From positions 2,855,900 through 2,919,899 of the forward strand of contig OY970373.1 of NCBI GenBank assembly GCA_963718645.1: a DNA stretch of 64,000 nt, given 5' to 3'. Made by a program: the position numbers and the translations under genes. Below, one piece after another: positions 1-64,000 of this stretch (its first letter is position 1; the number at the start of each line of letters is the position of its first letter). The notes beneath the pieces were generated by a model. The model searched no databases. It saw only the letters and a program-made list of their open reading frames with translations, and was not told where the DNA came from. The stretch is from an uncultured Acidobacteriota bacterium (GTDB lineage: Bacteria; Acidobacteriota; Thermoanaerobaculia; Multivoradales; UBA5704).

Positions 1-1903
1 GCAGACCTCACAAGCCATTGTTCTCATTGATAACGCCGAATCTCTTGACAAGGAATGGTTGTCCCGCTTCCTTGATAACTGGCTCTCGGGGATCTCTACA
101 GCTCAGCTCATCGTCACTTCGACGCTCTCTCTGAGATTAAGCCATCCAGGTTATCGAATATATCCACTCGGCGGTCTCTTACCTGCCAAAGTGGATGCAA
201 TTTTCTCTTTCCTTGGCTCTGAACTACAGGACCGCTTTAGTTCGGTAGAACTCCTGGCCGCAGCTAAGCAACTTGGCTATCTGCCACAAAGGCTTCTCTA
301 CATGCGTTGGCTGAATCCGGAAGGCCAGCAACAACTGGCTGAAGTCGCAACTGAACTCGCCGCCAATACAGACTCAGTGTCTGTCGCCAGCATTCGGAAA
401 AGGAGTGACGGATTTGTTGGCCATTATCTCGCGTTGGGTCATGTAAGGACCCTTCAATTTGACGAAGAGCTGTTAGCCGCGCTTTGGGATAGCTTAGGTG
501 GTGGTTCAGCTGCGCCATATGTAGCCATTCGCGATCGTCTGCTGAGGGAAGGCCTCCTAGTAAAGACATCGGAAAGCGCCAACGTAGGGAGCCTCCGCAT
601 TAACCCCGGAGTGCATTTACAGCTCGAAAAACTATTGGCAAGTAGCGTGGGCGTATCTCATCTACCGCATATAGATTATTTTTTGTCGGGTTATTTTAGA
701 CAGCGTTTCGAGAAATCTTCAATGCCTGACCTCCAAGACTTGGGGCATTACATATACCACTCTGCTCGCTGCGGTAATCTGCCGAACGCTGCGGAATATG
801 TCCTATCTGATAGGCGCCTTGAAACCCTGCGTGGGCAAGGTCTGACTTTGGCTTTGCGCCGAGTTCTGATAATTCTCGATGAGGAGCTAGATACAGTTCG
901 GTTGAAGACTTCTCGACCGGCGGAATGGAGGGATGAGGCGCTTTTGCAGGTGCGGTGTCGCACTCTTCTTGAGCTTGCTAGATGCCAATGCGAACTGAGC
1001 GAATATGTTGAGTGCCTAAACTCTCTCTCCGCTCTAGACGAGGTAAAGCAGACTCTTGCTCCAAACCTTTTGGAGGCGGAGCTGAGACGGAAGATGAATA
1101 TCCTTCGTGGGATCAGTTTCGGTTGCTTGGGGAGATTGGAGGAATGCATTCGCTCTTATGTTGCGGTGGTATCTAATGCACTCGACAGTAAAGGGCTTGA
1201 TCCTGGTTCCATTGAAGCTCTAGGATACGCTGCAATGGTGACAGGATATATTGACATGGAGAGAGCGCTAAGCTTGGGAGAATGTAGCCTAACCTTAGCA
1301 GAGAGTTTGGGAGATGAATTGATACTTACAAAGAATCGATGCAGCTTGGGCCAAACAGCTTTATATTCTGGGCGCTTTGGCCAGGCTGTTGAGCTTCTCG
1401 GAGCGGCTGAAGAGTGGTGCCGGGGCAGTGAAGAACGCAAGGGCGACCGACGAGAGTTGGGCCGCGTGCTCATTCCCGCAGCAATGGTTATGATGATGGT
1501 AATCAGGGATGGCGAGAAGTCTTTATCTCTTGCGAAAGAGGCTCTAGCTATTAATCTTTCGGTTGGCGATAGACGGAGGTACGCGAGGGCTAAGATCGTA
1601 GAAGCGTTAGCTACGATTTGTGCAGGCATGCGGGAGAAGGGGGCGTCTTTGCTAGATGAGGGCCTTGACCATTTGTACACAAGCCGTGATTGGCTTAACC
1701 TAGTGCTTGGCGCTTTAACCTCAGGCTACCTTCAGGGGGCTAGTGGCCTTGATGAGATTGTAAGGTTGGCGACAGTTAGCTCTGATGATCAGCTCTGGGC
1801 AAAATTTCTCAAGGAAGCTCGCGGAGACCACGAAATGGTACCTACATTGGGGAGGTTTTGGGAACGACATTATCTCCCCTTGCTGCAAGGCGCAGGAATT
1901 TAG
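1..1903 (+). CDS. STAND (NB-ARC-like) NTPase, 5'-truncated at the window edge, with a long helical/TPR-like C-terminal region
   Basis: The reading frame is open from nt 2 and continues through the ORF-track start at 59 (TTG). The N-terminal fragment reads ..IVLIDNAESLDKEW (Walker-B-like hhhhDD) followed by AQLIVTSTL (sensor-I-like hhhTTR), then ~550 aa of helical repeats. GC is lower than in the rest of the window. Confidence 0.55.
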   Translation, partial: QTSQAIVLIDNAESLDKEWLSRFLDNWLSGISTAQLIVTSTLSLRLSHPGYRIYPLGGLLPAKVDAIFSFLGSELQDRFSSVELLAAAKQLGYLPQRLLYMRWLNPEGQQQLAEVATELAANTDSVSVASIRKRSDGFVGHYLALGHVRTLQFDEELLAALWDSLGGGSAAPYVAIRDRLLREGLLVKTSESANVGSLRINPGVHLQLEKLLASSVGVSHLPHIDYFLSGYFRQRFEKSSMPDLQDLGHYIYHSARCGNLPNAAEYVLSDRRLETLRGQGLTLALRRVLIILDEELDTVRLKTSRPAEWRDEALLQVRCRTLLELARCQCELSEYVECLNSLSALDEVKQTLAPNLLEAELRRKMNILRGISFGCLGRLEECIRSYVAVVSNALDSKGLDPGSIEALGYAAMVTGYIDMERALSLGECSLTLAESLGDELILTKNRCSLGQTALYSGRFGQAVELLGAAEEWCRGSEERKGDRRELGRVLIPAAMVMMMVIRDGEKSLSLAKEALAINLSVGDRRRYARAKIVEALATICAGMREKGASLLDEGLDHLYTSRDWLNLVLGALTSGYLQGASGLDEIVRLATVSSDDQLWAKFLKEARGDHEMVPTLGRFWERHYLPLLQGAGI

Positions 1904-1999
1904 GGGGGACAATGGACCCAAGCGACGAGGAGTTTTGTTTGAGGAAATGGCGCGCTAAACCGGCTCGGGTCGACGGTCTTCTATAATGGAAATGACATT

Positions 2000-2677
2000 A
2001 TGGACACGGTTAAGCTTATCAAAACGTACATAGAACAGATCAAGCGGCCCAATATTCTCTTGGGAATAGACGGAGGCCAGGGATCCGGAAAAACAAGCTT
2101 TATTGGTAAACTGAGTACAGCATTGGATCGCTACAATGTTGTAAACATTGAGACTGATGACTATTTACTTGATCGAGATCAACGCGAGGACTTGCCAGTC
2201 TCGTTCTTTGAATCCTTCGAGAACCTATCAGATCTATATGATTTCGAGAGGTTCTCCGAAACGGTCAGGACTTTGGCTGTATCGGTGCAAACTGAGATTA
2301 TCTTGGGAGGGCTCTACGATAGGAAGACCGGAAGACGCGATCGTTCAGAAAAAATAAAACTGAGTGATAAGAACATTGTTATTGTGGGTGGGCCATATTT
2401 GCTGTCGGCGCTATTGCCGAGATTCGATCTGACGATTTTCCTTGATGTCGATGAGGCGGTCCGCTTGGACAACACGCTGCGGCGCACACTAGATAACAAT
2501 AATAGATCGATAGAATCGCAGAACGCGGTCTTCGGCAAATTCGAGAAGTTCTTCTATCCTTACTATTCCGACAAACTGGCTGAGTTCGACGTAATCATTG
2601 ATAACAATGATTGGTCGAATAATTATATAACAAGAGATCGTGTCGGAGTACATAGCCCCGCGGTCGGCAACCCTTAA
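2000..2677 (+). CDS. P-loop NTPase, uridine kinase/phosphoribulokinase-like nucleoside/nucleotide kinase fold
   Basis: Walker A GIDGGQGSGKTSF lies near the N-terminus; the protein is 225 aa and sits in the low-GC block. Confidence 0.6.
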   Translation: MDTVKLIKTYIEQIKRPNILLGIDGGQGSGKTSFIGKLSTALDRYNVVNIETDDYLLDRDQREDLPVSFFESFENLSDLYDFERFSETVRTLAVSVQTEIILGGLYDRKTGRRDRSEKIKLSDKNIVIVGGPYLLSALLPRFDLTIFLDVDEAVRLDNTLRRTLDNNNRSIESQNAVFGKFEKFFYPYYSDKLAEFDVIIDNNDWSNNYITRDRVGVHSPAVGNP

Positions 2678-2717
2678 GGCCACGTTTAAAATAACTACAA
2701 TTTACAATATTTAATCT

Positions 2718-3401
2718 ATGACACTTAAGGACAAGGCTGTGGTAATCACCGGAAGTAGCAAGGGGCTTGGAAAAGCTCTTGCTGCAGCGTTTATCCATGA
2801 GGGCTCAAGGGTAGTTATCAGTGCACGATCGATAAGTGAATTGGATAATGCGGCCCGCGAAACTGGAGCAACTCCTTATCTTGCGGATGTGACTAAAGAA
2901 AGGGAGGTCGTGAAGCTCGCCCAATTCAGCAAGAGGCAATTTGGGACGATTGACGTCTGGATCAACAATGCGGGTACCACCATTTCCCATTCATCAATTG
3001 AAGAAATTGACGATAGGGCGGCTCATCAGGTCATGGAGGTGAACTTCTTCGGCACGTTCTATGGTTCGCGAGCGGCGATCTCAATAATGAAAGGGCAAAA
3101 GTATGGCGTCATTGTGAATATTGTCTCGATGAGCGCCTTTGTTGGCCGTCCTCAGTCATTGGTGTACTCCGCGAGCAAATGGGCGGCCCGTGGATTCACG
3201 AAAGGTCTTCGTATGGCTCAAGAGCCAAACCATATCTCTGTGATTGCAGTGCATCCAGGAGGCATCAAGACTACGATGTTTGGCGATCAACTTCCAGTGG
3301 GTTACGAAGACTGGATGGAGCCGTCTTTTGTTGCGAAAAGCATAGTACGAAACTTGAGGCGCAGCTCACCAAAAGAAGAGTTGGTAGTGCGCAAAAAGTA
3401 A
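2718..3401 (+). CDS. short-chain dehydrogenase/reductase (SDR)
   Basis: Has the VITGSSKGLGKA (TGxxxGxG) motif, NNAG, and the YSASK catalytic YxxxK. Confidence 0.85.
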   Translation: MTLKDKAVVITGSSKGLGKALAAAFIHEGSRVVISARSISELDNAARETGATPYLADVTKEREVVKLAQFSKRQFGTIDVWINNAGTTISHSSIEEIDDRAAHQVMEVNFFGTFYGSRAAISIMKGQKYGVIVNIVSMSAFVGRPQSLVYSASKWAARGFTKGLRMAQEPNHISVIAVHPGGIKTTMFGDQLPVGYEDWMEPSFVAKSIVRNLRRSSPKEELVVRKK

Positions 3402-3533
3402 TTGCGACCTACTCACCTCGATCAGGTAAAGCTAGATCACCTTAAGGAGGTTCTAGTTGCCCAGTCGCTGGAGCGATTCTCGGAATATGCAGAAGGACAC
3501 GACTTTTGAGATATGGCATAGGAGAGTCAGTTC

Positions 3534-4103
3534 ATGACAAATTTCTTGGATAAGCTAACTGCGATTAGTACCATGTTGACGGCTATTGCTGCGGCGGCGG
3601 CGGCGTTCATCGCTTTCTTCCAGACACGGGCAGCATCAAAAATCGCAAAATCAACTGCTGATCAAGCGATGGCACTCGCCAAGTTTAACGCTGAATTGCA
3701 ATCCGTCCAGCATTTTGACACTCAATGGCAGTCGGACCGTATGATCAAAGTACGCCGCGGCGCAGCAGCGGCGCTGCTGCGCGAAGAGCCGAGCGTAGAT
3801 GTCGATGAGGTCCTTGATTTCTTCGAAGAGATCGCACGCCTCGTAAAGCGTGGTATCTTGCCGATAGAGACGGCCTGGGATGCCTATTATTGGCCGATTG
3901 CGAATTATTGGGCGAAGTCCGCGGCCTACGCGCAGGAGGCTCGCGACGATGAGGGTGCGTCGTGGACAAACTTGCCCGAGGTATTAACGCGGCTACAACA
4001 AGTAGAATCAAAAGAAAGCGACCGGCCGATCAATGCAGTTTCTCCGCGCGAGGCTCAGACCAGGGTATTCTTAGAAGGTGAAACCAAGCTGGAATTGCTA
4101 TGA
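3534..4103 (+). CDS. membrane-anchored hypothetical protein (N-terminal TM helix)
   Basis: A GGAGAG RBS lies 8 nt upstream. The N-terminal hydrophobic helix is LTAISTMLTAIAAAAAAFIAFF and the rest is soluble. It is the last gene of the low-GC block. Confidence 0.55.
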   Translation: MTNFLDKLTAISTMLTAIAAAAAAFIAFFQTRAASKIAKSTADQAMALAKFNAELQSVQHFDTQWQSDRMIKVRRGAAAALLREEPSVDVDEVLDFFEEIARLVKRGILPIETAWDAYYWPIANYWAKSAAYAQEARDDEGASWTNLPEVLTRLQQVESKESDRPINAVSPREAQTRVFLEGETKLELL

Positions 4104-4310
4104 CCTGACTGCGGAGTTCAACCAAGCGAAGATGAGGTCTCGGGCGTGAGCCGTACGATACTAATGTCCCATAGGCAGGGCAGCCTTGTGACTGCACTGC
4201 AAATACCGTGGTTCCCATGCACCACGGGGATCTGCCCCGGGGCAGGGTGCGAGCCATCATCCGTCAGAGGGGGAGGACCGAGGAGGAGTTCAAGCCGTTG
4301 CTATAATGGC

Positions 4311-5909
4311 TCACGCCGCCTTGCCCTCCTCGGTCGCTTCTCGTCCCCCGGGACTACCCTCCATCAATTGCCTAATGTTTCCAAGCTTCTCTCTTGACTC
4401 CGCCTCAGCCAAAAAGGTTCGAACTTCGTGGAGAAAGGTCCGCAGCTCGATACTGGTCGAAGTTGTTGACCATCGTCTGAACGGTTTTGCCGCGTCAATC
4501 CTGAGTTCCCGGTCTTGGAGCCGAGGGTTCGAACCGGCGATTTGAAGGATGAGCCGTTTTTCATCCGGAGTGCCGGTTCGGAACCGCGAAGCCGCTTCTT
4601 CATTGAACGCAACGAGGAGACGGGCGGGTTCGAACCGGTCCTCATCTTGGCCGAGCTTCGCAATCTCCTGAGCCATCCGGAGACGGTCTCGGGTGATCTC
4701 CTGGCGCTCCTGTAGGAACTCGGCGTCGTCCAAGATGTCCCGGATGCGGAGCTTCTTCAGGTTCGCGAGCTGGCGGTCGAGCGCCGCGGCCTGGTTTTCG
4801 AGCGCCCGCCGTTGCTTTCCGAGGATCTCCTCCTCGTCGGCGGTGAGCCGGCTAAGGCGTTCCATCTCGAAGCCGTGGAACTTTTCGGGGATCGAGATCT
4901 CTTCGAGGAACTGTGCCGCCTGTCCGTCCAGCCGCTCAGCGGAGATGGAGCGTTGGGCGCAACGGTAGTCGAGGCGACGCCAGGAGCAGTGGTAGTAGGT
5001 GTAGTGGGAGCCGAAGCGGTTTGTCTTGTGCTCAGCCGTGACGGCGAAGCCGCATTCCCCGCAGCGGATCATGCCGGTATAGGGGAAGGCATAGGTCTTC
5101 CGCCGCGGTCGCCCCGGGCGGCCGAGAAGCTCCTGCACCCGCTCGAATTCGGAGAGGGTGACCATGGCCTCGTGCTTCCCCGGGTAGATCTTTCCTTCCC
5201 ACTCGATCACCCCCGCATAGAAGGGGCTCTTGAAGATCTTGTAGATGGCGCTCTTCGTGAAGGGAGCGCCGCCGATCCTCTTATGGGTCCGCGTGACGAG
5301 TCCCCATTCCTTTCCCGCCATCTCCCAGATGCGACGGGGAGTCGCCTCCTCGGAGAGGAGGAGCCGCCACATCTTCTGGATCACGTGGAACCGCTCGGGG
5401 TCGGGGATGATCTGCCCACTCTCGCGGTCGTTCAGATACCCCGCCGGCGCGAAGTTCGGGAGCCAGCCCTTTTCCACCTTGGCCCGCATGCCGCGGCGGA
5501 CGTTCTCAGAGAGGGCGTCCACGTAGTACTTGGAGTACCCGAAGATAATTGAGAGCATGAACTTGCCCTGCGAGTTGTTCTCGAAGGTGTGGTTCGCGAA
5601 GCGGAGGTCTTTGAGCGTGCCTTTGTCGAGAAGGTAGATGATCCGGCCGCCGTCGATCGAGTTCCTCGCGAGCCGGTCCGGGTGCCAGGCGATGATTCCT
5701 TCCGCCTTGCCCTTCTCCACCTCGTGGAGCATCTCCTCGAAGACGGGACGCCCCGGAGCCTTCGCGCTCTGCGCTTCCTCGAAGGTCCGGACGATCGTGA
5801 GGCCCGAGCCTTCGGCAAGGCGCTCCATCTCAACTCGCTGCGAATCGATGGAGAGGATCTGCCGATCTTCCGATTCGCTTGACTTGCGGCAGTAGAGAAA
5901 ATATTTCAT
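4311..5909 (-). CDS. large serine recombinase (resolvase/invertase N-domain + recombinase domain + zinc ribbon)
   Basis: The N-terminus YCRKSSESEDRQILSIDSQ carries the catalytic Ser motif and the protein is 532 aa. A Cys-rich segment RCGECGF....CS is typical of the zinc-ribbon region of large serine recombinases. Confidence 0.85.
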   Translation of the reverse strand: MKYFLYCRKSSESEDRQILSIDSQRVEMERLAEGSGLTIVRTFEEAQSAKAPGRPVFEEMLHEVEKGKAEGIIAWHPDRLARNSIDGGRIIYLLDKGTLKDLRFANHTFENNSQGKFMLSIIFGYSKYYVDALSENVRRGMRAKVEKGWLPNFAPAGYLNDRESGQIIPDPERFHVIQKMWRLLLSEEATPRRIWEMAGKEWGLVTRTHKRIGGAPFTKSAIYKIFKSPFYAGVIEWEGKIYPGKHEAMVTLSEFERVQELLGRPGRPRRKTYAFPYTGMIRCGECGFAVTAEHKTNRFGSHYTYYHCSWRRLDYRCAQRSISAERLDGQAAQFLEEISIPEKFHGFEMERLSRLTADEEEILGKQRRALENQAAALDRQLANLKKLRIRDILDDAEFLQERQEITRDRLRMAQEIAKLGQDEDRFEPARLLVAFNEEAASRFRTGTPDEKRLILQIAGSNPRLQDRELRIDAAKPFRRWSTTSTSIELRTFLHEVRTFLAEAESREKLGNIRQLMEGSPGGREATEEGKAA

Positions 5910-6097
5910 GGATGCTGTGTGTCTTCTCCCCTCGAAGGCGACGGGTCCTGATTTCTCGCAGGCTGACGCGAGAGCATCAGATAGAGCGCGTCAAGGCGGG
6001 CGATATGTTCGCGCGCCTCGTCCACGGTGATCTTTTCTTCAAACTCTTCGCGCCAGATCTCCTGGAACCGGCGGATGTCGTCCTCCGTGATGCGCAC
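5906..6097 (-). CDS. small helical protein translationally coupled to the serine recombinase (possible directionality/accessory factor)
   Basis: Its stop overlaps the recombinase ATG (ATGA overlap at 5906-5909). It is 63 aa and acidic/helical. Confidence 0.4.
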   Translation of the reverse strand: MRITEDDIRRFQEIWREEFEEKITVDEAREHIARLDALYLMLSRQPARNQDPSPSRGEDTQHP

Positions 6098-6373
6098 GAG
6101 GACGACGATACTCCGCGATCAGCGGGCGAGGTAGGCGGGAAATGCAGGCGCCCTTTGAGGTGAGAAGTGCAGTTGGGTGAGTGATTCGACCTTGTCTATC
6201 GATGGTACGAAGAAGAGACGGATTCGTCAAAAGGTGATTGGATGGTGTCGATGATCTTCGCCTTTCCTCTCTCGGAAACTTCTTGATTTTCCAATCTCGT
6301 TCTTACCTTGGAAACCCAAAGCAGCGCGCTCGTAAAGGGTGTGTAGATTTCGTCCTTGGTTTGTTTTCTTCAG

Positions 6374-6389
6374 CGGGTATCCTGATACC
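6374..6389. promoter_or_regulatory. perfect inverted repeat GGGTATC-CT-GATACCC in the divergent intergenic region (candidate operator)
   Basis: The palindrome is read directly in the ~400 bp lower-GC intergenic region between the recombinase operon (-) and the RuvC/primase genes (+). Confidence 0.35.
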
Positions 6390-6508
6390 CATCATGAAGA
6401 ACCTCATAACAATCAGGATCAAGGCCGAGCTTCCCGACACGCGTGCCGGCCCGACGACGACTCTTTCTATATCATTCACACTCCGTCGCCCAATTTACCC
6501 TCTTCACT

Positions 6509-7000
6509 ATGGAAAACACCCCAACCCGCATCTTCGCTATTGACCCCACGACCAAAGGCTTCGGCTATGCCGTCTTCGAGCTGCCGTTCCGCCTCGTCGA
6601 ATGGGGGATCGCCCGTGTCGCCGGCGAGAAACATGCGGGCACTGTCCTCCGGTTCGAGCAGCTTCTCGCTCGCTTCCGTCCGGACGCGGTGGTCTTGGAG
6701 GATGCCGAGGCCCCCGGTTCGCGCAGGCAACCCCGCGTCCGGCGCCTGATCGAGGCCCTCACGAGACTAGCCCGCGAGCGCGGCATCGCCGTGTACACGA
6801 TCGCAAGGAGCGCCGTCCTAAAGTGCTTCTCTTCCACCGACAACGTCGCAACGAAGCAGTCCATAGCGAGGAATCTCGCCGGACGTTTCCCGGAGCTTGC
6901 GGAGCAGTTGCCGCCGCCCCGCAAGCTTTGGCAAACCGAGCATGAACGCATGTCGGTCTTCGACGCCCTGGCCCTCGCCGTGACCCACGCGAACTCGTAA
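6509..7000 (+). CDS. RuvC-family Holliday-junction resolvase (crossover junction endodeoxyribonuclease-like)
   Basis: RIFAIDPTTKGFGYAVFE resembles the RuvC N-terminus IxGIDPGxxxxGYGV. VVLEDAE supplies the second acidic residue. The C-terminal FDALALAVTHA matches the RuvC DAxDALAxAxxH motif. Start chosen at the internal ATG (MENTPTRIF); the ORF-track start at 6443 is a GTG. Confidence 0.7.
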   Translation: MENTPTRIFAIDPTTKGFGYAVFELPFRLVEWGIARVAGEKHAGTVLRFEQLLARFRPDAVVLEDAEAPGSRRQPRVRRLIEALTRLARERGIAVYTIARSAVLKCFSSTDNVATKQSIARNLAGRFPELAEQLPPPRKLWQTEHERMSVFDALALAVTHANS

Positions 7001-7116
7001 TCCGGCCCGACATGTTCTCTTCGCGCAAGGCGGCCCCCGAGGCCGCCTTTTGCGTTCCTGCCCCGGCCGCTACCCTGATTCGCAGAACTCCGACAATTTT
7101 AAGAAAGGAGGATGAG

Positions 7117-8052
7117 ATGCCCGAGGGCTTCATCTCGTTTGCGGAGGTAAAGCGTGCAGTCACGATGGAAGCGGTTCTCACCCGCTACGGACTCCTGGAG
7201 GGATTGACCCGCAAGGGCCAGAACCTCGCGGGTCCCTGTCCCTTCTGCAAAGGCAAGTCACAGCGCCAGTTCCAGGCGAATCTCTCGAAGAACGCCTGGT
7301 ACTGCTTCGGATGCAAGGAGGGCGGGAACGTCCTCGACTTCGTCGCGAAGCGCGAGAAGGCGAGCGTGCGTGCCGCGGCCCTGAAGCTCGATTCCTGGTT
7401 CGAGCTCGGACTCGGGGCAGAGTCTCCATGTCCCGAGCAACCCCGGACTCCAACCCCGGCGCCACCGGCCGCGACGGAGGTAGCGCCCACAGAGAACCCG
7501 CCCCTGGCCTTCACCTTGAAGACCCTGGACCCCCGCCATGCGAGTCTCGAGGCCCTGGGACTCGGGGAGGCGACCATCGACCGCTTCGGCGCGGGGTACT
7601 GCGCGAAGGGACTCTTGAAGGGGCGGATGGCGATCCCGATCCACAATCGCTACGGGGAACTCCTCGCCTACGCGGGTCTCGCCCTCGGCGAGGAAGCTCC
7701 CCGCTACCTCTTCCCGCCGAAGTTCCATCCGGCGCTCGAAGTCTTCAACCTGCATCGCCTGATCGAGGTCCCTGAGGAGAGGGGGCCGCTCTACCTTGCC
7801 CCCGATGTCCTCGGAGTCCTCCGGCTCGCCGAGGCCGGGTACGTCTCGGTCCTCGGCCTCTTCGACGGCTCGCTCTCCGAGGCGCAGGAGGAGGCCATCC
7901 GGGGCGCCCTCTCGCTCTACGAGGGATTCCAACTCGTAGGCGAGGGCTTCGCCGACCGCACGATTGCCCGGCTCGCGCGGTATGCGGGTGTCTCCTGGGT
8001 CGCAGAGCTGTCCCAGAACCCCCTTACCGAAGCAGGGAGGGAGTATCAATGA
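7117..8052 (+). CDS. CHC2 zinc-finger DNA primase-like protein
   Basis: AGGAGG RBS precedes the ATG at 7117. CPFCKGKSQRQFQAN...WYCFGCKEGGNVLDFV matches the zf-CHC2 motif of DnaG/phage primases. Confidence 0.7.
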   Translation: MPEGFISFAEVKRAVTMEAVLTRYGLLEGLTRKGQNLAGPCPFCKGKSQRQFQANLSKNAWYCFGCKEGGNVLDFVAKREKASVRAAALKLDSWFELGLGAESPCPEQPRTPTPAPPAATEVAPTENPPLAFTLKTLDPRHASLEALGLGEATIDRFGAGYCAKGLLKGRMAIPIHNRYGELLAYAGLALGEEAPRYLFPPKFHPALEVFNLHRLIEVPEERGPLYLAPDVLGVLRLAEAGYVSVLGLFDGSLSEAQEEAIRGALSLYEGFQLVGEGFADRTIARLARYAGVSWVAELSQNPLTEAGREYQ

Positions 8053-8330
8053 GAACGGCGGAGCCTTTTGCCTTGGGAGGGGTCGTCGCGACTCCCGCCG
8101 CCCTCCAGGCCTTCGCCGACGCCGAGGAGAACTACCTGCCCTATCTCATGCGCCACGCGGGAGGTGATTGGGGCGACGTTTGCCCGGAAGATGCTTCTGC
8201 GAACGACGAAGCGCGCGACGCCGGCGAGCGCATCATCTCCGCATACAACCTTCGCTGCGGCACGAGGGTGTGGATCATTACCGAAGCCGACCGCTCCTCC
8301 ACCTGCATCCTCCTCCCCGAAGAGTATTGA
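8049..8330 (+). CDS. small conserved hypothetical protein (93 aa), translationally coupled to the primase-like gene
   Basis: ATGA overlap with the upstream stop. Notable motifs are GDWGDV...WIITEADRSSTCILLPEEY. A hairpin terminator follows. Confidence 0.5.
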   Translation: MRTAEPFALGGVVATPAALQAFADAEENYLPYLMRHAGGDWGDVCPEDASANDEARDAGERIISAYNLRCGTRVWIITEADRSSTCILLPEEY

Positions 8331-8337
8331 TTCCCCC

Positions 8338-8375
8338 CGCCCCGCGGCACGGCCGTCGGGGCCTTTTCTTTGGCC
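8338..8375 (+). terminator. intrinsic terminator candidate
   Basis: GCCCCG-cggcacggccgt-CGGGGC hairpin followed by cttttctttgg. Confidence 0.5.
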
Positions 8376-8601
8376 GCAGACTTAGGCCCCTACCATCCGC
8401 AGCTCGAAGTCCTGGAGTCTCAGCACGAGGAGGGCGTACGCGAAGGCAAGGGAGGTCGCCGAGGAGTATTCCGAGGCCTTGACCGGGAAGGCCTCTTCCC
8501 GCTCTGCCCGGTCCTTATCTTGGTAGCTCACGGAGGCTCTGAAGTGTCGCACCTTGCGCACGGGAGTGTCTTTCTTTGGGCTGATACTTGGCTAAATGCT
8601 A

Positions 8602-9237
8602 TCACGACCGCCGGGCACCCGGACGATCCGGGCTTTCGCTCACGAGGTCGAGGAGAGCCGACTTCGCCCGCAACTCCTCGGTCCACCGCTCGGGCTCCGT
8701 CCCTATGAGATCGCGGTACGTTTCGACAATGAGCGCCCGGAGATTCATGACCGCCTCTTGCCGGGTGCCTCCCCTCGCGGAGAGCTTCACCTCGATGAGG
8801 TGCGCCGCAAACCCCGGCCCGTCGAATTCGATGAGGAGATCCATGGGACGCCTGAACCGAAAGGTGTTCGGCAGGAGGGTTTGGACTCGAAGAGCGACGC
8901 CGCTTTGATTGTGCCAGAGCGCCTCGTAGGCGCTCTGGATATCCGCCGTGACCTTCTGGGACAAGAGTATTGCCTTTCCGATCAGGTCCATGGCCTTGTC
9001 GGCGGCCGCCTTCTCGCGCGGCTTGCGGCGCAGGGTGCGACCCTGCCGCGCCTTGCTTTCCCGTGCGATTTCCCGCACCGCCTCGATCGCCCGCGGGGGG
9101 AAGAAGCGTCGCCGGCCCCGTCTTTCAAAAGGGATGCGGTCGCCGTGCTTCTTCAGGAAGACGAGGAGCCTATCGTAGGAAACGCCCGCTTGGCTCGCCA
9201 CCTCGGTCATCGAATATCGTTCTTTTCTCTCGCTCAT
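8602..9237 (-). CDS. HTH-domain DNA-binding protein (N-terminal HTH, unknown C-terminal domain)
   Basis: YSMTEVASQAGVSYDRLLVFLKKHG is an HTH-like N-terminus; 211 aa. Confidence 0.5.
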   Translation of the reverse strand: MSERKERYSMTEVASQAGVSYDRLLVFLKKHGDRIPFERRGRRRFFPPRAIEAVREIARESKARQGRTLRRKPREKAAADKAMDLIGKAILLSQKVTADIQSAYEALWHNQSGVALRVQTLLPNTFRFRRPMDLLIEFDGPGFAAHLIEVKLSARGGTRQEAVMNLRALIVETYRDLIGTEPERWTEELRAKSALLDLVSESPDRPGARRS

Positions 9238-9246
9238 GATCCGGGG

Positions 9247-9672
9247 TTACCCCACTGACGAAATGATGGAGACTCCCAGATCGTGCGGATAGAGGCACAC
9301 GCTCTTCGTCTCCCTTTCCCACTCCCTTTGAGGAATGAAGATCCGCCCGCCGTGCCGTCGCACGAGGCATGCCAAGGCGCGGTTCAGGCGCTCCGGGTTT
9401 ACCAGATGATCTGCCTCGACGTGTCCCCAAAGTATGAGGTAGGACGCTTCGGAATTCGGATCGTCATCCCAATCCCGGAAGTACGCTCGCACCAGTTCCG
9501 GGCCGCCCTGCCGCGCGATGCGGAAGGGCGAGTTGCGGATGAGGTCGAGGTCGAGACCGAGTTCGCCGGTGACGATGATGGACACGCGATCGATACCTTT
9601 CACCTGCGGATTGAATGCTCTGACGTGGAGAACCTTGGCGCTATTTTCATGCTTGGTTTTCAGGAGGTTCAT
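9247..9672 (-). CDS. hypothetical protein (141 aa) overlapping the upstream XRE regulator gene
   Basis: It overlaps the XRE gene end by 26 nt, an operon-like arrangement. No family recognised. Confidence 0.4.
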   Translation of the reverse strand: MNLLKTKHENSAKVLHVRAFNPQVKGIDRVSIIVTGELGLDLDLIRNSPFRIARQGGPELVRAYFRDWDDDPNSEASYLILWGHVEADHLVNPERLNRALACLVRRHGGRIFIPQREWERETKSVCLYPHDLGVSIISSVG

Positions 9673-10117
9673 GATGGCCTTGATCCCGATTCATCTTCCC
9701 GTCCGCATTGCCGCCGAGCTCCGACCTTCGCCCCAAGACAACCTCCTCGAAAACCCTCCGGTGAAGGTCCAGGACCTGGATCAAGAGCCGAGAGAATGCC
9801 TCTTCAGTTTCAGCCCGCAGCAGGGAACCACCCTCTTTAGGGGGGAGCATCCACGCGCCGGGACGATCGGACGAATTGAGTGCGGAGGCCCGCTCATCGA
9901 CCAAGCTCAGCGTGTAGAAGAAGTCGCAAACGCCGATGTCCAGGGCGCCGAGCACCTTCTCAAGCGAGTCCAGTCGGGGGAGCTCCTTTCCGTTCTCATA
10001 TTTCGAGAGCTGGCTTTTCCCGATCCTTGCGTCGCGGGCAATGCAAGCCTGGCTCTTGCCCCGAAGCTGTCGAATGAGCGTGAGAGTGTTCCCGACGTTA
10101 TGGAACAAAGATGCCAC
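9647..10117 (-). CDS. XRE-family HTH transcriptional regulator
   Basis: LRQLRGKSQACIARDARIGKSQLSKYENGKELPRLDSLEKVLGAL is a Cro/C1-type HTH. Confidence 0.7.
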   Translation of the reverse strand: MASLFHNVGNTLTLIRQLRGKSQACIARDARIGKSQLSKYENGKELPRLDSLEKVLGALDIGVCDFFYTLSLVDERASALNSSDRPGAWMLPPKEGGSLLRAETEEAFSRLLIQVLDLHRRVFEEVVLGRRSELGGNADGKMNRDQGHHEPPENQA

Positions 10118-10414
10118 CCATCACTCTGGGGTTGGGGCGGTAGGCCGCCACAAATTCCGGGAGCTGGCGGGCGGCACGCTCGAACGAGTCGCCCGAGCGG
10201 TGCGAGAAAAAAAGAGCGGGGCGGCGGGTGTCTCTTGCCGCCACCCCGGGAAAGGAACCACAGCCATCGGCTGGGCCGGAGGACTCTTGCATGCGTCTCG
10301 GGAAGGCCTTCCGGATGATCTCCCTCCGCTCTCGGATCAATCGATGCAATCTCTTCTTCTCCCTGTAGGCAGGTCGGTCGCCGTTTGGCACGCGGGCATC
10401 GTCCCCGAACGGCT

Positions 10415-10636
10415 TCAGAGAGGCGTGCAGGTCCCGAGGGCGCTCGGGCTGCGGAAGGCAAGAGCGCCGTCAAACTCCCAAGCCTGCCGCGTCACCGCCA
10501 CGCACTCCGGGCAGCCGCTCAGGAGATGGCGCACGACCAACTGACTCTCGGCGCGGGAGACCTCGCCGCGTAGGAAGCGCAGGAGAAGCTCCGTCTGGGG
10601 GTGTTCGCAAGGTCGCGTCATGGTCCTTGGAGGCAT
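10415..10636 (-). CDS. small zf-HC2 (anti-sigma-factor-type zinc finger) protein without a TM segment
   Basis: CEHPQTELLLRFLRGEVSRAESQLVVRHLLSGCPEC matches the HxxxCxxC zf-HC2 pattern. It is divergent from HTH-TPR regulator 1. The start may instead be the MTRPCEH Met at 10621. Confidence 0.45.
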   Translation of the reverse strand: MPPRTMTRPCEHPQTELLLRFLRGEVSRAESQLVVRHLLSGCPECVAVTRQAWEFDGALAFRSPSALGTCTPL

Positions 10637-10838
10637 CCGGCTCGGTTCGGCGTCTCCAACGGAGAGGGTAGGGTCATCGCCGGGCGGCAGTTACCCGAAA
10701 GCGGTAAGCGGTCCTCCAAGGAGACCGGAGTATGGAATTTTCTTCTCAGTTCCGCCAACAAGCGGTTGGGAATTCACGTGCGCTTGTCACGCTAAGGCAT
10801 ACTTGAGGTACTTCTATAGTTGAGCCCGGAGAAGGTGC

Positions 10839-12308
10839 ATGCCGCAACCCAACCCCACGCCACTTAGCCTGAGCCTGGCCTTCCTGCGCCTCATCCAGGG
10901 CTGGAGCCAGGCGAAACTGGCTAAGGCCACCGGGATCTCGGTGAAGATGCTCTCGCGGTATGAGACGGGGAGGACCACTCTCTCCCGAGAGCTGCTGGAA
11001 AGGATCGTTGTCGCGATGGGCTTCGGGCCTGAGGCGATCGATTGGAGCCTCTTCTATCTCCGACAGGTCCGCCAGGAGATGGATGCCGCCGCCTCGCCCG
11101 CGGGGCCAACGGCAGCGGAGCGCCGGCTCATCGAACGGGCCACGCTCGCGAAGGCCTTGTCCGGGGCGGATGAAACGCGCTCGGAGCTCACCCGCTCCCT
11201 CCGGAACCTCCGCGCGGAGCAAGACCGCCGGGAGGCACAGCGCCTCTGGGAGTACCTGAAGGGCCGCCGGGCCAGAGACCGGCGGGTGCTTGTCGAGGGC
11301 GGGCGGGAGTACAAGAGTTGGGCTCTCTGCGAGCGGCTCTGCTTTGCCAGCTTGACGGCTGCGGCGGACGACTCCGTCGAAGCAGTGGGATTGGCGGAGT
11401 TAGCCGTGAGGGTTGCCGAGCTGGTGGGGAGGGAGGAGCCCGAGCACATGGGCCTCCAGGGCTATGCCTTCGCTTTTCTCGGGAACGCTCGCCGAGTCCA
11501 GGGAAATCACCCAAGCGCCGAGGAGGCATTCGCCCAATTTGAGCAGTTGTGGAGTGGGGGAAGTCCCGCAGGCCACTGTCTCCTCGATGGAGCGCGCCCC
11601 CTCGACCTCAAGGCGTCGCTACGGAGGCATCAGGGAAGCTTCGACGAAGCCTTGGATCTGCACGCCCGGGCACTCGCAATGGCGAACCCGGCTGACCACG
11701 GTTCGTTCCTACTCAACAAGGCAAAAACTCTGGAGGAAATGGCCCGCTACGAAGAAGCGATCGAGACGCTGAAACAAGCTGAACCCTTATTAGGTGGCGG
11801 ACCGCGCGAGTCACGGCATTGGTTCGCGCTCCGGTGCAACCTTACGGTCAATCTTTGCCACCTGGGGCGCTTTGATGAGGCGGAAGCATTCTTGCCGGAA
11901 GTGCGGCAACTGGTAGACCGGTCTGGCAATCGACTCGACAAATTGCGGGTGCGTTGGCTGGAGGGACGAGTCGCAGCCGGCATGGGACGGTGGGACGAGG
12001 CTCTCGCCGCTCTGTCCCAGGTGCGGGCGGAGTTTACCTCGCGCGGGATCGCTTTCGACACCGCCCTGGTTAACCTGGAGCTTGCGGTAGTCCACCTGGA
12101 GTTGGGGCGCATTGGAGAGGTAAAGACGCTCGCGCGGCAGGTGCTGCCGATCTTCAAGGCGCAAGGAGGGCACCGCGAGGCCTTTGCGGCGCTCTTGCTT
12201 TTTCGCGAGGCCGCCGAAAGCGAGGCGGTCACGGTGGAGTTTACCCAGCGTCTTATCGAATACCTCCACCGCGCCCGCTACGACCCGAACCTCCGCTTCG
12301 AAGCCTGA
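10839..12308 (+). CDS. HTH(XRE)-TPR transcriptional regulator, paralog 1 (RRNPP/AimR-like architecture)
   Basis: GGAGAAGG RBS. The N-terminus LRLIQGWSQAKLAKATGISVKMLSRYETGRTTLSRELLERIVVAMG is an XRE HTH. The C-terminal ~400 aa is helical-repeat and very similar to paralog 2, e.g. RRVLVEGGREYKSWALCERLCFASL...NARRVQGNHPSAE. Confidence 0.75.
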   Translation: MPQPNPTPLSLSLAFLRLIQGWSQAKLAKATGISVKMLSRYETGRTTLSRELLERIVVAMGFGPEAIDWSLFYLRQVRQEMDAAASPAGPTAAERRLIERATLAKALSGADETRSELTRSLRNLRAEQDRREAQRLWEYLKGRRARDRRVLVEGGREYKSWALCERLCFASLTAAADDSVEAVGLAELAVRVAELVGREEPEHMGLQGYAFAFLGNARRVQGNHPSAEEAFAQFEQLWSGGSPAGHCLLDGARPLDLKASLRRHQGSFDEALDLHARALAMANPADHGSFLLNKAKTLEEMARYEEAIETLKQAEPLLGGGPRESRHWFALRCNLTVNLCHLGRFDEAEAFLPEVRQLVDRSGNRLDKLRVRWLEGRVAAGMGRWDEALAALSQVRAEFTSRGIAFDTALVNLELAVVHLELGRIGEVKTLARQVLPIFKAQGGHREAFAALLLFREAAESEAVTVEFTQRLIEYLHRARYDPNLRFEA

Positions 12309-12434
12309 GCATCAGAGCCGCCCGTCAATAGAGCCTCGCTTGCCGCTACGCCTCACGATCCCACCAGGACCAGGCTCGAAACGTCGCGGAGATCATCGCC
12401 TGTCCCTTGGCTTGCAGAGAGGCCAGCCCTGGCT

Positions 12435-12740
12435 TCAGTGCCCGCCCGTACAGCGGCCGTTCGGATCGATGCTGCAACCAGTGTCCGCTTGGGCAGGAGC
12501 GTTTGAACCAGCGCCGGCTTGGCAAGAGGCGCCGTGCGGATCGATCGAACAGCCGGTCTTAAGGAAAACACGGCCGAGCGTCTCCCAGAGGCGGACCAGG
12601 ACATCCGGCTGCATCGCAACAATGCGCGGTTCTCGGCCAAGCTCGATAGCGCGCGGCTGCGCCGCCGCCCAGGGCGACCCGATGGCCATCACTCCAAGAA
12701 CTAGGACGAGGATCACCCGATGAGAGCGGGAAGAGAACAT
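12435..12740 (-). CDS. small secreted cysteine-repeat peptide (102 aa precursor with signal peptide)
   Basis: The internal ATG at 12740 has a GGAG 7 nt upstream. MFSSRSHRVILVLVLGVMAIGSPWAAAQP looks like a Sec signal peptide. The mature part carries two GCSIDP(H/N)G..C repeats, encoded by repeated cGGATCGAT at the nucleotide level. It is divergent from regulator 2 and convergent with regulator 1. Confidence 0.5.
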   Translation of the reverse strand: MFSSRSHRVILVLVLGVMAIGSPWAAAQPRAIELGREPRIVAMQPDVLVRLWETLGRVFLKTGCSIDPHGASCQAGAGSNAPAQADTGCSIDPNGRCTGGH

Positions 12741-12864
12741 AATGAGTCTCCTTTTCACGGGGGCCACACGGCGCTGCCACCGTGGCCGCCGGCGCCTCTC
12801 CAACCAGTATGGTGCCTTGCGGGGAAGATTAGTCTACCCAAGAGGTCTTCAGGGAGGACCGCTG

Positions 12865-14337
12865 ATGACGAGGCAACGGGAGCTAACAGCCAGCGGCGTA
12901 GTCGTAGGCCTTCTCCGCTTGCTCCGTGGCTGGAACCAAACGGAGTTGGCGAATGCCTCCGGAATCGACAAGTCCCTGATCTCCCGCTATGAGCGAGGAA
13001 CCAAGGTGCCGAGCCGTCGAACCTTGGAACGCCTCGCCGCCGCCGCAGGCATCCCCTTTTCTTGGGTAGAGCGGCAACTCCCGGAGATCCGTGCAGCTCT
13101 CGCCGCGATCAAGGAGGGAGCACCCGCCGTGGCCCAAAGCTCCGCCGGCACGACCGATGTGGAACAAGCGGTTCTCGCACAACTCGGTTTCCAACTGGAA
13201 GGGCAGTCTCCTCCCACACCGAAGCAGGCTCGAAGAGAGGCTCAGGGGCTTTGGGACTACTTTAAAAACCGATCAGCTCGGGACCAGCGAGTGCTTGTCG
13301 AGGGCGCACGGGAATATCAGAGTTGGGCCTTTTGCGAGCGTCTCTGCTTCGCCAGTTTAGCGACTGCGGCGAACGACCCCCTGGAAGCGGTGGAGTTGGC
13401 GGAACTGGCCGTCAGGGTTGCCGAGCTGGTGGGGGGAGAGGTCCCCGAGCGCCAACGTATTCAGGGCTATGCCTGCGCTTTTCTCGGGAACGCCCGCCGG
13501 GTTCAGGGGAATCACCCAAGCGCCGAGGCAGCCTTTGGCCTTTCCGATCGGCTCTGGATCGCGAGCGCTTCCGGGAGCGCGGGTCCTCTCGATGAAGCAC
13601 GTCCGCTCGACCTCAAGGCCTCTCTCCGGCGGCACCAGGACCGATGCGCAGAAGCCCTTGAGCTGCACGACCGGGCGCTGAGATTGGCGAACCCGGCTGA
13701 CCACGGCTCGTTCCTGATCAACAAGGCAAAGACCCTGGAAGAAATGGCCCGGTTCGCCGAGGCTGTCGAAGCGCTTACCCATGCCGCGCCCCTGGTCAAA
13801 GCAGGGCGCGAACCGCGGCTCCTGTTCGCACTTCACTGCAACCTGACGGTCAATTTATGCCATTTGGACCGGTATGCCGAGGCCGAAGCCTTGTTGCCGG
13901 AGGTGCAGCGGCTCGTCGGAGGACTCGGAACGCGACTGGACACGGTACGGGTTCGCTGGCTTGAAGGCAAGGTGGCGGCCGGCTTGGGCAGACGCGAGGA
14001 AGGCATCGCCGCTTTGAAGGAGGTGCAGCAGGAATTCAAGGACCGCGGAATCGCCTTCGACACTGCCCTGGTCTCGCTAGAGCTTGCGGTGGTCCACCTT
14101 GAAGAGGGGCACACCTCAGAAGTCAAGACACTTGCGCAGCAGATGACGATCATCTTCAAGGCACAGGGAGTCCATCGGGAGGTTCTGGCGGCGCTCCGGC
14201 TTTTCTGGGACGCCGCTAAACGGGAAACGGCGACCGTGGACTTGGCGCGGCAGCTCGTGAGGTTTCTTCATCGCGCTCGGCATGACCCAGACCTGAAGTT
14301 TGAGCCTGAGAGCCAGCCGCTCCAAGGCAGGCCATAG
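12865..14337 (+). CDS. HTH(XRE)-TPR transcriptional regulator, paralog 2
   Basis: GGGAGG RBS precedes the ATG at 12865; the ORF-track start at 12742 is an upstream extension. The HTH is LLRLLRGWNQTELANASGIDKSLISRYERGTKVPSRRTLERLAAAAG. The C-terminal region is collinear and highly similar to paralog 1; 490 aa. Confidence 0.75.
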   Translation: MTRQRELTASGVVVGLLRLLRGWNQTELANASGIDKSLISRYERGTKVPSRRTLERLAAAAGIPFSWVERQLPEIRAALAAIKEGAPAVAQSSAGTTDVEQAVLAQLGFQLEGQSPPTPKQARREAQGLWDYFKNRSARDQRVLVEGAREYQSWAFCERLCFASLATAANDPLEAVELAELAVRVAELVGGEVPERQRIQGYACAFLGNARRVQGNHPSAEAAFGLSDRLWIASASGSAGPLDEARPLDLKASLRRHQDRCAEALELHDRALRLANPADHGSFLINKAKTLEEMARFAEAVEALTHAAPLVKAGREPRLLFALHCNLTVNLCHLDRYAEAEALLPEVQRLVGGLGTRLDTVRVRWLEGKVAAGLGRREEGIAALKEVQQEFKDRGIAFDTALVSLELAVVHLEEGHTSEVKTLAQQMTIIFKAQGVHREVLAALRLFWDAAKRETATVDLARQLVRFLHRARHDPDLKFEPESQPLQGRP

Positions 14338-14361
14338 GGCATCGCGGAGACCGGCTTCCCG

Positions 14362-14814
14362 CTACTCCACGGCGAGGATCTCGGGAACGATCCGGCCGTC
14401 TGCGACGGTGAGGACGGCGAGGGTGAGGGGATAGGAGAAGCGCCGCGGCCCCACGGCTCCAGGATTGAGGAAGAGACAGGCACCTCGCCACTCAAGCTCC
14501 GGCCGGTGGCTGTGGCCGAAGACCACGAGGCGAGCCTGCTTCGCCCAGAGAGGATCGACGTCCTCCCGGCGGTGGATCATCCGAAAAGGCAGGCCGTCCA
14601 GGTCCCCGGAGGCCATAAGGGGCAGTTCCTCGGCCTCTGGGCCGGAGTCCGTGTTCCCGCGCACGACATCGACCGGCGCGATCTCGCGGAGCTTCTTCAA
14701 GACCTCTGTGCCTCCCACATCTCCCGCGTGGAGAATCCGGTCCGAGCCCGCAAGGAGGGTGAGGACCCGGGGCCGCAGGAGTCCGTGGGTGTCCGAGAGC
14801 ACTCCGACGCGCAT
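14362..14814 (-). CDS. metallophosphoesterase (YfcE/MJ0936-like phosphodiesterase)
   Basis: GVLSDTHG, HAGD, GNTD and FGHSH motifs are present. Confidence 0.75.
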   Translation of the reverse strand: MRVGVLSDTHGLLRPRVLTLLAGSDRILHAGDVGGTEVLKKLREIAPVDVVRGNTDSGPEAEELPLMASGDLDGLPFRMIHRREDVDPLWAKQARLVVFGHSHRPELEWRGACLFLNPGAVGPRRFSYPLTLAVLTVADGRIVPEILAVE

Positions 14815-14860
14815 GGGAGGAACGCTATCCCATGGGGAAGCTCCGGCTCAATGCTCCGGC

Positions 14861-15313
14861 TTACACGCCTTCCCGTGTAATTGCTACAGCCGCCATGAAC
14901 TCTTCGAGCGTTTGCCGCACCCTGTCGTGCCCGTCTCCCACCCGGCCCGCCTCCCATGCCCGCACGGTCGAAGGGTCGAGACCCAGGTGAAGGGCAAGGG
15001 CCTTTTGGGAGAGCCCCATGACCTTGCGCGCCGCCCGGAGGCGCTCGGACAAGGACCGCGGCGCGGGGTTGGGGTCGTGGCCCAGGAAGCGGATGACCCG
15101 GGAGTAGGGCGCCTCGCCGACCTTGGCCCGGCCGTTTTCCCAATTCTTCACGGTGGCCAGGGAGACCCCGAGCGCCCGCGCCGTTTCGCGCAGGGTGAGC
15201 CCGAGTTCCGAGCGCCGCAGCCGCAGGTGCTCCCCCAAAGGCACCTCTGGCACGGGGGGTGCAGAGTCCAGGGCCGGTTTAGACGTAGAGAGGATAAGAT
15301 CGCAAAATGGCAA
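14861..15313 (-). CDS. tandem double-HTH (XRE-type) DNA-binding protein
   Basis: Two HTH_XRE-like segments: LRETARALGVSLATVKNWENGR and LSQKALALHLGLDPSTVRAWEAGR. Confidence 0.6.
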   Translation of the reverse strand: MPFCDLILSTSKPALDSAPPVPEVPLGEHLRLRRSELGLTLRETARALGVSLATVKNWENGRAKVGEAPYSRVIRFLGHDPNPAPRSLSERLRAARKVMGLSQKALALHLGLDPSTVRAWEAGRVGDGHDRVRQTLEEFMAAVAITREGV

Positions 15314-15482
15314 CGCGATTAGGAGCTTGCGGCAACCGGCGCTTCCATCTGCCCCTCACGCTCGCTATTCTCAGGGTGGCCGACTCGTCGGTCGTGCCCG
15401 AGATCCTGGCGGTCGAGTAGGCAGGAGTCAGTCGAGGGCCGGGAGTCGACCGCATCCCATTTGAGACAAGGAGAGAGAGAGC

Positions 15483-16781
15483 ATGCGACACCCACGCCGC
15501 ATCGTCTTGCTGTGCCTGATGACCGCCCTGGGCGGGTCAAGCCTCGCGTCAGCCTCGGGCTTCGGGCTGTTCCAGCACGGCGCCCGCGCCATCGGGCAGG
15601 CCGGTGCCTTCACGGCCCGCGCCGTCGACCCCTCGACCGTCACCTACGACCCGGCGGGGATCACCCAGCTAGCCGGCCTGCAGGCCGAGGCCGGCCTCGA
15701 CATGAACAACCCCACGGTCGACTACCAGAGCTCGACCGGCAGCTTCGCGGCCCGGCACATTATCCAGTTCCCGCCGGCGCTCTACGTGACCTGGAAGCCG
15801 AAGAGCGGGCCACTGGCCTTCGGGCTCGGCTACGACTCCCCCTTCAACGACAGCCTGTTCTGGGATCCCGTGGACTTCCCCGGCCGCTTCGTCAACCGCC
15901 GCACCGAGCTCCGCCTTTATGAGATCCACCCGATCGTGGCCTACGACCTGGGCGAGGGGTGGAGCGTCGGCGCCGGGTTCCGCTACGCCTTCGGCAACCT
16001 CGACCGCGACGTCAACGGCATCGAGACGGTCGACGTCGTCACCACGCCCGGCCCGGCGACGCCGGTGAGCGTCGAGCTCCGGCGCAACGCCACGGCGGAC
16101 ATCAACGGCACGGCTTGGGACGCCTCCGTTCACTACGGCGCGCCGTCCTGGGGTTTCGGTGCCGTGTTCAAGAGCGCCGAGAGCCTGAAGGGGAACGGCA
16201 CCGTGTCGTACGTGACCCGTGACACACCTACCGTCCCGGGCTTCGACATGGCATTCCAGACGCAGTTCGCCAACGGCCGCACCCGGGAGTCCTTCGAGCT
16301 CCCCCGCGAGGTGCGGGGGGGCATCTGGTACGCCCCCTACCCCGAGCTGCGGATCGAATTCGACGCCAGCTTCCAGAGCTGGTCGAGCCTCCAGACGACG
16401 GACATCACCTACTCGCCCAACCCGTTCAACCCGAGCTTCCCGACCGAGAGCACGCCGCGGGACTGGAAGGACACCACCGGCCTGCGGCTAGGCGTCGAGG
16501 GGAACGTCACCGACCACTTCCTGCTCTACGGCGGCGTCGCCCGCGAGCAGTCGCCGGTACCCGACCGCACCGTCGAGCCCGGCTTCCCCTATGGCGATTT
16601 CATGGTCTACGCCGCGGGCTTCGGCTACGAATTCGCCACGATCTCGTTCGACATGGCGTACTCGTACCACAAGTTCGACAGCCACAACGCTCCGCATCAG
16701 GAGCTGCAGAACCCGGCAGTCACCGGGTCCTACAGCGGCCGCGACAGCGTCTTCGGCCTGACGGCGCGCTGGCGGTTCTAG
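15483..16781 (+). CDS. FadL/TodX/OMPP1-family outer-membrane transport protein
   Basis: Signal peptide, GFGLFQHGARAIGQAGAFTA family signature, and a C-terminal ...RWRF aromatic terminus. Confidence 0.8.
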   Translation: MRHPRRIVLLCLMTALGGSSLASASGFGLFQHGARAIGQAGAFTARAVDPSTVTYDPAGITQLAGLQAEAGLDMNNPTVDYQSSTGSFAARHIIQFPPALYVTWKPKSGPLAFGLGYDSPFNDSLFWDPVDFPGRFVNRRTELRLYEIHPIVAYDLGEGWSVGAGFRYAFGNLDRDVNGIETVDVVTTPGPATPVSVELRRNATADINGTAWDASVHYGAPSWGFGAVFKSAESLKGNGTVSYVTRDTPTVPGFDMAFQTQFANGRTRESFELPREVRGGIWYAPYPELRIEFDASFQSWSSLQTTDITYSPNPFNPSFPTESTPRDWKDTTGLRLGVEGNVTDHFLLYGGVAREQSPVPDRTVEPGFPYGDFMVYAAGFGYEFATISFDMAYSYHKFDSHNAPHQELQNPAVTGSYSGRDSVFGLTARWRF

Positions 16782-16783
16782 GG

Positions 16784-16890
16784 CAACACGGACGAGCACG
16801 GACGCACAGGGACCTTCACGGACCGTGAAGAGATCCCCCCTGGTCCGTGCAAGTCCTTTCCTCGTCCGTGGCAGTCTGTGAGGCCCTTAC
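16784..16890. repeat. CACGGAC-type REP-like palindromic element, copy a
   Basis: aacacggacgagcacggacg ... gtccgtgcaagtcc...cgtccgtgg lies between convergent genes. Confidence 0.6.
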
Positions 16891-16892
16891 CC

Positions 16893-18905
<2,013 letters not shown>

Positions 18906-19165
18906 CGAGGGCTTCTCCTTTCGCGCTTTCGCAACGGACGGCGCCCGCCCATCCCGGTGACGGGGAGGTGGCGGAGCGCTGACATTCTATCCAAACGCCG
19001 ACGGTCCCGGGAGGAATTTCGGACTCCGGATCTCGCAGGCCGGATGGGTCTGTCGCTTGCTTCGACGCGGTGCCTGGTGGTATCCTCGACATCAGTTCGG
19101 AGGTTCTAATCGTGTCGAGACATGCAGCAGCGGTATCCCAGAAGGTGCTGTGCTACGATGACCGC

Positions 19166-19387
19166 ATGGCCGGCGTCGTTTCCCCCGGAGTCGCGGCAAA
19201 GCGCGTCAGGGCGAGGACGCCGCACACGAAGAAGCACATCGTGGTCCCCGCCACGGCCGAGCAGATCTCCAGGGGCGTCGGAGTCACCAGGAAGGACGCG
19301 GCCCTGGTCAGGAAGGTTCTGCTCCAGTTGGGGTATATCCAGGCAAAGACTCCCGCGAAAGCCAAGACGAGATCCTCGCAGGATTGA
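19166..19387 (+). CDS. small basic protein, possible DNA-binding (hypothetical)
   Basis: High GC3 begins at MAGVVSPG..., and the C-terminus is KKHIVVPATAEQISRGVGVTRKDAALVRKVLLQLGY. The ORF-track start at 19070 is a low-GC3 extension. Confidence 0.35.
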   Translation: MAGVVSPGVAAKRVRARTPHTKKHIVVPATAEQISRGVGVTRKDAALVRKVLLQLGYIQAKTPAKAKTRSSQD

Positions 19388-19402
19388 CGGCTCCCGCCAT
19401 CA

Positions 19403-20020
19403 GTGCCTCCATCCTCCGTTACATCCCACTACACGGTGTTCCTGAACGTACCCTTCGACAAGGGGTATCGTCCGCTCTTTCTTGCTTTGATCGCGGGACT
19501 GGCGGCCTTGGGCTGCGAGCCTCACTGCGTCCTGGAGATCCCCAGCGGCGGACAGAACCGCTTGGACCGGATCTACGGTCTGATCGAGGCATGCGGGGCC
19601 TCAGTCCACGACCTCAGCCGGGTTTCCTTGTCAGGTCCACTCAGAGTGCCCCGATTCAACATGCCGTTCGAGCTGGGGCTCGCCTACTCCATCGCCCGCC
19701 GCCAAGCGCACGGCTTTTTCGTCCTCGAGGAGCGCCCCCATCGGATCCAGGCCAGCTTGAGCGATTTCAACGGGCACGACACGCACATTCACGAGGGGAC
19801 CCAGGACGGAATCCTGAGCTGTCTCCTGGACTGCTTCGGGCTGCAAGGCAGGCCGCAGCCGGCCTTTGCGACACTGAGGTCGATGACACGCAAGTTGAGC
19901 CGAGCCGTCGCGGCCCTGGAGTCCGCGCAAGGGCTCGATCATCCTTTCCATCCCTATATCTTTCGCCAGGCCGTGAGCGCCGCCGTCCAGCTCGCCCGCG
20001 CTGAAGGCCTCCTCGCCTGA
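19403..20020 (+). CDS. hypothetical protein (205 aa), family not recognised
   Basis: ORF with host-like codon usage. The YTVFLNVPFDKGY ... MPFELGLAY motifs are vaguely Rossmann/TIR-like. Confidence 0.45.
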   Translation: MPPSSVTSHYTVFLNVPFDKGYRPLFLALIAGLAALGCEPHCVLEIPSGGQNRLDRIYGLIEACGASVHDLSRVSLSGPLRVPRFNMPFELGLAYSIARRQAHGFFVLEERPHRIQASLSDFNGHDTHIHEGTQDGILSCLLDCFGLQGRPQPAFATLRSMTRKLSRAVAALESAQGLDHPFHPYIFRQAVSAAVQLARAEGLLA

Positions 20021-20068
20021 CTCCTTCAGGGCCCGCCGGTCTTTCACGGCCATGATATAAGCCCGGCC

Positions 20069-21664
20069 ATGGCAGACGCCGGCAACGTCTACGAAAAAAT
20101 CGTCGGTACTCCCCTTTCGTCGAGCGCCCTGCCGCCGGCGCGGATCTCCGCGGCGGTGGTGCTCTGGCGGCGCGTCGAAGGGGGCGGCCCGGACGAGGTC
20201 GAGGTCTACTGGGTGAAACGGTCCGAGGCCCTCGCCTTCATGGGCGGATGGCACGCCTTCCCCGGCGGCGGGCTGTCGCGGTCGGACGCCGGCCTCCCGG
20301 TCTCCGGCGAGCCTCAGCTCGCGTCCGACGCACCGGCGGCCACGGCGCAGCCGGAGTCGATCGATGTGGGCGACGAGCCGAGCCCCGACCTGCTCCCCGG
20401 GCTCGCCGCCTGTGCCCTGCGCGAGCTGTTCGAGGAGACCGGGATCCTGCTCTCCTCCCCGGCCGTCGATCCCGAGGATCTGCCCGAGCTCCGGCGGGCC
20501 CTGCTGGCCGGCGAGCGGACCTTCGCGGACATCCTCACCGCGCTGGAGGTGAAGCTCCAGGCTTCGCCGCTGGTCTACGCCGGACGGTGGGTGACGCCGC
20601 CGTTCGCGCCGGTCCGCTTCGACAACCGCTTCTTCCTCCTGGAGTGGCCGCAGGACGCCCCGGCCGAGCCCTCCGTCGTCGAAGGGGAGCTCGAGCACGG
20701 CGCCTGGATCCGGCCCGCCGAGGCGTGGGAGGCGTGGCATCGCGGCGACGTGCTGGCCGCGCCGCCGATCCTCCACATCCTCCAGGTGCTGAGCCAGGAC
20801 GGCCCGTTGCGCGGCCTCGCCCGCCTGCGCGACTCGGCCGAGGCCAACCTCGGGCCGTTCCGGAAGGTCGAGCTGCGCCCCGGAGTGGTGATGTTCCCGC
20901 TCCTCACCCACACCCTGCCGCCGGCGGTCACCACCAACGCCTACCTCCTGGGCCTGAGCGACGCCGTGCTGGTCGACCCCGGCGCCTCCGACCCGCGGGA
21001 GCTCGACCGCCTCGAGGCCGCGCTCGCCGCCGCCCGCGAGACGCTCGGCCGCCGGGTGACCGCCATCTGGCTCACCCACCACCACCCGGACCACGTCGGC
21101 GGAGTCGAGCGCCTGCGGGCGACTCTCGACGTGCCCGTCCTCGCCCATCCGCTCACCGCCGAGCGGCTCGCCGGCCGCGGCATCAAGGTCGACGGCGAGC
21201 TCCAGGACGGCCAGCGGGTCGATCTGGGAAGTGGCATCTCGATCCTGGTGCTCCATACGCCGGGCCACGCCCGCGGCCACCTCTGCTTCCTCGAGGAGGA
21301 GCAGGGCTCCCTGCTCTGCGGCGACATGATCTCCGGCGTCAGCATGATCGTCGTCGATCCTCCCGAGGGAGATATGGATGACTACCTCGGATCGCTGACC
21401 AAGCTCGCGTCGTTGCGGCCGGGCATCCTCTTCCCCGGCCACGGACCGGCGATCAAGAACGGCCTCGCCAAGCTCCGCGAGTACATCGATCACCGCCGCT
21501 GGCGGGAGGAGCGGATTTTCGAGGCCTGGAGCGCCGGCCGGAGGACGCCCGCGGAGATGCTCCCCACGGTCTACGAGGACGTGCCGCCGAAGGCCTGGCC
21601 GATCGCCGAGCGGCAGATCCTGGCCCACCTGGACCGGCTGCGGAAGCTGGGGCGGCTCGGCTAG
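20069..21664 (+). CDS. Nudix hydrolase - metallo-beta-lactamase fold fusion protein
   Basis: The N-terminus AVVLWRR...EVYWVKRS...HAFPGG is Nudix-like. The C-terminus has LTHHHPDHVGG and HTPGHARGH MBL motifs. Confidence 0.75.
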   Translation: MADAGNVYEKIVGTPLSSSALPPARISAAVVLWRRVEGGGPDEVEVYWVKRSEALAFMGGWHAFPGGGLSRSDAGLPVSGEPQLASDAPAATAQPESIDVGDEPSPDLLPGLAACALRELFEETGILLSSPAVDPEDLPELRRALLAGERTFADILTALEVKLQASPLVYAGRWVTPPFAPVRFDNRFFLLEWPQDAPAEPSVVEGELEHGAWIRPAEAWEAWHRGDVLAAPPILHILQVLSQDGPLRGLARLRDSAEANLGPFRKVELRPGVVMFPLLTHTLPPAVTTNAYLLGLSDAVLVDPGASDPRELDRLEAALAAARETLGRRVTAIWLTHHHPDHVGGVERLRATLDVPVLAHPLTAERLAGRGIKVDGELQDGQRVDLGSGISILVLHTPGHARGHLCFLEEEQGSLLCGDMISGVSMIVVDPPEGDMDDYLGSLTKLASLRPGILFPGHGPAIKNGLAKLREYIDHRRWREERIFEAWSAGRRTPAEMLPTVYEDVPPKAWPIAERQILAHLDRLRKLGRLG

Positions 21665-24136
21665 CTACTCTGCCCGCAGCGATTCCATCGGATCCACCCG
21701 CGCCGCCCGGGCGGCGGGCAGCAGGCAGGCGAGCAGGCCGGCGGCGATCAGCACGGCCGGCGCGAGGACGAACACCGCCGGGTCCCACGGGCGCACCTGG
21801 AACAGCGACACGGCGAGCAGGCGGGCAAGGGCCGCGGCGAGGAAGAGCCCGAGGGCGACGCCCACCCCGAGCTGGGCCAGCCCTGAGCGCAGCACCAGCC
21901 GCCGGACGTCCGCCGCGCGGGCTCCCAGCGCCATCCGGACGCCGATCTCCCGCGTCCGCCGCGCCACCGCGAAGGCCATGACTCCATAGAGCCCAACGGC
22001 CGCCAGGAGGAGCGCGCAGCCGCCGAGGAGGCCGAACAGCGCGCCCGCCCGGGTATAGGGCTCGGCCACTCCGCGCAACACCTCGTCCAGGGTGGCGACG
22101 CCCGCGAGTGGCACGTCGGGGTCGACCGCGGCCGCCTGGCGCCGGAGGGCCGCCGTCAGCTCCGCGGGCGGACCGACCGTCCGGATCGCGACGGCTCCCC
22201 CCCAGACCGGCACCTGATCCCACGGGAAGTACATCGCCGGCTGCGACGGATCGCCGTCGAGCCCGCCGAGCGCGAGGTCCTGGACGACACCCACAATGGT
22301 GCGCCAGGGGTGGTCCGCGCCGCCGGTGCGCAGCCTCTTGCCCAGCGGGCTCCTGCCCGGGAAGAAGCGCTCCGCGAAGCCATGGCTGACCACCGCGACC
22401 GGCGGCGCGCCCTCGCGGTCGGCGGCGGAGAAGAGCCTCCCTGCCAGCAGCCAGAGCCCGAAGAGCTGGAAATACTGGGGCGAGACCGACGACCAGCGCG
22501 CGCCGGGCCGACCGGCATCCGCTTCTTTCTCCAAACGATCTTCCAAAGTGACCGGCTGGGTGGGAGCCACCAGGCGTTCGAGCGGCAGGACGGAGGCGAA
22601 GGCGACAGTCCGCACCCCCGGCAGTCCGGTGAGGCGGCGCCCCAGCTCCTCGAAGTAGCGGCGCCGGGAAGCCTCGCCGTCGTAGGCCGGGCCGTCCATC
22701 GAGACTCCCGCCGTCAACACCCGGTCCGCGGGGAAGCCCAGGTCGAGCCGGGCCAGCTTCGCCAGGCTCTTGACGGTCAGCCCGGTGGGGACCAGCAGGC
22801 CACAGGAGAGCGCGATCTCGGCCACCGCCAGCAGGCGGCTGGAACGGCCGAGGCGGAGCCCGGTCGAGCCCCGGGACTGATCCTTGAGGATCTCGCCCGG
22901 ATCGCTTCGCGCCGCGTGGAGCGCCGGCAGCGCCCCGGCGACCAGCGCCGCCAGCAGGGTGAGCCCGAGGGCGAACAGGAAGACCGGGAGGTCGAGGCGG
23001 ATGTCGACCCAGAAGGAGACGAGGTCGTTCCCCATCAGGCGGCGGTAGAGGGCGATCGCTCCCCGCGCGATCCCCAGGCCGGCGAGGCCGCCGGCGGCGG
23101 CGAGCACCAGCGATTCGGCCAGGAGCTCCGACGCCACGCGCCAGCGCCCGGCGCCGAGGGCGGACCGCACCGCCATCTCCGGAGTCCGGTCCACGGCCCG
23201 CGCCAGAAGCAGGTGGGCGACGTTGACGCAGGCAATCAGCAGCACGCCGAAGATGGCGCCCAGCATGAGCCACTGCCGCGATCGCAGCTCCCGGTCCACG
23301 TAGGCTTCGACGAAGGGGACGATCCGGACGTGGAAGCCGGGAGCGCCCCCCGGCGGCACGGGGAGCCGGCCGCCGAGAGCGCGGAATTCGGCTCCGGCTT
23401 GCGGCGGCGAGACTCCCTTGCGCAGCCGTGCCACCACCTGGAGAGGATAGTTCTGGCGCTCCGCGAGGTCGAGGCGCAGCGGTTGCCAGAAATACTGGTT
23501 GAGGGGGAAGCGGAAGCCCGGCGGCATGACGCCGACGACCGTCGCGGGGTTGCCGGAGATCCGGACGACGCGGCCGAGCACCCCTGGATCGCCGCCGAAG
23601 CGCTGATGCCAGAGCTCGCCGCTCAGCACGACGACCGCCGGCGCGCCGGGCCGCTCGTCCTCCGACCGGAAGGCGCGGCCCAGCACCGGCTGAACCCCCG
23701 TCATCCGGAACAGGTCGGCGGTCGCATACCCGGCGTTGTAAGACTCGGAGGACGCGCCCGGCACGCCCAGGTTCAGCCGGAAGCCGACCCAGGAGGCGAA
23801 GGCGTCGCAGGAGGCCTGACCGTCCCGCAAGAGACGCACGTCGGCCGCCGTGAACGCCGCGGCGGGGGTGCCGTCGGCGGCGACCCGTTCTACGCGGACG
23901 ATCCGGTCCGCATCCGCGAACGGCAATCCGCGCAGGAAGGTCCCCTCCACGATCGCGTACATCGCCGTGGTGAGGCCGATCCCCAGCGCCAGCGTCAGCA
24001 CGGCGACGGCCGAGAGCGCGGGGTATTTCCAGAGGCGGCGGAAGCTGGAGCGCAGGGATTCCAGAAGAGATAGCGCGCTCACCGGCGCCAAGTTTTCACA
24101 CCGCGGGGAACCCTGTCCAGAGATCGAGGGACTCAC
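21665..24136 (-). CDS. ADOP-family duplicated FtsX/MacB-like ABC permease (orphan permease typical of Acidobacteria)
   Basis: N-terminus ...FRRLWKYPALSAVAVLTLALGIGLTTAMYAIVEG, two FtsX-like halves, 823 aa, and no adjacent ATPase gene. Confidence 0.8.
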   Translation of the reverse strand: MSPSISGQGSPRCENLAPVSALSLLESLRSSFRRLWKYPALSAVAVLTLALGIGLTTAMYAIVEGTFLRGLPFADADRIVRVERVAADGTPAAAFTAADVRLLRDGQASCDAFASWVGFRLNLGVPGASSESYNAGYATADLFRMTGVQPVLGRAFRSEDERPGAPAVVVLSGELWHQRFGGDPGVLGRVVRISGNPATVVGVMPPGFRFPLNQYFWQPLRLDLAERQNYPLQVVARLRKGVSPPQAGAEFRALGGRLPVPPGGAPGFHVRIVPFVEAYVDRELRSRQWLMLGAIFGVLLIACVNVAHLLLARAVDRTPEMAVRSALGAGRWRVASELLAESLVLAAAGGLAGLGIARGAIALYRRLMGNDLVSFWVDIRLDLPVFLFALGLTLLAALVAGALPALHAARSDPGEILKDQSRGSTGLRLGRSSRLLAVAEIALSCGLLVPTGLTVKSLAKLARLDLGFPADRVLTAGVSMDGPAYDGEASRRRYFEELGRRLTGLPGVRTVAFASVLPLERLVAPTQPVTLEDRLEKEADAGRPGARWSSVSPQYFQLFGLWLLAGRLFSAADREGAPPVAVVSHGFAERFFPGRSPLGKRLRTGGADHPWRTIVGVVQDLALGGLDGDPSQPAMYFPWDQVPVWGGAVAIRTVGPPAELTAALRRQAAAVDPDVPLAGVATLDEVLRGVAEPYTRAGALFGLLGGCALLLAAVGLYGVMAFAVARRTREIGVRMALGARAADVRRLVLRSGLAQLGVGVALGLFLAAALARLLAVSLFQVRPWDPAVFVLAPAVLIAAGLLACLLPAARAARVDPMESLRAE

Positions 24137-24541
24137 CCGACGGAACTGGTGAATCGTCCTCTTTCGTGGACGAACCTCCTGGTTTCATCGCTCGAACAGT
24201 ACTTCGCGAAGTCTTGGGTATGGCCTCCCCGGAGGACGGCCTCGTCCTCTCCTCGCCAATCCACAAACGGGCCCGGAGCGGCGGGCTCTTTGCGGATGGA
24301 CCGGTCGGGATTAAGATGTGCGCCCCCGAAGCTCCGGCCGGGAAGTCCCGAAGGTCCGGCACGAGAGGTGCATGGAGTGGGGGACTTGAGAGCGGTGAAG
24401 CTGATTTGCGACCGTTCGCTTGAAGAGCAGCGAGGTGATCCTGGCTGGATGGCGAGTTCCAGGCGGCGATCCCTTGAAAGTCATCAACCCTGGCATGGAT
24501 CGCCGCCGATCGATCGCCACTCTGGAGAGCCGAGGAAGACC

Positions 24542-25366
24542 ATGACACCGCGCAACACACGCGTCCTCGTTTTCGCAACCGCATTGCTGACGGCGCCGCT
24601 TCTCCCGTTGTGGTCGCAGCCGCCGGTCCACCGTCCCCAGCCCGCGAAGAAGGACCCGCCGAAGGGCGAGGTGATCGTCAAGAGCGACACTCCCATCGAC
24701 CCGAACGACCCCCAGGCGGCCGCGGGCCAGACGTCGGATCAGAGCTCGGCTCCCCAGGCACAGACACCTCCAGCTACGCAGGACCAGATGCAGCAGCCGG
24801 CCGCCCCCGGCCAGCCGGCGACGGCTCCCCCGGCCTCCGGCGGCATGACGGCGCCCAATCCGAACGCCGCCAAGGGGATTCCGCCGGACCAGATGGGCCT
24901 GTCGTTCGCTCCGCCGCAGGGTTGGCAGCAGGGCGATCCCACCAAGTTCACGGTGCCGGGGAGCATCTGCTGCGTCTGGTCGCCGGACAACGTCTCCTCG
25001 GTGGCCATCTTCGCCCAGAACTCGGGCAAGCCCTACAACCCCCGCACCCTGCTCGAGCAGAGCGCGACGGGCTTGCAGAAGAGCCTGGGCGCCGAGGTGA
25101 GGACGAAGGAGATCATCAACGTCGGCGGCATGCGCGGCTTCTCGCTGGTGGTGAGCGGCCCGGGCACCGGCGCCGGCATCGACGGCAAGGGCACCGTCCG
25201 CACCGATCAGCACTGGGTGGCCGTGCCGCGGGACAAGGACGTGGTGATCTTCCTGATGACCACCCCCGACGACAAGTTCGCGGCCAACGAAGCGGCCTTC
25301 CAGACCATGCTCGGCTCGCTGAAGATCACCGGCACCCAGACGCCGGACCAGCAGGCCGCCAAGTAA
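24542..25366 (+). CDS. secreted Pro/Gln/Ala-rich protein
   Basis: Internal ATG at 24542 with a GAGG-like RBS. Signal peptide MTPRNTRVLVFATALLTAPLLPLWS followed by a low-complexity PQA-rich segment. The ORF-track start at 24149 is an upstream extension. Confidence 0.55.
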   Translation: MTPRNTRVLVFATALLTAPLLPLWSQPPVHRPQPAKKDPPKGEVIVKSDTPIDPNDPQAAAGQTSDQSSAPQAQTPPATQDQMQQPAAPGQPATAPPASGGMTAPNPNAAKGIPPDQMGLSFAPPQGWQQGDPTKFTVPGSICCVWSPDNVSSVAIFAQNSGKPYNPRTLLEQSATGLQKSLGAEVRTKEIINVGGMRGFSLVVSGPGTGAGIDGKGTVRTDQHWVAVPRDKDVVIFLMTTPDDKFAANEAAFQTMLGSLKITGTQTPDQQAAK

Positions 25367-25369
25367 GAC

Positions 25370-25963
25370 CTACTGAGGCGTCGCGGGCTTGGCCGGCGCC
25401 GGCTGAGCCTGCGGTGCCTCCGCGTGCTCCTCGCCCTCCGGCATCTTCATCCCCGCCTGTTGCACCATCGCCTGGTACTGCTCCGGCGTCAGCTTGCCCA
25501 TCTTGCGGACGAAGGCCACGATCGCCCAGACCTCGTCGTCGGTATGGGTGACGCCGAAGGAGGGCATGCCGGTCATCTTGATGCCGTTCTTGATCACCCA
25601 GAAGGTCTCTTCCGGCGCGTCGTGCCCGACGTCGGAGAGCTCGGGAGGATCGGGGTTCAGGCCCTGACCGATCTCGGAGATCTTGACCCCCGGCGCGCCA
25701 TGGCACGGGGTGCACATCTCGTTGTAGTGGATGAGTCCGGTCCTGATCCGCGTCGCATCCTCGAGGTTCGGCACCGCGATCTTCCCCTTGATCCCGTCGA
25801 CGCCCCGGCGGACCGAATGCTGCTGCGTGGTGACCAGGGCCCAGCGGATCAGCCCTTTGTCCGGGGTGGTGGCCGAAACGTCGTAGAGCCCCGAAAACAT
25901 GAAGGCGATCCCGCCCAGGACGAGGAGCGCGACGACCGCCAGCGCCGTCAACAACGTTTTCAT
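25370..25963 (-). CDS. membrane-anchored c-type cytochrome
   Basis: N-terminal TM/signal plus the CTPCHG (CxxCH) haem-binding motif. Confidence 0.8.
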   Translation of the reverse strand: MKTLLTALAVVALLVLGGIAFMFSGLYDVSATTPDKGLIRWALVTTQQHSVRRGVDGIKGKIAVPNLEDATRIRTGLIHYNEMCTPCHGAPGVKISEIGQGLNPDPPELSDVGHDAPEETFWVIKNGIKMTGMPSFGVTHTDDEVWAIVAFVRKMGKLTPEQYQAMVQQAGMKMPEGEEHAEAPQAQPAPAKPATPQ

Positions 25964-25991
25964 TTGTACCGTCCTCCCGTAGAGTGGTGCC

Positions 25992-27182
25992 GTGACCGAC
26001 GCGGATCATGCCATGGCAGCGGGCTTGCCGGCCAGAGAGGGAGCGCCCGCGCTCGCGCTGGTGCTCTCGGGCGGCGGCGCGCGGGGCGCCTACCAGACGG
26101 GGGTCCTCCGCGGCCTCGCCCGCCGCATCCCCGAGCTCCGCTTTTCGATCATTACCGGCGTCTCCGCCGGGGCGATCAACGCCGCGTTCATCGCCGCCCA
26201 CCCCGGCTCGCTCGCCGAGGCCACGGCGGACCTCTGCGAGGTCTGGGCGAACCTCCAGGTGGAGGACATCTTCCGGATCGACACCCCCTCGCTCGCCCGC
26301 CATTTCACCCGCTGGGCCACCCGGCTCGCCGCCGGGGGATCGCCGATGGCGCCGGCGGTCAGGGGGCTGGTGGACACCCGCCCGCTCCACGGCACGATCG
26401 AACGCGCCACCGCCACCGTCGACGGCGAGCTCATCGGCATCGAGCGAAACCTGGCGCGGGGGAGCCTCGACGCCTTCGCCTTGACGGCCCTCAACTACTC
26501 GACCGGGCAGACGGTCACCTGGGTGCAGGGGCGCGGCTTCCCCACCTGGCGCCAGCCGCGCCACCGGAGCTTCCACGCCCGGATCACCGCCGACCACGTC
26601 ATGGCCTCCGCCGCGCTGCCGATCTTCTTCCCGGCGGTCCGCCTGGGGGACGCCTGGTACGGCGATGGCGGGATCCGCCTGTCGACGCCGCTCGTCCCCG
26701 CCCTGCGCCTGGGGGCCACGCGCATCCTCGCGCTCTCGCCCCACTACGAGCTCAGTTTCGAGGAAGCCGAGCGCACCAAGACCCCCGGCTATCCGTCGCC
26801 GGCGCAGATCCTCGGCCACCTCATGGATTCGATCTTCCTCGACGTGCTCGACGAGGACCTGCGGCGGCTCGAGAGCGTCAACACTCTGCTCGCCGGGATG
26901 CCGCCCGAGAAGCACGGCGGCCTGCGCGAGGTGGCGATCCGCGTCCTGCGCCCCTCCTGCGACCTCGGCCTGCTCGCCGCCGCCTACGAGCCCCGCCTCC
27001 CCACCAGCTTCCGCTACCTCGTCCGCAGCCTGGGGACCAAGGACACCCACACCTCGGACTTCCTCAGCATGCTGATGTTCCAGCCGGACTATCTGCGGCG
27101 GCTGATCGACCTCGGCGAGGAGGACGCGGAGGCGCGGCTGGACACCATCCGCGACCTGGTGGGTGTGCCGGCGGCGGTGTAG
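25992..27182 (+). CDS. patatin-like phospholipase
   Basis: LVLSGGGARGAYQTGVL (GGxRG) and GVSAGA (GxSxG) motifs. Confidence 0.85.
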   Translation: MTDADHAMAAGLPAREGAPALALVLSGGGARGAYQTGVLRGLARRIPELRFSIITGVSAGAINAAFIAAHPGSLAEATADLCEVWANLQVEDIFRIDTPSLARHFTRWATRLAAGGSPMAPAVRGLVDTRPLHGTIERATATVDGELIGIERNLARGSLDAFALTALNYSTGQTVTWVQGRGFPTWRQPRHRSFHARITADHVMASAALPIFFPAVRLGDAWYGDGGIRLSTPLVPALRLGATRILALSPHYELSFEEAERTKTPGYPSPAQILGHLMDSIFLDVLDEDLRRLESVNTLLAGMPPEKHGGLREVAIRVLRPSCDLGLLAAAYEPRLPTSFRYLVRSLGTKDTHTSDFLSMLMFQPDYLRRLIDLGEEDAEARLDTIRDLVGVPAAV

Positions 27183-27300
27183 GCCCTCATCACCCCGGCC
27201 CTCTTCTCCCGTCCCCTCCCACCCTCCCTCACCGGGAGAAGAGGGAGAAGAGCAAGGGAGAAGCCTGGATCATGAGGGAACGGGGCTCCCCACTCAGCCG
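27182..27300. repeat. GGGAGAAGAGGG-type REP-like palindromic element, copy 1
   Basis: ggccctcatcaccccggCCCTCTTCTCCCgtcccctcccaccctccctcaccGGGAGAAGAGGGagaag... lies between convergent genes. Confidence 0.6.
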
Positions 27301-28022
27301 CGCGTTGCGAGCAGGGCCCTAAGACGCGCGATCTCGGCCTCCGCCGCCTCGGCTCGCTCCTCCGCCGCTTCGGCTCGTTCTTCCGGCATCGGCACCAGGC
27401 TGCCGTCGGGACGGAAGAGCCGCACCCAGTCGCCCTCCCTTCCGTCCACGACGCCGTGCCAGGCGCCGAGGAACGCCCCGAGCTGCTCGCTCCAGAGCCG
27501 TCCGTTCTCATCGGGCGGGATCGGCTGGTAGAACCGGCCCGCCAAGCGCAGCCCTTCCAGCGTCCCAGTCTCCGGATCGCACAGGAAGTACTCCGCCGTG
27601 CGAAAGACCCGGGCGTAGAGGTCCCGCTTCTCGGTGCGGTCTTTCCTGGCCGTGGAAGGAGAGAGCAACTCGACGATGACGTCCGGCAGCCGCCCACCCT
27701 CTTCCCAGGCGAGCCAGACCTTGCGCTCGCGGGCCGGGTCGACGCCGCCTACCCAGAAGACGTCCGGGCCGCGGAAGGCCCGCTCCGGCAAGCCCTTCTT
27801 CACCTCGTCCGCGACCTCCCGTGCCTGCTCCAGGGAGTAGTAGACGAACATGTCCCCGCCGGCGTAGAAGTCGGTCCTGCCCTGTTCCGCCATGACCTGG
27901 CGGAACAGCTTTCGCAGGAGAGGGTACTCCAGGGTATGCCACTCGGTCTCCAAGGGCTCTCCGTCGTCGTAGACGAGCTCGAAGGGCAGAGGCGCGAGCG
28001 TGGCGGCAGCGGGCTGGCTCAT
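27294..28022 (-). CDS. Uma2-family (DUF820) PD-(D/E)XK endonuclease-like protein
   Basis: LPDVIVELLSPST..DRTEKRDLYARVFRTAEYFLCDP. Start chosen at the internal ATG at 28022; the ORF-track start 28142 is an upstream extension. Confidence 0.7.
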   Translation of the reverse strand: MSQPAAATLAPLPFELVYDDGEPLETEWHTLEYPLLRKLFRQVMAEQGRTDFYAGGDMFVYYSLEQAREVADEVKKGLPERAFRGPDVFWVGGVDPARERKVWLAWEEGGRLPDVIVELLSPSTARKDRTEKRDLYARVFRTAEYFLCDPETGTLEGLRLAGRFYQPIPPDENGRLWSEQLGAFLGAWHGVVDGREGDWVRLFRPDGSLVPMPEERAEAAEERAEAAEAEIARLRALLATRG

Positions 28023-28117
28023 GGCATGCTTCCTTGCGGAGTCGTTTCTTGCGAGGATCTTATTCCGTATAGCCGGTAAAGGGAAGGGGGCCGGCTCGGG
28101 CGGGCGGCTCCCGCCCG

Positions 28118-29209
<1,092 letters not shown>

Positions 29210-29391
29210 TTCCCTCCGTCTGAGTCTCGATTGGAGTTTTCGGCGCCCTGGAAGAGGCCCCGGCGTATGGTATCGCGGTTAGGCCCCTCCCGCGACCCCG
29301 GAGCACGCCCAGACGGTACCACCGCCTCCGGTGCCGCGGTGATGGACCTCCCGTGGGTGTACCATCATCCGAAGACGGATCGGAGATGAAG

Positions 29392-29613
29392 ATGGCTACG
29401 ACACTGCAGATTGAGCTCCCCTCCAGCCTTTCCGAGGATGAAGCCAGGCTTCTCTTCGCGGTCAAGCTCTTCGAGGTCGGGAAGGTGTCCCTCGGCCAGG
29501 CGGCCAAGATCGCGGAGCTCTCGAAGCGCGCGTTCATGGAGATGCTCGGGCGCTATGGAGTACCGATTTTCAACTACTCCGCCGAGGAACTGCGGAGCGA
29601 GGTCGATTCTTGA
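29392..29613 (+). CDS. UPF0175-family antitoxin
   Basis: GGAG 6 nt upstream of the ATG at 29392. MATTLQIELPSSLSEDEARLLFAVKLFEVGKVSLGQAAKIA is typical of UPF0175. Confidence 0.7.
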   Translation: MATTLQIELPSSLSEDEARLLFAVKLFEVGKVSLGQAAKIAELSKRAFMEMLGRYGVPIFNYSAEELRSEVDS

Positions 29614-30059
29614 CGGAGCCCGTCGTCGTCGACAGTACCTGCCTGATAGGTCTCGACCACATCGACCGCCTTGATCTTCTCCCCAGACTCTTCGAGCCCG
29701 TATTCGCCCCTCCCGAGGTTGCCCGCGAATCCGGCCTCTCTCCTGAATGGTTGAAGATCGAGAAGCCCTCTAATCCAGCCCTCGTGGCCGCCCTCAAGGT
29801 GGCCGTCGATGACGGTGAAGCTGAAGCCATCGCGCTGGCGGCCGAGCATAGGTGGCGGATCGTTCTGGATGACCGGCGGGCTCGCGATGTGGCGCAGCGG
29901 ATGGATCTCAAGATCATAGGCACGGTAGGAATTCTGGTTCGCGCCAAACGAGCGGGACTCCTGCCGTGGGTCAAACCTTTGCTCAACGAGCTGACGGAGA
30001 AGGGCTTCCATCTCAGCGAAAGCCTGAAGAGGGAAGCGCTCCGCTTGATCGGCGAATAG
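29610..30059 (+). CDS. DUF3368-family PIN-like toxin (partner of UPF0175)
   Basis: TTGA start/stop overlap with the antitoxin. VVDSTCLIGLDHI...DDGEAEAIALA resembles a PIN-like acidic-residue pattern. Confidence 0.65.
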   Translation: MTEPVVVDSTCLIGLDHIDRLDLLPRLFEPVFAPPEVARESGLSPEWLKIEKPSNPALVAALKVAVDDGEAEAIALAAEHRWRIVLDDRRARDVAQRMDLKIIGTVGILVRAKRAGLLPWVKPLLNELTEKGFHLSESLKREALRLIGE

Positions 30060-30388
30060 AGCGCCCGATACCGCCGAACGCGAGCGGCGACCTCATTGAG
30101 CACCGCCGAATCAGTGGTCACCACCGCCGCGAAATAAGTCACGGCCGCCGGGAGCTGTGCTTTGACCGATCCGGCGGTCTGTCCACCGCCGAGGCCTGCG
30201 TGAGCACCGCCGAATCCGTGGTCACCACCGTCGCGGCGGTGGCGACTCCCGCCGGTTCCGCGCGTTCGACCGAACCGGCGGTGGTAACACCGCCGCGGCG
30301 GTGGTGACCGCCGCTGGATCCGCGCTCATCGCCGCCGCGCCGGTGGAGACGCACGGGGAGACCCTCTCGCTCGGTATGGCCGCGCCCC

Positions 30389-31039
30389 CTACGCCAGCGC
30401 CGCCGCCAGCTCCCCCGCCCGCGCCACCTTGAGGTCCGCCCTGATCCCGTCGAGCTTCGGCGGACGGGGGAAGCCCCATTCGACGAGAGCGAAGGCGCAG
30501 CCGGCGTTGTGGGCGGTCTCGGCGTCGATCCAGGTGTCCCCCACCAGGAGCAGCCGCGCGAGGGGGACGCCGAGCCGCTCGGCGAGGACGCGGAGGCCGG
30601 CGGGGTCGGGCTTGCGGGTGGGCAGGCTGTCGCCCCCCAGGATCTCGACGAAGAAGCGGGAGAGGCCGAGGCCGTCGAGGATCCGCCGGGAGAGGGCCTC
30701 TCCCTTGTTGCTCAGCAGGGCGAGCGGATAGCGCGGAGCCAGGGCCACCAGCATCTCCTCGATTTCCGGGTAGGCCGTGGTTTCGTCCAGGCAGACCTCA
30801 CCGTAGTGCCCAAGGTAGCGGGCGAGGGCTTGGTCGACCTGGTCCGGCGGGAACCCGGGGCCGAGCGCCCGCTCGACCAGCAGGCGCGCGCCCTCCCCCA
30901 CCATCGTCACCACGGTCTCCAGTGGGAGGGGAGGGAACCCGAGCTCCCCCCGCATCCGGTTGATGGCGGTGGTGATGTCGCGGCGGGAGTCGATCAGCGT
31001 GCCGTCGAGATCGAAGACGAGGGCGGCGGGGCGCTCCAT
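30389..31039 (-). CDS. HAD-family hydrolase (phosphoglycolate phosphatase-like)
   Basis: LVFDLDGTLIDS motif I and LLVGDTWIDAETA motif IV. Confidence 0.8.
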   Translation of the reverse strand: MERPAALVFDLDGTLIDSRRDITTAINRMRGELGFPPLPLETVVTMVGEGARLLVERALGPGFPPDQVDQALARYLGHYGEVCLDETTAYPEIEEMLVALAPRYPLALLSNKGEALSRRILDGLGLSRFFVEILGGDSLPTRKPDPAGLRVLAERLGVPLARLLLVGDTWIDAETAHNAGCAFALVEWGFPRPPKLDGIRADLKVARAGELAAALA

Positions 31040-31047
31040 CGCCCGGC

Positions 31048-31905
31048 TCAGGCGTCCAGGATCTCGGCCTTGACGTGGCTCTTCAGCACGCCCGCCTCGA
31101 AGCCGCGGTCGAGCAGGAGCTGCACGGCGCGGCGGCCGGCCTCGCCATAGTCGCGGGTCCAGTCGTTGACGTACATGCTCACGAAGCGGTCCGAGCGCAC
31201 CGGGTCGTCCTCGAGCCCCCGGGCGTAGCGGGTGGCGTAGCCGAGCGCCTCCTCGCGGTGATCGAGAGCGTAGTTAATGCTCTGGCTGAGCAGCCGGCAG
31301 AGGCGCAGCTTGAGATCGGGGTCGAGGTCCCGCTTGATGCCGTTGCCGCCCAGCGGCAGCGGCAGGCCGGTGTCCCCCTTCCACCACTCGCCGAGGTCCA
31401 CGACCTTGCGCAGGCCCATGTCGGCGTAGGTGAGCTGCCCCTCGTGGATCACCACCCCGGCGTCCGCCTCGCCGGCGAGCACCACGTCGAGGATGCGGTC
31501 GAAGGGGACGATCTCGGTCGTGACGTCCGGCTGCCAGAGGCGCAGGGCGAGATGGGCGGTGGTCAGCTCGCCGGGGATGGCGACCTTCAGGCCCGGCAGA
31601 TCGGCGCGGCCGAGAGGCTCGCGGGAGACGACGATCGGCCCGTAGCCGTCGCCGAAGCTGGCCCCCGAGGGCATGATCTGGTAGCGGTCCGCCAGGTGGG
31701 CGTAGCCGTGGAAGGAGAGGGCGGTGATCTCGTAGGTGCCCTGAAAGGCGGCCTGGTTCAGGCTCTCGATGTCCTGCAGGACGTGGCGGATCTCGAGCCC
31801 CTCGGTATCGAGCAGCCCCTGGGTGAGGGCGTAGAACATGAAAGCGTCATCCGAGTCCGGGCTGTGGGCGATGCGGATGGTGGTCGTGGTCGTCTCGGTG
31901 GTCAT
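31048..31905 (-). CDS. MqnA/MqnD-family menaquinone (futalosine pathway) enzyme, likely 1,4-dihydroxy-6-naphthoate synthase
   Basis: IRIAHSPDSDDAFMFYAL resembles the MqnD N-terminal signature; 285 aa. Confidence 0.6.
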   Translation of the reverse strand: MTTETTTTTIRIAHSPDSDDAFMFYALTQGLLDTEGLEIRHVLQDIESLNQAAFQGTYEITALSFHGYAHLADRYQIMPSGASFGDGYGPIVVSREPLGRADLPGLKVAIPGELTTAHLALRLWQPDVTTEIVPFDRILDVVLAGEADAGVVIHEGQLTYADMGLRKVVDLGEWWKGDTGLPLPLGGNGIKRDLDPDLKLRLCRLLSQSINYALDHREEALGYATRYARGLEDDPVRSDRFVSMYVNDWTRDYGEAGRRAVQLLLDRGFEAGVLKSHVKAEILDA

Positions 31906-32121
31906 GGCCCGGGAGGGTATCAGAATCGAGCGCCGCGGAATCGAGGACGCCCGCGCCCCCGGCAGAGGCCATCCGCCGGAGCCGAGGCCCGGAGGCGTCT
32001 CGCCAGGAATCAGGTAACTCCTTTGAATTCATCGCATTGAAGCCGTGGCACGCACCTTGAATTATATCTCCCGCGAAGGGCCCGATGGACGGTCTCCCCT
32101 TCAGTCATCAGGAGATACCCC

Positions 32122-32274
32122 ATGAAGACCCGCATCCTCGCGAAGATTTACGGGCCGGTCCTGCTGCTCACGGCGGCCCTGGCTCTGTCGTCCTGTATCA
32201 TCGTCGACCGCGGAGGCCATCACCGCCGCCATTGGGAGGCACCGGCCCCGTACAGCCAGGGGGTTCGCCCCTGA
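32122..32274 (+). CDS. small lipoprotein (50 aa), absent from the ORF track
   Basis: AGGAGA RBS 6 nt upstream of the ATG. Sequence MKTRILAKIYGPVLLLTAALALSSC| with an LSSC lipobox, then IIVDRGGHHRRHW... Confidence 0.5.
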   Translation: MKTRILAKIYGPVLLLTAALALSSCIIVDRGGHHRRHWEAPAPYSQGVRP

Positions 32275-32346
32275 GGCTCTGGCACATGGCTTGAATCGAT
32301 CCACCTGGGCGGGACGGTCCCGCGCCGTCCCGCTTTCAACCAGGAG

Positions 32347-33219
32347 GTGCCCGCCATGCCATCCAGTCTCGCTCAAGGGTCCCGACTCGCCCTGCTCCTC
32401 GCGGCGGCGCTGTCGCTCCCCGCCTGCTACGTCGGCCCGCCTCCCGGACATCCCTATCCTGACCGCTCGTACGACGACGACCGCGCCGAGAGCGGCCCGC
32501 CGGATCGGCCGGTGGATCAGATCGACGGCTTCGTCACGTTCGAAGGGCGCTGTCCGACCCTGCGCGAGCACGGCTCGGACGAGGTGTTCGCGCTGACCGG
32601 AAACACTCGCGCCCTGCGGCCGGGGGATCACGTCCGGTTGAGCGAGCGCGAGGCCGAGGGGAACCCCTGCGGCGGCGACGCGCCGGCCCTGGAAGTCACG
32701 AGGATCGAGGCGATCTGGCAAGGCGACGGGCACCGCGACGCCTACTTCGACGCCCGCCGCGACGGCGACTTGGACCGCTTCCTGGCCGCGAGTCGCGACC
32801 GCGGCGGCTGGTACGCCGAGCGCTATGCCTACCTCGCCGGCAACGTCGACCGCCCTGGTGAGGATCGCCGCTATCAGAGCCCGCCGTACGTGCCCAACAT
32901 CCCAAACGCGCCCAATCCGAACGAGCCCGACGATCCGAACGGCCGGAGCGCCGAGCCGGACCGCCCGCCCGGGGCACCGGACCGCCCGGACATGGAGTCT
33001 GACGACGACGAGGAGCGGGAGCAGCTCAGCGTCACCGGCCGGCTCGAGCTCGGCGGCCAGTGCCCGGTGATCCGCACTCCGCAAGGGGACTCCTGGGATG
33101 TGCTCGGAGATCTCGGCGATTACCGGAACGGCGACCGGGTGAACGTGATCGGCGTGGCCACGGGGCGCTCCGCCTGCGGCGGCAGAGCGCTCACGATCAG
33201 CGAGATCCGGGGACGCTAG
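32347..33219 (+). CDS. lipoprotein with two internal repeats (DUF5818-like G.CP...G..Y.L.G....GD.V.V.G modules)
   Basis: Signal peptide with an LPAC lipobox. Repeats GRCPTLREHGSDEVFALTGN...GDHVRL and GQCPVIRTPQGDSWDVLGDLGDYRNGDRVNVIGV. Confidence 0.6.
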   Translation: MPAMPSSLAQGSRLALLLAAALSLPACYVGPPPGHPYPDRSYDDDRAESGPPDRPVDQIDGFVTFEGRCPTLREHGSDEVFALTGNTRALRPGDHVRLSEREAEGNPCGGDAPALEVTRIEAIWQGDGHRDAYFDARRDGDLDRFLAASRDRGGWYAERYAYLAGNVDRPGEDRRYQSPPYVPNIPNAPNPNEPDDPNGRSAEPDRPPGAPDRPDMESDDDEEREQLSVTGRLELGGQCPVIRTPQGDSWDVLGDLGDYRNGDRVNVIGVATGRSACGGRALTISEIRGR

Positions 33220-33221
33220 GG

Positions 33222-33405
33222 CGCCCCCGCCCGGACCCTCACCCCTGGCCCCTCTCCCTTCCCCTCCCGCCCTCCCTCACAGGGAGAGGGGAACCCCCGC
33301 CCCCTCAGGATCCAGGCCTTTCTCTTGCCTTTCTCCCTCTTCTCCCGGTGAGGGAGGGTGGGAGGGGACGGGAGAAGAGGGCCGGGGTGATGAGGGCCGC
33401 AACTT
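33222..33405. repeat. GGGAGAAGAGGG-type REP-like element, copy 2 (reverse orientation, plus a related CCCCTCTCCC/GGGAGAGGGG hairpin)
   Basis: 33343-33399 is the exact reverse complement of the core of copy 1. It lies between convergent genes. Confidence 0.6.
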
Positions 33406-33409
33406 AGAA

Positions 33410-34861
33410 CTACTCGTACTGGATGAATCCCGGCGCCATGATGCCGTCGGGATCGAACTTCCGCTTGGCCTCGAGGATCATCGGCCAGCGGTCGCCGAAG
33501 TGCTGGGCCCACTTCTCGACGGTGTTGAAGGTGACGAAACCCGAGAGGTAGCGCTTGCCGCCATAGACGATCGACAGCTCGCTCGCCATGTCGAGCTGGG
33601 CGAGGGCGCGGTCGAGGAACTTGAACGGCACGCCCGGCAGGATCCCCCAGCCCATTACGTAGTCGCCGCCCGGGTGCATGAACAGCGGCACGTCCGAGGT
33701 GCGGGTGTAGGCCGGCCAGAGGAGGACGTGGCCGCCCGGCCCCAGCGCCTGCGGCGGGGTCTGGCCGAGCACCGACTCGATGAAGTCGCGCGCGGTGTCC
33801 CAGGGCAGGGTGGTCTCCATCCACGGGTGGGCCATGTCCCAGTAGCCGCTGCGGCGCCAGAGCTCGAAGACGGGGTCCATGCGGTTGGCGAACTCGAACT
33901 GGGTGAAGTCCTCGGTATGGACGTGCCGGTAGGGCTTGAGGCCGGCGAGCACCGCCTGATCGTCCGGCTCCTCGCCGGGGTCGAGCTCGACGGTGACGTG
34001 GACCGGGTAGAACCACTGGGCGAAGGTCTGCATCCCCTCGCCGAGCTCCATCCCCTCGCCGATCTTCTTGATCCCCTGGAGGCAGGGAGTGCACCACGAC
34101 TCGATCGAGGAGAAGGTGGAATTCTCGGGGTCCATCACCTTCTTCGCGTCCTCCATCACGGCGCTGAGCTCGTCGTAGAGGAGGAAGTACTTGCGGACGG
34201 TGCTCTTGACCGGACGCAGGCGAATCCTGGCGCGGGTGATGACGCCGAACTGGCCGAGGCCGCAGCGCACGACGTCGAACAGGTCGCGGTTCTGCTCGCG
34301 CGAGCAGGTGACGATCTCGCCGGTGCCGGTGACCACCTGGAGCTCGTCGACGTTGTCCGCCTGGGTGCCGTAGCGGAAGCTCGCCACGCCGAGGCCGGCC
34401 ATCGACAGGGTGCCGGAGATCTGCACGCCCAGGTTGTTGGTCAGCACGCGGGGGATCAGCCCCTTCTCCAAAGTCGCGGTGACCAGATCGCGCCAGACGA
34501 CGCCGCAGCCGACGGTCGCCGTCTCGCCCGCCTCGTCGATCTCGTGGATGGTGTTCATCACCGAGGTGTCGAGCAGCACTCCGCCATCCGTGGTGGCCTG
34601 CCCGCTCTGGGTGTGCGCCTGGCCGCGCGCCGTGACGGCGATCTTGCGCTCGCGGCAGAAGCGGACGACCTCGGCGACCTCCTCGGCCGAGGTGCAGCGC
34701 GCGACGGCGCCGGGCCGCCGGTTCACCGTGCGGCCGAAATCGGAACGATAGAGGTCGCGGACTTCGTCGTCGAGCAGGATGCGGTCGCCCAGGATACCCT
34801 TGAGCTCGCGCAGGGCGTCGGCGACGCGGACCTCGGTATCGGCACTACTATGGACAGTCAT
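33410..34861 (-). CDS. FAD-binding oxidoreductase (PCMH-type FAD-linked oxidase)
   Basis: N-terminal FAD-binding domain pattern (RGQAHTQSGQATTDGGVLLD, GCGVVWRDL); 483 aa. Confidence 0.7.
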   Translation of the reverse strand: MTVHSSADTEVRVADALRELKGILGDRILLDDEVRDLYRSDFGRTVNRRPGAVARCTSAEEVAEVVRFCRERKIAVTARGQAHTQSGQATTDGGVLLDTSVMNTIHEIDEAGETATVGCGVVWRDLVTATLEKGLIPRVLTNNLGVQISGTLSMAGLGVASFRYGTQADNVDELQVVTGTGEIVTCSREQNRDLFDVVRCGLGQFGVITRARIRLRPVKSTVRKYFLLYDELSAVMEDAKKVMDPENSTFSSIESWCTPCLQGIKKIGEGMELGEGMQTFAQWFYPVHVTVELDPGEEPDDQAVLAGLKPYRHVHTEDFTQFEFANRMDPVFELWRRSGYWDMAHPWMETTLPWDTARDFIESVLGQTPPQALGPGGHVLLWPAYTRTSDVPLFMHPGGDYVMGWGILPGVPFKFLDRALAQLDMASELSIVYGGKRYLSGFVTFNTVEKWAQHFGDRWPMILEAKRKFDPDGIMAPGFIQYE

Positions 34862-34882
34862 CGGGTTCTCTCCCTGGTTTGG

Positions 34883-35500
34883 TCAGAGCTGGTTGGTCAA
34901 CGCTGGTAGGTCAACGACCGGGCCGGCCGGCGGCGGCGGGGGCTCGGCGGGATCCGGCGCCGGAGGCGGGACCGGCGGTTTCACCGGCACCTCCCGCTTG
35001 GGATCGTTCCGGCTCTCTCCCGGCCGCTCGGGCATGACGTGCGACTTGTCTTCCTCCGCCCGGCCGGCCTGGCCGGCGATGTTGGCGGGCAGTACGGTCT
35101 TGAAGCCCCTCTTGATCCACTGGTCGATGCCGCCGTCCATCAGGACGATGCTCTCGAAGCCGCTGGCGCCGAGCACCTTCGTCCCCTTCTCGGCGCATTC
35201 GTTGCTCTCGCAGTAGATCAGGATCGTCTCCTCGCGGAAGGGGATGATCTCGAGCAGCCGGTACGGGAGCCGCGCCAGGGGGATGTTGGTCGCCCGCTGG
35301 ATGTGCCCGGTCTGGCCGTTGAACTGCTGCGCCGTGCGGAGGTCGAGGACCAGCATGCCGGGGCTGTCCCGGATCATCTCGTAAGCCACCTGCGGCGAGA
35401 GCTTGCGGTAGGGAGGCCGCGGCTTCGACATCCACGCGCGGACGTGCGCGCACCCGCCGACGGCGAGGGCGAGGATCAGCAGCGGCGCGAACCGGCGCAA
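34883..35500 (-). CDS. rhodanese-domain lipoprotein (sulfurtransferase)
   Basis: LAVGGC lipobox, rhodanese active-site loop IYCESNECAEKG, and a Pro-rich C-terminal tail. Confidence 0.7.
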   Translation of the reverse strand: MRRFAPLLILALAVGGCAHVRAWMSKPRPPYRKLSPQVAYEMIRDSPGMLVLDLRTAQQFNGQTGHIQRATNIPLARLPYRLLEIIPFREETILIYCESNECAEKGTKVLGASGFESIVLMDGGIDQWIKRGFKTVLPANIAGQAGRAEEDKSHVMPERPGESRNDPKREVPVKPPVPPPAPDPAEPPPPPAGPVVDLPALTNQL

Positions 35501-35503
35501 ACC

Positions 35504-35842
35504 CTAGCGCTCCGCGGCGATCGCCGCGGCGACCGACTCGTAGGTGGGGAACAGGTCGCTCAGGCGGGCGACCTGCAGGAGCTTGCGGATGCGCTCGGAC
35601 GGATTGACCAGGATCAGCTCGCGCTTGGAGTTGCGGAAGCGCCCCAGGTACCCCACCAGCTCGCCGATGCCCGTCGAGTCGATGAAATTGATCTTGGAGA
35701 AGTCGATGAGCACGTGCCCGCGGTCGTCCGAGAGGGTCCGTTCGAGGGTCTGGGCGAAGAACTGCGCGCTCTCCCCGAGCTTGATGACCCCTTCCACGTT
35801 GAGGAGGGTGAAGCCGTCCAGGTGCCGTTTCTCGACGATCAT
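35504..35842 (-). CDS. STAS-domain anti-sigma-factor antagonist (SpoIIAA-like)
   Basis: LIDFSKINFIDSTGIGELV STAS signature; 112 aa. Confidence 0.75.
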   Translation of the reverse strand: MIVEKRHLDGFTLLNVEGVIKLGESAQFFAQTLERTLSDDRGHVLIDFSKINFIDSTGIGELVGYLGRFRNSKRELILVNPSERIRKLLQVARLSDLFPTYESVAAAIAAER

Positions 35843-35932
35843 TGGGCCTTGGGTCTTGCCGTTGCGGCGGAGCGCAGTCTAACACGCCGGAGCGCCGGGC
35901 TTCACCTGTAGAATGGAGCGCGGGGAGAGCCG

Positions 35933-36589
35933 ATGAAGATCCTGATCGCCGATGACCAAGCGCTCTTCCGCTACAGCCTGCGCAGCCTGCTCGAAGCCCA
36001 CGGTCTCGAGGTGCTCGGCGAAGCCAGAAACGGCCGCGAAGCCGTCGACCTCTCCCGCAAGCTCAAGCCCGACGTCGTCCTGATGGATCTCTCGATGCCC
36101 GAGATGGACGGCTTCGCCGCCACCCGGCTGATCAGCGCCGGCCAGCCCGAGGTCAAGGTGGTGATCCTCACCGCCTCCGACGAGGACTCCAAGCTGTTCG
36201 AAGCGATCAAGTCCGGCGCTCAAGGGTACCTGCTGAAGAACCTCGAATCGGCGGAGTTCTTCAGCCTGCTCGAGGGGGTCAAGCGCGGCGAGCCGGCGCT
36301 CACCCCCGCGCTCGCCCGCAAGCTCCTCCAGGAGTTCGCCCGTCCCGCCCAGAGCTCGGCGCCGCAGCAGGACCCCGACGCGCTGACCGACCGCGAGCGC
36401 GAGGTGCTCGAGCTGCTGGTCCACGGCGTCACCTCGAACCGCAAGCTCGCCAAGCAGCTCGGCGTCAGCGAGAACACCGTCAAATTCCACGTCCGCAACA
36501 TCCTCGACAAGCTCCACCTCCACAACCGCGCGCAGGTGGTGGGCTACGCCATCCGCCACCGCATGGTGGAGACGGCGACGGAGCCCTGA
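35933..36589 (+). CDS. NarL/FixJ-family response regulator (REC + LuxR HTH)
   Basis: MKILIADDQ...DVVLMDLSMPEMDG in the REC domain. The C-terminus LTDREREVLELLVHGVTSNRKLAKQLGVSENTVKFHVRNIL is a LuxR-type HTH. Confidence 0.85.
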   Translation: MKILIADDQALFRYSLRSLLEAHGLEVLGEARNGREAVDLSRKLKPDVVLMDLSMPEMDGFAATRLISAGQPEVKVVILTASDEDSKLFEAIKSGAQGYLLKNLESAEFFSLLEGVKRGEPALTPALARKLLQEFARPAQSSAPQQDPDALTDREREVLELLVHGVTSNRKLAKQLGVSENTVKFHVRNILDKLHLHNRAQVVGYAIRHRMVETATEP

Positions 36590-36604
36590 GCCGGGATCGA
36601 AGCG

Positions 36605-37804
36605 GTGGCGAACCGATCCAGGAAGACGGAGCGCGGCCCCCTCGCCGGCGTCCGCGTCGTCGACGCCTCGCGCGTCCTCGCCGGCCCCTATCTCGCCATG
36701 CTGCTGGGGGACCTCGGTGCGGACGTGATCAAGATCGAGAAGCCGGACGGCGGCGACCAGACGCGCGCCTGGGGACCACCCTGGGTGGGCGAGGGAGAGA
36801 ACCGCGTCAGCGCCTACTTCGTGTCGGCGAACCGCAACAAGCGGTCGGCGGCGATCGACCTCAAGCGGCCGGAGGGGCGGGCGGCGTTCGTCCGCCTGCT
36901 CGAAGGCGCGGACATCCTGGTCGAGAACTTCCTCCCCTCCGAATGGCGGCGGCTCGGCTTCCGCGGCGGAGGCTTCACGCGCGCCCATCCCCGGCTCGTG
37001 CAGTGCACGGTGACCAGCTACGGCACGGCGGGCCCCGAGGCCGACCGCCCGGCCTACGACGTGGTCCTGCAGGCGGAATCCGGGCTGATGTCCCTCACCG
37101 GCTTCGAGACCGGCGAGCCCGTGCGGGTGGGGATCGCGATCGTCGACGTCCTCTCCGCCCTCTACGGCCTCGCCGCCGTGCTCGCGGCGCTCCGCCGGCG
37201 GGACGCCACCGGCAAGGGGAGCCGCGTCGAGGTCGCGATGGCGGACGCCGGCGCGTCCTTCCTCTCTTACGCCGCGCAGTCGTGGCTCGCCGACGGCCGG
37301 CAACCCGCCCGCCTCGGCTCCGCGCATCCGAATCTCGCGCCCTACCAGGCCTTCCGCGCCGCCGACGGCTGGCTGATCGTCGGCGTCGGCAGCCAGGCGC
37401 TCTGGCGCCGCTTCTGCGCCGCCATCGAGCGCCCCGCCCTCGCCGACGATCCCCGCTTCGCCAGCGGCGAGTCGCGGGTGAGGAACCGCGCCGGCCTCGA
37501 CCGCCTCCTGGGAGAGCTCTTCGCCACTCGCCTGGTCGCGCACTGGGACGCCGCCCTGCGGGCCCACCGCGTCCCCGCCGGACCGCCGGCGACCGTCGGC
37601 GAGGCTGTCGAAACAGCGCGCCGGCGGGGCCAGGTGATGGACCTCCCCGCCGGCGCCTACGGGGTCCTCCCCACCATCGCCGCTCCATTCCTTTTCGACG
37701 GCGAACGCGCCGCTCCCTCGGCCTCGGCTCCGGCCCTCGGCGAGCATACGGAAGCGGTCCTGCGCGAGGCAGGGATGAGCCGCGAGGAGATCGGAAAGCT
37801 GTGA
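36605..37804 (+). CDS. CoA-transferase family III (CaiB/BaiF) protein
   Basis: GVRVVDASRVLAGPYLAMLLGDLGADVIKIE N-terminal signature. Confidence 0.8.
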   Translation: MANRSRKTERGPLAGVRVVDASRVLAGPYLAMLLGDLGADVIKIEKPDGGDQTRAWGPPWVGEGENRVSAYFVSANRNKRSAAIDLKRPEGRAAFVRLLEGADILVENFLPSEWRRLGFRGGGFTRAHPRLVQCTVTSYGTAGPEADRPAYDVVLQAESGLMSLTGFETGEPVRVGIAIVDVLSALYGLAAVLAALRRRDATGKGSRVEVAMADAGASFLSYAAQSWLADGRQPARLGSAHPNLAPYQAFRAADGWLIVGVGSQALWRRFCAAIERPALADDPRFASGESRVRNRAGLDRLLGELFATRLVAHWDAALRAHRVPAGPPATVGEAVETARRRGQVMDLPAGAYGVLPTIAAPFLFDGERAAPSASAPALGEHTEAVLREAGMSREEIGKL

Positions 37805-39105
37805 AGTTCTTTGTCCCCCTGGCCCTGATTCTGGCCCTCGCCGGATGCCTGACCGCCGCTCCCAATGTGCCGGCGGCGGCTCCCGCGGCGGCGACCGGAC
37901 CGGTCGCGCTCAAGGACGGCGACCGCATCCTGGTGCTCGCGCCTCATCCCGACGACGAGGTGCTGGGCGCCGGCGGGGTCCTGCTCGAAGCGGCGCGGCG
38001 CGGGCTGCCCATCCGGGTTGTCTTCCTCACTCACGGCGACAGCAACGAGTGGTCGTTCCTCGCCTACCGCAAGCGCCCGGTGCTGACTCCGGGCGGCGCC
38101 CTGGCCATGGGCGCGATCCGTCACCAGGAGGCCCTGGCGGCGGCGGCGCTCCTCGGGGTTCCCGCCCAGAACCTCAGCTTCCTCGGCTACCCGGATTACG
38201 GCACGCTCGACATCTGGCGCTCCCACTGGGGCTCGCGCCCACCAGCCCGCGGCCGTCTCACCCGCGCCCGCGCAGTCCCCTATGCGAACGCGTTCCGTCC
38301 GGGATCGCCGTACAAAGGGGAGGAGATCCTCGCCGATCTCGAGAAGATCCTGCGCGATTTCCGGCCGACCCGGATCTTCGTCTCACACCCGGCCGATCAC
38401 CACCCGGACCACGCGGCCCTCTACCTCTTCACCCGCGTGGCGCTCTGGGATCTCAAGGATGAGGTGACAGCGACGATCCATCCGTTCCTGGTCCACTATC
38501 CCGGCTGGCCGGCCAAGGGGCTCCGTCCGAATCAGGAGCTGACACCTCCGGACCGCCTGCGCGCCGGCTTCCTCTGGCAATCCCGAGAGCTCGCGCCGGC
38601 CGACGTCGCCGCCAAGCGCCTCGCCCTCGCCGCGCACCGCACACAGTACGGCTACAGTGCCTCGCGGCTCCTCCCTTTCGTCCGCCCCAACGAGCTGTAT
38701 GGAGATCTGACCGTGCCGGATCTGGCGGCGGCGGGCGGAGCCGTCGATTTGCAGGGGCTCAGCCTTCGGAGGGTGGGGAATCAACTGGAGATCGGAATGG
38801 CGCTCCGGGAGCCGCTCGGCGAGGAATCCGCCGTCTCGCTCTCCGCCGTCGGTTATCGCCCCGACGTCAGTTTCGCGGCGATGCCGAAGCTGGAGATCCG
38901 CATCGCACCACACGCCTGGACGGTCCGCGACCAGGGACAGCTCCTTTCACGCACCGCGGCCTGGGGCGGCACTCAGGGTCGAACGCTAGCCGCGCGCATC
39001 CCCCTCGCCTCGCTGAACGATCCCCGCCGCCTGTTCCTCCAGGTGCGCACCGGCTCCCGCCGCTCGGCCTCGGGGCAGACGCCGTGGTGGATCGTGGAGC
39101 TCTGA
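37801..39105 (+). CDS. PIG-L/LmbE-family N-acetylglucosaminyl deacetylase lipoprotein with a C-terminal extension
   Basis: GTG start overlapping the upstream stop (GTGA). Lipoprotein signal VKFFVPLALILALAGC. LVLAPHPDDEVLGAGG is the HPDDE motif. Confidence 0.7.
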   Translation: MKFFVPLALILALAGCLTAAPNVPAAAPAAATGPVALKDGDRILVLAPHPDDEVLGAGGVLLEAARRGLPIRVVFLTHGDSNEWSFLAYRKRPVLTPGGALAMGAIRHQEALAAAALLGVPAQNLSFLGYPDYGTLDIWRSHWGSRPPARGRLTRARAVPYANAFRPGSPYKGEEILADLEKILRDFRPTRIFVSHPADHHPDHAALYLFTRVALWDLKDEVTATIHPFLVHYPGWPAKGLRPNQELTPPDRLRAGFLWQSRELAPADVAAKRLALAAHRTQYGYSASRLLPFVRPNELYGDLTVPDLAAAGGAVDLQGLSLRRVGNQLEIGMALREPLGEESAVSLSAVGYRPDVSFAAMPKLEIRIAPHAWTVRDQGQLLSRTAAWGGTQGRTLAARIPLASLNDPRRLFLQVRTGSRRSASGQTPWWIVEL

Positions 39106-39132
39106 CGAGCCGCCTCACCGCCAGCGGTGCAC

Positions 39133-40173
39133 CTACCTCCGGATCCACCCCGCGATGTCGGCGATCACCGCCTCGTCGACGTGCCCGGGCTTCTCGTACT
39201 CCGCGGGCAGGCTCTTCCCCTCCCCTGTCATGAACAGGTGGTTGAGCTTGGGGTAAGTCTTGAAGGTCACGTCCGGCCGGCCGGCGAGGGCTTTCTGCCA
39301 GGCCGCAAGGTTGTCGAGGGTGACTTGGTAATCGCGCTCCCCCTGAAGGATCAGCAGCGGCTGCTTCAGCGCCCTGGCGGCAGTTGGGGGGTCGTAGCCG
39401 CGCAGATCGAGCCAGTAGGAGTCGGGAGCGCCGAGCGCGGTGCCGGTCTCGCCGGGCTTCAGCGCCTTGACCCGCGCGACCTCGGCCTTCACGGATTCGA
39501 AGCGGCTCTTCTCCGCGTCGGTGACGGTGCCATCCGCGGCGTCGAGGTAGGCGATCTGCTCGAGGATGATGTCCTCCAGGGGCTTGGCCGCGCCGGCCAT
39601 CACGATCAGCCCGGCGAGCTGGGGATCGCGGGCGCCGATGCGCGGGATCAGCATGCCCCCCAGGCTGTGGCCGAGGACGAAGACGCGCTTGGGATCGATC
39701 CTCTCGGTGTGGCGGAGCAGCTCGGCGGCGGCGAGGGCGTCGTCCACCGTCTCCTGCTGGACGGTGAAGTCCTTCACCCCGGCGAGCTGGGCGCCGTGCT
39801 GCCGGGTCCGCTTCTCGTAGCGGAGCACGGCGACGCCGCGCGAGGCGACCCCCCAGGCGAGATCGCGGAAGGGCTTGTTCTTCTCCACTGTCTCGTCGCG
39901 GTCGTTGGGGCCCGAGCCGTGGACCAGCACCACGGCGGGGAAGGGGCCCTGCCCCACCGGTACCGACAGGGTGCCGGGGAGCGCCCACTCGCCGGCGCCC
40001 ACCGTCACGTCGCGCTCGCGGAAAGCGTCCTTGTGGACGTAGGCGGCGGGAGGCGCGGTGTCGGGCGCCGCGGCGGCATCCCGGGAGGGGGGCGCGGCGA
40101 GGAGCGGAGTCTGGGCCGGCAGGAGGGAGGGCAGGAAGAGCAGAGACAGGAGAAGACCGGCGGCGCGTTTCAT
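39133..40173 (-). CDS. secreted alpha/beta-hydrolase
   Basis: Signal peptide, GHSLGG nucleophile elbow, and VVLVHGSGPNDRDE. Confidence 0.75.
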   Translation of the reverse strand: MKRAAGLLLSLLFLPSLLPAQTPLLAAPPSRDAAAAPDTAPPAAYVHKDAFRERDVTVGAGEWALPGTLSVPVGQGPFPAVVLVHGSGPNDRDETVEKNKPFRDLAWGVASRGVAVLRYEKRTRQHGAQLAGVKDFTVQQETVDDALAAAELLRHTERIDPKRVFVLGHSLGGMLIPRIGARDPQLAGLIVMAGAAKPLEDIILEQIAYLDAADGTVTDAEKSRFESVKAEVARVKALKPGETGTALGAPDSYWLDLRGYDPPTAARALKQPLLILQGERDYQVTLDNLAAWQKALAGRPDVTFKTYPKLNHLFMTGEGKSLPAEYEKPGHVDEAVIADIAGWIRR

Positions 40174-40196
40174 GCCGGCGATCCTATAATGCCCTC

Positions 40197-42716
40197 ATGG
40201 AGTACGAACCGCTTCCCGAGCGCCGCCCCCCCACCGTCTCCGAGCCGCCCCCCCGGCGACCCTGGCGCCTGCTGCGCTGGACCTGGCCGGTGGTCGCGGC
40301 GCTGCTGGTGGGCGCGGTCAGCGGCGTCGCCATCGCGGCGGCTATCCACATGCCGCAGGTGGACACCCTCGCGACCTATACGCCGCGGATGGTGACCCAG
40401 CTCTTCGACAAGAACGGCCACGTCTTCACCACCTTCGCCCGCGAGCGCCGCGTGATGCTGAAGGAGGGGGAGATGCCGCGGGTGATGGAGCAGGCGCTCG
40501 TCGCCTCCGAGGACTCCAACTTCTTCCAGCACGGCGGGATCGACGCCCTGGGCATCGCCCGCGCGGCGCTCACCGACGTCCGCGCCCACCGGGTGAAGGA
40601 GGGGGCGTCGACGATCACCATGCAGCTCTCCCGCACCCTCTTCCTCTCCCGCGAGCGCACCTGGCGCCGCAAGGTCGAAGAGGCGTTCGTCGCCGTCGAG
40701 TTGGAGAAGAACTACACCAAGCAGCAGATCCTTACGCTCTACCTGAACCTGGTCAACCTCGGCCATGGCAACTACGGCGTCGAGGCGGCCTCCCGCTACT
40801 ACTTCAACAAGCCGGCTTCCAAGCTGACTCTTCCGGAGGCGGCGATGCTGGTGGGGATCATCCCGGCGCCCAGCCACTACAGCCCCTACCGCACGCCCGA
40901 GCTAATGGAGCGCCAGCGCAACCGCGTGCTGCGCCGCATGCTCGAGGAGCGCTACATCCAGCAGCCGGAGTACGAGCGGGCGCTGGCGCAGCCGATCCTG
41001 GTCGAACCCCAGGAGCCCGAGGAGAGCTTTGCCCCCTATTTCGCCGAGGAGGTGCGCAAGGGCCTGGAGAAGGACTACGGCGCGATCAGCCTCTACGAGG
41101 GGGGCCTGCAGGTGCAGACCACCCTCGATCCACAGATCCAGAAGTCGGCCGAGAGCGCCATCCACGCCGGGCTGCTGAAGATCGACCACCGCCGCGGCTG
41201 GCGCGGCCCGATCGCCGAGATCAAGGAAGCGGACATCGACAACCAGCAGCTACCGACCTGGGGGCAGTTCAAGGTCGTGCCCGGCCGCTGGTATCAGGGG
41301 CTGGTGCTCGACTCGGGACCGAAGAGCGCCACGGTCAAGATCGCCAAGGAGACCTTCACCCTCGGTCCCGAGGGGATCGCCTGGACCGGAAAGCATCAGC
41401 CGGGCGACCTGGTCAAGCGCGGCGCTATCGCCTGGTTCCGCTTCGAGCTTCCGGAGACGAAGGTGGCACCGGGAAAGAAGGGGGCCGCCGCTCCGGCGAC
41501 TCCCCCGCCCACGCCCGCGGCCGGGCCGCTACGGCTGATGCTCGAGCAGCAGCCGAAGATGGAGGCCGCCGCGCTGGTGCTCGAGAACAGCACCGGCGCC
41601 ATCCGCGCCATGGTGGGCGGCTGGGACTTCGACCGCAACAAGTTCAACCGCGTCACCCAGGCGCGCCGGCAGGTGGGCTCGGCGTTCAAACCGTTCGTCT
41701 ACGGCGCCGCCCTCGAGGCCGGATGGACCCCGGCCGACACGCTCCTCGACGCACCGACCTCGTTCATCGGCGCCGACGGCAAGCTCAGCTACCGCCCCGA
41801 GAACTACTATCACAAACACTACGGCATCGTGACGCTGCGGCGGGCGCTGGAGCAGTCGATCAACGTCCCGGCGGTGAAGCTATTCGAGCTGGTGGGAGGC
41901 AAGCGGGTGGTCGACTTCGCCCATCGCGCCGGTGTGCAGGACCCGATCCCGACCTGGCCCAGCGTGGCGCTCGGCTCGACCGACCTGACGCCGATCGAGA
42001 TGGCCTCTGCCTATTCCACCATCGCCAATTCCGGGACCCACATCGAGCCGTTCCCGCTGGAGAAGGTCTCGACTCCCGACGGCCAGGTGCTGTTCCAGCA
42101 CTTCCCCGCCACCTACATCGCCACCACACCGCCGGTGGCCTACGTGCTCACCCACATGATGGAAGGGGTGATCGATCACGGCACGGCGTACGACATCCAC
42201 GACCTGCCGCTCGACATCGCGGGCAAGACCGGCACCACCGACGACTACTCCGATGCCTGGTTCATCGGCTTCACGCCGCACTACACGATCCTCACCTGGA
42301 TCGGCTACGACGTGAAGCGCTCGCTCGGCGCCGGCATGAGCGGCGCCGTGGCCGCCCTGCCGATGTGGCGGGCGATCGCCGAGGACGGCCTCGCCACCGG
42401 CTGGCTGGTCAAGGGGGACAGCTTCCAGGTGCCGCCGGGAGTGATCCAGCGCGACGTCGAGTACTACTCGGGGTTGCTCTCGGGGCAGGAGGGGCGGGTG
42501 ATCAAGGAGGCCTTCGTAGCGGGCACCGAGCCCAACCGGCAGTACAACTCGCAGTGGTCGACGATCAGCAGCCTCCCCTGGTACCAGCAGAAGGCCTTCT
42601 ACATTCCGAAGCAGGGCGAGAACATGCCGAACAAGACCAACGGCGCGCAGACCCAGCCCGAGCCGCCGTCGACCCCCGGACCGCAGGAGGCGCCGGCCGA
42701 GCCGCCGCCGCCGTAA
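40197..42716 (+). CDS. mrcA: class A penicillin-binding protein 1A (transglycosylase + transpeptidase)
   Basis: The N-terminal TM and GT51 motifs (EDSNFFQHGGID, RKVEEA) are followed by a transpeptidase domain; 839 aa. Confidence 0.85.
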   Translation: MEYEPLPERRPPTVSEPPPRRPWRLLRWTWPVVAALLVGAVSGVAIAAAIHMPQVDTLATYTPRMVTQLFDKNGHVFTTFARERRVMLKEGEMPRVMEQALVASEDSNFFQHGGIDALGIARAALTDVRAHRVKEGASTITMQLSRTLFLSRERTWRRKVEEAFVAVELEKNYTKQQILTLYLNLVNLGHGNYGVEAASRYYFNKPASKLTLPEAAMLVGIIPAPSHYSPYRTPELMERQRNRVLRRMLEERYIQQPEYERALAQPILVEPQEPEESFAPYFAEEVRKGLEKDYGAISLYEGGLQVQTTLDPQIQKSAESAIHAGLLKIDHRRGWRGPIAEIKEADIDNQQLPTWGQFKVVPGRWYQGLVLDSGPKSATVKIAKETFTLGPEGIAWTGKHQPGDLVKRGAIAWFRFELPETKVAPGKKGAAAPATPPPTPAAGPLRLMLEQQPKMEAAALVLENSTGAIRAMVGGWDFDRNKFNRVTQARRQVGSAFKPFVYGAALEAGWTPADTLLDAPTSFIGADGKLSYRPENYYHKHYGIVTLRRALEQSINVPAVKLFELVGGKRVVDFAHRAGVQDPIPTWPSVALGSTDLTPIEMASAYSTIANSGTHIEPFPLEKVSTPDGQVLFQHFPATYIATTPPVAYVLTHMMEGVIDHGTAYDIHDLPLDIAGKTGTTDDYSDAWFIGFTPHYTILTWIGYDVKRSLGAGMSGAVAALPMWRAIAEDGLATGWLVKGDSFQVPPGVIQRDVEYYSGLLSGQEGRVIKEAFVAGTEPNRQYNSQWSTISSLPWYQQKAFYIPKQGENMPNKTNGAQTQPEPPSTPGPQEAPAEPPPP

Positions 42717-42895
42717 AGGCCCTCATCACCCCGGCCCTCTTCTCCCAGCCCTCCACCCACCCTGCCAGGGAGAAGAGGGAGAAAGGCAAAAGCAAAAGTG
42801 CCCTTTTTGAGGGTGGGGGTGCCCCTCTCCCAGGCCAGGGCGGGCGGAGGGCTGGGAGAGGGGTCAGGGGTGAGGGCTTTTGCCCTTCCGCCCCA
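42717..42895. repeat. GGGAGAAGAGGG-type REP-like element, copy 3 (plus a CCCCTCTCCC/GGGAGAGGGG hairpin)
   Basis: ggccctcatcaccccggccctcttctcccagccctccacccaccctgccagggagaagagggagaaag ... cccctctcccaggcc...gggagagggg lies between convergent genes. Confidence 0.6.
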
Positions 42896-44093
42896 CCATC
42901 CCGAAGTCCTGAAAGCCGAACAGCATCTCGTCCAGCCGGTCGCGCAGCCGATTCACCTGATCGGCCAGAACGCGCTGGTCGGCGGAGAGCGTCGCGAGGT
43001 CGATCTCTGGAAGCGCCTGCTCCGCGGGAAAGGGGCGGAGGTCGAGGCGCTCGATGGGGTCGAAGCCGGCGAGCTCGTACATCAGCTTCAGGCTGTCGGG
43101 GTGGACCGGCCGCACGTGCGTCGGGTCGAGCCAGAAGTTACGCGCGGCGACCACCACGGAGAGCGGGTTCGGGGTCTCCAGGATCAGCACGCCGCCGGGG
43201 CGCAGGGCCCTGTACGCCAGTCGCACCAGGCGGTCGAGGGCGGCCGCCGGGAGGTGCTCGATGACGTGGAAGGAGACGACGCCGCCGAGACTGGCTTCCG
43301 GCACTCCGGCGAGCGCCGCGAAGAGATCTCCCGCCGCGGCCTCCAGCCCGCGCTCGCGGCAGAGTTGGACCATCCGCTCGCTCGCATCCACGCCGCGGCC
43401 GGCGATACCGTGATCGCGCAGCAGGGCGAGCGCCTCGCCGCGGCCGCAGCCGAGGTCGAGCACCGGTCCGGGAAGGCCCTGAAAGTACGGCAGATAGGCG
43501 GCGATCCGCTCGCGGATCTCCTCCTCCGTGCCGCGGTAGCGCCGCTCCAGCTCGACGTAACCGATCTCCTCGTGGGCACGGGCGATCGCCTCGATCGCTT
43601 CGGCGGGAGGGGCCTCCGGCGGCGCCGAGCGGACGGCGGCGAGCGCGGCGCCGAGCCCGCCGAGCAGGTCACGCACCTCGCGCCGGTAGCGATCCAGCTT
43701 CTGGTCGGCGCGGGCGAAGAGGGCGTCGTTGTGGCGCATCACCTCGTGGATCCCCTCGGAGTCGAGGGCCTCCTGGTATTCGATGCGCCGCAGGTGGTCG
43801 GCGCGCGCCGCTTCCAGGCGTGCCAGATGCTCGATCAGGATGAGGTTGAAGGTGCGCTGCCGCTCCCAGAGGTCGTTCTGGGGGGTCTTGACCAGCGGAC
43901 GCAGGAGGCGCTTGAAGCCGACCAGGAGCCGGCCGAGGACGCCGCGATGGCTCCGGATGGGGAACGGGTGGTCCCCCGCCCAGAGCCATCGCCAGTCGTC
44001 GAGGTCGCGGGTGGGCTCGACGAGGAAGTCGCCGAGCGCCGGGGAGCGCTCGGGAGCGGGACGCCCGGCGGAGTCTTGTGGCTTCGCCTCCAT
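42864..44093 (-). CDS. class I SAM-dependent methyltransferase with a long N-terminal helical region
   Basis: VLDLGCGRGE motif I; 409 aa. Confidence 0.7.
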   Translation of the reverse strand: MEAKPQDSAGRPAPERSPALGDFLVEPTRDLDDWRWLWAGDHPFPIRSHRGVLGRLLVGFKRLLRPLVKTPQNDLWERQRTFNLILIEHLARLEAARADHLRRIEYQEALDSEGIHEVMRHNDALFARADQKLDRYRREVRDLLGGLGAALAAVRSAPPEAPPAEAIEAIARAHEEIGYVELERRYRGTEEEIRERIAAYLPYFQGLPGPVLDLGCGRGEALALLRDHGIAGRGVDASERMVQLCRERGLEAAAGDLFAALAGVPEASLGGVVSFHVIEHLPAAALDRLVRLAYRALRPGGVLILETPNPLSVVVAARNFWLDPTHVRPVHPDSLKLMYELAGFDPIERLDLRPFPAEQALPEIDLATLSADQRVLADQVNRLRDRLDEMLFGFQDFGMVGRKGKSPHP

Positions 44094-44129
44094 GCGCCGG
44101 CGCTCCCGAGCCCAGGAGAAAAAGGCCGC

Positions 44130-44576
44130 TTACTCTTCCTTGACCACCGAGACGGTCACTTCCGCGACCACCTCGGGATGGATCTCGATGCGCACCTGGT
44201 GATCGCCGAGGGTCTTGATGCCCCCCTCGAGATCGATGCGCCGGCGGTCGATGGAGAAACCCTTCTTCTCGAGGATCTCCGCGATGTCGCCCGCGGTGAC
44301 CGAGCCGTAGAGCGTGTCGGTCTCGCCGACCCGCTTGGGGATCTCGATCTTCAGCCCCGCCATGCGGTTGGCGACCTCCTGGGCGCCCTCCCGCTCCTTG
44401 GCGTGCTTGGCGTCGATCTTGGAACGCTGGTGCTCGAAATACTTGATGTTGGCGCCGGTGGCCTCGAGCGCCAGCCCCTGCGGCACGAGGAAGTTCCGGC
44501 CGTGCCCCGGCTTGACGTCCACCACCTCGCCACGGCGGCCGAGGTGGCGCTGATCACTGAGCAGTATGACTCTCAA
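44130..44576 (-). CDS. rplI: 50S ribosomal protein L9
   Basis: MRVILLSDQRHLGRRGEVVDVKPGHGRNFLVPQG. Confidence 0.9.
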   Translation of the reverse strand: MRVILLSDQRHLGRRGEVVDVKPGHGRNFLVPQGLALEATGANIKYFEHQRSKIDAKHAKEREGAQEVANRMAGLKIEIPKRVGETDTLYGSVTAGDIAEILEKKGFSIDRRRIDLEGGIKTLGDHQVRIEIHPEVVAEVTVSVVKEE

Positions 44577-44585
44577 CGTTCCCTC

Positions 44586-44819
44586 CTAGTCCGTGGTGAA
44601 CGGGATGAGCGCCAGGTGGCGTGCCCGCTTGATCGCCTGCTGCAAGGGGCGTTGATGGTTGGCGCAGGTCCCCGAGATCCGCCGCGGCAGGATCTTCGAG
44701 CGCTCCGGGATGAACTGCTGGAGGAGCTTGACGTCCTTGTAATCGATGTAGTCGATCTTGTCGGCGCAGAACTTACAGACCTTGCGCCGGCGGAAGAAGA
44801 CTTTTCTTGCGCGTGCCAT
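44586..44819 (-). CDS. rpsR: 30S ribosomal protein S18
   Basis: [23 protein letters not shown]...[21 protein letters not shown]. Confidence 0.9.
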
Positions 44820-44822
44820 GGT

Positions 44823-45227
44823 CTAGACCTCCTCCTGGGATTCCGGCTCGCGGCCGCCACCCACCGGGGTTTCCCGCTCGCCACCGGACGCGGCGGCACC
44901 CTTCGCGGGCTGCCGGCGGGCGGCCCGCTTGAGGGCCTCGTCGGTGCGCACCGTCAGGTAGCGGAGGATCTTGTCGTTCTGACGCATCCGGTGCTCCACC
45001 TCGGGCAGGGCGGTTTTGCCGACCTCGCTCTCGACGAAGAACAGGAAGTACTTGCCCTCGTTGACTTTGTCGATCGGGTAGGCGAGCTTGCGCCGCCCCC
45101 AGTTCTCTTCGCCGGTGATCGTCGATCCACCGGCCGTGATCATGTTCCGGTAATCCTGCGCCATGGTGACCACTTCCTCGTCGGAGACGCGAGGGTCGAC
45201 CACGAACATCAGCTCGTACGTACGCAT
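44823..45227 (-). CDS. rpsF: 30S ribosomal protein S6
   Basis: MRTYELMFVVDPRV...ENWGRRKLAYPIDK. Confidence 0.9.
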   Translation of the reverse strand: MRTYELMFVVDPRVSDEEVVTMAQDYRNMITAGGSTITGEENWGRRKLAYPIDKVNEGKYFLFFVESEVGKTALPEVEHRMRQNDKILRYLTVRTDEALKRAARRQPAKGAAASGGERETPVGGGREPESQEEV

Positions 45228-45377
45228 GGGTAGTGTGCTTCCTCCCTATGGCCTGGGGTCGGTCCCGCCGAAAGGGGCGGAACAGAGAGGTGAACGAATC
45301 GGCGGCGCCTGCGGCCCGCCCGGTGACAAGGGGAGCGATTTTACACGGCTTGGCGGAAAAGGCAAGCGGAGGGGGTA

Positions 45378-45470
45378 GAACACGGACGCTCAGGGACTGA
45401 CACGGACGAGCACGGACCGGCTCTGCTCGATGTCCGTGTTCGTCCGTGTTCGTCCGTGTTCGTCGGTCCT
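45378..45470. repeat. CACGGAC-type REP-like palindromic element, copy b
   Basis: gaacacggacgc...gacacggacgagcacggacc ... gtccgtgttcgtccgtgttcgtccgtgttcgtcgg lies between the pth stop and the rpsF start. Confidence 0.6.
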
Positions 45471-45472
45471 GC

Positions 45473-46090
45473 CTAACCGTTGAACCCGCGCATGGCCATC
45501 TCCACGCCGTCCCGCGCCCAGACCTCGCAAGCGTCCGCGGCGCGGAGGATCATCGCCTCGACGGCCTCGCGCTGGTCCGCGGCGAAGGCGCCGAGGACGA
45601 AATCGGCGAGGTGCTCGCCCTCGACCTTCTCCTCGCCGGCGATGCCGAGGCGCAGCCGAGGCACCTCGGCGGAGCGCAGGTTCTCGATGATCGATTCGAG
45701 GCCGCGGTGGCCGGCGGGGCTCCCCGCCCGGCGCACGCGGAGCTTCCCCAGCGGCAGGTTGATCTCGTCGTAGACCACCAGCAGCGACTCCGGCACGAGC
45801 TCGTAGCGCTCGGCGAAGCAGCGCGCCGCGTAGCCGCTCCGGTTCATGTAGGTCTGGGGCTTGGCCAGCAGGACGTCGGCCGGGCCGGCGGCAGGGCCCT
45901 CGCCCTCGCCGGCCGCCGGATCCGCCCCGACCGCGGCGATCGCGGCGCGGCCGGTGAGGGCGTTGCACTCCAGCCGATCGACGGGGACCCGCCAGCGCCG
46001 GGCGAGCTCCTCGACCACCCGGAAGCCCACGTTGTGGCGGGTGTCGCGGTACTCCTCGCCCGGGTTGCCCAACCCGAGGATGAGGCGCAT
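45473..46090 (-). CDS. pth: peptidyl-tRNA hydrolase
   Basis: MRLILGLGNPGEEYRDTRHNVGF. Confidence 0.9.
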   Translation of the reverse strand: MRLILGLGNPGEEYRDTRHNVGFRVVEELARRWRVPVDRLECNALTGRAAIAAVGADPAAGEGEGPAAGPADVLLAKPQTYMNRSGYAARCFAERYELVPESLLVVYDEINLPLGKLRVRRAGSPAGHRGLESIIENLRSAEVPRLRLGIAGEEKVEGEHLADFVLGAFAADQREAVEAMILRAADACEVWARDGVEMAMRGFNG

Positions 46091-46105
46091 GCGGGGGGGG
46101 CTGCC

Positions 46106-46732
46106 CTACTCGCCCTTGGCCTTCTTGATGACCTCGGGCTCAGGCGTGGCGCCGGCCGCCGCGGCGTCCTCGGTCCGGCCGTGGCCGAGCGAGGCGAGCA
46201 CCTTCTCGGGCTCGTCGAGCAGCACCACGCCCTCGGGGAGCTTGACGTCCTTGGCCTCGACGTGCTGGCCGACGTGCAGCTCGGTGACGTCGACCTCGAG
46301 GTGCTTCGGGATCTGGCCCGGCAGGCACTCGATGTGGACCTCGCGGGTGACGAAGTCGAGCATCCCCCCCTCGACCTTGACGCCGACGGCGACGCCGGTC
46401 AGCTCGACCGGCACGGCAACGCGGATCTTCTGATCCATCAGCACGCGCTGGAAGTCGATGTGGATCACGTGGCGGGTGAGCGGGTCGACGTCCGTGTGGC
46501 GGATCATGGCGTGCCGCTCCTTGTCGCCAAGCTTGAGGAGGAAGATCGGGTTCTCCCCGGAGTGCCCCTTCATCAGGTCGACGAGCGTCTTGCGGTCGAC
46601 CTCGATGGCCACGCTCTCCTTGCCGCCGCCGTAGACCACGGCGGGGATCTTGCCGGCTACGCGGGCCCGCCGGTTGGCGTTCTTCCCGGTCTCGTTCCGG
46701 GGGTGGACTTCGATCGTCATCGTGTCACTCAT
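46106..46732 (-). CDS. rplY: 50S ribosomal protein L25 / general stress protein Ctc
   Basis: L25/Ctc N-terminal pattern (RARVAGKIPAVVYGGGKESVAIEVD) with a C-terminal extension. Confidence 0.85.
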   Translation of the reverse strand: MSDTMTIEVHPRNETGKNANRRARVAGKIPAVVYGGGKESVAIEVDRKTLVDLMKGHSGENPIFLLKLGDKERHAMIRHTDVDPLTRHVIHIDFQRVLMDQKIRVAVPVELTGVAVGVKVEGGMLDFVTREVHIECLPGQIPKHLEVDVTELHVGQHVEAKDVKLPEGVVLLDEPEKVLASLGHGRTEDAAAAGATPEPEVIKKAKGE

Positions 46733-46764
46733 AACTTGTCCTCGCTTCTATTTTTTGGAGCAGA

Positions 46765-47709
46765 TTATACGAACAGGGAGCTCACCGAGCTGTTCTCGTG
46801 GATGCGGCGGATCGCCTCGCCGAGCAGCGGCGCCACCGACAGCGGGCGCAGCTTGGCGGGCAGGCGGCGAAGCTTGTCCTCCACCGGCGTCGTGTTGGTG
46901 ATCAGCACCATCTCCAGGGGCGAGGCTGCGATACGCTGCAGGGCGGGTCCGGAGAGGACGCCGTGGACGCCCGCCGCGAGCACCCGGTTGGCCCCCTTCT
47001 CCTTGAGGGCGTCGACCGACTTGGTCAGCGTGCCCGCGGTATCGATGATGTCGTCGACGACCAGCGCGTTGCACCCCTCGACGTCGCCGATCAGGTGCAT
47101 GACCTCGGCCGTGTTGGGGGCGGTGCGGCGCTTGTCGATGATCGCGAGGCCGGCGCCGAGGCGCTTGGCGATCGCCCGCGCCCGCTCGACGCCGCCGGCG
47201 TCCGGCGAGACGACGACGAGGTCCGGGATGTTCAGGTCGCGCACCGCCTCGAGCAGCACCGGCGCGGCGAACAGGTGGTCGACCGGGATGTCGAAGAAGC
47301 CCTGGATCTGGTCGGCGTGGAGGTCCATGGTCAGTACCCGGTCGGCGCCGGCGCGGGAGATCAGGTCGGCGACCAGCTTGGCGGTGATCGGCACCCGCGG
47401 CTTGTCCTTCTTGTCCTGCCGCGCGTAGCCGTAGTAGGGAATGACCGCCGTCACCCGCGAGGCCGAGGAGCGCTTGAAGCTGTCCAGCATGATCAGCAGC
47501 TCGACCAGGTTCTCGTTGACCGGGGTGCAGGTGGGCTGGACCAGGAAGACGTCCGAGCCGCGGACGTTCTCCTCGATCTGGCAGAAGGTCTCGCCGTCGG
47601 AGAAGTTGAACGCCGACACCTTGCCGGCCTCGAGGTTGAGGTATTCACAGATCTCAGTCACCAGCGCCGGGTGCGCCCGTCCTCCGAAGATTTTCAGCTC
47701 GCCAGCCAT
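46765..47709 (-). CDS. prs: ribose-phosphate pyrophosphokinase
   Basis: MAGELKIFGG...YYGYARQDKK...PDAGGVERAR. Start set at the internal ATG 47709; the ORF-track extension to 47922 overlaps the tRNA-Gln. Confidence 0.85.
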   Translation of the reverse strand: MAGELKIFGGRAHPALVTEICEYLNLEAGKVSAFNFSDGETFCQIEENVRGSDVFLVQPTCTPVNENLVELLIMLDSFKRSSASRVTAVIPYYGYARQDKKDKPRVPITAKLVADLISRAGADRVLTMDLHADQIQGFFDIPVDHLFAAPVLLEAVRDLNIPDLVVVSPDAGGVERARAIAKRLGAGLAIIDKRRTAPNTAEVMHLIGDVEGCNALVVDDIIDTAGTLTKSVDALKEKGANRVLAAGVHGVLSGPALQRIAASPLEMVLITNTTPVEDKLRRLPAKLRPLSVAPLLGEAIRRIHENSSVSSLFV

Positions 47710-47833
47710 GGCTCCCCTCTGAACGACAAAAACGACGGTCGAAATCAGCGACACGTCGAGGCCCGCCGCGGAGCGGGGCTCACGCGATCGAAGCGTTGGG
47801 ACCTTTACACCATACCCCGCGGTTGAGTCCGGA

Positions 47834-47908
47834 CTGGTTGGGGCGGGAGGATTCGAACCTCCGGTAGCCAGATTCAAAGTCTGGTGCCTTACCGCTTGGC
47901 GACGCCCC
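47834..47908 (-). tRNA. tRNA-Gln (anticodon UUG)
   Basis: Reverse complement: TGGGGCGTCGCCAAGCGGTAAGGCACCAGACTTTGAATCTGGCTACCGGAGGTTCGAATCCTCCCGCCCCAACCA. Cloverleaf with GGTTCGAATCC T-arm and anticodon loop CUUUGAA; close to E. coli tRNA-Gln. Confidence 0.85.
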
Positions 47909-47953
47909 AGCGTGGGGTTCACCCTTTCGGGCGACCGGCACGGGACCGCAAGC

Positions 47954-48382
47954 TTACACGGTCCAGAAGGAGTCGCGGAGGTGCATCTCCTCGACCTCTT
48001 CCAACGACTTCTCCGGCGCGGCGGCGATGGCGTGCGGCTGCTCGTCCGCGGGCTCCTGCGCCGGCACCGGCACCGGCGAGGGCGTGCGGAGCGCCCGCTC
48101 CCCCCGGTCCGCCGGCGCCTCGCCGCGCTCCCCGAGGGCGTGGTCGTACTCGGCCAGCACCTTCTCCTCGATGATCCGCCGCGTCTCGTTGTTCAGCGGG
48201 TGGGCGACGTCCTTGAACTCGCCGTTCTTCTTCTTCCGGCTCGGCATGCTGATGAACAGCCCGTCCCGCCCCTGGATGATCTTGATGTCATTGACCATGA
48301 AACACTGGTCGAAAACGATCGAGACGAACGCCTTCAGCTTCTCTTCCTGAATCGGAAAGACCTTGACCTCTGTGATTTCCAT
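47954..48382 (-). CDS. spoVG: SpoVG-family protein
   Basis: MEITEVKVFPIQEEKLKAFVSIVFDQCFMVNDIKIIQGRDGLFISMPSRKKKNGEFKDVAHPLNNETR. Confidence 0.85.
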   Translation of the reverse strand: MEITEVKVFPIQEEKLKAFVSIVFDQCFMVNDIKIIQGRDGLFISMPSRKKKNGEFKDVAHPLNNETRRIIEEKVLAEYDHALGERGEAPADRGERALRTPSPVPVPAQEPADEQPHAIAAAPEKSLEEVEEMHLRDSFWTV

Positions 48383-48677
48383 TGTCCGCGTCCTCTCCGG
48401 GTCAATCCCTGGTCGCCGACCTTGCGCTACCGGAGCATGGGCTCCGGACAGCTACCTTTCCGGCGACGTTCCCCTGCGGCGCTCGCGGACCACATCCGCG
48501 CTGCCGCAAGGAGAGCCGCTCTATATACGCGTCGGCATCAATCCACGCATTATATACTGGCGGGAACCTCCGGAGAGCACTCACCTTGGCAGTTGCCCAC
48601 GCGGGAAGGACCTTCCCCCGCGCGGGCACTCATGGTAAGGGCGCCGGACGGGGCGTGTCAAATTCGCGGTCCGGGGG

Positions 48678-49571
48678 CTACTCGGGCGGCGTCTCGGCCG
48701 GGCCGTCGGAGAGGTCGGGATCGCCGCAGGCGGTCTCGTGGTAGCCCGCGGGGACGGAGAGCGCCGGCGGCTCCCGGTTGAGGTCCTCGCGCAGCACCTC
48801 GCGCCAGCGCACCTGCACGCCGCGGTCGCGGTCGGAGAGGATCGAGCCATCGTCTCGGCGCATCCACCAGACCTTGGGGGTGCTCCCGTCGGCCAGCGTC
48901 CAGCTCGTCACCAGCCCCTGCTCGCCGAGCGTGCCGTACCAGTGGCGGCCGGTTTCGTCCTTGAAGTCGAAGGTACGGCCGCGCGGCTGCGCCGTGGCCG
49001 AGCCGGGCGCCGGCTCGGTCGGCACGCGGTCGAGCAGGAGCGAGGGTAGCGACAGCAGCGGGAAGGGGCCCAGCAGGGCGCCGGTGATGTCGAAGCGGCC
49101 GTCGAACTTGCAGAAGGTGCGGTTGCGGTGGTTGAGAGAGAGGCCCGAGTCGTTGACCACGTCCAGGCTCCAGAGGGCTCGGCCGAGCGGGTCGACCGCC
49201 TGCACCTGGTAGCGGATCGGTGACACCAGCCGCAGGGTGACGCGGAACGACCCCTCCCCTTCCGGCCCCGAGTAGCTGACGCGGTAGAGCCGTTGCGAGC
49301 CGTAGGCGGCCTGCGGGATCTCCCAGGGGGCCAGGGAGCTGGCGGGCTGCAGACGGGGGGGTGGCGCGCTGGCACAGCCGGCGACGAGCAGCGCGAGCCC
49401 GAGCAGCGCGGCCCTGGTAACGGTGATGGCGGCGGCCCTAAGAGTGGGGGCTCGCCGTGCCGAGGTCGCCCAGCTTGCGCCGGACCTTGTCGGCGTTGTC
49501 TCCTCCGAGCTCGAGCGACCGCTGATAGGCCTGCCGCGCCCTCTCCTTCTGCCCCAACGCAACATAGACAT
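48678..49571 (-). CDS. putative outer-membrane lipoprotein (LolB/LolA-like?), start uncertain
   Basis: The hydrophobic signal ends in an LVAGC lipobox about 55 codons into the ORF. No canonical start lies between the upstream TPR-gene stop (49438) and the signal, so either the ORF overlaps the upstream gene by 134 nt or it uses a non-canonical start. Confidence 0.45.
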   Translation of the reverse strand: MSMLRWGRRRGRGRPISGRSSSEETTPTRSGASWATSARRAPTLRAAAITVTRAALLGLALLVAGCASAPPPRLQPASSLAPWEIPQAAYGSQRLYRVSYSGPEGEGSFRVTLRLVSPIRYQVQAVDPLGRALWSLDVVNDSGLSLNHRNRTFCKFDGRFDITGALLGPFPLLSLPSLLLDRVPTEPAPGSATAQPRGRTFDFKDETGRHWYGTLGEQGLVTSWTLADGSTPKVWWMRRDDGSILSDRDRGVQVRWREVLREDLNREPPALSVPAGYHETACGDPDLSDGPAETPPE

Positions 49572-51477
49572 CCCCCAGGTGCTCCTGCAACGTCGCGTCC
49601 TCGGGCTCGAGGCGCGCGGCCCGTTCGAGGTAGCCGCGAGCCTGCTCCGGACGGCCGATTCGATAGTAGGCCCAGCCGAGCGAATCGACGTAGGCGCCGT
49701 TGTCGGGGTCGAGCGCCACCGCCCGGCTCACCAGCCTCACCGCCTCGTCGAGGTTGATCCCCGCCTCGGCGAAGGTATAGCCGAGGTAGTTCAGCGCGGC
49801 ATGGAAGTCGGGATCGATCGCCAGGACGCGGCGGAACTCCGCCACCGCCTTGTCGCGCTGGCCGGAGCGCTCGTAGGCCGCCCCCAGCAGGAAGCCGGTG
49901 GGCGCCTGGTCCGGGTGGGCGGCGGCGAGCTTCTCCAGCACCGGGATCGACTCCTGGTACTTCTCCAGCCGCTGGGCGGTCTGCGCCGCGAGGCTCTGCG
50001 AGCGCTCGTCGCCGGCGGCGAGGTCGCCGAGGATCTTCTCGGACTCGGCGTCGCGGCCGGCCTTGCTCAGCACCTCGGCCCGCTTGGCCAGTACCGGCGG
50101 CGTCTCCTTTTCCTTGCCGAGCAGCGCCAGCGCCTCGTCGTACCGCTTGTCTTTGGCGTAGGCGTCGGCCTGCAGCGACACCGCCTGGAGGCGGACGGCG
50201 TCGTCGGTGGCGGTGAGCAGGGGGCGCAGGGAGGATTCGACCTTGTCCCACTGCTTGCCGTCGTAGAAGACCTGGGCGGCTTCGAGGCGGGCCTCCTGGG
50301 CCTCCTTGGCCTTGCCGTCCTTCTCCAGGGCGGCGGCGAGGCGGTCGAGCAGCGCCGCCGCGTCGCCACGCCGGCCGGCGCGCTCCAGCACCCGCGCCAG
50401 GGTCAGGGTGACGCCCGGCTCCTTGGGATCGGCGTCGTGGACCTTGGTCAGCAGGGCGATGGCGTCGTCGTTGCGCCCCTGGGCGGTGTAGATCATGCCG
50501 CGCAGGAGGTTCAGGGCGGTCGCGCTCTCGGCCGGGCTCTGTCCCGGCGGCGTCCCGCCGGCGGCGCCGGCGGCACCCGCGGCACCGGCGCTGGGGATCG
50601 CCAGCGCGTCGAGCGCCTTCAGCGCGCCGTCGAGGTCGCCGTTCTGATAGAGCGCCCAGGCGAGCTGGCGCTTCAGGCGGGGATCGTCGCGCACCTCGTC
50701 GGGCGCGCCGCGCAGCGTGTCCAGCGCCGCCGCCGTCCGGCCGCTGCGGCTCTGGAGGTCGGCGAGCGTCAGCCGCGCCTCCAGCGAGGTGGGATCGAAG
50801 CCGAGGATCTCCTGCAGCGCCTTCTGCGCCTCCTCCGGCTTGTTGGCCCGCATCAGCGACTCGACCAGCAGGGCGTAGGCGGTGCGCTGCTGGGGGACGT
50901 TGTCGACCAGCTCGTGGAACACCGCGGCGGCCTTGTCCGGCTGGTTCTGATCGAGGTAGATCCGGCCCAGGGTGAGGAACGACGGCGCGTCCTGCGGATC
51001 GCGCCGGCGCACCGCCTCCAGGGCGTCGCGGGCGGTGGCCATCGCGGCGGGGTCGATGGCCGCGAGGTCGATGTAGACCTCGCCGGTGGCGCGCAGCACG
51101 TCGAGGTTGTCGGGGGCCAGCACGCGGGCGGCGGCGACCTTCTCGGCCGCCTTGCGCAGCGAATCGTCGCGCACCGGCGCGCTGCGCTCATACTGGGCCA
51201 TGCGGTCCAGGAGCTGCGCGTGCTCGACCAGCACGTAGGCGGTGTCCGGCGCCTGCGGAGCGATCTTCTCCGCAGTCTCGAAGGCGGCGAGCGCGTCGTT
51301 CACCGCTCCTTCGACGGCGAGGAGCTTGCCGAGCGCGAACTGGTAGGAGGCCGCCGGCGGCAGGGGCGCGGCGACCGGAGCGGACGCGGCGACGGTTGCT
51401 GCGGCGGTGGCGGCGGGCACGAGAGCGGGCACGAGGGACAGGCTGGCGGCGCAAACCGCAATGCTACCGAGCTTCAC
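49438..51477 (-). CDS. secreted multi-TPR repeat protein
   Basis: Signal peptide MKLGSIAVCAASLSLVPALVPAATAAA. Numerous TPR-like units, e.g. LNYLGYTFAEAGINLDEAVRLVSRAVALDPDNGAYVDSLGWAYYRIGRPEQA. Confidence 0.8.
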   Translation of the reverse strand: MKLGSIAVCAASLSLVPALVPAATAAATVAASAPVAAPLPPAASYQFALGKLLAVEGAVNDALAAFETAEKIAPQAPDTAYVLVEHAQLLDRMAQYERSAPVRDDSLRKAAEKVAAARVLAPDNLDVLRATGEVYIDLAAIDPAAMATARDALEAVRRRDPQDAPSFLTLGRIYLDQNQPDKAAAVFHELVDNVPQQRTAYALLVESLMRANKPEEAQKALQEILGFDPTSLEARLTLADLQSRSGRTAAALDTLRGAPDEVRDDPRLKRQLAWALYQNGDLDGALKALDALAIPSAGAAGAAGAAGGTPPGQSPAESATALNLLRGMIYTAQGRNDDAIALLTKVHDADPKEPGVTLTLARVLERAGRRGDAAALLDRLAAALEKDGKAKEAQEARLEAAQVFYDGKQWDKVESSLRPLLTATDDAVRLQAVSLQADAYAKDKRYDEALALLGKEKETPPVLAKRAEVLSKAGRDAESEKILGDLAAGDERSQSLAAQTAQRLEKYQESIPVLEKLAAAHPDQAPTGFLLGAAYERSGQRDKAVAEFRRVLAIDPDFHAALNYLGYTFAEAGINLDEAVRLVSRAVALDPDNGAYVDSLGWAYYRIGRPEQARGYLERAARLEPEDATLQEHLGDVYVALGQKERARQAYQRSLELGGDNADKVRRKLGDLGTASPHS

Positions 51478-51618
51478 AGCTCGCAGGATAGCAGTGCCGC
51501 TCGGCGCTTTACAAGGCTATCGACCCGCCTCTATAATGTCGCTCTTGCGCTTAAATACAGCAATCAGAATGAGTTACAGACAGCCTTTGAACCGCGTACC
51601 GATCGACCTTTGAAAAGC

Positions 51619-53136
51619 ATGGCCAAGCTCGGACAGCTCCTCGTGGCGCGCGGCTGGATCACCGTCCAGCAGCTCACCCGCGCCCTGAAAACCCAGAACG
51701 TCGGCGGCGGCCGGCTCGGCACCTGCCTGGTAGAGATGGACGCCCTCACCGAGGAGCTGCTGCTGCGCGGGCTCTCGGAGCAGCTCGGCGTCCCCTCGGC
51801 CAGCGCCGACGACCTCTACGGCGTGCCCGAGGAGGTGATCGGGCTGATCCCCGAGAAGCTCGCCCGCCGCTGCCGCGCCGTCCCCTTCCGCGTCGAGGGG
51901 GGGCGGCTCGACCTCGCCCTGATGGACCCGCGCAACCTCTCGGCGCAGGACGAGATCGCCTTCGCCTCCGGCAAGCGGGTGAAGGTCTTCGTCGCCGAGG
52001 AGGTGCGCATCCTGGAAGCCCTCGAGCGCTACTACGGCGAGGAGTGCCCCTCCCGCTTCGGGCTGGTGCTCGACCGCCTGAACCGCGCCCGCTTCCTCTG
52101 GGACAAGCCAGCGGTGGTCCCCTCCGAGCCGGCCGGCGAGCTGCTGCCGTCGGTGGACAACCCGTTCGCGCCGCGCGACAGCCCGCTGGCGCCGCCGCCG
52201 AAGATCTTCCTGCCGCCGGCCCTCCCCGAGCTGGAGCCGCCTCCGCCGCCCCCTCCCGCGCCCCGGCTTCCGGAGGTCGCGCCGGTGTTCAGCGCCGAAA
52301 CCGCCGCCGCGCTGCCGGCCAGCGCCTTCGGGCCGCTGAGCCCGCCGCCAGCCCCGGAGCCGCCGCGCGCCGAGCAGCCGACCCTGCCGATGCCGATCCC
52401 GATCTCCCCGATGCCCCCGATCGCGATCACGCGGCCGGTCCCCCCCACCCTCCCGGTGCCGGCGCTGGCCGCGGTCGCCGCGGATGCCGCAGATGCCGCG
52501 GTCGCCGCCGCGGCTCCAGCGGCAGCTCCGGCCGGGCCGCCGCCGCGCTCGCAGAGCGTGTCGCTGACGCCGGAGGAGCGGGCCGACCTCGGCGCCGTGG
52601 CCTGGATCGAGACGGCCGCCGCCGACCGCTCGCTGCCGATGCCGGCCAGCCTCGATGAGGCCGAGGCCGAGCTGGCGAAGGCGACCGACCTCGAGGAGGT
52701 GGCGCGCCTGCTCCTCGGCTTCCTCGGCCGCGACCACCGGCGGGCGGCCATCTTCCAGGTCACCCGCGAGCGGATCAACGGCTGGCGGGTGCACGGCACC
52801 GGGATCGACCGCGAGGCCTTCGCCGCCTTCTCGATCGGCTTCGACCAGCCCTCGCTCTTCCTCAACCTGCGCCACGGCCACAGCCTCTATCTCGGGCCGC
52901 TGCCGCCGATGCCTGCCCACCGCCAGCTCGCCCGCACCTGGGGGGGCGACCTGCCGCGCGACTGCGTGATGCTGCCGGTGCGCATCAAGGACCGCCTGCT
53001 GATGGTGATCTACGCCGACGGCGCGGCGCAGGGGCCGGTCGATTTGCAGGCGATGCAGCGCCTGCTCGACGCCGCCACCGCCGCCGTCGAGCGCTGCATC
53101 CTTGCCAACCGCCAGCGCGCCGGGGCTAAATCCTAG
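51619..53136 (+). CDS. T2SSE_N (MshEN-like) domain protein with a Pro-rich linker and a C-terminal domain of unknown function; candidate c-di-GMP receptor
   Basis: Two tandem MshEN-type motifs: LGQLLVARGWITVQQLTRALKTQ and LGTCLVEMDALTEELLLRGLSEQ. Start at ATG 51619; the ORF-track 49423 start is an antisense extension. Confidence 0.6.
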   Translation: MAKLGQLLVARGWITVQQLTRALKTQNVGGGRLGTCLVEMDALTEELLLRGLSEQLGVPSASADDLYGVPEEVIGLIPEKLARRCRAVPFRVEGGRLDLALMDPRNLSAQDEIAFASGKRVKVFVAEEVRILEALERYYGEECPSRFGLVLDRLNRARFLWDKPAVVPSEPAGELLPSVDNPFAPRDSPLAPPPKIFLPPALPELEPPPPPPPAPRLPEVAPVFSAETAAALPASAFGPLSPPPAPEPPRAEQPTLPMPIPISPMPPIAITRPVPPTLPVPALAAVAADAADAAVAAAAPAAAPAGPPPRSQSVSLTPEERADLGAVAWIETAAADRSLPMPASLDEAEAELAKATDLEEVARLLLGFLGRDHRRAAIFQVTRERINGWRVHGTGIDREAFAAFSIGFDQPSLFLNLRHGHSLYLGPLPPMPAHRQLARTWGGDLPRDCVMLPVRIKDRLLMVIYADGAAQGPVDLQAMQRLLDAATAAVERCILANRQRAGAKS

Positions 53137-53165
53137 TAGGATCTCGTTTTGTGGACGTCCTTCGG

Positions 53166-53195
53166 TTGACACCCGTCAAAACCCGTTGTTAGACT
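53166..53195 (+). promoter_or_regulatory. sigma70-like promoter candidate (TTGACA - 18 nt - TAGACT) upstream of the HU/IHF gene
   Basis: Hexamers read directly from the sequence; no other support. Confidence 0.3.
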
Positions 53196-53216
53196 CGCCG
53201 CCGTTTCGGAGCCGCA

Positions 53217-53483
53217 ATGATCAAGTCGGACATCGTCGACCGCGTCGCGGAAATCACGGATGTACCCCGGGTGAAGGCGGCGCAGGCCGTCGACACCATC
53301 ATCGAGGCCATGAAGGGCGCGCTGTGCGAGGGTAAGCGCATCGAGCTCCGGGGCTTCGGCGTCTTCCAGGTGCGCGACCGCAAGAAGGGCGTCGGGCGCA
53401 ATCCCAAGACCGGCGTCGAGGTCGCCATCTCCCCCGGCAAGACGGTGCGCTTCAAGCCGGGCAAGGATCTCAAGAACCTTTGA
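53217..53483 (+). CDS. HU/IHF-family DNA-binding protein
   Basis: MIKSDIVDRVAEITDVPRVKAAQAVDTIIEAMKGAL...GFGVFQVRDRKKGVGRNPKTGVEVAISPGKTVRFKPGK. Confidence 0.85.
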   Translation: MIKSDIVDRVAEITDVPRVKAAQAVDTIIEAMKGALCEGKRIELRGFGVFQVRDRKKGVGRNPKTGVEVAISPGKTVRFKPGKDLKNL

Positions 53484-54502
53484 GCCCCGACGGGCAGCCC
53501 GGGACGCCCGCTCCCTCCCCCCTCATCGAGCTGCTGCCGGCTCCGGGCCCTCCCGGCAGCTCCGGCAACGTCTTCGCGGCGGCGCCGCGGCCGCGCGGGC
53601 GCACGCTCTACGGCCGCGCCGGCGTGCTCTTCGCGCTGACCTTCCTGTGCACCACGACGCTCAGCCCGGTGATGGTGCTGGCGGGCCGGATCGGCGTCAT
53701 CACCCCGCTCGATCCGTTCCTGACCCCCACCGTCGTCGCCGCCGTCTGGCGCAGCCCGGAGCTGCTGCGGATCGGGCTCGCCTTCTCGATCCCGGCGCTG
53801 CTGATCCTGCTCTGCCATGAGATGGGGCACTACATCGCCTGCCGGATCTACCGGATCCCCTGCACGCCGCCGTTCTTCCTGCCGGTGCCGATCAACTTCG
53901 GCACCTTCGGCGCGTTCATCCGGATCAAGGCGCCGATCCGCGACAAGCGGCAGCTCTTCGACGTCGGCGTCGCCGGTCCGATCGCCGGCTTCGTGGCGCT
54001 GATCCCCTTCCTGCTCTACGGGATCGCGAACTCGCGGCCGGTGCCGCTGAGCGCCGCCGGCCACGGCATGGCCCTGCTGGTGACCGGCCGGCCCCTGGTG
54101 GTGCAGTTGGCGACGCGCCTCTTCCACGGCCCGCTCGCCGCCGGGACGGTCCTCGAGCTCCACCCCACCGCGCTCGCCGCCTGGCTCGGCCTGTTCGCCA
54201 CCGCGCTCAACCTGCTGCCGCTCGGCCAGCTCGACGGCGGCCACATCCTCTACGCCGCCGCCGGCGGCCTGCAGCGGCGGCTGGCCCTCCCCTTCTGGCT
54301 CGCCCTGGGGCTGATGGGTTATCTCTGGAAGGGGTGGCTCCTCTGGTGCGCGATCGTGCTGGTGATCGGCCTCCGGCATCCGCCGGTCTACGACGAGGAC
54401 GTGCCGCTCGACCGCAAGCGCCAGGCGCTCGCCTGGGTGGCGCTGCTGATCTTCGTGCTGACGTTCATGCCGGTGCCGATCGACTACGTGGCGGTGCGGT
54501 AG
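53480..54502 (+). CDS. M50 (site-2 protease) family membrane metalloprotease
   Basis: HEMGHYIACR (HExxH) in a TM helix, LNLLPLGQLDGGHIL downstream motif, and multiple TM segments. Confidence 0.75.
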   Translation: MSPDGQPGTPAPSPLIELLPAPGPPGSSGNVFAAAPRPRGRTLYGRAGVLFALTFLCTTTLSPVMVLAGRIGVITPLDPFLTPTVVAAVWRSPELLRIGLAFSIPALLILLCHEMGHYIACRIYRIPCTPPFFLPVPINFGTFGAFIRIKAPIRDKRQLFDVGVAGPIAGFVALIPFLLYGIANSRPVPLSAAGHGMALLVTGRPLVVQLATRLFHGPLAAGTVLELHPTALAAWLGLFATALNLLPLGQLDGGHILYAAAGGLQRRLALPFWLALGLMGYLWKGWLLWCAIVLVIGLRHPPVYDEDVPLDRKRQALAWVALLIFVLTFMPVPIDYVAVR

Positions 54503-54504
54503 GG

Positions 54505-54650
54505 CAAGGGAACACGGACACAGCGACGAACACGGACTTTCACCGACCAACACGGACACCGAAGAAAGGCCCTTTCCGCTGTCCGTGCTCGTCGGTGCAA
54601 GTCCATGTTCGTCCGTGTGTCCGTGTTCCGCGGTTCCGCGGTTCCGCGCC
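54505..54650. repeat. CACGGAC-type REP-like palindromic element, copy c (long imperfect hairpin followed by CGCGGTTCCG x2)
   Basis: gaacacggacacagcgacgaacacggac ... gtccgtgctcgtcggtgcaagtccatgttcgtccgtgtgtccgtgttcc lies between convergent genes. Confidence 0.6.
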
Positions 54651-54652
54651 TC

Positions 54653-55105
54653 CTAGAAGTCCGCCACCAGCGTCACCGGTCCGTCGTTGACCAGCTCCAC
54701 CTCCATATGGGCGCGGAAGCGGCCGGTCTCGACGGGGAAGCCGCGGGCGCGGAGGTCCTCGACCAGCGCCGCCACGAGCGGCTCGGCCTCGTCGGGAGGC
54801 GCGGCGCGGTCGAAGGAGGGCCGGCGGCCGCGCTCGATCGAGCCGGCGAGGGTGAACTGGGAGACGATGAGGAAGGCGCCGCCGACGGCGGCGCTATCCA
54901 GGTTCATCTTCCCCTCGGCGTCCTCGAAGATCCGCAGGCCGACCAGCTTGGCGGCGGCGGCGCGCACCGCCTCCGGGCGGTCGCCGCGCTCGATCCCCAC
55001 CAGGACGAGCAGGCCGCGGCCGATCTCGCCGACCGTCTCTCCCGCCACCGTTTTTCCCGCCAATCTGACCGCGGCCGAGCTCACCCTCTGTACGACGAGG
55101 CGCAT
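54653..55105 (-). CDS. dtd: D-aminoacyl-tRNA deacylase
   Basis: MRLVVQRV...IGRGLLVLVGI...RIFEDAEGKMN...VSQFTL...NDGPVT. Start at the internal ATG 55105; the ORF-track extension to 55333 is rejected. Confidence 0.85.
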   Translation of the reverse strand: MRLVVQRVSSAAVRLAGKTVAGETVGEIGRGLLVLVGIERGDRPEAVRAAAAKLVGLRIFEDAEGKMNLDSAAVGGAFLIVSQFTLAGSIERGRRPSFDRAAPPDEAEPLVAALVEDLRARGFPVETGRFRAHMEVELVNDGPVTLVADF

Positions 55106-55214
55106 TTTTGATCCTATGGGGAGGACATTTGTTCCGCCCGGCCGCTCCCTCCCCGTCCGCCCGGGCGCCGGAACGCTGTGATACCGTAACCGATTCGAGA
55201 GGAGAAACGGACGC

Positions 55215-55673
55215 ATGGTCAACAAAGTGATCCTGGTCGGCAATCTCGGCCGTGACCCCGAGGTGCGGTCGACGCCCTCGGGCCAGCCGGTCGCGACCTT
55301 CACGCTGGCCACCAGCCGCCGGTGGCGCGACAAGAGCGGTCAGAAGCAGGAGCAGACCGAGTGGCACACGGTCGTCGTCTGGGGCAAGCAGGCGGAGATC
55401 GCCGGCCAGTACCTCACCAAGGGCAAGCAGATCTACGTCGAGGGGCGCCTGCAGACGCGCTCCTGGGACGACCGGCAGACGGGCGAGAAGAAGTACAAGA
55501 CGGAGGTCGTCTGCGACAACTTCCAGATGCTCAGCGCGCGCGGCGGCGGCAGCGACTTCGAGTCGCACGGCGCTCAAGCCGGCGGCGGCCAAGCCGCGGC
55601 TCCGGCCGCCGGACCCTCCTATGACGAGGGGGGCTACGGGGGCGAGCCAGAAGAGGACGACATTCCCTTCTAG
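55215..55673 (+). CDS. ssb: single-stranded DNA-binding protein
   Basis: [18 protein letters not shown]...[14 protein letters not shown]... with a Gly/Gln-rich tail ending in DDIPF. Confidence 0.9.
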
Positions 55674-55694
55674 AGCGCTCGCGGCGGCGATCCG

Positions 55695-55830
55695 GCCTGA
55701 AGCGGCGGCGGTCCCGCCGGAGAAGGCGGACCTTCCGCCTCTGGCGGCGGCGCTCCCGCCGGAGAAGGCGAAGCTTCCGCCTCCCGCGGCGAAGCTGCCG
55801 CCGCCAGAGGCGAACGTCCCGCCTCCCGCG
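55695..55830. repeat. ~43-bp tandem direct repeat (about 2.5 copies) in the ssb-downstream intergenic region
   Basis: gcggcggcgGtcccgccggagaaggcgGaCcttccgcctcTg / gcggcggcgCtcccgccggagaaggcgAaGcttccgcctcCcg / partial third copy. Confidence 0.55.
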
Positions 55831-55916
55831 GCGGCAGCGGGATCCGCCTTGGACGGTCCGCCGCCGGCGTCCGTAGAAGGAACAGGATGCTTCCGTTCCT
55901 CGCCAGGAGACCCGCC

Positions 55917-57935
55917 ATGACCCGCCTGTCCGCCGCCCTGCTCGCCGCCGCCGTGGCCACCGCCATCGCTGCCCCGGCGGCCTCGGCCGCCACGTCCTGG
56001 ACACCGCTCGGCCCCTTCGGCGGCTCGGTCCAGACGCTCACGGTGGCCGCGAGCGATCCCCGGACGCTCTATGCCTCCCTGAACGCCGCGGGCCTCTTCC
56101 GCAGTGCCGACGGCGGGCTCACCTGGACCCCCATCCACGCCGGCACCGCTCTCAGCAACGTAGCGGTCGATCCGAGCCGGCCCGCCACGATCTATACCTA
56201 TTTCGATCCCGGCGGGCTGCAGAAGAGCACCGACGGCGGCGGTCACTGGACACCCCTGACGATCCAGGTCTCCGCGGTGACGGCGCTCGCCGTGGACCCG
56301 GCGCGCCCCACCCGCGTCTATGCCGGCACCAGCGCTCAGGGGGTGTGGCGCAGCACCGACGCCGGCGCGTCCTGGCAGCCGGCGCGCGTGAACCTGTCGC
56401 CGGGGGATGCCCGCGTGGTCTTCCAACTGGCCGTTCCCAAGGCCGGCGGCATCGTCTACGCCGCCACCGACGCGGGCGTGTTCAAGAGCACCGACGGCGC
56501 CCTCACCTGGCGCTCCGCGAGCCAGGGGCTGCCGGCGGGCACCGTTTTCGTCCTCGCCGCCGCGCCCTCGGACCCGAAGCGGGTCTACGCCAGCCTGCTC
56601 AACAGCCGGACCGTTTACCGGACCACCAACGGCGGCGCCTCCTGGCAGCGCGCGGCGCTCCTCCCTCCGGCGCCGCCGGGCGCGGGCAACCGCGACAAGG
56701 TGACCGCGCTGGCGGTCTCGCCGGGCTCTCCCGGCACCGTCTGGGCGGGCACCCTCCTGAGCGGACTCTTCCGGACCGCGGACGGCGGCGCGCACTGGAC
56801 CGGCGCGGGGCTGCCGCCGCAGGAGGCGGGGGTCCCGGCGGTCGCCGTCGCGCCCTCGTCACCGCGCACCATCTACGCGGGGGTGACGGCGGCGGGAGCC
56901 GACCTCGGCGGCGTCTTCGCCAGCGCCGACGCCGGCGCCTCCTGGAGCCGCCGCAACCAGGGGCTCGACGGCCTGGACGCGCACGCGGTGGCGGCGCCGC
57001 CGGACTCCCAGGCCGTCCTCTACGCCGGCCTCGAGAACCAGGGGCTATTCCGCAGCGGCAACCAGGGCAGGAGATGGGCGCGCGTGGCGCTCCCCGGCGC
57101 TCCGGCGAGCGGCACACCCCTCGCGGACGTCGAGATCGCCCCGTCGTCCCCCGCCACCGTCTACGCTCTCGCCCTCTCCTGGCTCTGGCGGTCCACCGAC
57201 GCCGGCGCCTCCTGGATCGAGGCCTACGCCTACCCCGACGGACCGGACCTCCAGTTCCTGCGGGTCGATCCCGCGGACCCGTTCAGGCTCTGGGGGAGCA
57301 CCGGCTTCAGCCCCTTCGGCAGCGCCGGGATCCCTCTCCTGAGGAGCACCGACGGCGGGGACACCTGGAGCATCGCGGCGGCCCCGAACCTGGGATGCGT
57401 GGTCGCCGATCTCCAGTTCGCCCCCTCCTCCCCTTCCACCCTGTACGAGGGCGGCGCGAAATCGGACAGCTTCTCCTGCCAGTCCACCCAGGCCTCCCTG
57501 TTCCGCAGCACGGACGGCGGTGCCACCTGGACCGAGGCCGATGCCGGCCTCGCCGCCCACAGCGTGACCGCGCTCGCCGTCGATCCCCTCGATCCGCAAG
57601 TCGTCTACGCCGGCACCGGCCACGACTACTTCCCGAACTCCGGGGACGGTGTCTGGAAGACCACCGACGGCGGCGCTTCCTGGAGCCGCGCCGGCGAGGC
57701 CCTGCAAGGGCGGACGATCACCGCGCTCGCCATCTCGCCCGTGGTCGGCGTGGTCTGGGCTGCCGCCGGTGGCGCGGTCTTCCGCAGCCAGGACGGCGGC
57801 GCGACCTGGAGCGACCGGACGGACGGGCTCCAGGCCGCCACGGTCTACCAGTTGCGGATCGATCCGGCGGAGCCGCAGCGGATCTACGCGGCGACCTCGG
57901 GTGGGGTCTGGGTGCTGGAGGACGACGCGCCATGA
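55917..57935 (+). CDS. secreted BNR/Asp-box repeat protein (sialidase/Ycf48-like beta-propeller)
   Basis: Signal peptide MTRLSAALLAAAVATAIAAPAASA. More than 10 repeats of S.DGG.TW / STDGGASW. Confidence 0.75.
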   Translation: MTRLSAALLAAAVATAIAAPAASAATSWTPLGPFGGSVQTLTVAASDPRTLYASLNAAGLFRSADGGLTWTPIHAGTALSNVAVDPSRPATIYTYFDPGGLQKSTDGGGHWTPLTIQVSAVTALAVDPARPTRVYAGTSAQGVWRSTDAGASWQPARVNLSPGDARVVFQLAVPKAGGIVYAATDAGVFKSTDGALTWRSASQGLPAGTVFVLAAAPSDPKRVYASLLNSRTVYRTTNGGASWQRAALLPPAPPGAGNRDKVTALAVSPGSPGTVWAGTLLSGLFRTADGGAHWTGAGLPPQEAGVPAVAVAPSSPRTIYAGVTAAGADLGGVFASADAGASWSRRNQGLDGLDAHAVAAPPDSQAVLYAGLENQGLFRSGNQGRRWARVALPGAPASGTPLADVEIAPSSPATVYALALSWLWRSTDAGASWIEAYAYPDGPDLQFLRVDPADPFRLWGSTGFSPFGSAGIPLLRSTDGGDTWSIAAAPNLGCVVADLQFAPSSPSTLYEGGAKSDSFSCQSTQASLFRSTDGGATWTEADAGLAAHSVTALAVDPLDPQVVYAGTGHDYFPNSGDGVWKTTDGGASWSRAGEALQGRTITALAISPVVGVVWAAAGGAVFRSQDGGATWSDRTDGLQAATVYQLRIDPAEPQRIYAATSGGVWVLEDDAP

Positions 57936-58079
57936 CCTTCCGGCCGCCGCGCCGTGGTAGAGTTCCGACCCTGATTTCTCTGGAGTGATTCGGCGCCGGG
58001 CGGCCGACCGCGGTCCGCCCTCCGCTTCGGTTGATTTCGAGAAGAGAGCCGGCCCTGGCGAGCAGGAGGCTCGTCGCGC

Positions 58080-59267
58080 ATGAGCTCTGAGCAGATACCC
58101 GCGCCGGAGCCGCCCCTGTGGCGGCGCATCTGGAGCCCTCCCGAGGCGGAGGTCTCGTCGGTCGGCTATGGCGGCGAGATGCTGGTCGCCAGCGTGCGCC
58201 TGGCGATCGTCTTCGCCCTCCTCTACTTTCCCATCCACGAGCTGCGGCTGAAGCGCGGCAGCTTCGATCCGTTGGCGCTGCTGACCACGGCGACGGTCGG
58301 GCTGGTGCTGGCGCTCGCCATCTACTCCGCCACCAACCGGAGCTGGGGGCGGAGCTGGATCGGCTTCGTCAGCGGCGTCCTCGACGTCAGCCTGGTGAGC
58401 GCCATGCTCGGCGTCTTCCTGGTCCTCGACCGGCCGCTGGAGGCGACCAACAACCTCGCCATCTACCCCATCTATTTCCTGGCCATCGCCGCCACCAGCC
58501 TGCGCTACGACGCGCGGATCTGCATCGTCACCGGCGCGCTGGCGCTCGTCGAGTACGCCGCCCTGATCGCCTACGCCGACTGGCGCTGGCACCTGCACGC
58601 CCTCACCTTCGCCCCGCTCGCGCAGCTCGCCGGCGCCACCCTGGTGGCGGCGACGATCGTGGTCCGCGCCCGCGAGCTGCGGCTGCTCTCCACCCGCGAC
58701 CGCTTCACCGGCCTGCTCAACCGCGCCGTGTTCAACGAGCAGCTCGAGCGCGAGGTGGCCTTCGCCCGCCGCGAGGACGGCCGCTTCGCCGTCGCCATGC
58801 TCGACATCGACCACTTCAAGAAGTTCAACGACACCTACGGCCACGCCGGCGGCGACCAGGCCCTGCGGGTGGTGGCGAAGATCCTGCGCGACACCTGCCG
58901 CTCGACCGACGTGGTGGCCCGCTACGGCGGCGAGGAGTTCGCGCTGATCCTCCCCGGCGTGATGAGCGGCCGCGCCACCGATCTGCTGGAGCGCTTCCGG
59001 CGGGTGATCGCGATCAAGCCGATCCACCTGCCGAACCGCCCGCAGCCGGCGAGCGTGACGGTGAGCATCGGCGTCGCCATCTGGCCGGACGACGGCGACA
59101 ACCCCGCCGAGATCCTGCGCTGCGCCGACCAGCGCCTCTACCAGGCCAAGGAGCAGGGGCGCGACCGCGTCGTCGGCCCCACTCCGCACCACCTCCCGCG
59201 CCCACCCGGGGAGGGCCCGCGGGCGACCGGGGAGATGCGGCTGCCGGTGCTGCCGCCGGTGCCGTGA
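58080..59267 (+). CDS. membrane-associated GGDEF-domain diguanylate cyclase
   Basis: The N-terminal multi-TM sensor region precedes RFTGLLNR...MLDIDHFKKFNDTYGHAGGDQAL...RYGGEEFALIL (GGEEF). Confidence 0.85.
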   Translation: MSSEQIPAPEPPLWRRIWSPPEAEVSSVGYGGEMLVASVRLAIVFALLYFPIHELRLKRGSFDPLALLTTATVGLVLALAIYSATNRSWGRSWIGFVSGVLDVSLVSAMLGVFLVLDRPLEATNNLAIYPIYFLAIAATSLRYDARICIVTGALALVEYAALIAYADWRWHLHALTFAPLAQLAGATLVAATIVVRARELRLLSTRDRFTGLLNRAVFNEQLEREVAFARREDGRFAVAMLDIDHFKKFNDTYGHAGGDQALRVVAKILRDTCRSTDVVARYGGEEFALILPGVMSGRATDLLERFRRVIAIKPIHLPNRPQPASVTVSIGVAIWPDDGDNPAEILRCADQRLYQAKEQGRDRVVGPTPHHLPRPPGEGPRATGEMRLPVLPPVP

Positions 59268-59400
59268 AAAAGGAACACGGACGAACACGAACCTGCACGG
59301 ACGAACACGGACACAGAAAAAAATCCCCCAGGGTTGGCCGCTGGGGCCCTTCGTGTTCGTCCGTGTTAGTCCGTGTCCGTCCGTGTTCCTTTGTCCTTTT
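59268..59400. repeat. CACGGAC-type REP-like palindromic element, copy d (A-run / long hairpin / T-run, bidirectional-terminator-like)
   Basis: aaaaaggaacacggacgaacacgaacctgcacggacgaacacggacacag ... cccccagggttggccgctggggc ... gtgttcgtccgtgttagtccgtgtccgtccgtgttcctttgtcctttt lies between convergent genes. Confidence 0.6.
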
Positions 59401-59401
59401 C

Positions 59402-60454
59402 CTACCCCAGGCTCGCCTGGAGCTGCTCCAGCGTCTGGCGCACCCGCTCCAGTTGCTCGCCCTGGCTGTTGTTGCGCATGAAATCGACGTACTCGCGCGC
59501 CGAGCGGAGGGTGATCAGCCGCTGGCGGTAGGTGTCGAGGCGGCGGTTGGCCTCGGCGACCCGCGCCTCCAGCGCGGGGTGGGCGAGCCGCTCGACGATG
59601 GCGGGGAGCGCTTCCAGGGTGTGGCAGACGAGCAGCACGTCGCAGCCGGCGGCGAGGGCGATCTCGCAGCGCTCGGGGAGGTCCCCCCACTCGTCGAGCG
59701 CCTTCATCTCCATGTCGTCGCTGAAAGCCACGCCGTCGAAGCCGAGGCGGCCGCGCAGGATGCCGCCGATCACCGACGGCGAGAGCGTCGCCGGCCGCAT
59801 CGACAAGTCGTAGGCGGGATAGAGCGCGTGGCCGACCATCACCGCCCCCGCCAAGCGGCCGAGGGCGGCGAACGGCTCCAGGTCCGCCCGCAGCTCCTCG
59901 GCGGGGAGGTAGACGGCGGACCTCTGGAAGTGGGTGTCCTCCCCCGCCGCGCCGAGGCCGGGGAAGTGCTTGAGGCAACCCCCCGCGCCGCCGGAGTGCA
60001 GGCCGCTCAGAAACGCCTGGGCCCGCGGGATGACCTCCTTCGGGGTGGCGCCGAAGGTGCGCTCGTCGAGGGCGTTGCCGGCGATCCCGCGGTCGAGGTC
60101 GACGACCGGCGCGAGGTCGAGGTCGATGTCGAACAGCCGCAGCGACTGCGCCACCCAGCGCCCGGCCTGGAGCGCATAGCTCGGCGGCTTCCTCGCCAGC
60201 GCCGCCGCCGCGGGCGCCGGCCCCACGATCTCCTTCAGCCGGTCGACCCGCCCCCCCTCGGCGTCGATCCCCACCACCGCGTCCGGGAGGATGCGGCGCA
60301 GGGCCGTCATCAGGCGGTTGAGCTGGTGCTCGTCCTGAAGGTTGCGCTTGAACAGGATCACGCCGCCGGGCTGATGGGCGGCCAGGATCTCGGCGGAAAC
60401 CTTGTCGAGCTCGGGACCGGGAAGGCCCACGAAGACCTGATCGGCTGGCTGCAT
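59402..60454 (-). CDS. nagZ: beta-N-acetylhexosaminidase (GH3, NagZ-like)
   Basis: GH3 NagZ signatures: KHFPGLG and VMVGHALYP...FSDDMEMKAL. Confidence 0.8.
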   Translation of the reverse strand: MQPADQVFVGLPGPELDKVSAEILAAHQPGGVILFKRNLQDEHQLNRLMTALRRILPDAVVGIDAEGGRVDRLKEIVGPAPAAAALARKPPSYALQAGRWVAQSLRLFDIDLDLAPVVDLDRGIAGNALDERTFGATPKEVIPRAQAFLSGLHSGGAGGCLKHFPGLGAAGEDTHFQRSAVYLPAEELRADLEPFAALGRLAGAVMVGHALYPAYDLSMRPATLSPSVIGGILRGRLGFDGVAFSDDMEMKALDEWGDLPERCEIALAAGCDVLLVCHTLEALPAIVERLAHPALEARVAEANRRLDTYRQRLITLRSAREYVDFMRNNSQGEQLERVRQTLEQLQASLG

Positions 60455-60479
60455 GGGCGGGATCTTATCGGAGTCGGGC

Positions 60480-63131
60480 CTACCCCAGCCGCGATTTCAG
60501 GCTGTGGATCAGGTTCAGCGCCGCCAGCGGCGTCAACTGGTCGGCGTCGACGCTGCGCAGCACTCCGGCCACCACCTGCTCGGGGGGCGCGAAGAGAGTG
60601 AGCTGGGCGGGCTGGCCGTTCTCCGGAGCGTTGCCGCGGGCCAGGCGGGGCTTGCCGGTGGGGTCGTACTCGGCCGATTCGAGGTTCGCCAGGATCTCCC
60701 CGGCGCGGTCGATCACCGCCGGCGGCAGCCCGGCGAGGCGCGCCACGTGGAGGCCGTAGGACTTGTCGGCGCTCCCCGGCACGACGCGGCGGAGGAAGAC
60801 GATCCGCTCGTCCCACTCCTTCACCGCCATCGTCCGGTTGACCACGCGCGGCAGCAGCGAGGCGAGCTCGGTCAGCTCGTGGTAGTGGGTGGCGAACAGC
60901 GTCTTCGGCCGCCGGTGCTCGTGCAGGTACTCGACGATCGCCCAGGCGAGCGACAGGCCGTCGAAGGTCGCCGTGCCGCGGCCGACCTCGTCGAGGACCA
61001 CCAGGCTGCGCTCGGTGGCGTGGCGCAGGATGTTGGCGGTCTCGATCATCTCCACCATGAAGGTCGACTCGCCGCGGGCCAAGTCGTCGGAGGCGCCGAC
61101 GCGGGTGAAGATGCGGTCGCAGACGCCGATCACCGCCTCGTCGGCCGGCACGAAGCTGCCCGCCTGCGCCATCAGGACGATCAGCGCCACCTGCCGCAGG
61201 TAGGTCGACTTGCCCCCCATGTTCGGACCGGTCAGCAGGACGATCTGCGCCACCTCGCCGTCGAGCTCGGCGTCGTTGGGCACGAAGGCGTCGCGGCTCG
61301 CCTGCTCGACCACCGGGTGGCGACCCTCGCGGATGACGACGGGCGCGCCGGCCAACCCCATCTTCGGGCGCGTGTAGCGCTGGCGGGCCGCCACCTCGGC
61401 GAAAGAGGCGAGGGTGTCGAGGGCGCCGATCGCCCTGGCCAGCTCGATCAGACCGGCGGACTCGGCGGCGATCCTCGACGTCAGCTCGCGGAAGAAGCGC
61501 TGCTCGAGCTCCACCTGCCGCTCCTCGGCGGAGAGGATCTGCTCCTCCAGCTCCTTGATCTCGGGGGTCACGTAGCGCTCGGCGTTGACCAGCGTCTGCT
61601 TGCGGATGTAGTCCGCCGGCACCCGCTCCTGGTTGGCGCGGGTGACCTCCAGGTAGTAGCCGAAGACCCGGTTGTAGCGGATCTTCAGCGAGGAGATGCC
61701 GGTGCGCTCGCGCTCGCGCACCTCCAGCGCCAGGATGTGCCGCTTGCTGTCGCGGGTCAGCGAGCGGTAGCGGTCGAGGTCGGCGTCGACGCCGGCGGCG
61801 ATCACCCCGCCGTCCTGGAGGTTGGGCGCCGGCGCCGCCTCCAGCATCCGCGCCAGCTCGGCGGCCAGCTCGGGGAGCGGATCGGTCGCGGCGAGGCTCG
61901 CCAGGAGAGCGGACTCAGCCCTGGCGATCGCCGCCAGCTCGTCGAGGATCGCCGGCGCTTCGGCCAGCGAGTCGCGCAGGGCCGCGGCCTCGCGGGGGTT
62001 GAGGGTGCCGAGGACGGCGCGGGCCACCAGCCGCTCGGGGTCCGCGACGCGCGCCAGGCGCTCGCGCAGCCGCTCGCGCCGCGGGTTGTCAGCCACCAGC
62101 GCGCCGACCGCGCGGTGGCGCTCGGCGATCTCCTGGGGATCGACGAGCGGCCGGCGGAGCCATTCGCGCAGCGTGCGGCCGCCGGGGGCGGTGACGGTGC
62201 GGTCGAGCACGGCGAGGAGCGTGCTCCGCTTCCGCCCCGAGCCCGCGACGGTCGCGCGCTGGCTGGCGAAGACCTCCAGGTTGGCGAGGGTCGAGGCGTC
62301 GAGCACCAGGCGGTCGCCGGCCTCGCGCACGGCGAGACCGCGGATGTGGGCGAGGCCGCTCTTCTGCGTCTCCTGGGCGTAGGCGAGGGCCGCCGCCGCC
62401 GCCTTCACCGCCGGCTCCCCCTCGTCCAAGCCGAAACCGCGCAGGGTGCCGGCGCCGAACTGGCGCAGCAGCAGCTCCCCCGCCCGCTGCGGCTCGAACA
62501 GGCGGTCGCCGGCGAGCGGCGTGCGGCAGGGGCACTCGCGCTCGGCCCACTCGACGATCTCGACCGGGAACCCCGCCTCGCCCCGTTCGGCGTGGAACAG
62601 CACCTCGCGCGGCCGGAGCAGGGCGAGATCCTCCACCGCCTCCTCGGGGCTCCGCCAGCGGCGGACGAAGAAGGTGCCGGTCGAGAGGTCGAGGAACGCC
62701 CCCGCCCCCGCCTCGCGCTCCCAAACCAGACCGGCGAGGAAGTTCTCCTCCTTGCCGTCGAGCAGCGCCGGGTCGGAGACCGTGCCGGGGGTGACGACGC
62801 GCGTCACCTCGCGCTTGACCAGCCCCTTGGCCTGCGCCGGATCCTCCACCTGGTCGCAGATCGCCACCTTGAGCCCGGTGGCGAGGAGCTTGGCGAGGTA
62901 CCCCTCCAGCGCGTGATGGGGGACCCCGCACATCGGCACCTCGCTCTCCGTCCCCTTGTGGCGAGCGGTGAGCTGGACCTCCAGGATCGGCGCCGCCTGG
63001 CGGGCGTCGTCGAAGAACATCTCGTAGAAATCGCCCATGCGGTACATCAGCAGGGCGTCGGGGTGCTGCGCCTTGACCTCCAGGTACTGGCGCATCATCG
63101 GCGTCAGGGTGGTGACGGGGAGAATCGACAT
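60480..63131 (-). CDS. mutS: DNA mismatch repair protein MutS
   Basis: Start at internal ATG 63131 (MSILPVTTLTPMMRQYLEVKAQHPDALLMYRMGDFYEMFFDDA). Walker A GPNMGGKSTYLRQ and the C-terminal HTH region are present; 883 aa. The ORF-track extension to 63806 is antisense to tsaB. Confidence 0.9.
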   Translation of the reverse strand: MSILPVTTLTPMMRQYLEVKAQHPDALLMYRMGDFYEMFFDDARQAAPILEVQLTARHKGTESEVPMCGVPHHALEGYLAKLLATGLKVAICDQVEDPAQAKGLVKREVTRVVTPGTVSDPALLDGKEENFLAGLVWEREAGAGAFLDLSTGTFFVRRWRSPEEAVEDLALLRPREVLFHAERGEAGFPVEIVEWAERECPCRTPLAGDRLFEPQRAGELLLRQFGAGTLRGFGLDEGEPAVKAAAAALAYAQETQKSGLAHIRGLAVREAGDRLVLDASTLANLEVFASQRATVAGSGRKRSTLLAVLDRTVTAPGGRTLREWLRRPLVDPQEIAERHRAVGALVADNPRRERLRERLARVADPERLVARAVLGTLNPREAAALRDSLAEAPAILDELAAIARAESALLASLAATDPLPELAAELARMLEAAPAPNLQDGGVIAAGVDADLDRYRSLTRDSKRHILALEVRERERTGISSLKIRYNRVFGYYLEVTRANQERVPADYIRKQTLVNAERYVTPEIKELEEQILSAEERQVELEQRFFRELTSRIAAESAGLIELARAIGALDTLASFAEVAARQRYTRPKMGLAGAPVVIREGRHPVVEQASRDAFVPNDAELDGEVAQIVLLTGPNMGGKSTYLRQVALIVLMAQAGSFVPADEAVIGVCDRIFTRVGASDDLARGESTFMVEMIETANILRHATERSLVVLDEVGRGTATFDGLSLAWAIVEYLHEHRRPKTLFATHYHELTELASLLPRVVNRTMAVKEWDERIVFLRRVVPGSADKSYGLHVARLAGLPPAVIDRAGEILANLESAEYDPTGKPRLARGNAPENGQPAQLTLFAPPEQVVAGVLRSVDADQLTPLAALNLIHSLKSRLG

Positions 63132-63237
63132 GCGGAGGGGAGTATAGCGTCGCGGAAAGACGAAAAAAGACCGAGCCCGCCCGCGCGTCCGGGCCGCGGC
63201 TTGGAATCCGCCGATCGCGAAAGGATATATTCCCGGC

Positions 63238-63933
63238 ATGGCCGCGACCTTCCTCGCCCTCGACACCGGTTCCCCGCGGGTCAGCGTGGCGCTGGCGCGG
63301 GACGGCGCGCTGGTGGCGTCGCGGTGGGTCGAGCAGGAGCGCTCCTCGGCGCGGCTGCTGGCGATGATCCGGGAGGTGCTCGACGAGGCGGGGATCGGCG
63401 TCGCCGGCCTCGGCGGGATCGACGGCATCGCGGTCCTGCGCGGGCCGGGGAGCTTCACCGGCCTGCGGATCGGCCTCGCCACCGTGCTCGGCCTCCACCA
63501 GGCGACGGGCGTGCGCGCGACGGCGATCCCCACCCTGCCGGTGCTGGCCGTCGCGGCCGCCGGTGAGGCCCCGCTGGCGCCGATCGTGATCGCCGCCGTC
63601 GACGCCCTGCGCGGCGACTGGAGCGCCCAGGCTTTCGCCGCCGGACGTCCATTGACCGGCATGGAGCTGGTCGCCGGCCCCGAGTTGCAGCGGCTGGCCC
63701 GTGGCGGTGCCGCGGTGGTGATCGGCTTCGGGGCCTCGCGGCTGGCGGCGCTGCCGGACTGGCCGGCGGCGATCCGCCTGATCGAGCCCGGTCCGCTGGC
63801 GCCCACCGCCGCCCTGCTCGCCGCCAGCCCTGAGACCGACTGGGACCCCGCTCACCTCACCACCGCCATCTACTCGCGCCCGCCGGCGATCACCCTCCCC
63901 CGCCCGCGCGCCGCGCCGACCTCCGCGCCGTGA
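63238..63933 (+). CDS. tsaB: tRNA threonylcarbamoyladenosine biosynthesis protein TsaB (YeaZ)
   Basis: FLALDTGSPRVSVALARDG...VLRGPGSFTGLRIGLATVLGL. Confidence 0.8.
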   Translation: MAATFLALDTGSPRVSVALARDGALVASRWVEQERSSARLLAMIREVLDEAGIGVAGLGGIDGIAVLRGPGSFTGLRIGLATVLGLHQATGVRATAIPTLPVLAVAAAGEAPLAPIVIAAVDALRGDWSAQAFAAGRPLTGMELVAGPELQRLARGGAAVVIGFGASRLAALPDWPAAIRLIEPGPLAPTAALLAASPETDWDPAHLTTAIYSRPPAITLPRPRAAPTSAP

Positions 63934-64000
63934 CGGCTCCGGCTCCCACCCTCTGCGTCCGCCCCGCCCGCCAGGGGGACCTCGACGTGATCGCCGGCCT
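63930..64000 (+). CDS. rimI: ribosomal-protein-alanine N-acetyltransferase RimI-like, 3'-truncated at the window end
   Basis: GTG overlapping the tsaB stop (GTGA). VTAPAPTLCVRPARQGDLDVIAGL resembles the RimI N-terminus, and rimI commonly follows tsaB. Confidence 0.4.
   Translation, partial: MTAPAPTLCVRPARQGDLDVIAG

Follow-up and report, generated by a model that had tools for sequence, protein, structure and literature searches.

An integrative mobile element in a Thermoanaerobaculia (Acidobacteriota) genome carries seven cargo genes as one module, the downstream part of which makes up bases 1-4103 of the window (the whole 64,000-nucleotide stretch of DNA that was analysed). Our preferred reading, to which we assign a probability of about 0.55, is that this cluster represents an undescribed STAND-based conflict module, probably anti-phage, with a SIS-like protein and a STAND ATPase as its core. 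An identical Logan metagenome contig supplies the genes upstream of the window and gives the order Replic_Relax, HAD phosphatase, SIS-like protein, STAND ATPase with TPR-like repeats, PRK-family kinase, SDR and DUF4760 protein, after which comes the serine recombinase.

The cargo block and its carrier element

The block and the adjoining element comprise the following genes.

2..1903, + strand: STAND-type P-loop ATPase, C-terminal 633 of 738 codons (rest of the nucleotide-binding domain, helical and winged-helix domains, TPR-like solenoid)
2000..2677, + strand: P-loop kinase of the PRK/uridine-kinase family, 225 aa (PF00485 PRK, 28.8 bits, cut-off 22; Walker A GIDGGQGSGKTS, GGQGSGKT)
2718..3401, + strand: classical SDR, 227 aa (adh_short, 170 bits; motifs ITGSSKGLG, NNAG and YSASK)
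3534..4103, + strand: DUF4760 protein, 189 aa (37.6 bits, cut-off 25; one N-terminal hydrophobic/transmembrane segment at about residues 8-31)
4311..5909, - strand: large serine recombinase (Resolvase, Recombinase and Zn_ribbon_recom Pfam domains, all above cut-offs)
6443-7000, + strand: RuvC-like resolvase, element backbone (backbone span 6443..9237)
7012-8052, + strand: CHC2 zinc-finger primase-like protein, element backbone
between the primase-like and MerR-type genes: 93-aa ORF of the backbone
8602-9237, - strand: MerR-type HTH protein, element backbone

An earlier note on this DNA had listed low GC, a partial STAND ATPase, a kinase-like protein, an SDR, a membrane protein and a recombinase, and all of these are present where it had placed them. 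Its proposal of a GC drop reflecting recent acquisition is likewise borne out as horizontally acquired cargo by the computed GC and GC3 boundary, with 45-52% GC in the block vs about 70% in the host. In 1-kb windows, GC is 0.51, 0.51, 0.45 and 0.52 over bases 1-4000, 0.59-0.66 over 4-15 kb and about 0.66-0.77 beyond. GC3 falls into three tiers: 0.49-0.57 in the cargo genes, 0.69-0.80 in the recombinase, primase, RuvC-like, MerR-like and HTH-TPR genes (0.76-0.80 for the element backbone), and 0.94-0.95 in the host genes FadL and aconitase. The cluster that carries the block was acquired horizontally.

The same signature recurs elsewhere, the GC of the system being lower than that of flanking DNA in the window and in loci L001, L006 and L011. 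The system is rare, with only 72 ATPase clusters at E<=1e-30 among 1.84 billion representatives searched, and its spread is patchy, covering Acidobacteriota, Actinomycetes, Phycisphaerae and one alphaproteobacterial MAG. It was absent from the phage records, plasmid records and viral contigs searched.

The STAND ATPase

The first reading frame is open for its 633 codons from base 2 to 1903 and contains the IVLIDNAE and LIVTST motifs, as the earlier note had described; a structure model places them on the Walker B and sensor-1 strands.

17..40, + strand: Walker B strand IVLIDNAE (model beta-strand 110-115)
107..124, + strand: LIVTST at the sensor-1 position of the nucleotide-binding domain (model beta-strand 140-145; T144 nearly invariant)
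653..1900, + strand: all-helical arm and TPR-like repeats, P0001 residues ~323-738

The full-length ATPase, P0001, has 738 residues on the identical contig, and the first residue in the window is its residue 106. The Walker A motif GETGCGKT spans G33-T40, outside the window, with K39 invariant. D115 and N116, which hardly vary across the family, form a 'DN' where DD/DE is usual, with Asn in place of the second acidic residue. The NTPase is followed by a helical domain with a GxP motif, a winged helix and the repeat sensor, which is the STAND layout. P0001 itself scores below the Pfam cut-offs for NB-ARC (17.8 bits, cut-off 23.5) and NACHT (18.0, cut-off 26.7) and above that for AAA_22 (38.2, cut-off 27). 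Among its relatives, NB-ARC reaches 25.4 bits in both L016 and L011, above the gathering cut-off, and L011 also scores 36.1 with nSTAND1 and 28.6 with nSTAND3.

The earlier note had placed an N-terminal effector domain just beyond the window. Upstream extension through the identical contig recovered 105 residues only (MPNSRPLVGREEEL...GETGCGKT). As the P-loop domain begins with them, no effector is fused to the protein. A classical Avs/NLR-type antiviral STAND protein with such an effector would account for the STAND-like NTPase and repeats and for the NB-ARC scores of the two relatives, and yet the full-length sequence, with its Walker A motif beginning at residue 33 and no N-terminal domain, leads us to reject it for the window's ATPase and to regard it as highly improbable overall. 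A length of ~735 aa is shared by ~90% of the family representatives, and PADLOC returned no Avs match for the ATPase, as fragment or at full length, or for its L006 and L016 relatives, nor any match for the core proteins. What stands of the suggested Avs/NLR-type antiphage role is an immune-like genomic context.

We give equally little credence to a transcriptional regulator of the AfsR/SARP or LuxR/MalT type, an identity that the domain content led us to reject. The similarity does not go beyond the NTPase and TPR modules that these proteins have in common (the AfsR profile scores 20.7 bits against a cut-off of 1430, in the TPR region only), and no SARP/BTAD, LuxR, other HTH or other output domain occurs anywhere in the 738 residues. 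A SARP/AfsR N-terminus, which the earlier note had named beforehand as the outcome that would count against its own proposal, was not found either.

The nearest whole-chain structural matches of the ATPase are PH0952 and MalT, STAND proteins that transduce signals and have TPR or SUPR sensors; MalT differs in carrying a C-terminal LuxR DNA-binding output, which the window's ATPase does not have. Nor are MalT regulons marked by an obligate SIS partner, by fusions with TIR, CHAT and HAD or by a mobile and patchy distribution, as this system is. The TPR_12 match in the repeat region is weak. Variability there does not exceed that in the remainder of the protein, and the motifs DRRELGR and GDRRR hold four arginines (R589, R593, R630 and R631) that are invariant across the family. 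This pattern would suit a phage protein, and equally a small-molecule ligand or partner that is itself conserved.

The SIS-like partner and the variable accessory genes

Directly upstream of the ATPase, the identical contig encodes a highly conserved SIS-like protein of 248-249 aa (P0019), which has a SIS alpha/beta fold with a Ser/Thr-rich phosphate-binding loop. The loop motifs GAGRA and SASGxT are invariant in its family, and the SIS core is conserved to a degree typical of enzymes (major-residue frequency 0.75). The family profile matches PHI-type (6-phospho-3-hexuloisomerase) SIS proteins at 1.7e-9, and by sequence the partner looks like a putative PHI-like phosphosugar isomerase or binder. 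It nonetheless differs from PHI/HxlB/YckF, MJ1247, AF1796 and other single-domain SIS proteins by an extra N-terminal helical region of ~75 residues and by invariant motifs of its own (PANRLAHGG, PMPH, ALAD.EEYVISE and WRLGHEN.G.TGPYD). Its genes, moreover, never adjoin hexulose-phosphate synthase and instead pair or fuse with STAND and TIR.

In 11 fetched loci (L001-L003, L005-L008, L010, L011, L016 and the window's own) the ATPase gene lies next to a SIS-like gene, the two often being separated by 0-20 bp or overlapping; the spacing is 8 bp at the window's locus. In five ATPase homologues the SIS domain is fused N-terminally (SIS HMM E 1e-90 to 1e-94), once together with a C-terminal HAD and once with a TIR insert, and in these it occupies the site of the effector in Avs/NLR proteins. 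The intuition of an effector thus survives in altered form, as a gene directly upstream that some relatives fuse to the ATPase. The SIS domain is not known among the effector types of Avs proteins. The SIS-like protein and the 'effector-less' STAND ATPase are a recurrent core, probably the functional one; the pairing is rare, and we found no published description of it.

The usual company of this core consists of HAD or IMPase-family phosphatases, an SDR or RmlD-like epimerase and small membrane proteins, in varying sets. Relatives retain the upstream genes (HAD and SIS-like) and exchange the downstream ones, to the point that a kinase and a phosphatase may occupy the same position. Conservation of the four-gene arrangement in the window, which the earlier note had proposed to check, did not emerge: it was seen only in this genome and on the identical Logan contig. 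The co-directionality of the three genes after the ATPase was confirmed, as was the membership of the first in the PRK family, but it fell far short of the equivalog cut-offs for a true Udk or Prk (NCBIfam udk 51-52 bits vs 180-220; phosphoribulokinase 55.6 vs 236).

It is possible, and to be given appreciable if minority weight, that the system consists only of the ATPase and the off-window SIS-like and HAD proteins, the kinase, SDR and DUF4760 genes being unrelated cargo downstream in the same low-GC insert. Only nine kinase homologues were detected, and the three contigs checked hold no SIS or ATPase gene and place the kinase in unrelated contexts, beside an NTP_transf_2 gene in two and another unrelated gene in the third. 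SDR or RmlD-like genes do stand beside the core in L006, L007, L010, L011 and L016, yet the window's SDR is not orthologous to them (~25% identity to that of L016, no detectable kinship with that of L006), and DUF4760 is absent from all the other loci examined. The gaps of 96, 40 and 132 bp between the four genes also exceed the 8-bp gap between SIS-like and ATPase genes. Against this, all four lie on the + strand with no terminator-like site found between them, their GC3 values are alike and distinct from those of element and host, and elsewhere functional analogues take the same downstream slots, namely an enzyme of phosphoryl transfer, one with the SDR fold and a small membrane-anchored protein (the last in L001, L003, L004 and L006, non-homologous to DUF4760). 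The kinase, whose membership conservation does not support, probably does not belong to the system as a rule; it and possibly the DUF4760 protein may be add-ons peculiar to the window's locus, and the latter is a candidate for either a membrane output or independent cargo.

Instead of a conflict module, though this is rather unlikely, the genes could make up a metabolic or regulatory cassette spread by horizontal transfer. In it, a MalT-like STAND protein would sense a metabolite through its TPR region and control, by protein contacts, a short phosphosugar pathway (SIS isomerase, HAD or IMPase phosphatase, SDR or epimerase and, here, a kinase) for the salvage or synthesis of an unusual sugar. 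The enzymes all belong to standard types acting on sugar phosphates or nucleotide sugars, their motifs are intact, and RmlD-like epimerases flank the core in L007, L010 and L011. The enzyme-like conservation of the SIS core, an arginine cluster suited to an anionic small ligand, the structural proximity to PH0952 and MalT and the lack of PADLOC matches also agree with it. Several observations argue otherwise. The ATPase has no DNA-binding or other output domain, the core has no conserved transporter or glycosyltransferase alongside it, and a fixed pathway would not be expected to swap its accessory enzymes as freely as is seen here. TIR fusions that keep the catalytic Glu, together with a CHAT-STAND partner, are hard to square with housekeeping metabolism. 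The system is also rare, patchy and GC-poor, and it lies on a mobile element or beside pAgo, Dnd or Bil-like genes.

Immune-type links and proposed mechanism

The conflict-module reading draws on these immune-type links. Among the SIS-like proteins listed, 13/120 carry N-terminal TIR fusions, and the catalytic Glu was kept in all six TIR-SIS proteins read; locus L016 has the order TIR-SIS, STAND, SDR. In L009, a class II pAgo and a Cas4-like nuclease precede the SIS-like gene, and a CHAT + NB-ARC STAND protein follows it. L012 adjoins DndC/DndD, L007 adjoins E1-E2/BilD-like genes and the contig of P0006 adjoins TIR proteins; defence genes lie nearby in some loci only. TIR is found in relatives and neither within the window nor on the identical upstream contig. 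Several findings weigh against the conflict-module reading. All enzymes at the window's locus are of ordinary metabolic types, and none of the classical toxic effectors, be it a nuclease, a TIR, a protease or a pore former, is encoded there; neither the kinase nor the SDR is orthologous to an accessory gene of other loci. The lack of PADLOC matches, the evenly conserved TPR-like region, the absence from the phage, plasmid and viral records searched and the presence of defence genes near some loci only point the same way.

The system resembles Avs and bNACHT proteins in its STAND P-loop NTPase, helical and winged-helix domains and C-terminal TPR-like repeats, and in its location on mobile elements or in defence neighbourhoods. 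It differs in that the window's ATPase has neither a fused effector nor a PADLOC match to Avs or bNACHT, in its constant SIS partner, and in its sugar-phosphate and nucleotide enzymes as accessory genes; its anti-phage role is putative. The likeness to Thoeris and TIR signalling lies in the TIR-fused subset of the family and in the small membrane proteins at operon ends, which recall SLATT or other transmembrane effectors, whereas the window's locus has no TIR and no ThsA- or ThsB-type protein. In principle, a SIS domain could bind derivatives of ADP-ribose, which are phosphosugar compounds. A 2025 systematic survey of TIR systems contains no mention of a SIS-containing type.

A plausible functional analogue of the HAD, SIS and STAND combination is the PUA-Calcineurin-CE-HAD anti-phage system, in which a small-ligand-binding domain is fused to varied effectors, including TIR, and a separate HAD phosphatase is present; after ligand-triggered oligomerisation, the phosphorylated nucleotide pool is depleted (PMC12871103). 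That system has a PUA-like sensor instead of SIS and no STAND ATPase, so that the analogy is one of logic only and implies no kinship of the HAD proteins.

Alongside the composition, conserved adjacency, fusions, folds and intact catalytic and ligand-binding motifs described above, we infer a mechanism in which the STAND protein would act as an ATP-dependent oligomerising switch and the SIS partner would bind or isomerise a phosphorylated sugar or sugar-nucleotide. The activated complex would then lead to an output differing by locus. In the window and many relatives, a phosphatase could deplete or convert a pool of phosphorylated metabolites, perhaps with the help of the membrane protein; at other loci, the output may be a TIR NADase or a CHAT protease.

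A bolder and more doubtful extension is that SIS-STAND systems represent bacterial immune pathways of a new class, where an NLR-like switch controls phosphosugar chemistry instead of acting directly on DNA, RNA, NAD+ or membranes. If so, a pentose or hexose phosphate, for example, might be isomerised and then dephosphorylated or reduced, and the TIR-fused versions could target the ribose-5-phosphate end of ADP-ribose. Phage nucleotide synthesis would thereby be starved, or a new sugar-derived immune signal would be produced and read by the membrane protein.

The full-length ATPase and its SIS-like partner

Every open reading frame listed in the earlier note (STAND fragment, kinase, SDR, membrane protein and recombinase) is present at the left end of the window, as follows, with the genes beside the recombinase added in the last line.

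2–1903, forward strand: ATPase fragment, an open ORF of 633 codons
2000–2677, forward strand: PRK/uridine-kinase-family protein, 225 aa
2718–3401, forward strand: classical SDR, 227 aa
3534–4103, forward strand: DUF4760 protein, 189 aa, with one N-terminal hydrophobic segment
4311–5909, reverse strand: large serine recombinase, 532 aa, convergent to the cargo genes
6443–8330, forward strand: three ORFs immediately next to the serine recombinase: a RuvC-like resolvase, a CHC2 zinc-finger primase-like protein and one of 93 aa

A database search returned an identical full-length ATPase of 738 aa (P0001), whose residue 106 corresponds to the first residue in the window. The 105 off-window residues (MPNSRPLVGREEEL...GETGCGKT...) form the start of the P-loop domain, including the Walker A motif, and leave no place for an N-terminal effector or for a SARP or other DNA-binding domain. 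The effector domain that the earlier note expected upstream of the window is thus not borne out. P0001 begins with its P-loop domain, and its complete sequence leads us to reject a fused N-terminal effector and, as the protein has no DNA-binding domain, a SARP or LuxR regulator.

The structure model of P0001, built from a 38-sequence alignment, is confident (pLDDT 90.2, pTM 0.88). In it an NTPase core is joined to a helical and winged-helix region and to a long solenoid of helices, and IVLIDN and LIVTST are strands that occupy the Walker B and sensor-1 positions. Among solved structures, the family profile matches PH0952 (a STAND protein, 6e-13), ZAR1, AfsR, Roq1 and Cdc6. P0001 itself scores under the Pfam cut-offs for NB-ARC and NACHT and over that for AAA_22, and its relatives pass NB-ARC, nSTAND1 and nSTAND3. 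The fold model, the PH0952-type matches and these relatives together support a STAND NTPase with a TPR-like sensor, as first suggested, although the description "NB-ARC-like" applies only loosely.

Two conserved features of the ATPase bear on its possible function. Its Walker B motif is hhhhDN throughout the family, with a nearly invariant Asn in place of the usual DD/DE (D115-N116; window 29–34), which suggests slow or partner-assisted ATP hydrolysis. In addition, R589, R593, R630 and R631 (motifs DRRELGR and GDRRR) are invariant in 38 ATPases that are only 22–52% identical. All four are situated within the TPR-like sensor (window about 1451–1579), and an anionic ligand or the SIS partner might bind there. 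The sensor proved not to be hypervariable, and this, with the invariant arginines, would be consistent with the sensing of a small anionic ligand, as by MalT-type regulators.

The partner encoded next to the ATPase (245–249 aa) is unrecognised by Pfam. A phmmer search with it retrieves PHI-type SIS (phosphosugar-isomerase-like) structures, and the family profile matches AF1796 (1.7e-9), an HPS-PHI fusion (9.5e-8) and YckF (2e-6); on these homologies we assign it as a SIS domain. P0019 is the member encoded in the window's genome. The family comprises at least 185 proteins at the 90% clustering level and is strongly conserved, with about 50% identity across phyla and the invariant motifs VR.xGAGRA..AA.PANRLAHGGA, PMPH, the phosphate loop SASG.T, ALAD.EEYVISE and WRLGHEN.G.TGPYD. 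A divergent SIS-like subfamily of ~290 aa was also seen in two loci, directly after an XRE-HTH protein and without the family ATPase (L012, 5294–6175; L013, 9641–10513); L012 further encodes a 1084-aa protein without a Pfam domain, and L013 a GT2 glycosyltransferase after the SIS-like gene.

In every fetched ATPase-bearing locus with enough sequence, the SIS-like gene is the same-strand neighbour of the ATPase gene, and by this criterion of gene order the two are the conserved core. An exhaustive profile search yielded 72 ATPase clusters at E<=1e-30 (median length 735 aa). Five representatives (P0145, P0179, P0188, P0191 and P0192) carry an N-terminal SIS fusion (SIS HMM E 1e-90 to 1e-94), the homologue P0162 has a HAD domain at its C-terminus, and P0146 contains a TIR insert. 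Because they are fused in these ATPase homologues, there is strong sequence evidence that SIS, STAND and HAD proteins, sometimes with TIR, function together. The ATPase family had no match in the GTDB representative genomes, a collection that does not contain the source genome; neither it nor the SIS-like family had a match among viral contigs, and no SIS-like protein was found on plasmid or phage records.

Accessory genes and the carrier element

Exact look-up of the kinase and P0001 retrieved a metagenome contig of 7,749 bp (Logan ERR11718634) that carries the same genes, and the module reaches upstream beyond the window, with HAD and SIS-like genes 5' of the ATPase. Relatives of the ATPase retain this upstream pair; what lies downstream varies.

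Gene order around the ATPase in the metagenome contig and in homologous loci
Metagenome contig: Replic_Relax (254 aa), HAD hydrolase (236 aa), unannotated (248 aa), ATPase (738 aa), kinase (225 aa), SDR (227 aa), DUF4760 (189 aa), recombinase end
L001: HAD, 245-aa protein, ATPase, IMPase-family protein, membrane-anchored 165-aa protein
L003: SIS-like gene end, ATPase, IMPase, membrane protein
L004: ATPase, membrane protein
L005: HAD, 245-aa protein, ATPase
P0006 contig: HAD, fragment, ATPase, IMPase; two TIR proteins nearby
L006 (Amycolatopsis mongoliensis): SIS, ATPase, HAD, 147-aa protein; SDR on the opposite strand
L007: RmlD-like protein, SIS, ATPase
L008, L010, L011 (Nocardia): SIS and ATPase with IMPase-family and RmlD-like genes
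L016: SIS (as a TIR-SIS fusion), family STAND ATPase, SDR

The three genes downstream of the ATPase in the window differ in how closely they follow the core. An SDR-fold enzyme recurs beside it in two unrelated subtypes (the window and L016 SDRs share only about 25% identity), and our analysis leans, by analogy, towards its being associated with the system. The kinase sits in the slot held by an IMPase-family phosphatase in relatives; nine homologues are detectable, and all three contigs inspected place them in unrelated contexts, beside an NTP_transf_2 gene in two. The DUF4760 protein was found at the window's locus only, and the clusters of L001, L003, L004 and L006 end in small membrane-anchored proteins non-homologous to it. 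Kinase and DUF4760 protein may thus be either associated enzymes or separate cargo. The kinase P-loop, the TGxxxGxG, NNAG and YxxxK motifs of the SDR and the DPIDGT motif of the IMPase are all intact, as is the HAD DxDG motif read in L001 and L005. The kinases nearest in sequence to that of the window (L017 and L018) follow a gene for a 276-aa NTP_transf_2 (Pol-beta-type) nucleotidyltransferase, an arrangement that points to a separate, also undescribed nucleotidyltransferase–kinase pair.

The sharp drop in GC reported for the block is a real compositional break. GC is 0.45–0.52 over bases 1–4000, 0.59–0.66 between 4 and 15 kb, and roughly 0.66–0.77 thereafter, and third-position GC (GC3) falls into three tiers: 0.49–0.57 in the four cargo genes, 0.69–0.80 in the recombinase, RuvC-like, primase-like, MerR-like and HTH-TPR genes, and 0.94–0.95 in the host genes FadL and aconitase, the latter clustering at >=90% identity with Thermoanaerobaculia (Acidobacteriota) proteins; the contig that bears these genes measures 7.66 Mb. 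Judging by these tiers (window 1–21000), the element appears to be foreign to the host, and the low-GC module appears to have been inserted into it later.

The block is followed on its right by the genes for the serine recombinase, the RuvC-like resolvase, the CHC2 primase-like protein and one of MerR type; on its left, off-window, is Replic_Relax. The carrier appears to be an integrative element, possibly a mobilisable one, whose cargo is the low-GC module, and the RuvC-like and primase-like proteins, the 93-aa ORF and Replic_Relax suggest that it has its own replication functions and is not a prophage. A prophage origin was rejected, since virion genes are absent from this backbone; the recombinase had no match among viral contigs. 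The tRNA-Gln (TTG) at 47835–47909 (reverse strand), the sole RNA gene detected in the window, lies far from the element and was ruled out as its integration site. An Rfam search of the low-GC block gave no match, and promoter and terminator scans gave results at chance level only.

Two neighbouring HTH_3 (XRE) and TPR proteins (489 aa, 10839–12308; 531 aa, 12742–14337; both forward strand) are encoded between the element backbone and FadL (15483–16781), the first clear host gene to its right, and have intermediate GC3 values of 0.76 and 0.69. An HTH-TPR gene resembling this pair also occurs near the SIS-STAND pair of L007.

Immune-type associations and proposed function

Several relatives combine the SIS-like protein with components of immune type. 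TIR-SIS fusions of about 400 aa account for 13 of the 120 SIS-like proteins among the matches listed; the catalytic Glu of TIR is present in all six that were read. The TIR domain matches ThsB, pAgo-associated and SAVED-TIR models. In L009 (3331–11509), a class II pAgo (PADLOC E 6.6e-283) and a Cas4-like nuclease are followed by two unknown ORFs, the SIS-like gene and a CHAT and NB-ARC STAND protein; here the same SIS family is paired with another kind of STAND protein. L012 adjoins DndC/DndD. The SIS-STAND pair of L007 (13148–19622) adjoins genes for an ImmA/IrrE-type peptidase (together with an HTH gene), for a Prok-E2_E protein and for two ThiF/E1 proteins with matches to the PADLOC E1-E2 and BilD models, a neighbourhood resembling a ubiquitin-like (Bil/CBASS-type) conjugation module. 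System GC is below that of the flanks in the window, L001, L006 and L011, and the hosts are scattered over Acidobacteriota, Actinomycetes, Phycisphaerae and one alphaproteobacterial MAG. Directly upstream of the TIR-SIS gene of L016 (6032–7828) lie genes for a HIT-family protein and for a methyltransferase whose N-terminus faintly resembles nucleoside 2-deoxyribosyltransferases; both may be further nucleotide-processing accessories.

We favour a conflict or immune module, with a probability of roughly 55–60%. Counted against an immune role are the lack of a classical toxin in the window, the metabolic type of all the enzymes, a sensor region that is not hypervariable and carries invariant arginines, and the PADLOC result: no model matched the ATPase, SIS, SDR, IMPase or membrane proteins, and the sole weak match was of HAD to a generic "Hydrolase" model (1.3e-5). 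A mobile metabolic or regulatory cassette is an alternative that we consider rather improbable beside the TIR, pAgo and Dnd associations; it would still present an unusual DNA-binding-free STAND regulator coupled to sugar-phosphate enzymes.

Composition, adjacency, fusions, folds and motif integrity of the module are established, and for the conflict module we propose a mechanism in which the STAND protein would act as an ATP-dependent oligomerising switch and the SIS partner would bind or isomerise a phosphorylated sugar or sugar-nucleotide. The outputs would be modular: TIR or CHAT in some lineages and, in the window and many relatives, phosphatases that, perhaps with the membrane protein, may deplete or convert a phosphorylated metabolite pool. 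Immunity specifically through phosphosugar chemistry seems unlikely to us. The logic of a ligand sensor with a HAD phosphatase output has a precedent in PUA-Calcineurin-HAD, whose ligand-sensing domain and HAD phosphatase deplete dNTPs once activated and whose ligand-sensing domain also occurs fused to TIR (PMC12871103).

A literature search covering 8 million papers and preprints turned up none in which the SIS domain is combined with TIR, STAND or anti-phage terms, and SIS is unmentioned in a 2025 TIR-system survey, a 2020 eLife conflict-systems paper and a NAD-ADPr survey. Provisionally, we regard it as a STAND-based conflict system whose obligate partner and enzyme set are new. The resulting gene set would be well delimited and testable: about 70 ATPase clusters and at least 185 SIS-like proteins, drawn from soil Acidobacteriota and Actinomycetes, which current defence catalogues under-sample. 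Innate immunity draws on STAND/NLR proteins in bacteria, plants and animals alike, and those known from bacteria work by way of fused nucleases, NADases, proteases or pores. If our reading is true, a STAND switch in conserved and recurrently fused combination with a phosphosugar-isomerase-like domain, accompanied by phosphatases and reductases and, in some lineages, by TIR or CHAT domains, would represent a new output or sensing principle.

Follow-up and report, generated by a model that had tools for sequence, protein, structure and literature searches.

The window (the whole 64,000-nucleotide stretch of DNA that was analyzed) comes from an acidobacterium of the Thermoanaerobaculia. It holds one copy of a cassette that is specific to Thermoanaerobaculia (Acidobacteria), here in its fullest, four-gene form: two long regulator genes, reg1 and reg2, and two small genes on the opposite strand, ORF A and ORF B (Table 1).

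Table 1. Features of the cassette, its control regions and nearby mobile-element genes
Feature	Position	Strand	Description
Large serine recombinase	4311-5909		Resolvase + Recombinase + Zn_ribbon_recom; phrog_95 integrase
RuvC-like protein	6443-7000
Primase	7012-8052
ORF A	10415-10636	-	small cytoplasmic ZAS (zinc-binding anti-sigma)-like protein
A-reg1 control region	10637-10838		box-like element, two further motifs, reg1 SD
Box-like element	10732-10746		ATGGAATTTTCTTCT
Motif	10785-10792		TGTCACGC
Motif	10796-10805		GGCATACTTG
reg1 SD			GGAGAAGG
reg1, R1-type regulator	10839-12308	+	489 aa; XRE HTH, long helix 92-141, ~8-9 TPR repeats 145-481
Convergent spacer	12309-12434		reg1 stop to B stop; 126 nt
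ORF B	12435-12740	-	101-aa pre-pro-peptide: signal peptide, amphipathic helix, two Cys loops
B upstream region, common to reg2	12741-12864	-	SD, GC-rich leader, -10-like element, palindrome-like box
ORF B SD	12748-12755		AAAAGGAG; strong, 7 nt ahead of B ATG
GC-rich leader	~12756-12805
-10-like element	12806-12816		GGCACCATACT
Palindrome-like box	12824-12837		GTAGACTAATCTTC
reg2 SD	~12851-12858	+	AGGGAGGA
reg2, R2-type regulator, full-length form	12865-14337	+	490 aa; second-class XRE HTH + TPR domain

A sequence-only reading had described the two long ORFs as paralogs with an XRE HTH and a TPR domain in an Acidobacteria-like source, and their coordinates, relationship and origin were all borne out. 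Their products are 58% identical across 482 residues and 67% identical in the TPR domain. Both match Pfam HTH_3/HTH_31 at about residues 16-67 (HTH_3 E-values 1e-10 for reg1 and 5e-13 for reg2; the XRE HTH of reg1 spans about residues 8-59), and their C-terminal parts match TPR_12, TPR_19 and TPR_MalT. Neither sequence has a signal peptide or transmembrane segment, as expected of cytoplasmic proteins. An AF2 model of the regulator contains ~8-9 helix pairs at residues 145-481 (pLDDT 87.5). Its fold matches are to generic TPR proteins, the best being LGN-type TPR superhelices; the closest bacterial structures are NprR and Rap peptide complexes. In TPR geometry, the groove is lined by the A helices, and the A helices of the regulators carry the invariant polar residues N216, R219, R262, Q265, N334, N338, D367, R370 and D407.

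Small genes and control regions

ORF B and reg2 lie on opposite strands with their starts 124 nt apart. The sequence-only length of 102 aa was one too many, but the proposed signal peptide is well supported: a Sec-type sequence, MFSSRSHRVILVLVLGVMAIGSPWAAA, is followed by QPR, and 68 of 69 B precursors have an export-type signal with a K/R N-region, a hydrophobic core and an AxA-like site. Next comes an amphipathic helix (PDVLVRLWETLGRVFLKT), whose pattern LW..L...W.K is conserved directly ahead of the first loop. The loops in the window are GCSIDPHGASC and GCSIDPNGRC, in the pattern [KD]xGCx[ILV]DPxGxC. Across the family, precursors are 84-138 aa long and carry 2-4 repeats, with the consensus [KD][NAET]GC[SGT][ILAV]DP[NDHS]GRC (169 repeats in 70 precursors). 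The loops are probably closed by disulfides, and 61 of the 65 Cys-containing precursors have an even number of Cys residues. The loop core is almost invariant among B paralogues, and variable loop positions agree more often within one precursor (41-54%) than between precursors (19-30%). The loops are neutral or anionic and not cationic. AF2 predicts only two helices in B, the remainder being unstructured (pLDDT 64), with no globular fold. ORF B has no match in Pfam, NCBIfam or PDB, and every named member among its 161 homologues is a "hypothetical protein."

ORF A and reg1, again on opposite strands, have their starts 202 nt apart. Read from the first ATG, ORF A measures 73 aa, but Met6 at 10621 is probably the conserved start, for a length of 68 aa. 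The source annotation lacks this gene. The protein has the motif HP..L.RF.RGE....E...VVRHLL.GC..C., in which the candidate zinc ligands H7, H32, C37 and C40 vary little or not at all. Against Pfam zf-HC2 (PF13490), ORF A scores 13.6-14.1 bits, under the gathering cut-off of 22.2; among 16 family members, 6 reach E<0.1 (best 0.0043). Other profile matches are also weak (in PDB, anti-sigma DdvA at E 0.004 and ChrR at E ~1; in NCBIfam, ChrR at E 1e-3). No sigma-70 family gene adjoins ORF A in the window or in the related loci L001-L003, where XRE and XRE-TPR genes are found instead. ORF A appears to be an accessory, anti-sigma-like cytoplasmic protein and not a signaling peptide.

The region upstream of B is organized alike in nearly all loci: GGTGGATTTTTCCAC, ~14 nt, GGCACCATA, and then the leader. 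The leader has the consensus GGAGAGGCGCC-CGCGGCC-ATGGA-GGCCGCG-..-CGCCTCTCC-GAAAGGAG, and G-U and compensatory pairs occur in its inner hairpin. Mean z-scores are -1.7 for minimum free energy and -1.5 for the flanking-stem duplex, and the leader has no match in Rfam. A matrix trained on the B boxes also scores higher on R1 upstream regions than on shuffled sequence (mean best score 9.3 vs 6.5, p = 8e-9), with matches clustered ~105-117 nt before the R1 ATG. Of 92 regulator upstream regions, 33 contain the heptamer TGTCACG. A scan for a canonical terminator in the reg1-B spacer found none.

Linkage and spread of the cassette family

Position and strand of both small genes are conserved. In HMM searches of 83 related loci, B adjoins some regulator in 77, and ORF A homologues occupy the same upstream-divergent position and strand in 23. 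Together with dN/dS values of 0.35-0.59 for B and 0.38-0.76 for ORF A, this upholds the earlier view that both ORFs are real, and the proposed check, whether relatives keep a regulator paired with a small signal-peptide ORF, came out in its favor. B lies tail-to-tail after R1, always convergent, in 74 of the 83 loci, across spacers of mostly ~40-105 nt (range 4-591; 126 nt in the window). The motif C..DP.G appears in antisense frames just downstream of 62 of 93 regulator copies; in sense frames it appears for none of the 93. Of 69 loci, 67 carry an R2-type HTH gene that is divergent from B. The divergent peptide pairing claimed for each regulator holds for B and reg2, but it is additional to the family-wide arrangement, in which the full-length regulator has B as its convergent partner. 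Nor are there two regulator-peptide pairs: each cassette combines two regulators with a single peptide gene, and ORF A is the cytoplasmic, anti-sigma-like accessory described above.

The N-terminal modules of R1 and R2 form two separate classes in a tree. Within one locus, the N-terminal regions of R1 and R2 are 32% identical, vs 72% on average for their TPR domains. TPR identity is ~50% between loci, and reaches up to 98% between R1 and R2 of one locus (L029). R2-class HTH genes come in sizes of ~130-150, 260-290 or 480-500 aa. R2 is full length in 13 loci, including the window; elsewhere it is usually truncated, and most R2 copies lack the TPR domain mostly or wholly. Distinct DNA-binding N-termini joined to a TPR domain that is homogenized locus by locus would fit a design with one input and two outputs. 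The suggestion that the duplication provides two specificities or cross-talk is unsupported by this pattern. Homogenization within a locus also suggests that the sensor is tuned to something locus-specific.

All named loci belong to Thermoanaerobaculia, and the named homologues, like the 79 genome loci, all come from Thermoanaerobaculia or Acidobacteriota MAGs. Single genomes among these 79 loci carry 3-7 cassettes. The regulators fall into ~2,755 clusters (50% identity clusters, E<=1e-30), and none of the cassette families carries an annotation. The cassette family is very large and so far undescribed; the sequence-only reading was right that nothing like it had been described. No transporter, protease or maturase is encoded in the cassette, and genes for immunity, export or maturation are not linked to it.

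What the cassette may sense

The best-supported reading, which we hold tentatively, is that secreted B is sensed via the TPR domains of R1 and R2 in an RRNPP-like feedback. B would be exported, oxidized and probably cleaved to loop units. If these re-enter the cytoplasm and bind there, the level of B could be read by the TPR domain common to R1 and R2. Binding of the regulators at conserved boxes upstream of B/R2 and A/R1 would then be altered in one direction or the other, and this would form a feedback loop. One signal would have two DNA-binding outputs, as with Rgg2/Rgg3, and ORF A might supply an extra antagonist or redox input.

Several observations favor peptide sensing. The R1-B and R2-B linkages are conserved, with the loop motif absent from sense frames; the two regulators share a sensor and differ in their DNA-binding modules; similar boxes precede both B and R1; and invariant polar residues lie on the A helices of the TPR groove. 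The loops agree more within a precursor, B is non-globular, and the loops are not cationic. The number of cassettes per genome resembles the expansions of Rap-Phr and Rgg-SHP, and the cassette evolves fast relative to flanking genes when the window is compared with the related locus L003. Other observations weaken the same reading. In a diderm host, an exported peptide has to get through or around the outer membrane and then be taken up again, and no transporter, protease or maturase comes with the cassette. The regulators yield no RRNPP-specific profile or PDB sequence match, most R2 copies are without most or all of the TPR domain, and precursors of this length exceed typical RRNPP propeptides. 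The nearly invariant loop core leaves few positions for specificity. Finally, mirror-tree comparison revealed no TPR-specific signal: B distances correlate at least as well with those of the regulator N-terminus (r = 0.47) as with those of the TPR domain (r = 0.39), and the partial correlation for the TPR domain given the N-terminus is only 0.12.

This absence of TPR-specific co-evolution would be expected if B were an output, with R1 and R2 serving as local transcription factors that turn on a secreted effector, e.g., a toxin constrained by disulfides, a peptide that binds metal or calcium, or one of the surface or matrix. The TPR domains, generic in fold and missing from most R2 copies, would in that case sense another cytoplasmic ligand or a partner protein. 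Re-import across the diderm envelope would be unnecessary, and the box upstream of B would fit, with a structured leader that also gates B. We consider this explanation rather unlikely. It does not explain why each near-identical effector gene should have a dedicated regulator pair, many times per genome, or why immunity, export and maturation genes are not linked. The neutral or anionic loops contrast with cationic antimicrobial peptides, matches of B to bacteriocin and defensin models are not significant, and TPR homogenization within a locus suggests a sensor tuned to something locus-specific.

Re-import would be equally unnecessary if the TPR domain bound B precursor that is yet to be exported, for example through its amphipathic helix, so that export of B frees or inactivates the regulator. 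Such logic is known from type III secretion TPR chaperone-regulator circuits and FlgM export; the conserved helix right ahead of the first loop could be the bound element, and the best fold match, the LGN-type superhelix, is one that binds long peptides in extended or helical form. However, an ordinary Sec-type signal peptide implies rapid export, no precedent is known for Sec substrates acting in this manner, and the repeated Cys loops and even Cys counts are left unexplained. We regard this possibility as very improbable.

Peptide sensing could also serve the mobile element on which the window's copy appears to reside. In its region, the cassette occupies the variable side, where the mobile-element genes are, next to the large serine recombinase, RuvC-like protein and primase, and GC content is 60-64% at 4-14 kb vs 67-75% beyond. 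Compared with L003, flanking core genes are 88-89% identical, vs 54-77% for the cassette together with its upstream genes (77% for R1, with a repeat gain in B). The closest relative, L001, has mobile-element genes on both sides (MmeI-type methyltransferase, ParB, SSB), and mobile elements often carry RRNPPA systems (PMC9765709). An arbitrium-like switch, by which peptide level would set excision, transfer or lysogeny of the integrative element, is thus conceivable, but we judge it improbable. The window's mobile-element genes are all absent from the regions flanking the other 79 loci, most cassettes have no adjoining mobile-element genes, some contexts appear chromosomal (e.g., L083 and L084), single genomes hold multiple cassettes, and the region examined yielded neither phage structural nor conjugation genes. 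The mobile-element setting previously proposed stands for the window and does not extend to most cassettes.

Relation to known systems

In its architecture, the cassette resembles the RRNPP(A) systems of Bacillota (PlcR-PapR, NprR-NprX, Rgg-SHP, PrgX-cCF10/iCF10, Rap-Phr, ComR-XIP, AimR-AimP). Shared features are a cytoplasmic receptor with an N-terminal HTH (in all subfamilies except Rap) and a C-terminal TPR superhelix, a neighboring small gene for a propeptide with a signal peptide, and many paralogous cassettes per genome, part of them on mobile elements. Mature units are also repeated inside the propeptide, as is known for NprR, AimR, PlcR and Rap systems (PMC9765709). RRNPPA genes have been reported in Firmicutes only, nearly all in Bacilli (PMC9765709), whereas the host here is a diderm acidobacterium. 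Further differences are a peptide gene convergent with the full-length receptor, a second regulator class with a ZAS-like partner, and precursors of 84-138 aa with Cys-bounded DPxG loops in place of short linear unmodified peptides. The RRNPP/AimR/Rgg-like assignment made earlier holds for architecture and not for profile similarity. Pfam and NCBIfam matches at E<=0.1 are to generic HTH and TPR models, with none to Rap, Rgg, NprR, PlcR, PrgX, AimR or ComR, and phmmer searches of PDB at E<=1 return HipB-type HTH proteins and consensus TPRs, with no RRNPP chain.

Arbitrium systems consist of phage AimR, a downstream aimP gene of ~40 aa, and aimX. Here, a convergent gene encodes a peptide of 101 aa, the surroundings showed no phage structural genes, and neither window regulator matches an AimR profile (PHROG matches are HTH-level only). 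ORF A is like ZAS/zf-HC2 proteins (RsrA, ChrR, DdvA) in its N-terminal His, the pattern ...L..F..GEL...E....HL..C..C and four candidate zinc ligands. It differs in its size (~60-70 aa), its scores under curated thresholds, its ligand spacing (H-x4-C-x2-C vs H-x3-C-x2-C in ZAS), and its neighbor, an XRE-TPR regulator with no adjacent ECF sigma gene.

The opposition of R1 and B at short distance, known here from gene layout, recalls prgQ/prgX of pCF10 and convergent luxR/luxI pairs (esaR/esaI), in which opposed receptor and signal genes permit transcriptional interference and tight coupling; protein families and signals differ. In Rgg2/Rgg3-SHP2/SHP3 of Streptococcus pyogenes, two paralogous HTH regulators share one pheromone type and promoters, and the peptide gene diverges from the regulator gene. 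The cassette likewise has two paralogous HTH regulators and a peptide gene divergent from one of them (reg2). Unlike Rgg2/Rgg3, to which it has no homology, it places a single peptide gene between two regulators whose DNA-binding modules differ and whose sensor is homogenized, with R2 usually truncated.

Gene layout and genomic setting

The window contains two HTH-TPR regulators, termed reg1 and reg2, that are 58% identical over 482 residues, and two small ORFs: ORF A, an anti-sigma-like gene divergent from reg1, and ORF B, which encodes a signal-peptide-bearing precursor with Cys-loop repeats. The sequence-only reading had located all four genes correctly and had recognized an XRE HTH and TPRs in each regulator. 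The 3' end of ORF B faces that of reg1 over a 126-nt spacer, and its 5' end faces that of reg2 over 124 nt. Good Shine-Dalgarno (SD) sequences precede reg1, reg2 and B.

Coordinates of the cassette genes, associated elements and neighboring genes in the window
Feature	Position	Strand	Description
Large serine recombinase	4311-5909		upstream of cassette
RuvC-like protein	6443-7000		upstream of cassette
Primase	7012-8052		upstream of cassette
Third short XRE-HTH gene	9647-10117	-	156 aa, upstream of ORF A
ORF A	10415-10636	-	divergent from reg1, 202 nt between
Box match upstream of reg1	10732-10746
reg1	10839-12308	+	489 aa, XRE-type HTH (HTH_3/HTH_31) then TPR repeats
ORF B	12435-12740	-	101 aa, between the regulators
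GAAAGGAG			6-9 nt ahead of B ATG
B leader	12756-12816 region	-	GC-rich, ~70 nt across the family
GGCACCATACT	12806-12816	-	~14 nt past the box
Palindrome-like box upstream of B	12824-12837	-	consensus GTGGA-TTTT-TCCAC; window GTAGACTAATCTTC
reg2	12865-14337	+	490 aa, XRE-type HTH (HTH_3/HTH_31) then TPR repeats
Double-XRE-HTH gene	14861-15313	-	150 aa, two tandem XRE HTH domains

The window comes from a contig of 7.66 Mb. Its variable part is where the cassette lies, with a GC content of 60-64% versus 67-75% further on. In the related contig L003, the genes immediately after reg2 (Metallophos_2 and FadL/Toluene_X) are 88-89% identical to those of the window, as compared with 77% for reg1 and 54% for the upstream XRE gene on the left side. 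The drop from 88-89% to 54-77% identity falls in the 24 nt between the reg2 and Metallophos_2 stop codons (window 14338-14361; L003:7144-7162), which is a candidate right-hand island boundary. The double-XRE-HTH gene adjoins the conserved Metallophos_2 gene, just outside the cassette. At the other end, window positions 1-4100 have a GC content of 48-51%, much below the rest, and encode a 614-aa ORF lacking a Pfam match, a P-loop kinase or zeta-toxin-like ORF, a short-chain dehydrogenase and a DUF4760 protein. This segment was probably acquired separately, or as a nested insertion, next to the serine recombinase.

The mobile-element setting claimed for the cassette holds for the window, given its serine recombinase, RuvC-like and primase genes, but does not define the family, since none of these genes recurs in the flanks of the other 79 loci. 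The island context is what would favor an arbitrium-like role for the window's copy. We regard such a role as improbable, and it cannot describe the family, whose other loci do not carry these mobile-element genes.

Precursor B and its upstream elements

The sequence C..DP.G is found in antisense frames just downstream of 62 of 93 regulator copies, and in sense frames downstream of none of the 93. An HMM places B convergently behind a full-length regulator at 74 of 83 loci and beside a regulator at 77 of 83, and B is thus the family's conserved partner gene. Two of the five loci lacking B are cut by contig ends. Stop-to-stop spacers between B and R1, the regulator class to which reg1 belongs, are mostly ~40-105 nt.

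The B precursors (84-138 aa) have one common anatomy. A basic N-region, hydrophobic core and AxA-like site occur in 68 of 69, followed by a variable pro-region, a helix (LW..L...W.K) and two to four repeats with the consensus [KD][NAET]-G-C-[SGT]-[ILAV]-D-P-[NDHS]-G-R-C (169 repeats in 70 precursors). The window's B has the helix PDVLVRLWETLGRVFLKT and the loops CSIDPHGASC and CSIDPNGRC; L003 has three loops. Of the 65 precursors that contain Cys, 61 have an even number of them, consistent with a single disulfide closing each loop. A few precursors carry Cys-less loops (NGGSxDPxG or NGSxV[DE]PxG), and the invariant core is thus G-x3-[DE]-P-x-G, not the disulfide. Examples are L015, L049, L037 and L040, with B just downstream of the regulator at ~5470-6120. 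Variable loop positions agree in 41-54% of pairs within a precursor versus 19-30% between precursors. An AF2 model of low confidence (pLDDT 64) contains only the signal-peptide helix and an amphipathic helix, with unstructured loops. A cationic antimicrobial role for B was rejected on charge, because the loops are neutral or anionic. At L008:5576-7119, three B-type genes stand in tandem after one regulator, an arrangement reminiscent of those Rap systems that have several propeptide genes.

B matches no family in Pfam, NCBIfam or the PDB. A single-sequence search retrieved only six relatives, owing to its word index, and a profile search was needed to recover 161 homologues; any name that these carry is "hypothetical protein". 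The dN/dS values of B are 0.35-0.59. Anatomy, linkage and dN/dS together indicate that B is a real, fast-evolving pro-peptide whose signal predicts export.

The same order of box, motif, leader and SD is found upstream of B in nearly all loci. The leader folds into nested stems, of which the inner hairpin GCGGCC-ATGGA-GGCCGC is retained through G-U pairs and a few compensatory changes. In the B sense, wobble pairs are ~4 times as frequent as A-C type mismatches. The flanks GGAGAGGCGCC and GGCGCCTCTCC exceed shuffled controls in complementarity (mean z -1.5), and the whole-leader MFE has z = -1.7. RNAalifold on a MAFFT alignment recovers only a 4-bp inner stem, the outer stems coming from per-sequence folding statistics. 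Many of the leaders (L001-L082 regions) have a further 5' CUCCC that could pair with the SD if this segment is transcribed. The leader, which matches no Rfam family, may be a new cis-regulatory RNA; its palindrome could also be an operator of an overlapping promoter for R2, the regulator class of reg2. An upstream ATG in the leader loop was rejected as the B start, because neither the window nor several other loci have it and because no SD precedes it.

When applied to R1 upstream regions, the B-box matrix scores 9.3 versus 6.5 for shuffled controls (p = 8e-9), with matches clustered 105-117 nt ahead of the R1 ATG. Thus, the two transcription units likely have a regulatory element in common. 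A second sequence, TGTCACG, lies nearer R1 and occurs in 33 of 92 regulator upstream regions. Across the 64-kb window the matrix does not discriminate: an intragenic site takes 2nd place and the reg1 site 8th, and no regulon can be read from it. Scans for sigma-70 and terminator consensus sequences were uninformative.

Regulator classes and ORF A

A word-indexed search yields 635 regulator matches (~45-77% identity), and an exhaustive profile search yields 2,755 clusters at 50% identity (E<=1e-30). Scanning a single genome for each species yielded 264 relatives, of which the best 79 loci are all from Thermoanaerobaculia MAGs, with three to seven loci from single genomes. All named relatives belong to Thermoanaerobaculia or Acidobacteriota. 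Some database relatives have about double the usual length (P0243-P0245 and P0248; ~1,100 aa) or 140-170 additional N-terminal residues (~620-650 aa; P0255, P0275 and P0276 among others), and match the profile in two stretches. Gene fusions (R2-R1 or R1-R1) may account for them, as may read-through in gene calling.

The regulators had been likened to RRNPP receptors, the peptide quorum-sensing family that includes AimR and Rgg. The HTH-TPR architecture supports this likeness, but profile searches do not: curated libraries return generic HTH and TPR models and nothing more specific, and Rfam, PADLOC and PHROGs add nothing past generic HTH matches. The predicted reg1 model (pLDDT 87.5) has an HTH (residues 8-59), a long helix (92-141) and ~8-9 TPRs. 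Generic TPRs rank first in Foldseek. RRNPP receptors are the best bacterial matches, but the modeled fold does not discriminate. The family's invariant polar residues map to the A helices of the TPRs in this model. Such helices line TPR grooves, and this placement would fit a conserved groove meeting the conserved B loop core. The first TPR helix of all regulators contains WALCERLC (alignment A1; window 11320-11345, reg1 residues 161-168), in which W161, A162 and C168 are invariant, giving a conserved C-x3-C pair of possible interest in light of the zinc-finger-like ORF A.

Because the first regulator census demanded C-terminal coverage, truncated R2 genes were missing from it and were recovered by clustering ORFs beyond B. 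An XRE-HTH gene (R2) is divergent from B in 67 of 69 loci, so the divergence noted between reg2 and B is general, and reg2 belongs to the conserved cassette unit. R2 length is trimodal: ~130-150 aa (HTH and linker), ~260-290 aa (with ~2.5 TPRs) and ~480-500 aa (full length, in 13 loci including the window). Some short forms are frameshifted in MAGs; for others the end point is conserved and recurs in independent clades.

The N-terminal 95 residues fall into two classes, with one tree split separating 69 R1 from 8 R1 and all 66 R2; reg1 has the R1 signature and reg2 the R2 signature. R1 and R2 N-termini of one locus are only ~32% identical. In contrast, TPR domains within a locus average 72% identity (13 loci with two full-length regulators) versus ~50% across loci, reaching 98% in L029, 95% in L038, 93% in L022, 92% in L058 and 91% in L004 (67% in the window). 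Recurrent tandem duplication, suggested by the full-length tree, was displaced by this domain-wise analysis, and the tree is better read as repeated sensor-domain homogenization between regulators with different DNA-binding modules. Homogenized TPRs joined to distinct N-termini argue for one input and two outputs, and against the two specificities proposed in the sequence-only reading.

At 23 of 83 loci, ORF A is found ahead of R1 and is transcribed away from it, a count obtained by iterated HMM after a strict regular expression had matched only the closest loci. It is present in 12 of the 13 loci where the first census found two full-length regulators. Its core is HP-x5-7-L-x-R-F-x-R-G-E-L-x3-E-x-R-x-V-V-R-H-L-L-x2-C-x2-C, with H7, H32, C37 and C40 invariant or nearly so. 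Matches to zf-HC2 are below threshold (6 of 16 members at E<0.1), and profile matches include DdvA (E 0.004), ChrR in the PDB (E ~1) and NCBIfam ChrR (E 1e-3). Together they point consistently, though weakly, to a resemblance with anti-sigma zinc-binding domains; no gene for a sigma factor lies beside A in the window or in L001-L003. The A protein, which is cytoplasmic and accessory, does not represent a second peptide signal. We speculate that A might be an antagonist of, or a redox or zinc input to, R1 and R2. Homologues of the third short XRE-HTH gene lie on the same side in L001, L003, L029, L038 and L061, all of which have A and full-length R2, and this gene may be a fifth member of that cassette variant.

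Proposed peptide signaling and comparison with known systems

The findings that weigh most are a near-obligate linkage of three genes over thousands of diverged copies (with linkage counted in 69-83 loci), the export signal and repeats of B, a sensor domain common to two DNA-binding modules, and the boxes in common. They are fitted best by a self-regulated peptide-signaling cassette with RRNPP logic, which we favor at somewhat short of an even chance.

Several observations count against peptide signaling. The envelope is diderm, no transporter or protease gene is linked to the cassette in the loci inspected, few loop positions of B vary, and homology of the regulators to RRNPP families is lacking in the profile and PDB searches. 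Moreover, mirror-tree and partial Mantel tests give no TPR-specific co-evolution signal, as B correlates with the regulator N-terminus (r = 0.47) no less well than with the TPR domain (r = 0.39; partial correlation 0.12). The main rival, in which B is a locally controlled effector, is rather unlikely. To a partner switch coupled to secretion, a minor rival, we assign very little probability.

A broader claim is that the cassettes are the first diderm family of cytoplasmic-receptor peptide quorum sensing, comprising thousands of Thermoanaerobaculia copies that would each make a multi-copy, disulfide-cyclized nonapeptide pheromone, read back by one sensor domain common to two regulators with different DNA-binding modules, some of these copies (including the window's) on integrative elements. 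This claim is possible, yet doubtful. Cytoplasmic TPR-receptor peptide signaling is treated as a hallmark of Bacillota, and teaching holds that quorum sensing in Gram-negatives relies on small molecules. If true, the presence in Acidobacteria of a receptor-propeptide family of this size and expansion would break this divide. The family would also give a concrete, testable handle on cell-cell signaling in these bacteria, which are abundant in soil and poorly understood, in the form of synthetic peptides of the short loops, defined promoters and the two regulators. Even if B is an effector, three unannotated protein families defined by the cassette, a conserved leader and promoter motif, and an unusual domain-specific homogenization between neighboring regulators are new annotations.

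Full-text literature searches found nothing linking RRNPP to Acidobacteria and nothing on peptide sensing in Thermoanaerobaculia, in agreement with the proposal that the system is undescribed. RRNPPA genes have been reported in Firmicutes only, and NprR, AimR, PlcR and Rap systems offer known cases of a propeptide with repeated mature peptides (PMC9765709). The cassette resembles RRNPP systems in architecture and probably in logic, but its regulators have no homology to RRNPP families and are not members by sequence. Unlike those systems, it has a convergent peptide gene, a multi-copy Cys-loop precursor, two regulator classes with a homogenized sensor, a ZAS-like accessory protein and a structured leader.

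What the first reader, a model, noticed from the sequence alone, without database searches (positions are those of the whole stretch)
12435..12740. Candidate signalling peptide with a signal peptide and two GCSIDPxG(x)xC repeats encoded by a repeated GGATCGAT nucleotide motif
An ATG at 12740 has a GGAG 7 nt upstream. It opens MFSSRSHRVILVLVLGVMAIGSPWAAA|QP, which has a classic n-h-c signal-peptide layout. The predicted mature ~75-aa part ends with ...TGCSIDPHGASCQAGAGSNAPAQADTGCSIDPNGRCTGGH, giving four Cys in two near-identical 10-12 aa repeats. It lies between the two HTH-TPR regulator genes and is the natural candidate for a secreted ligand, possibly processed to a short Cys-containing or cyclised peptide. 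Alternatively the region could be a structured RNA or terminator element for regulator 1. Either way, the repeated palindromic GGATCGATC is unusual.
Basis: seen in the sequence. Interest (0 to 1): 0.6.

Follow-up and report, generated by a model that had tools for sequence, protein, structure and literature searches.

The report
Secreted cysteine-loop peptide with paired regulators
This is a real small gene for an exported protein carrying repeated nine-residue cysteine loops, from a large unnamed Acidobacteria family that almost always sits beside HTH-TPR regulators, so it resembles the peptide signal-and-receptor systems known so far only from Gram-positive bacteria.

Summary
ORF 12435-12740 (-) encodes a 101-aa protein with an N-terminal signal-peptide layout and two G-C-S-I-D-P-x-G-x(1-2)-C units. 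It lies between two paralogous XRE-HTH/TPR regulator genes.

It is a protein-coding gene, not an RNA or DNA element:
- The reading frame, start codon and motif are kept in homologous loci. pN/pS is 0.13-0.5 in the loop part.
- The GGATCGAT repeat is only the codons for Ile-Asp-Pro.
- RNA folding is no better than shuffled sequence, and there is no Rfam hit.

The protein belongs to a large family that neither Pfam nor NCBIfam recognises: 1153 cluster representatives, and every taxonomically named member is Acidobacteriota. Members have a signal peptide, an amphipathic Trp-containing helix and 2-5 tandem C-x-[ILV]-D-P-x-G-x-C loops. All 16 canonical loci with enough flank have an HTH-TPR gene convergent and immediately downstream. 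Two regulators picked blind each led back to a loop gene.

My best reading (about 0.5) is a peptide signal with cytoplasmic TPR receptors, RRNPP-like, in a diderm phylum and here carried on an integrative element. Secretion, processing, disulfide formation and binding are all inferred, not shown. The main rival is a secreted effector that the regulators merely control.

The parts
12435..12740 (-). Gene for the 101-aa precursor (stop codon included): signal peptide, pro-region and two Cys loops
   Evidence: Translation. Homologues and conserved frame. GC1/2/3 pattern is coding-like.
12660..12740 (-). Residues 1-27, predicted Sec-type signal peptide (n: SRSHR; h: VILVLVLGVMAIG; c: SPWAAA, predicted cleavage before Q28)
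   Evidence: Heuristic analysis of the protein and of 150 family members. AF2 helix 4-20. A-x-A|Q or G is conserved in the alignment. SignalP was not run.
12555..12608 (-). Residues 45-62, amphipathic helix PDVLVRLWETLGRVFLKT just before the first loop (L48 invariant in the 7-sequence alignment, W52 invariant there and >=90% in the 40-sequence alignment)
   Evidence: It is the only non-signal helix in the AF2 model. L48 and W52 conservation.
12522..12554 (-). Loop unit 1, G63-C64-S-I-D-P-H-G-A-S-C73
   Evidence: Invariant columns G63 C64 D67 P68 G70 C73 in 40 sequences.
12450..12479 (-). Loop unit 2, G88-C89-S-I-D-P-N-G-R-C97, followed by a 4-residue tail TGGH
   Evidence: Invariant columns G88 C89 D92 P93 G95 C97. 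Nine-residue C..C span in 372 of 423 family units.
12748..12751 (-). Shine-Dalgarno GGAG, 7 nt before the ATG
   Evidence: AAGGAG-N7-ATG is conserved across loci.
12741..12864 (.). Shared divergent control region of the peptide gene and reg2. It contains an imperfect inverted repeat GGGTAGA-CTAA-TCTTCCC (12821-12839), a box GGCACCATACT (12806-12816, -10-like CATACT), and a leader block TTGGAGAGGCGCC...GGCC-N5-GGC (about 12770-12803).
   Evidence: More conserved than the flanking coding sequence across loci. The inverted-repeat arms change symmetrically between loci, and the leader hairpin shows compensatory and wobble changes. Function is inferred. RNAalifold on a MAFFT alignment found no consensus structure.
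10839..12308 (+). reg1: 489-aa XRE-HTH + long helix + TPR superhelix regulator, convergent with the peptide gene. This is the partner found in every canonical locus with enough flank.
12865..14337 (+). reg2: 490-aa paralogue (58% identical to reg1), divergent from the peptide gene. In some distant loci it is replaced by an HTH-only protein or a remnant.
4311..15313 (.). Mobile-element backbone carrying the cassette: large serine recombinase 4311-5909 (-), primase-like 7012-8052 (+), XRE repressors 9647-10117 (-) and 14861-15313 (-), Metallophos_2 14362-14814 (-). Host flank (FadL) starts at 15483.
   Evidence: Pfam and PHROGs. GC3 is 0.69-0.82 here against 0.90-0.95 in the host genes to the right. 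The same element occurs in L001 and L003.

Best explanation
The ORF is a real gene for an exported precursor. It has a Sec-type signal peptide, a roughly 35-residue pro-region ending in an amphipathic Trp helix, and two copies of a nine-to-ten-residue loop, C-S-I-D-P-x-G-x(1-2)-C.

It belongs to a large family that Pfam and NCBIfam do not recognise and whose taxonomically named members are all Acidobacteriota. Family members carry 2-5 such loops on variable Pro/Ala/Thr-rich linkers.

Proposed mechanism; every step below is inferred:
1. The precursor is exported by Sec and cleaved after AAA27.
2. Each Cys pair closes a disulfide loop around a D-P-x-G turn in the oxidising periplasm.
3. The linkers are cut, releasing several copies of a small cyclic peptide.
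4. The peptide accumulates outside the cells and is taken up again.
5. It binds the concave groove of the TPR superhelix of reg1, and of reg2 where present.
6. Binding changes how the HTH domains act on the conserved inverted repeat and promoter between the peptide gene and reg2. This would give an autoregulated, density-dependent switch.

Here the cassette rides on a serine-recombinase/primase integrative element, so the switch may govern that element's behaviour.

In function it would be an RRNPP-like peptide-plus-cytoplasmic-TPR-receptor system in a diderm phylum, with tandem disulfide-cyclised signal units. What is actually shown: the coding status, the family, its architecture, and the tight, reciprocal genetic linkage to the regulators.
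For: 1. Coding and selected as protein. Six homologues at 95-34% identity keep M1, W52 and both loops. pN/pS is 0.27-0.46 against the three closest loci (0.70-0.76 against the three most distant). In the loop region it is 0.13-0.6 with pS 0.4-0.8.

2. Large family. The profile finds 1153 representatives at E<=1e-3 and 378 at E<=1e-10 among 1.84 billion representatives, and 726 in the 90% collection. All are labelled 'hypothetical', and the named ones are Thermoanaerobaculia. Genome hits are all Acidobacteriota.

3. Architecture. Among the top 152 members, the loop count is 2-5 with mode 3, and the C..C span is 9 residues in 372 of 423 units. The N-terminus is signal-like in 147-148 of 150. The AF2 model shows no globular fold, only the signal-peptide helix and helix 45-62, as expected for a peptide precursor.

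4. Loops within one precursor are kept alike at their variable positions: identity 0.48 within a protein against 0.24 between proteins. The residue after the first Cys scores 0.48 against 0.10. The linkers meanwhile sit at background (0.14 against 0.11). This fits a multi-copy precursor of one specific product.

5. Linkage. The arrangement regulator, peptide gene, regulator (or peptide gene plus convergent regulator) occurs in all 16 canonical loci with enough flank. Two regulators chosen blind at about 48% identity each have a loop gene convergent and downstream, one of them missed by the gene caller. No other gene is conserved with the pair.

7. It meets four of the five generic RRNPP signature criteria of PMC10075063, and misses the fifth by one residue. 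Tandem pheromone copies in propeptides are known for phage Rap-Phr systems (PMC11343458).

8. The control region upstream of the peptide gene is conserved beyond the coding sequence and contains an inverted repeat whose arms vary symmetrically between loci.

9. The cassette is on mobile elements in several loci, as many RRNPP systems are. Several systems occur per contig.
Against: - There is no experimental or transcript evidence.
- The signal peptide rests on heuristics only.
- Nothing shows cleavage of the linkers, disulfide formation, release across the outer membrane or re-import. A cyclic peptide of about 1-1.3 kDa does not obviously pass porins. No Opp-like importer is linked to the cassette.
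- The TPR fold match is generic. Eukaryotic LGN, Pins and APC subunits score as high as or higher than Rap/NprR.
- Sequence searches find no RRNPP receptor.
- The precursors (95-170 aa) are longer than typical RRNPP propeptides.
- Adjacency is equally what one expects if the regulators simply control the gene.
- The core motif (C, D-P, G, C) is nearly invariant across the family, which is unlike the fast-diverging pheromones of Firmicutes. Only 3-4 positions per loop vary.
Confidence: 0.5

Rival explanations
1. The small protein is a secreted effector, not a signal. It could be a bacteriocin-like or competitor-directed peptide, a tandem protease-inhibitor-like loop protein, or a metal- or cation-binding periplasmic peptide. 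The HTH-TPR proteins would then be its local transcription factors and would sense some other cue.
For: Export features and disulfide-capable loops suit an extracytoplasmic effector. The loop span of nine residues equals that of Bowman-Birk reactive loops (own knowledge). Asp is invariant, and His, Asn or Asp are frequent in the loop, which could ligate cations. A conserved operator-like repeat upstream shows only that the gene is regulated. The TPR fold similarity is generic.
Against: No immunity, exporter, maturase or target gene is conserved with it. The only conserved partners are the regulators. PADLOC, PHROGs, Pfam and NCBIfam give nothing. The Bowman-Birk consensus (C-T-x-S-x-P-P-x-C) is not present. 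An effector would not need one or two dedicated 490-aa TPR regulators in every locus, nor several paralogous cassettes per genome.
Confidence: 0.3
2. The regulators sense the unexported precursor inside the cell. One route would be the conserved amphipathic Trp helix (residues 45-62) docking in the TPR groove. The cassette would then report secretion capacity or envelope state, or form a partner-switch, rather than measuring cell density.
For: Helix 45-62 with the near-invariant W52 (and L48, invariant among the closest homologues) is the best-conserved part outside the loops. TPR domains that bind Trp-containing or helical peptides are among the fold matches (kinesin light chain with W-acidic cargo, LGN). 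This model removes the need to cross the outer membrane twice.
Against: It does not explain why the loops are the most constrained part. It does not explain why they are multiplied 2-5 times, or why they are kept alike within each precursor. A co-translationally or rapidly exported Sec substrate is a poor cytoplasmic ligand.
Confidence: 0.1
3. The region is not a gene. The repeated GGATCGAT palindromes would form a structured RNA, a terminator for reg1, or a DNA-level repeat element.
For: Two 15-nt direct repeats contain ATCGAT. GGATCGAT is somewhat over-represented in the window, with 10 sites against 3.5 expected.
Against: Fold energies equal shuffled controls on both strands (z 0.02, 0.09; the convergent spacer gives +1.1 and +1.3). 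There is no Rfam hit and no terminator-like site after reg1. Related loci keep the amino-acid motif while changing the nucleotides; ATCGAT is present in only 23 of 77 units. pN/pS is below 1.
Confidence: 0.01

Closest known systems
RRNPP(A) quorum-sensing systems of Bacillota (Rap-Phr, NprR-NprX, PlcR-PapR, PrgX, Rgg-SHP, AimR-AimP)
   Same: A small Sec-type exported precursor is encoded directly beside a cytoplasmic receptor of about 490 aa with an N-terminal XRE HTH and a C-terminal TPR superhelix. It is frequently carried on mobile elements, and several paralogous cassettes occur per genome. The model is structurally similar to peptide-bound Rap, NprR, AimR and PlcR. Four of the five generic signature criteria are met, and the fifth is missed by one residue.
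   Different: The host is a diderm phylum (Acidobacteriota), not Bacillota. There is no detectable sequence homology to known receptors. The precursor is longer (95-170 aa). The putative signal units are Cys-bracketed loops with an almost invariant C-x-[ILV]-D-P-x-G-x-C core, not short linear unmodified peptides. The usual arrangement is a convergent receptor plus a second divergent HTH(-TPR) gene. No uptake system is known.
Tandemly duplicated pheromone propeptides (phage phi3T and phi105 Rap-Phr; PMC11343458)
   Same: Several copies of the putative mature unit sit within one exported precursor, separated by linkers. The receptors of those systems are among the best bacterial fold matches (8rst, 8rte).
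   Different: Those units are linear 5-7-mers released by Bacillus extracellular proteases. Here the units are 9-10-residue Cys-Cys loops, up to five per precursor, and no protease is known.
Rgg2/Rgg3-SHP of Streptococcus pyogenes (two paralogous receptors answering one peptide; PMC3509411, PMC3150281, titles and abstracts seen)
   Same: Two paralogous HTH-plus-repeat-domain regulators are associated with one peptide locus. This suggests an activator/repressor pair acting on one promoter.
   Different: There is no homology, and the export route differs (PptAB for SHPs). Opposing roles for reg1 and reg2 are pure conjecture here.
Multi-core RiPP precursors (e.g. cyanobactins) and disulfide-cyclised peptides such as Bowman-Birk/SFTI-type loops (own knowledge)
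   Same: A repeated core peptide on one precursor, and nine-residue disulfide-bracketed loops containing Pro.
   Different: No maturase, protease or transporter gene is conserved nearby. A Sec signal peptide replaces a cytoplasmic leader. The Bowman-Birk consensus is absent.

Membership tests
RRNPP-type peptide quorum sensing (signature of PMC10075063) | Propeptide is small (10-100 aa) | tested here: inconclusive
Listed family members range from about 83 to 194 aa, mostly 95-170.
RRNPP-type peptide quorum sensing (signature of PMC10075063) | Propeptide is exported (Sec/SPI signal, or PptAB) | tested here: inconclusive
   An n-h-c layout with AAA|Q in the window protein, and the same layout in 147-148 of 150 family members by a hydrophobicity and charge heuristic. 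SignalP was not available.
RRNPP-type peptide quorum sensing (signature of PMC10075063) | Receptor is 250-500 aa | tested here: met
   reg1 is 489 aa and reg2 is 490 aa.
RRNPP-type peptide quorum sensing (signature of PMC10075063) | Receptor carries TPRs (and, for transcription-factor types, an XRE HTH) | tested here: met
   Pfam TPR_12 at 3e-19 and 5.5e-10, HTH_3 at 1e-10 and 5e-13. The AF2 model shows a TPR superhelix at 145-479.
RRNPP-type peptide quorum sensing (signature of PMC10075063) | Receptor and propeptide genes are direct neighbours | tested here: met
   The gap to reg1 is 126 nt and to reg2 124 nt. Adjacency is conserved in all canonical loci with enough flank and is reciprocal.
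RRNPPA superfamily (homology) | Detectable sequence or specific structural homology of the receptor to Rap, Rgg, NprR, PlcR, PrgX or AimR | tested here: inconclusive
RRNPPA superfamily (homology) | Occurs in Bacillota and their mobile elements | tested here: not met
   All taxonomically named relatives are Acidobacteriota (Thermoanaerobaculia, Holophagales).
RRNPP-type peptide quorum sensing (mechanism) | The mature peptide is re-imported and binds the TPR domain, changing regulator activity | not testable with these tools
   This needs binding assays, reporter assays and peptide mass spectrometry.
RiPP precursor | A modifying enzyme or maturase and a transporter are encoded with the precursor | tested here: not met
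   No such gene is conserved across loci. The neighbours are regulators and mobile-element genes.
Intrinsic terminator / structured RNA | A stable or conserved secondary structure, or an Rfam family | tested here: not met
   Fold z-scores are 0.02 to 1.3. There is no Rfam hit and no terminator-like site downstream of reg1.
Bowman-Birk-type inhibitor loop | A nine-residue disulfide loop with the C-T-P1-S-x-P-P-x-C consensus (own knowledge) | tested here: not met
   The length matches (9 residues in 88% of units), but the sequence is C-x-[ILV]-D-P-x-G-x-C.

The most novel reading that the evidence does not exclude
This would be the first peptide-pheromone-plus-cytoplasmic-TPR-receptor communication family in a diderm (Gram-negative-type) phylum. 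It is a large Acidobacteriota-wide set of cassettes whose signals are tandem-encoded, disulfide-cyclised nonapeptide loops. The cassettes would diversify into 'pherotypes' at 3-4 loop positions. They are often carried by integrative or conjugative elements, and would set the density-dependent behaviour of those elements, by analogy with arbitrium, RapI-PhrI and PrgX.
Probability: 0.35. Interest if true: 0.85.

Novelty: new variant of a known kind. Interest (0 to 1): 0.72.

Why it matters
Genetically encoded peptide signals read by cytoplasmic TPR receptors are regarded as a hallmark of Bacillota and their phages and plasmids. The papers I consulted treat them only in Bacillota, and a full-text search for RRNPP together with Acidobacteriota found nothing.

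Acidobacteriota are abundant in soil and sediment, mostly uncultured, and almost nothing is known about how they communicate. A family with about a thousand cluster representatives, each coupled to a dedicated regulator, gives a concrete and testable candidate. The loops are short enough to synthesise chemically. The regulators model with high confidence. The promoter carries a recognisable operator-like repeat.

If the signalling reading is confirmed, three things follow:
- Peptide-TPR quorum sensing would extend to diderm bacteria.
- It would raise the question of how a cyclic peptide crosses the outer membrane.
- It would suggest that mobile elements in these soil bacteria use peptide signals to make their decisions.

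Even if the product turns out to be an effector, this is a large protein family with a distinctive repeat that still has no Pfam or NCBIfam model.

Tried and rejected
- Structured RNA or terminator reading. I folded 12430-12560 and the convergent spacer 12300-12440 (+) / 12309-12440 (-) on both strands, plus the 5' leader. All z-scores lie between 0 and +1.3. Rfam with a permissive threshold gave only a chance miRNA hit elsewhere.
- DNA palindrome as a functional site. Rejected, because homologous units keep the peptide motif but not ATCGAT.
- Known protein families for the small protein. Pfam, NCBIfam, PHROGs and PADLOC all returned nothing.
- Phage origin. No relatives were found in IMG/VR viral contigs, and PHROGs gave only regulator and primase-type hits.
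- Wider pattern search with the diverse 40-sequence alignment. The genome and metagenome scans therefore under-sample the family.
- RNAalifold on a MAFFT alignment of 16 leaders gave no consensus structure. The hairpin was seen only by a per-sequence search and remains tentative.
- Attachment-site repeats at the island ends. Only a 10-nt chance-level match was found. The left end is probably outside the window.
- A sigma-54 reading of the GGCAC box. Considered by eye and rejected, because the -12 GC element is not conserved.
- A sigma-70 consensus scan found no promoter.
- A recognition-helix versus operator 'code'. The two change together in a broad way, but no rule could be derived.
- Structure of the small protein. 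The model has pLDDT 62, too low for a fold search, so none was run.
- Source organism name. The look-up found the identical reg1 on a 7.66-Mb contig but gave no record title.
Full report
**1. The observation**

The minus strand of 12435-12740 reads GGAG-N7-ATG and then a 101-codon ORF. Its codon-position GC (0.68/0.57/0.69) follows the pattern of the neighbouring genes.

The flanking genes are paralogues, 58% identical. Both score Pfam HTH_3 and TPR_12.
- reg1, 10839-12308 (+), is convergent with the small gene.
- reg2 is divergent from it. Its real start is 12865, where an RBS and ATG are conserved in all related loci, not the mechanical 12742.

The 'repeated GGATCGAT motif' exists at 12456-12470 and 12531-12545, 25 codons apart. 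It is simply the codons ATC-GAT-CCG for Ile-Asp-Pro.

**2. It is a protein-coding gene, not an RNA or DNA element**

A search of 5.8 billion proteins returned six homologues at 95-34% identity. They share M1, L48, W52 and every G-C-x-[IL]-D-P-x-G...C position. One of them (L005) had been truncated by the gene caller; its full ORF carries the same signal peptide.

Nei-Gojobori counts give pN/pS of 0.27 to 0.46 against the three closest loci. The loop-bearing third of the gene is the most constrained part (0.13-0.6), although synonymous sites there are nearly saturated at pS 0.4-0.8.

Across 77 homologous loop units only 23 retain ATCGAT, because GAT/GAC, ATC/ATT/ATA and CTC alternate freely. 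Selection is therefore on the peptide.

Folding 12430-12560 and the convergent spacer on both strands gives energies indistinguishable from dinucleotide shuffles (z from 0.02 to +1.3). Rfam finds nothing, and no terminator-like site follows reg1.

**3. The family**

A profile of the seven sequences, run against 1.84 billion cluster representatives, finds 1153 proteins at E<=1e-3 and 378 at E<=1e-10. A profile search of the 90% collection finds 726. All are annotated 'hypothetical'. Neither Pfam nor NCBIfam matches the window protein, and of the listed homologues only one carries any precomputed Pfam hit.

The taxonomic evidence is consistent. Every named member is a Thermoanaerobaculia MAG protein. 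The seven loci found in the GTDB species genomes are Thermoanaerobaculia/Thermoanaerobaculaceae or Holophagales, that is, Acidobacteriota.

Members are mostly 95-170 aa and share one architecture:
- A signal-like N-terminus. Of 150 members, 147 have a strongly hydrophobic h-region starting near residue 10, and 148 have a net-positive n-region.
- A variable stretch.
- An amphipathic helix of the form (L)W..L...W.
- Then 2-5 (mode 3) units of [DEK]-x-G-C-x-[ILV]-D-P-x-G-x-C on Pro/Ala/Thr/Ser-rich linkers, with a 2- or 4-residue tail. The C..C span is nine residues in 372 of 423 units.

AlphaFold2 with a 40-sequence alignment predicts only the signal helix (4-20) and helix 45-62; the rest is low-confidence coil (mean pLDDT 62). 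This looks like a peptide precursor, not a folded domain.

The variable positions inside the loops are homogenised within a precursor. Identity at these positions is 0.48 within proteins against 0.24 between proteins. For the residue after the first Cys it is 0.48 against 0.10. The linkers of the same proteins are at background, 0.14 against 0.11. The loops of one precursor are therefore kept alike by selection, as expected if the precursor yields several copies of one specific product.

**4. Linkage to the regulators**

The loci split by how close they are to the window:
- In L001, L003, L005, L006/7/8, L009 and L012 the triad reg2-like / small gene / reg1-like is intact.
- In the more distant L013-L015 and L020 it is also present, with regulators only 35-47% identical to the window's.
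- In L016, L017, L026 and L027 the convergent HTH-TPR is kept, and the divergent gene is an HTH-only relative of reg2.

All 16 canonical (two or more loops) loci with enough downstream flank have the convergent HTH-TPR gene, 3-195 nt from the small gene's stop.

The link is reciprocal. Two regulators taken blind from the list of reg1 homologues (P0216 and P0265, about 48% identity, on 2-Mb contigs) each have a loop gene convergent and immediately downstream. One of those loop genes was not called by the gene finder, and that locus also holds a decayed remnant of the divergent regulator.

Nothing else is conserved with the pair: no maturase, no transporter, no immunity gene.

Several systems can occur on one contig (L020; P0290 and P0299, and P0306 together with L029).

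A distant subgroup (L018, L025) has a single loop and a Pro/Lys-rich tail. It occurs as tandem pairs and has no regulator nearby.

**5. The regulators**

At least 635 homologues exist, and all named ones are Thermoanaerobaculia or Acidobacteria. The identical reg1 lies on a 7.66-Mb NCBI/ENA contig.

The AF2 model of reg1 (pLDDT 90.5) shows an XRE HTH (8-59), a 50-residue helix (92-141) and a TPR-like superhelix (145-479).

Sequence searches of PDB find only generic HTH and TPR hits. The fold searches give the following:

| Search | Match | Score |
|---|---|---|
| Foldseek | Designed TPRs, LGN/Pins | E about 1e-5 |
| Foldseek | Rap-pheromone complexes | TM 0.62-0.66 |

The fold is that of a peptide-binding TPR superhelix and is compatible with an RRNPP-type receptor. 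The match is not specific enough to claim homology.

**6. The control region**

The 124-nt spacer between the small gene and reg2 is more conserved than the genes around it. Its plan recurs in distant loci, in this order:
- An inverted repeat around an AT-rich centre. The window has GGGTAGA-CTAA-TCTTCCC. Other loci have GGGAGA...TCTCCC, GTAGA...TCTAC, CGGAA...TTCCG, GGGGGA...TCCCCC and GGTG-GAATTCAA-CACC.
- A GGCACCATACT box.
- A GGAGAGGCGCC block.
- A short GC hairpin CGGYC-N5-GRCCG with compensatory (GGTC/GACC) and wobble variants.
- AAGGAG-N7-ATG.

The symmetric change of the repeat arms, alongside changes in the HTH recognition helix of the divergent regulator, suggests an operator. This is inference. 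RNAalifold on a MAFFT alignment gave no consensus structure, the window's own hairpin is imperfect, and a sigma-70 consensus scan found no promoter.

**7. Genomic setting**

Genes from 4311 to 15313 have GC3 of 0.69-0.82, against 0.90-0.95 for the host genes to the right, beginning with FadL at 15483. This block encodes:
- a large serine recombinase;
- a primase-like protein;
- three small XRE/MerR-type regulators;
- a Metallophos_2 phosphoesterase.

The same element carries the cassette in L001 and L003. L028 has a TraG/TrwB coupling protein and a serine recombinase. L006 has ParB, SSB and a restriction enzyme. L029 and L030 show no obvious mobile-element genes. No relative was found in IMG/VR.

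**8. Interpretation**

A secreted, repeat-bearing peptide precursor whose only conserved genetic partners are one or two cytoplasmic HTH-TPR regulators matches four of the five generic RRNPP signature criteria and misses the fifth by one residue. That signature is: small exported propeptide, 250-500-aa receptor, TPRs, adjacency (PMC10075063). The size limit is exceeded by that one residue, and export is supported only heuristically. Tandem copies of the mature unit within one propeptide have precedent in phage Rap-Phr systems (PMC11343458).

I therefore favour, at about 0.5, a peptide-signal/TPR-receptor switch. The proposed steps are Sec export, cleavage after AAA27, disulfide closure of each C-x7-8-C loop, proteolytic release, re-uptake, binding in the TPR groove, and altered binding at the inverted repeat. 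Every step after 'Sec export is plausible' is inferred.

Four points weaken this reading:
- the outer-membrane barrier for a cyclic peptide of about 1 kDa;
- the absence of a linked importer;
- the generic nature of TPR similarity;
- the nearly invariant loop core, which is unlike fast-evolving Firmicute pheromones.

The main rival (0.3) is a secreted effector that the regulators merely control. A minor rival (0.1) is cytoplasmic sensing of the precursor's Trp helix.

Membership in the RRNPPA superfamily cannot be claimed. Sequence homology is absent, the structural match is inconclusive, and the host phylum differs. This lowers the claim 'it is an RRNPP system', not the claim 'it works like one'.

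**9. Novelty**

No paper in the searched library links RRNPP to Acidobacteriota, or describes this motif or family. Neither Pfam nor NCBIfam recognises the family.

I rate it a new variant of a known kind: peptide plus cytoplasmic TPR receptor, in a diderm phylum, with tandem Cys-loop units. Interest is 0.72. The gene, the family and the linkage are solid, and the proposed function is directly testable with synthetic peptides.

Noticed in passing
window 1-4300: A third compositional block lies to the left of the recombinase, with GC3 of only 0.49-0.52. It holds a 614-aa protein with a weak TPR hit (59-1903), a P-loop kinase / zeta-toxin-like protein (2000-2677) and a short-chain dehydrogenase (2718-3401). 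There is no PADLOC hit. The island probably extends beyond the window start.
   Followed up: partly
window 12741-12864; L001-L030 upstream of the small genes: Non-coding sequence upstream of the peptide gene is conserved across loci whose proteins share only 35-50% identity. It contains an inverted repeat with symmetric arm changes, a GGCACCATACT box, a GGAGAGGCGCC block and a CGGYC-N5-GRCCG hairpin with compensatory and G-U variants. It may be an operator plus a leader RNA element. RNAalifold found no consensus structure.
   Followed up: partly
L018 6716-7526; L025 4649-5542: A distant subgroup has the same signal peptide, Trp helix and KNGCSIDPNG start, but only one (sometimes open) loop followed by a Pro/Lys-rich tail. 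It is present as two tandem paralogues and has no HTH-TPR gene nearby.
   Followed up: no
L020 411-785 and 2166-2624; contigs of P0290/P0299 and of P0306/L029: More than one cassette occurs per contig. In L020 peptide genes and regulators alternate, which suggests tandem duplication into paralogous systems.
   Followed up: no
L005 9905-10285; L030 11541-11984; L028 about 8106-9491: Automatic gene calls often fail on this cassette. The peptide gene is truncated in L005 and uncalled in L030. An apparently intact reg1-like ORF is replaced by two short opposite-strand calls in L028. Counts from protein databases therefore underestimate the family.
   Followed up: partly
Logan contig of ERR11718634 (9698 bp, no DNA returned): A 9.7-kb assembly contig holds a gene for the identical peptide and the same gene order from the HTH/Metallophos end to just past the primase-like gene. 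It may be an assembly break or a sign of a free or excised form of the element.
   Followed up: no
window 10707-10726 vs 12844-12863: A 20-nt stretch upstream of reg1, on the opposite strand, is 85% complementary to the RBS/leader of reg2 (GGTCT.C..GGAGGACCGCT). It may be a relic of another regulator start, or a shared regulatory sequence (I2).
   Followed up: no
window 12309-12434 and equivalent spacers in other loci: The convergent peptide and reg1-type genes are separated by only 3-195 nt (3 nt in L003, 11 in L009, 19 in L005), and no terminator-like site was found. Convergent transcription may therefore overlap.
   Followed up: no
window 47835-47909: tRNA-Gln (TTG) on the minus strand is the only tRNA in the window. 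It is unrelated to the island ends examined.
   Followed up: no
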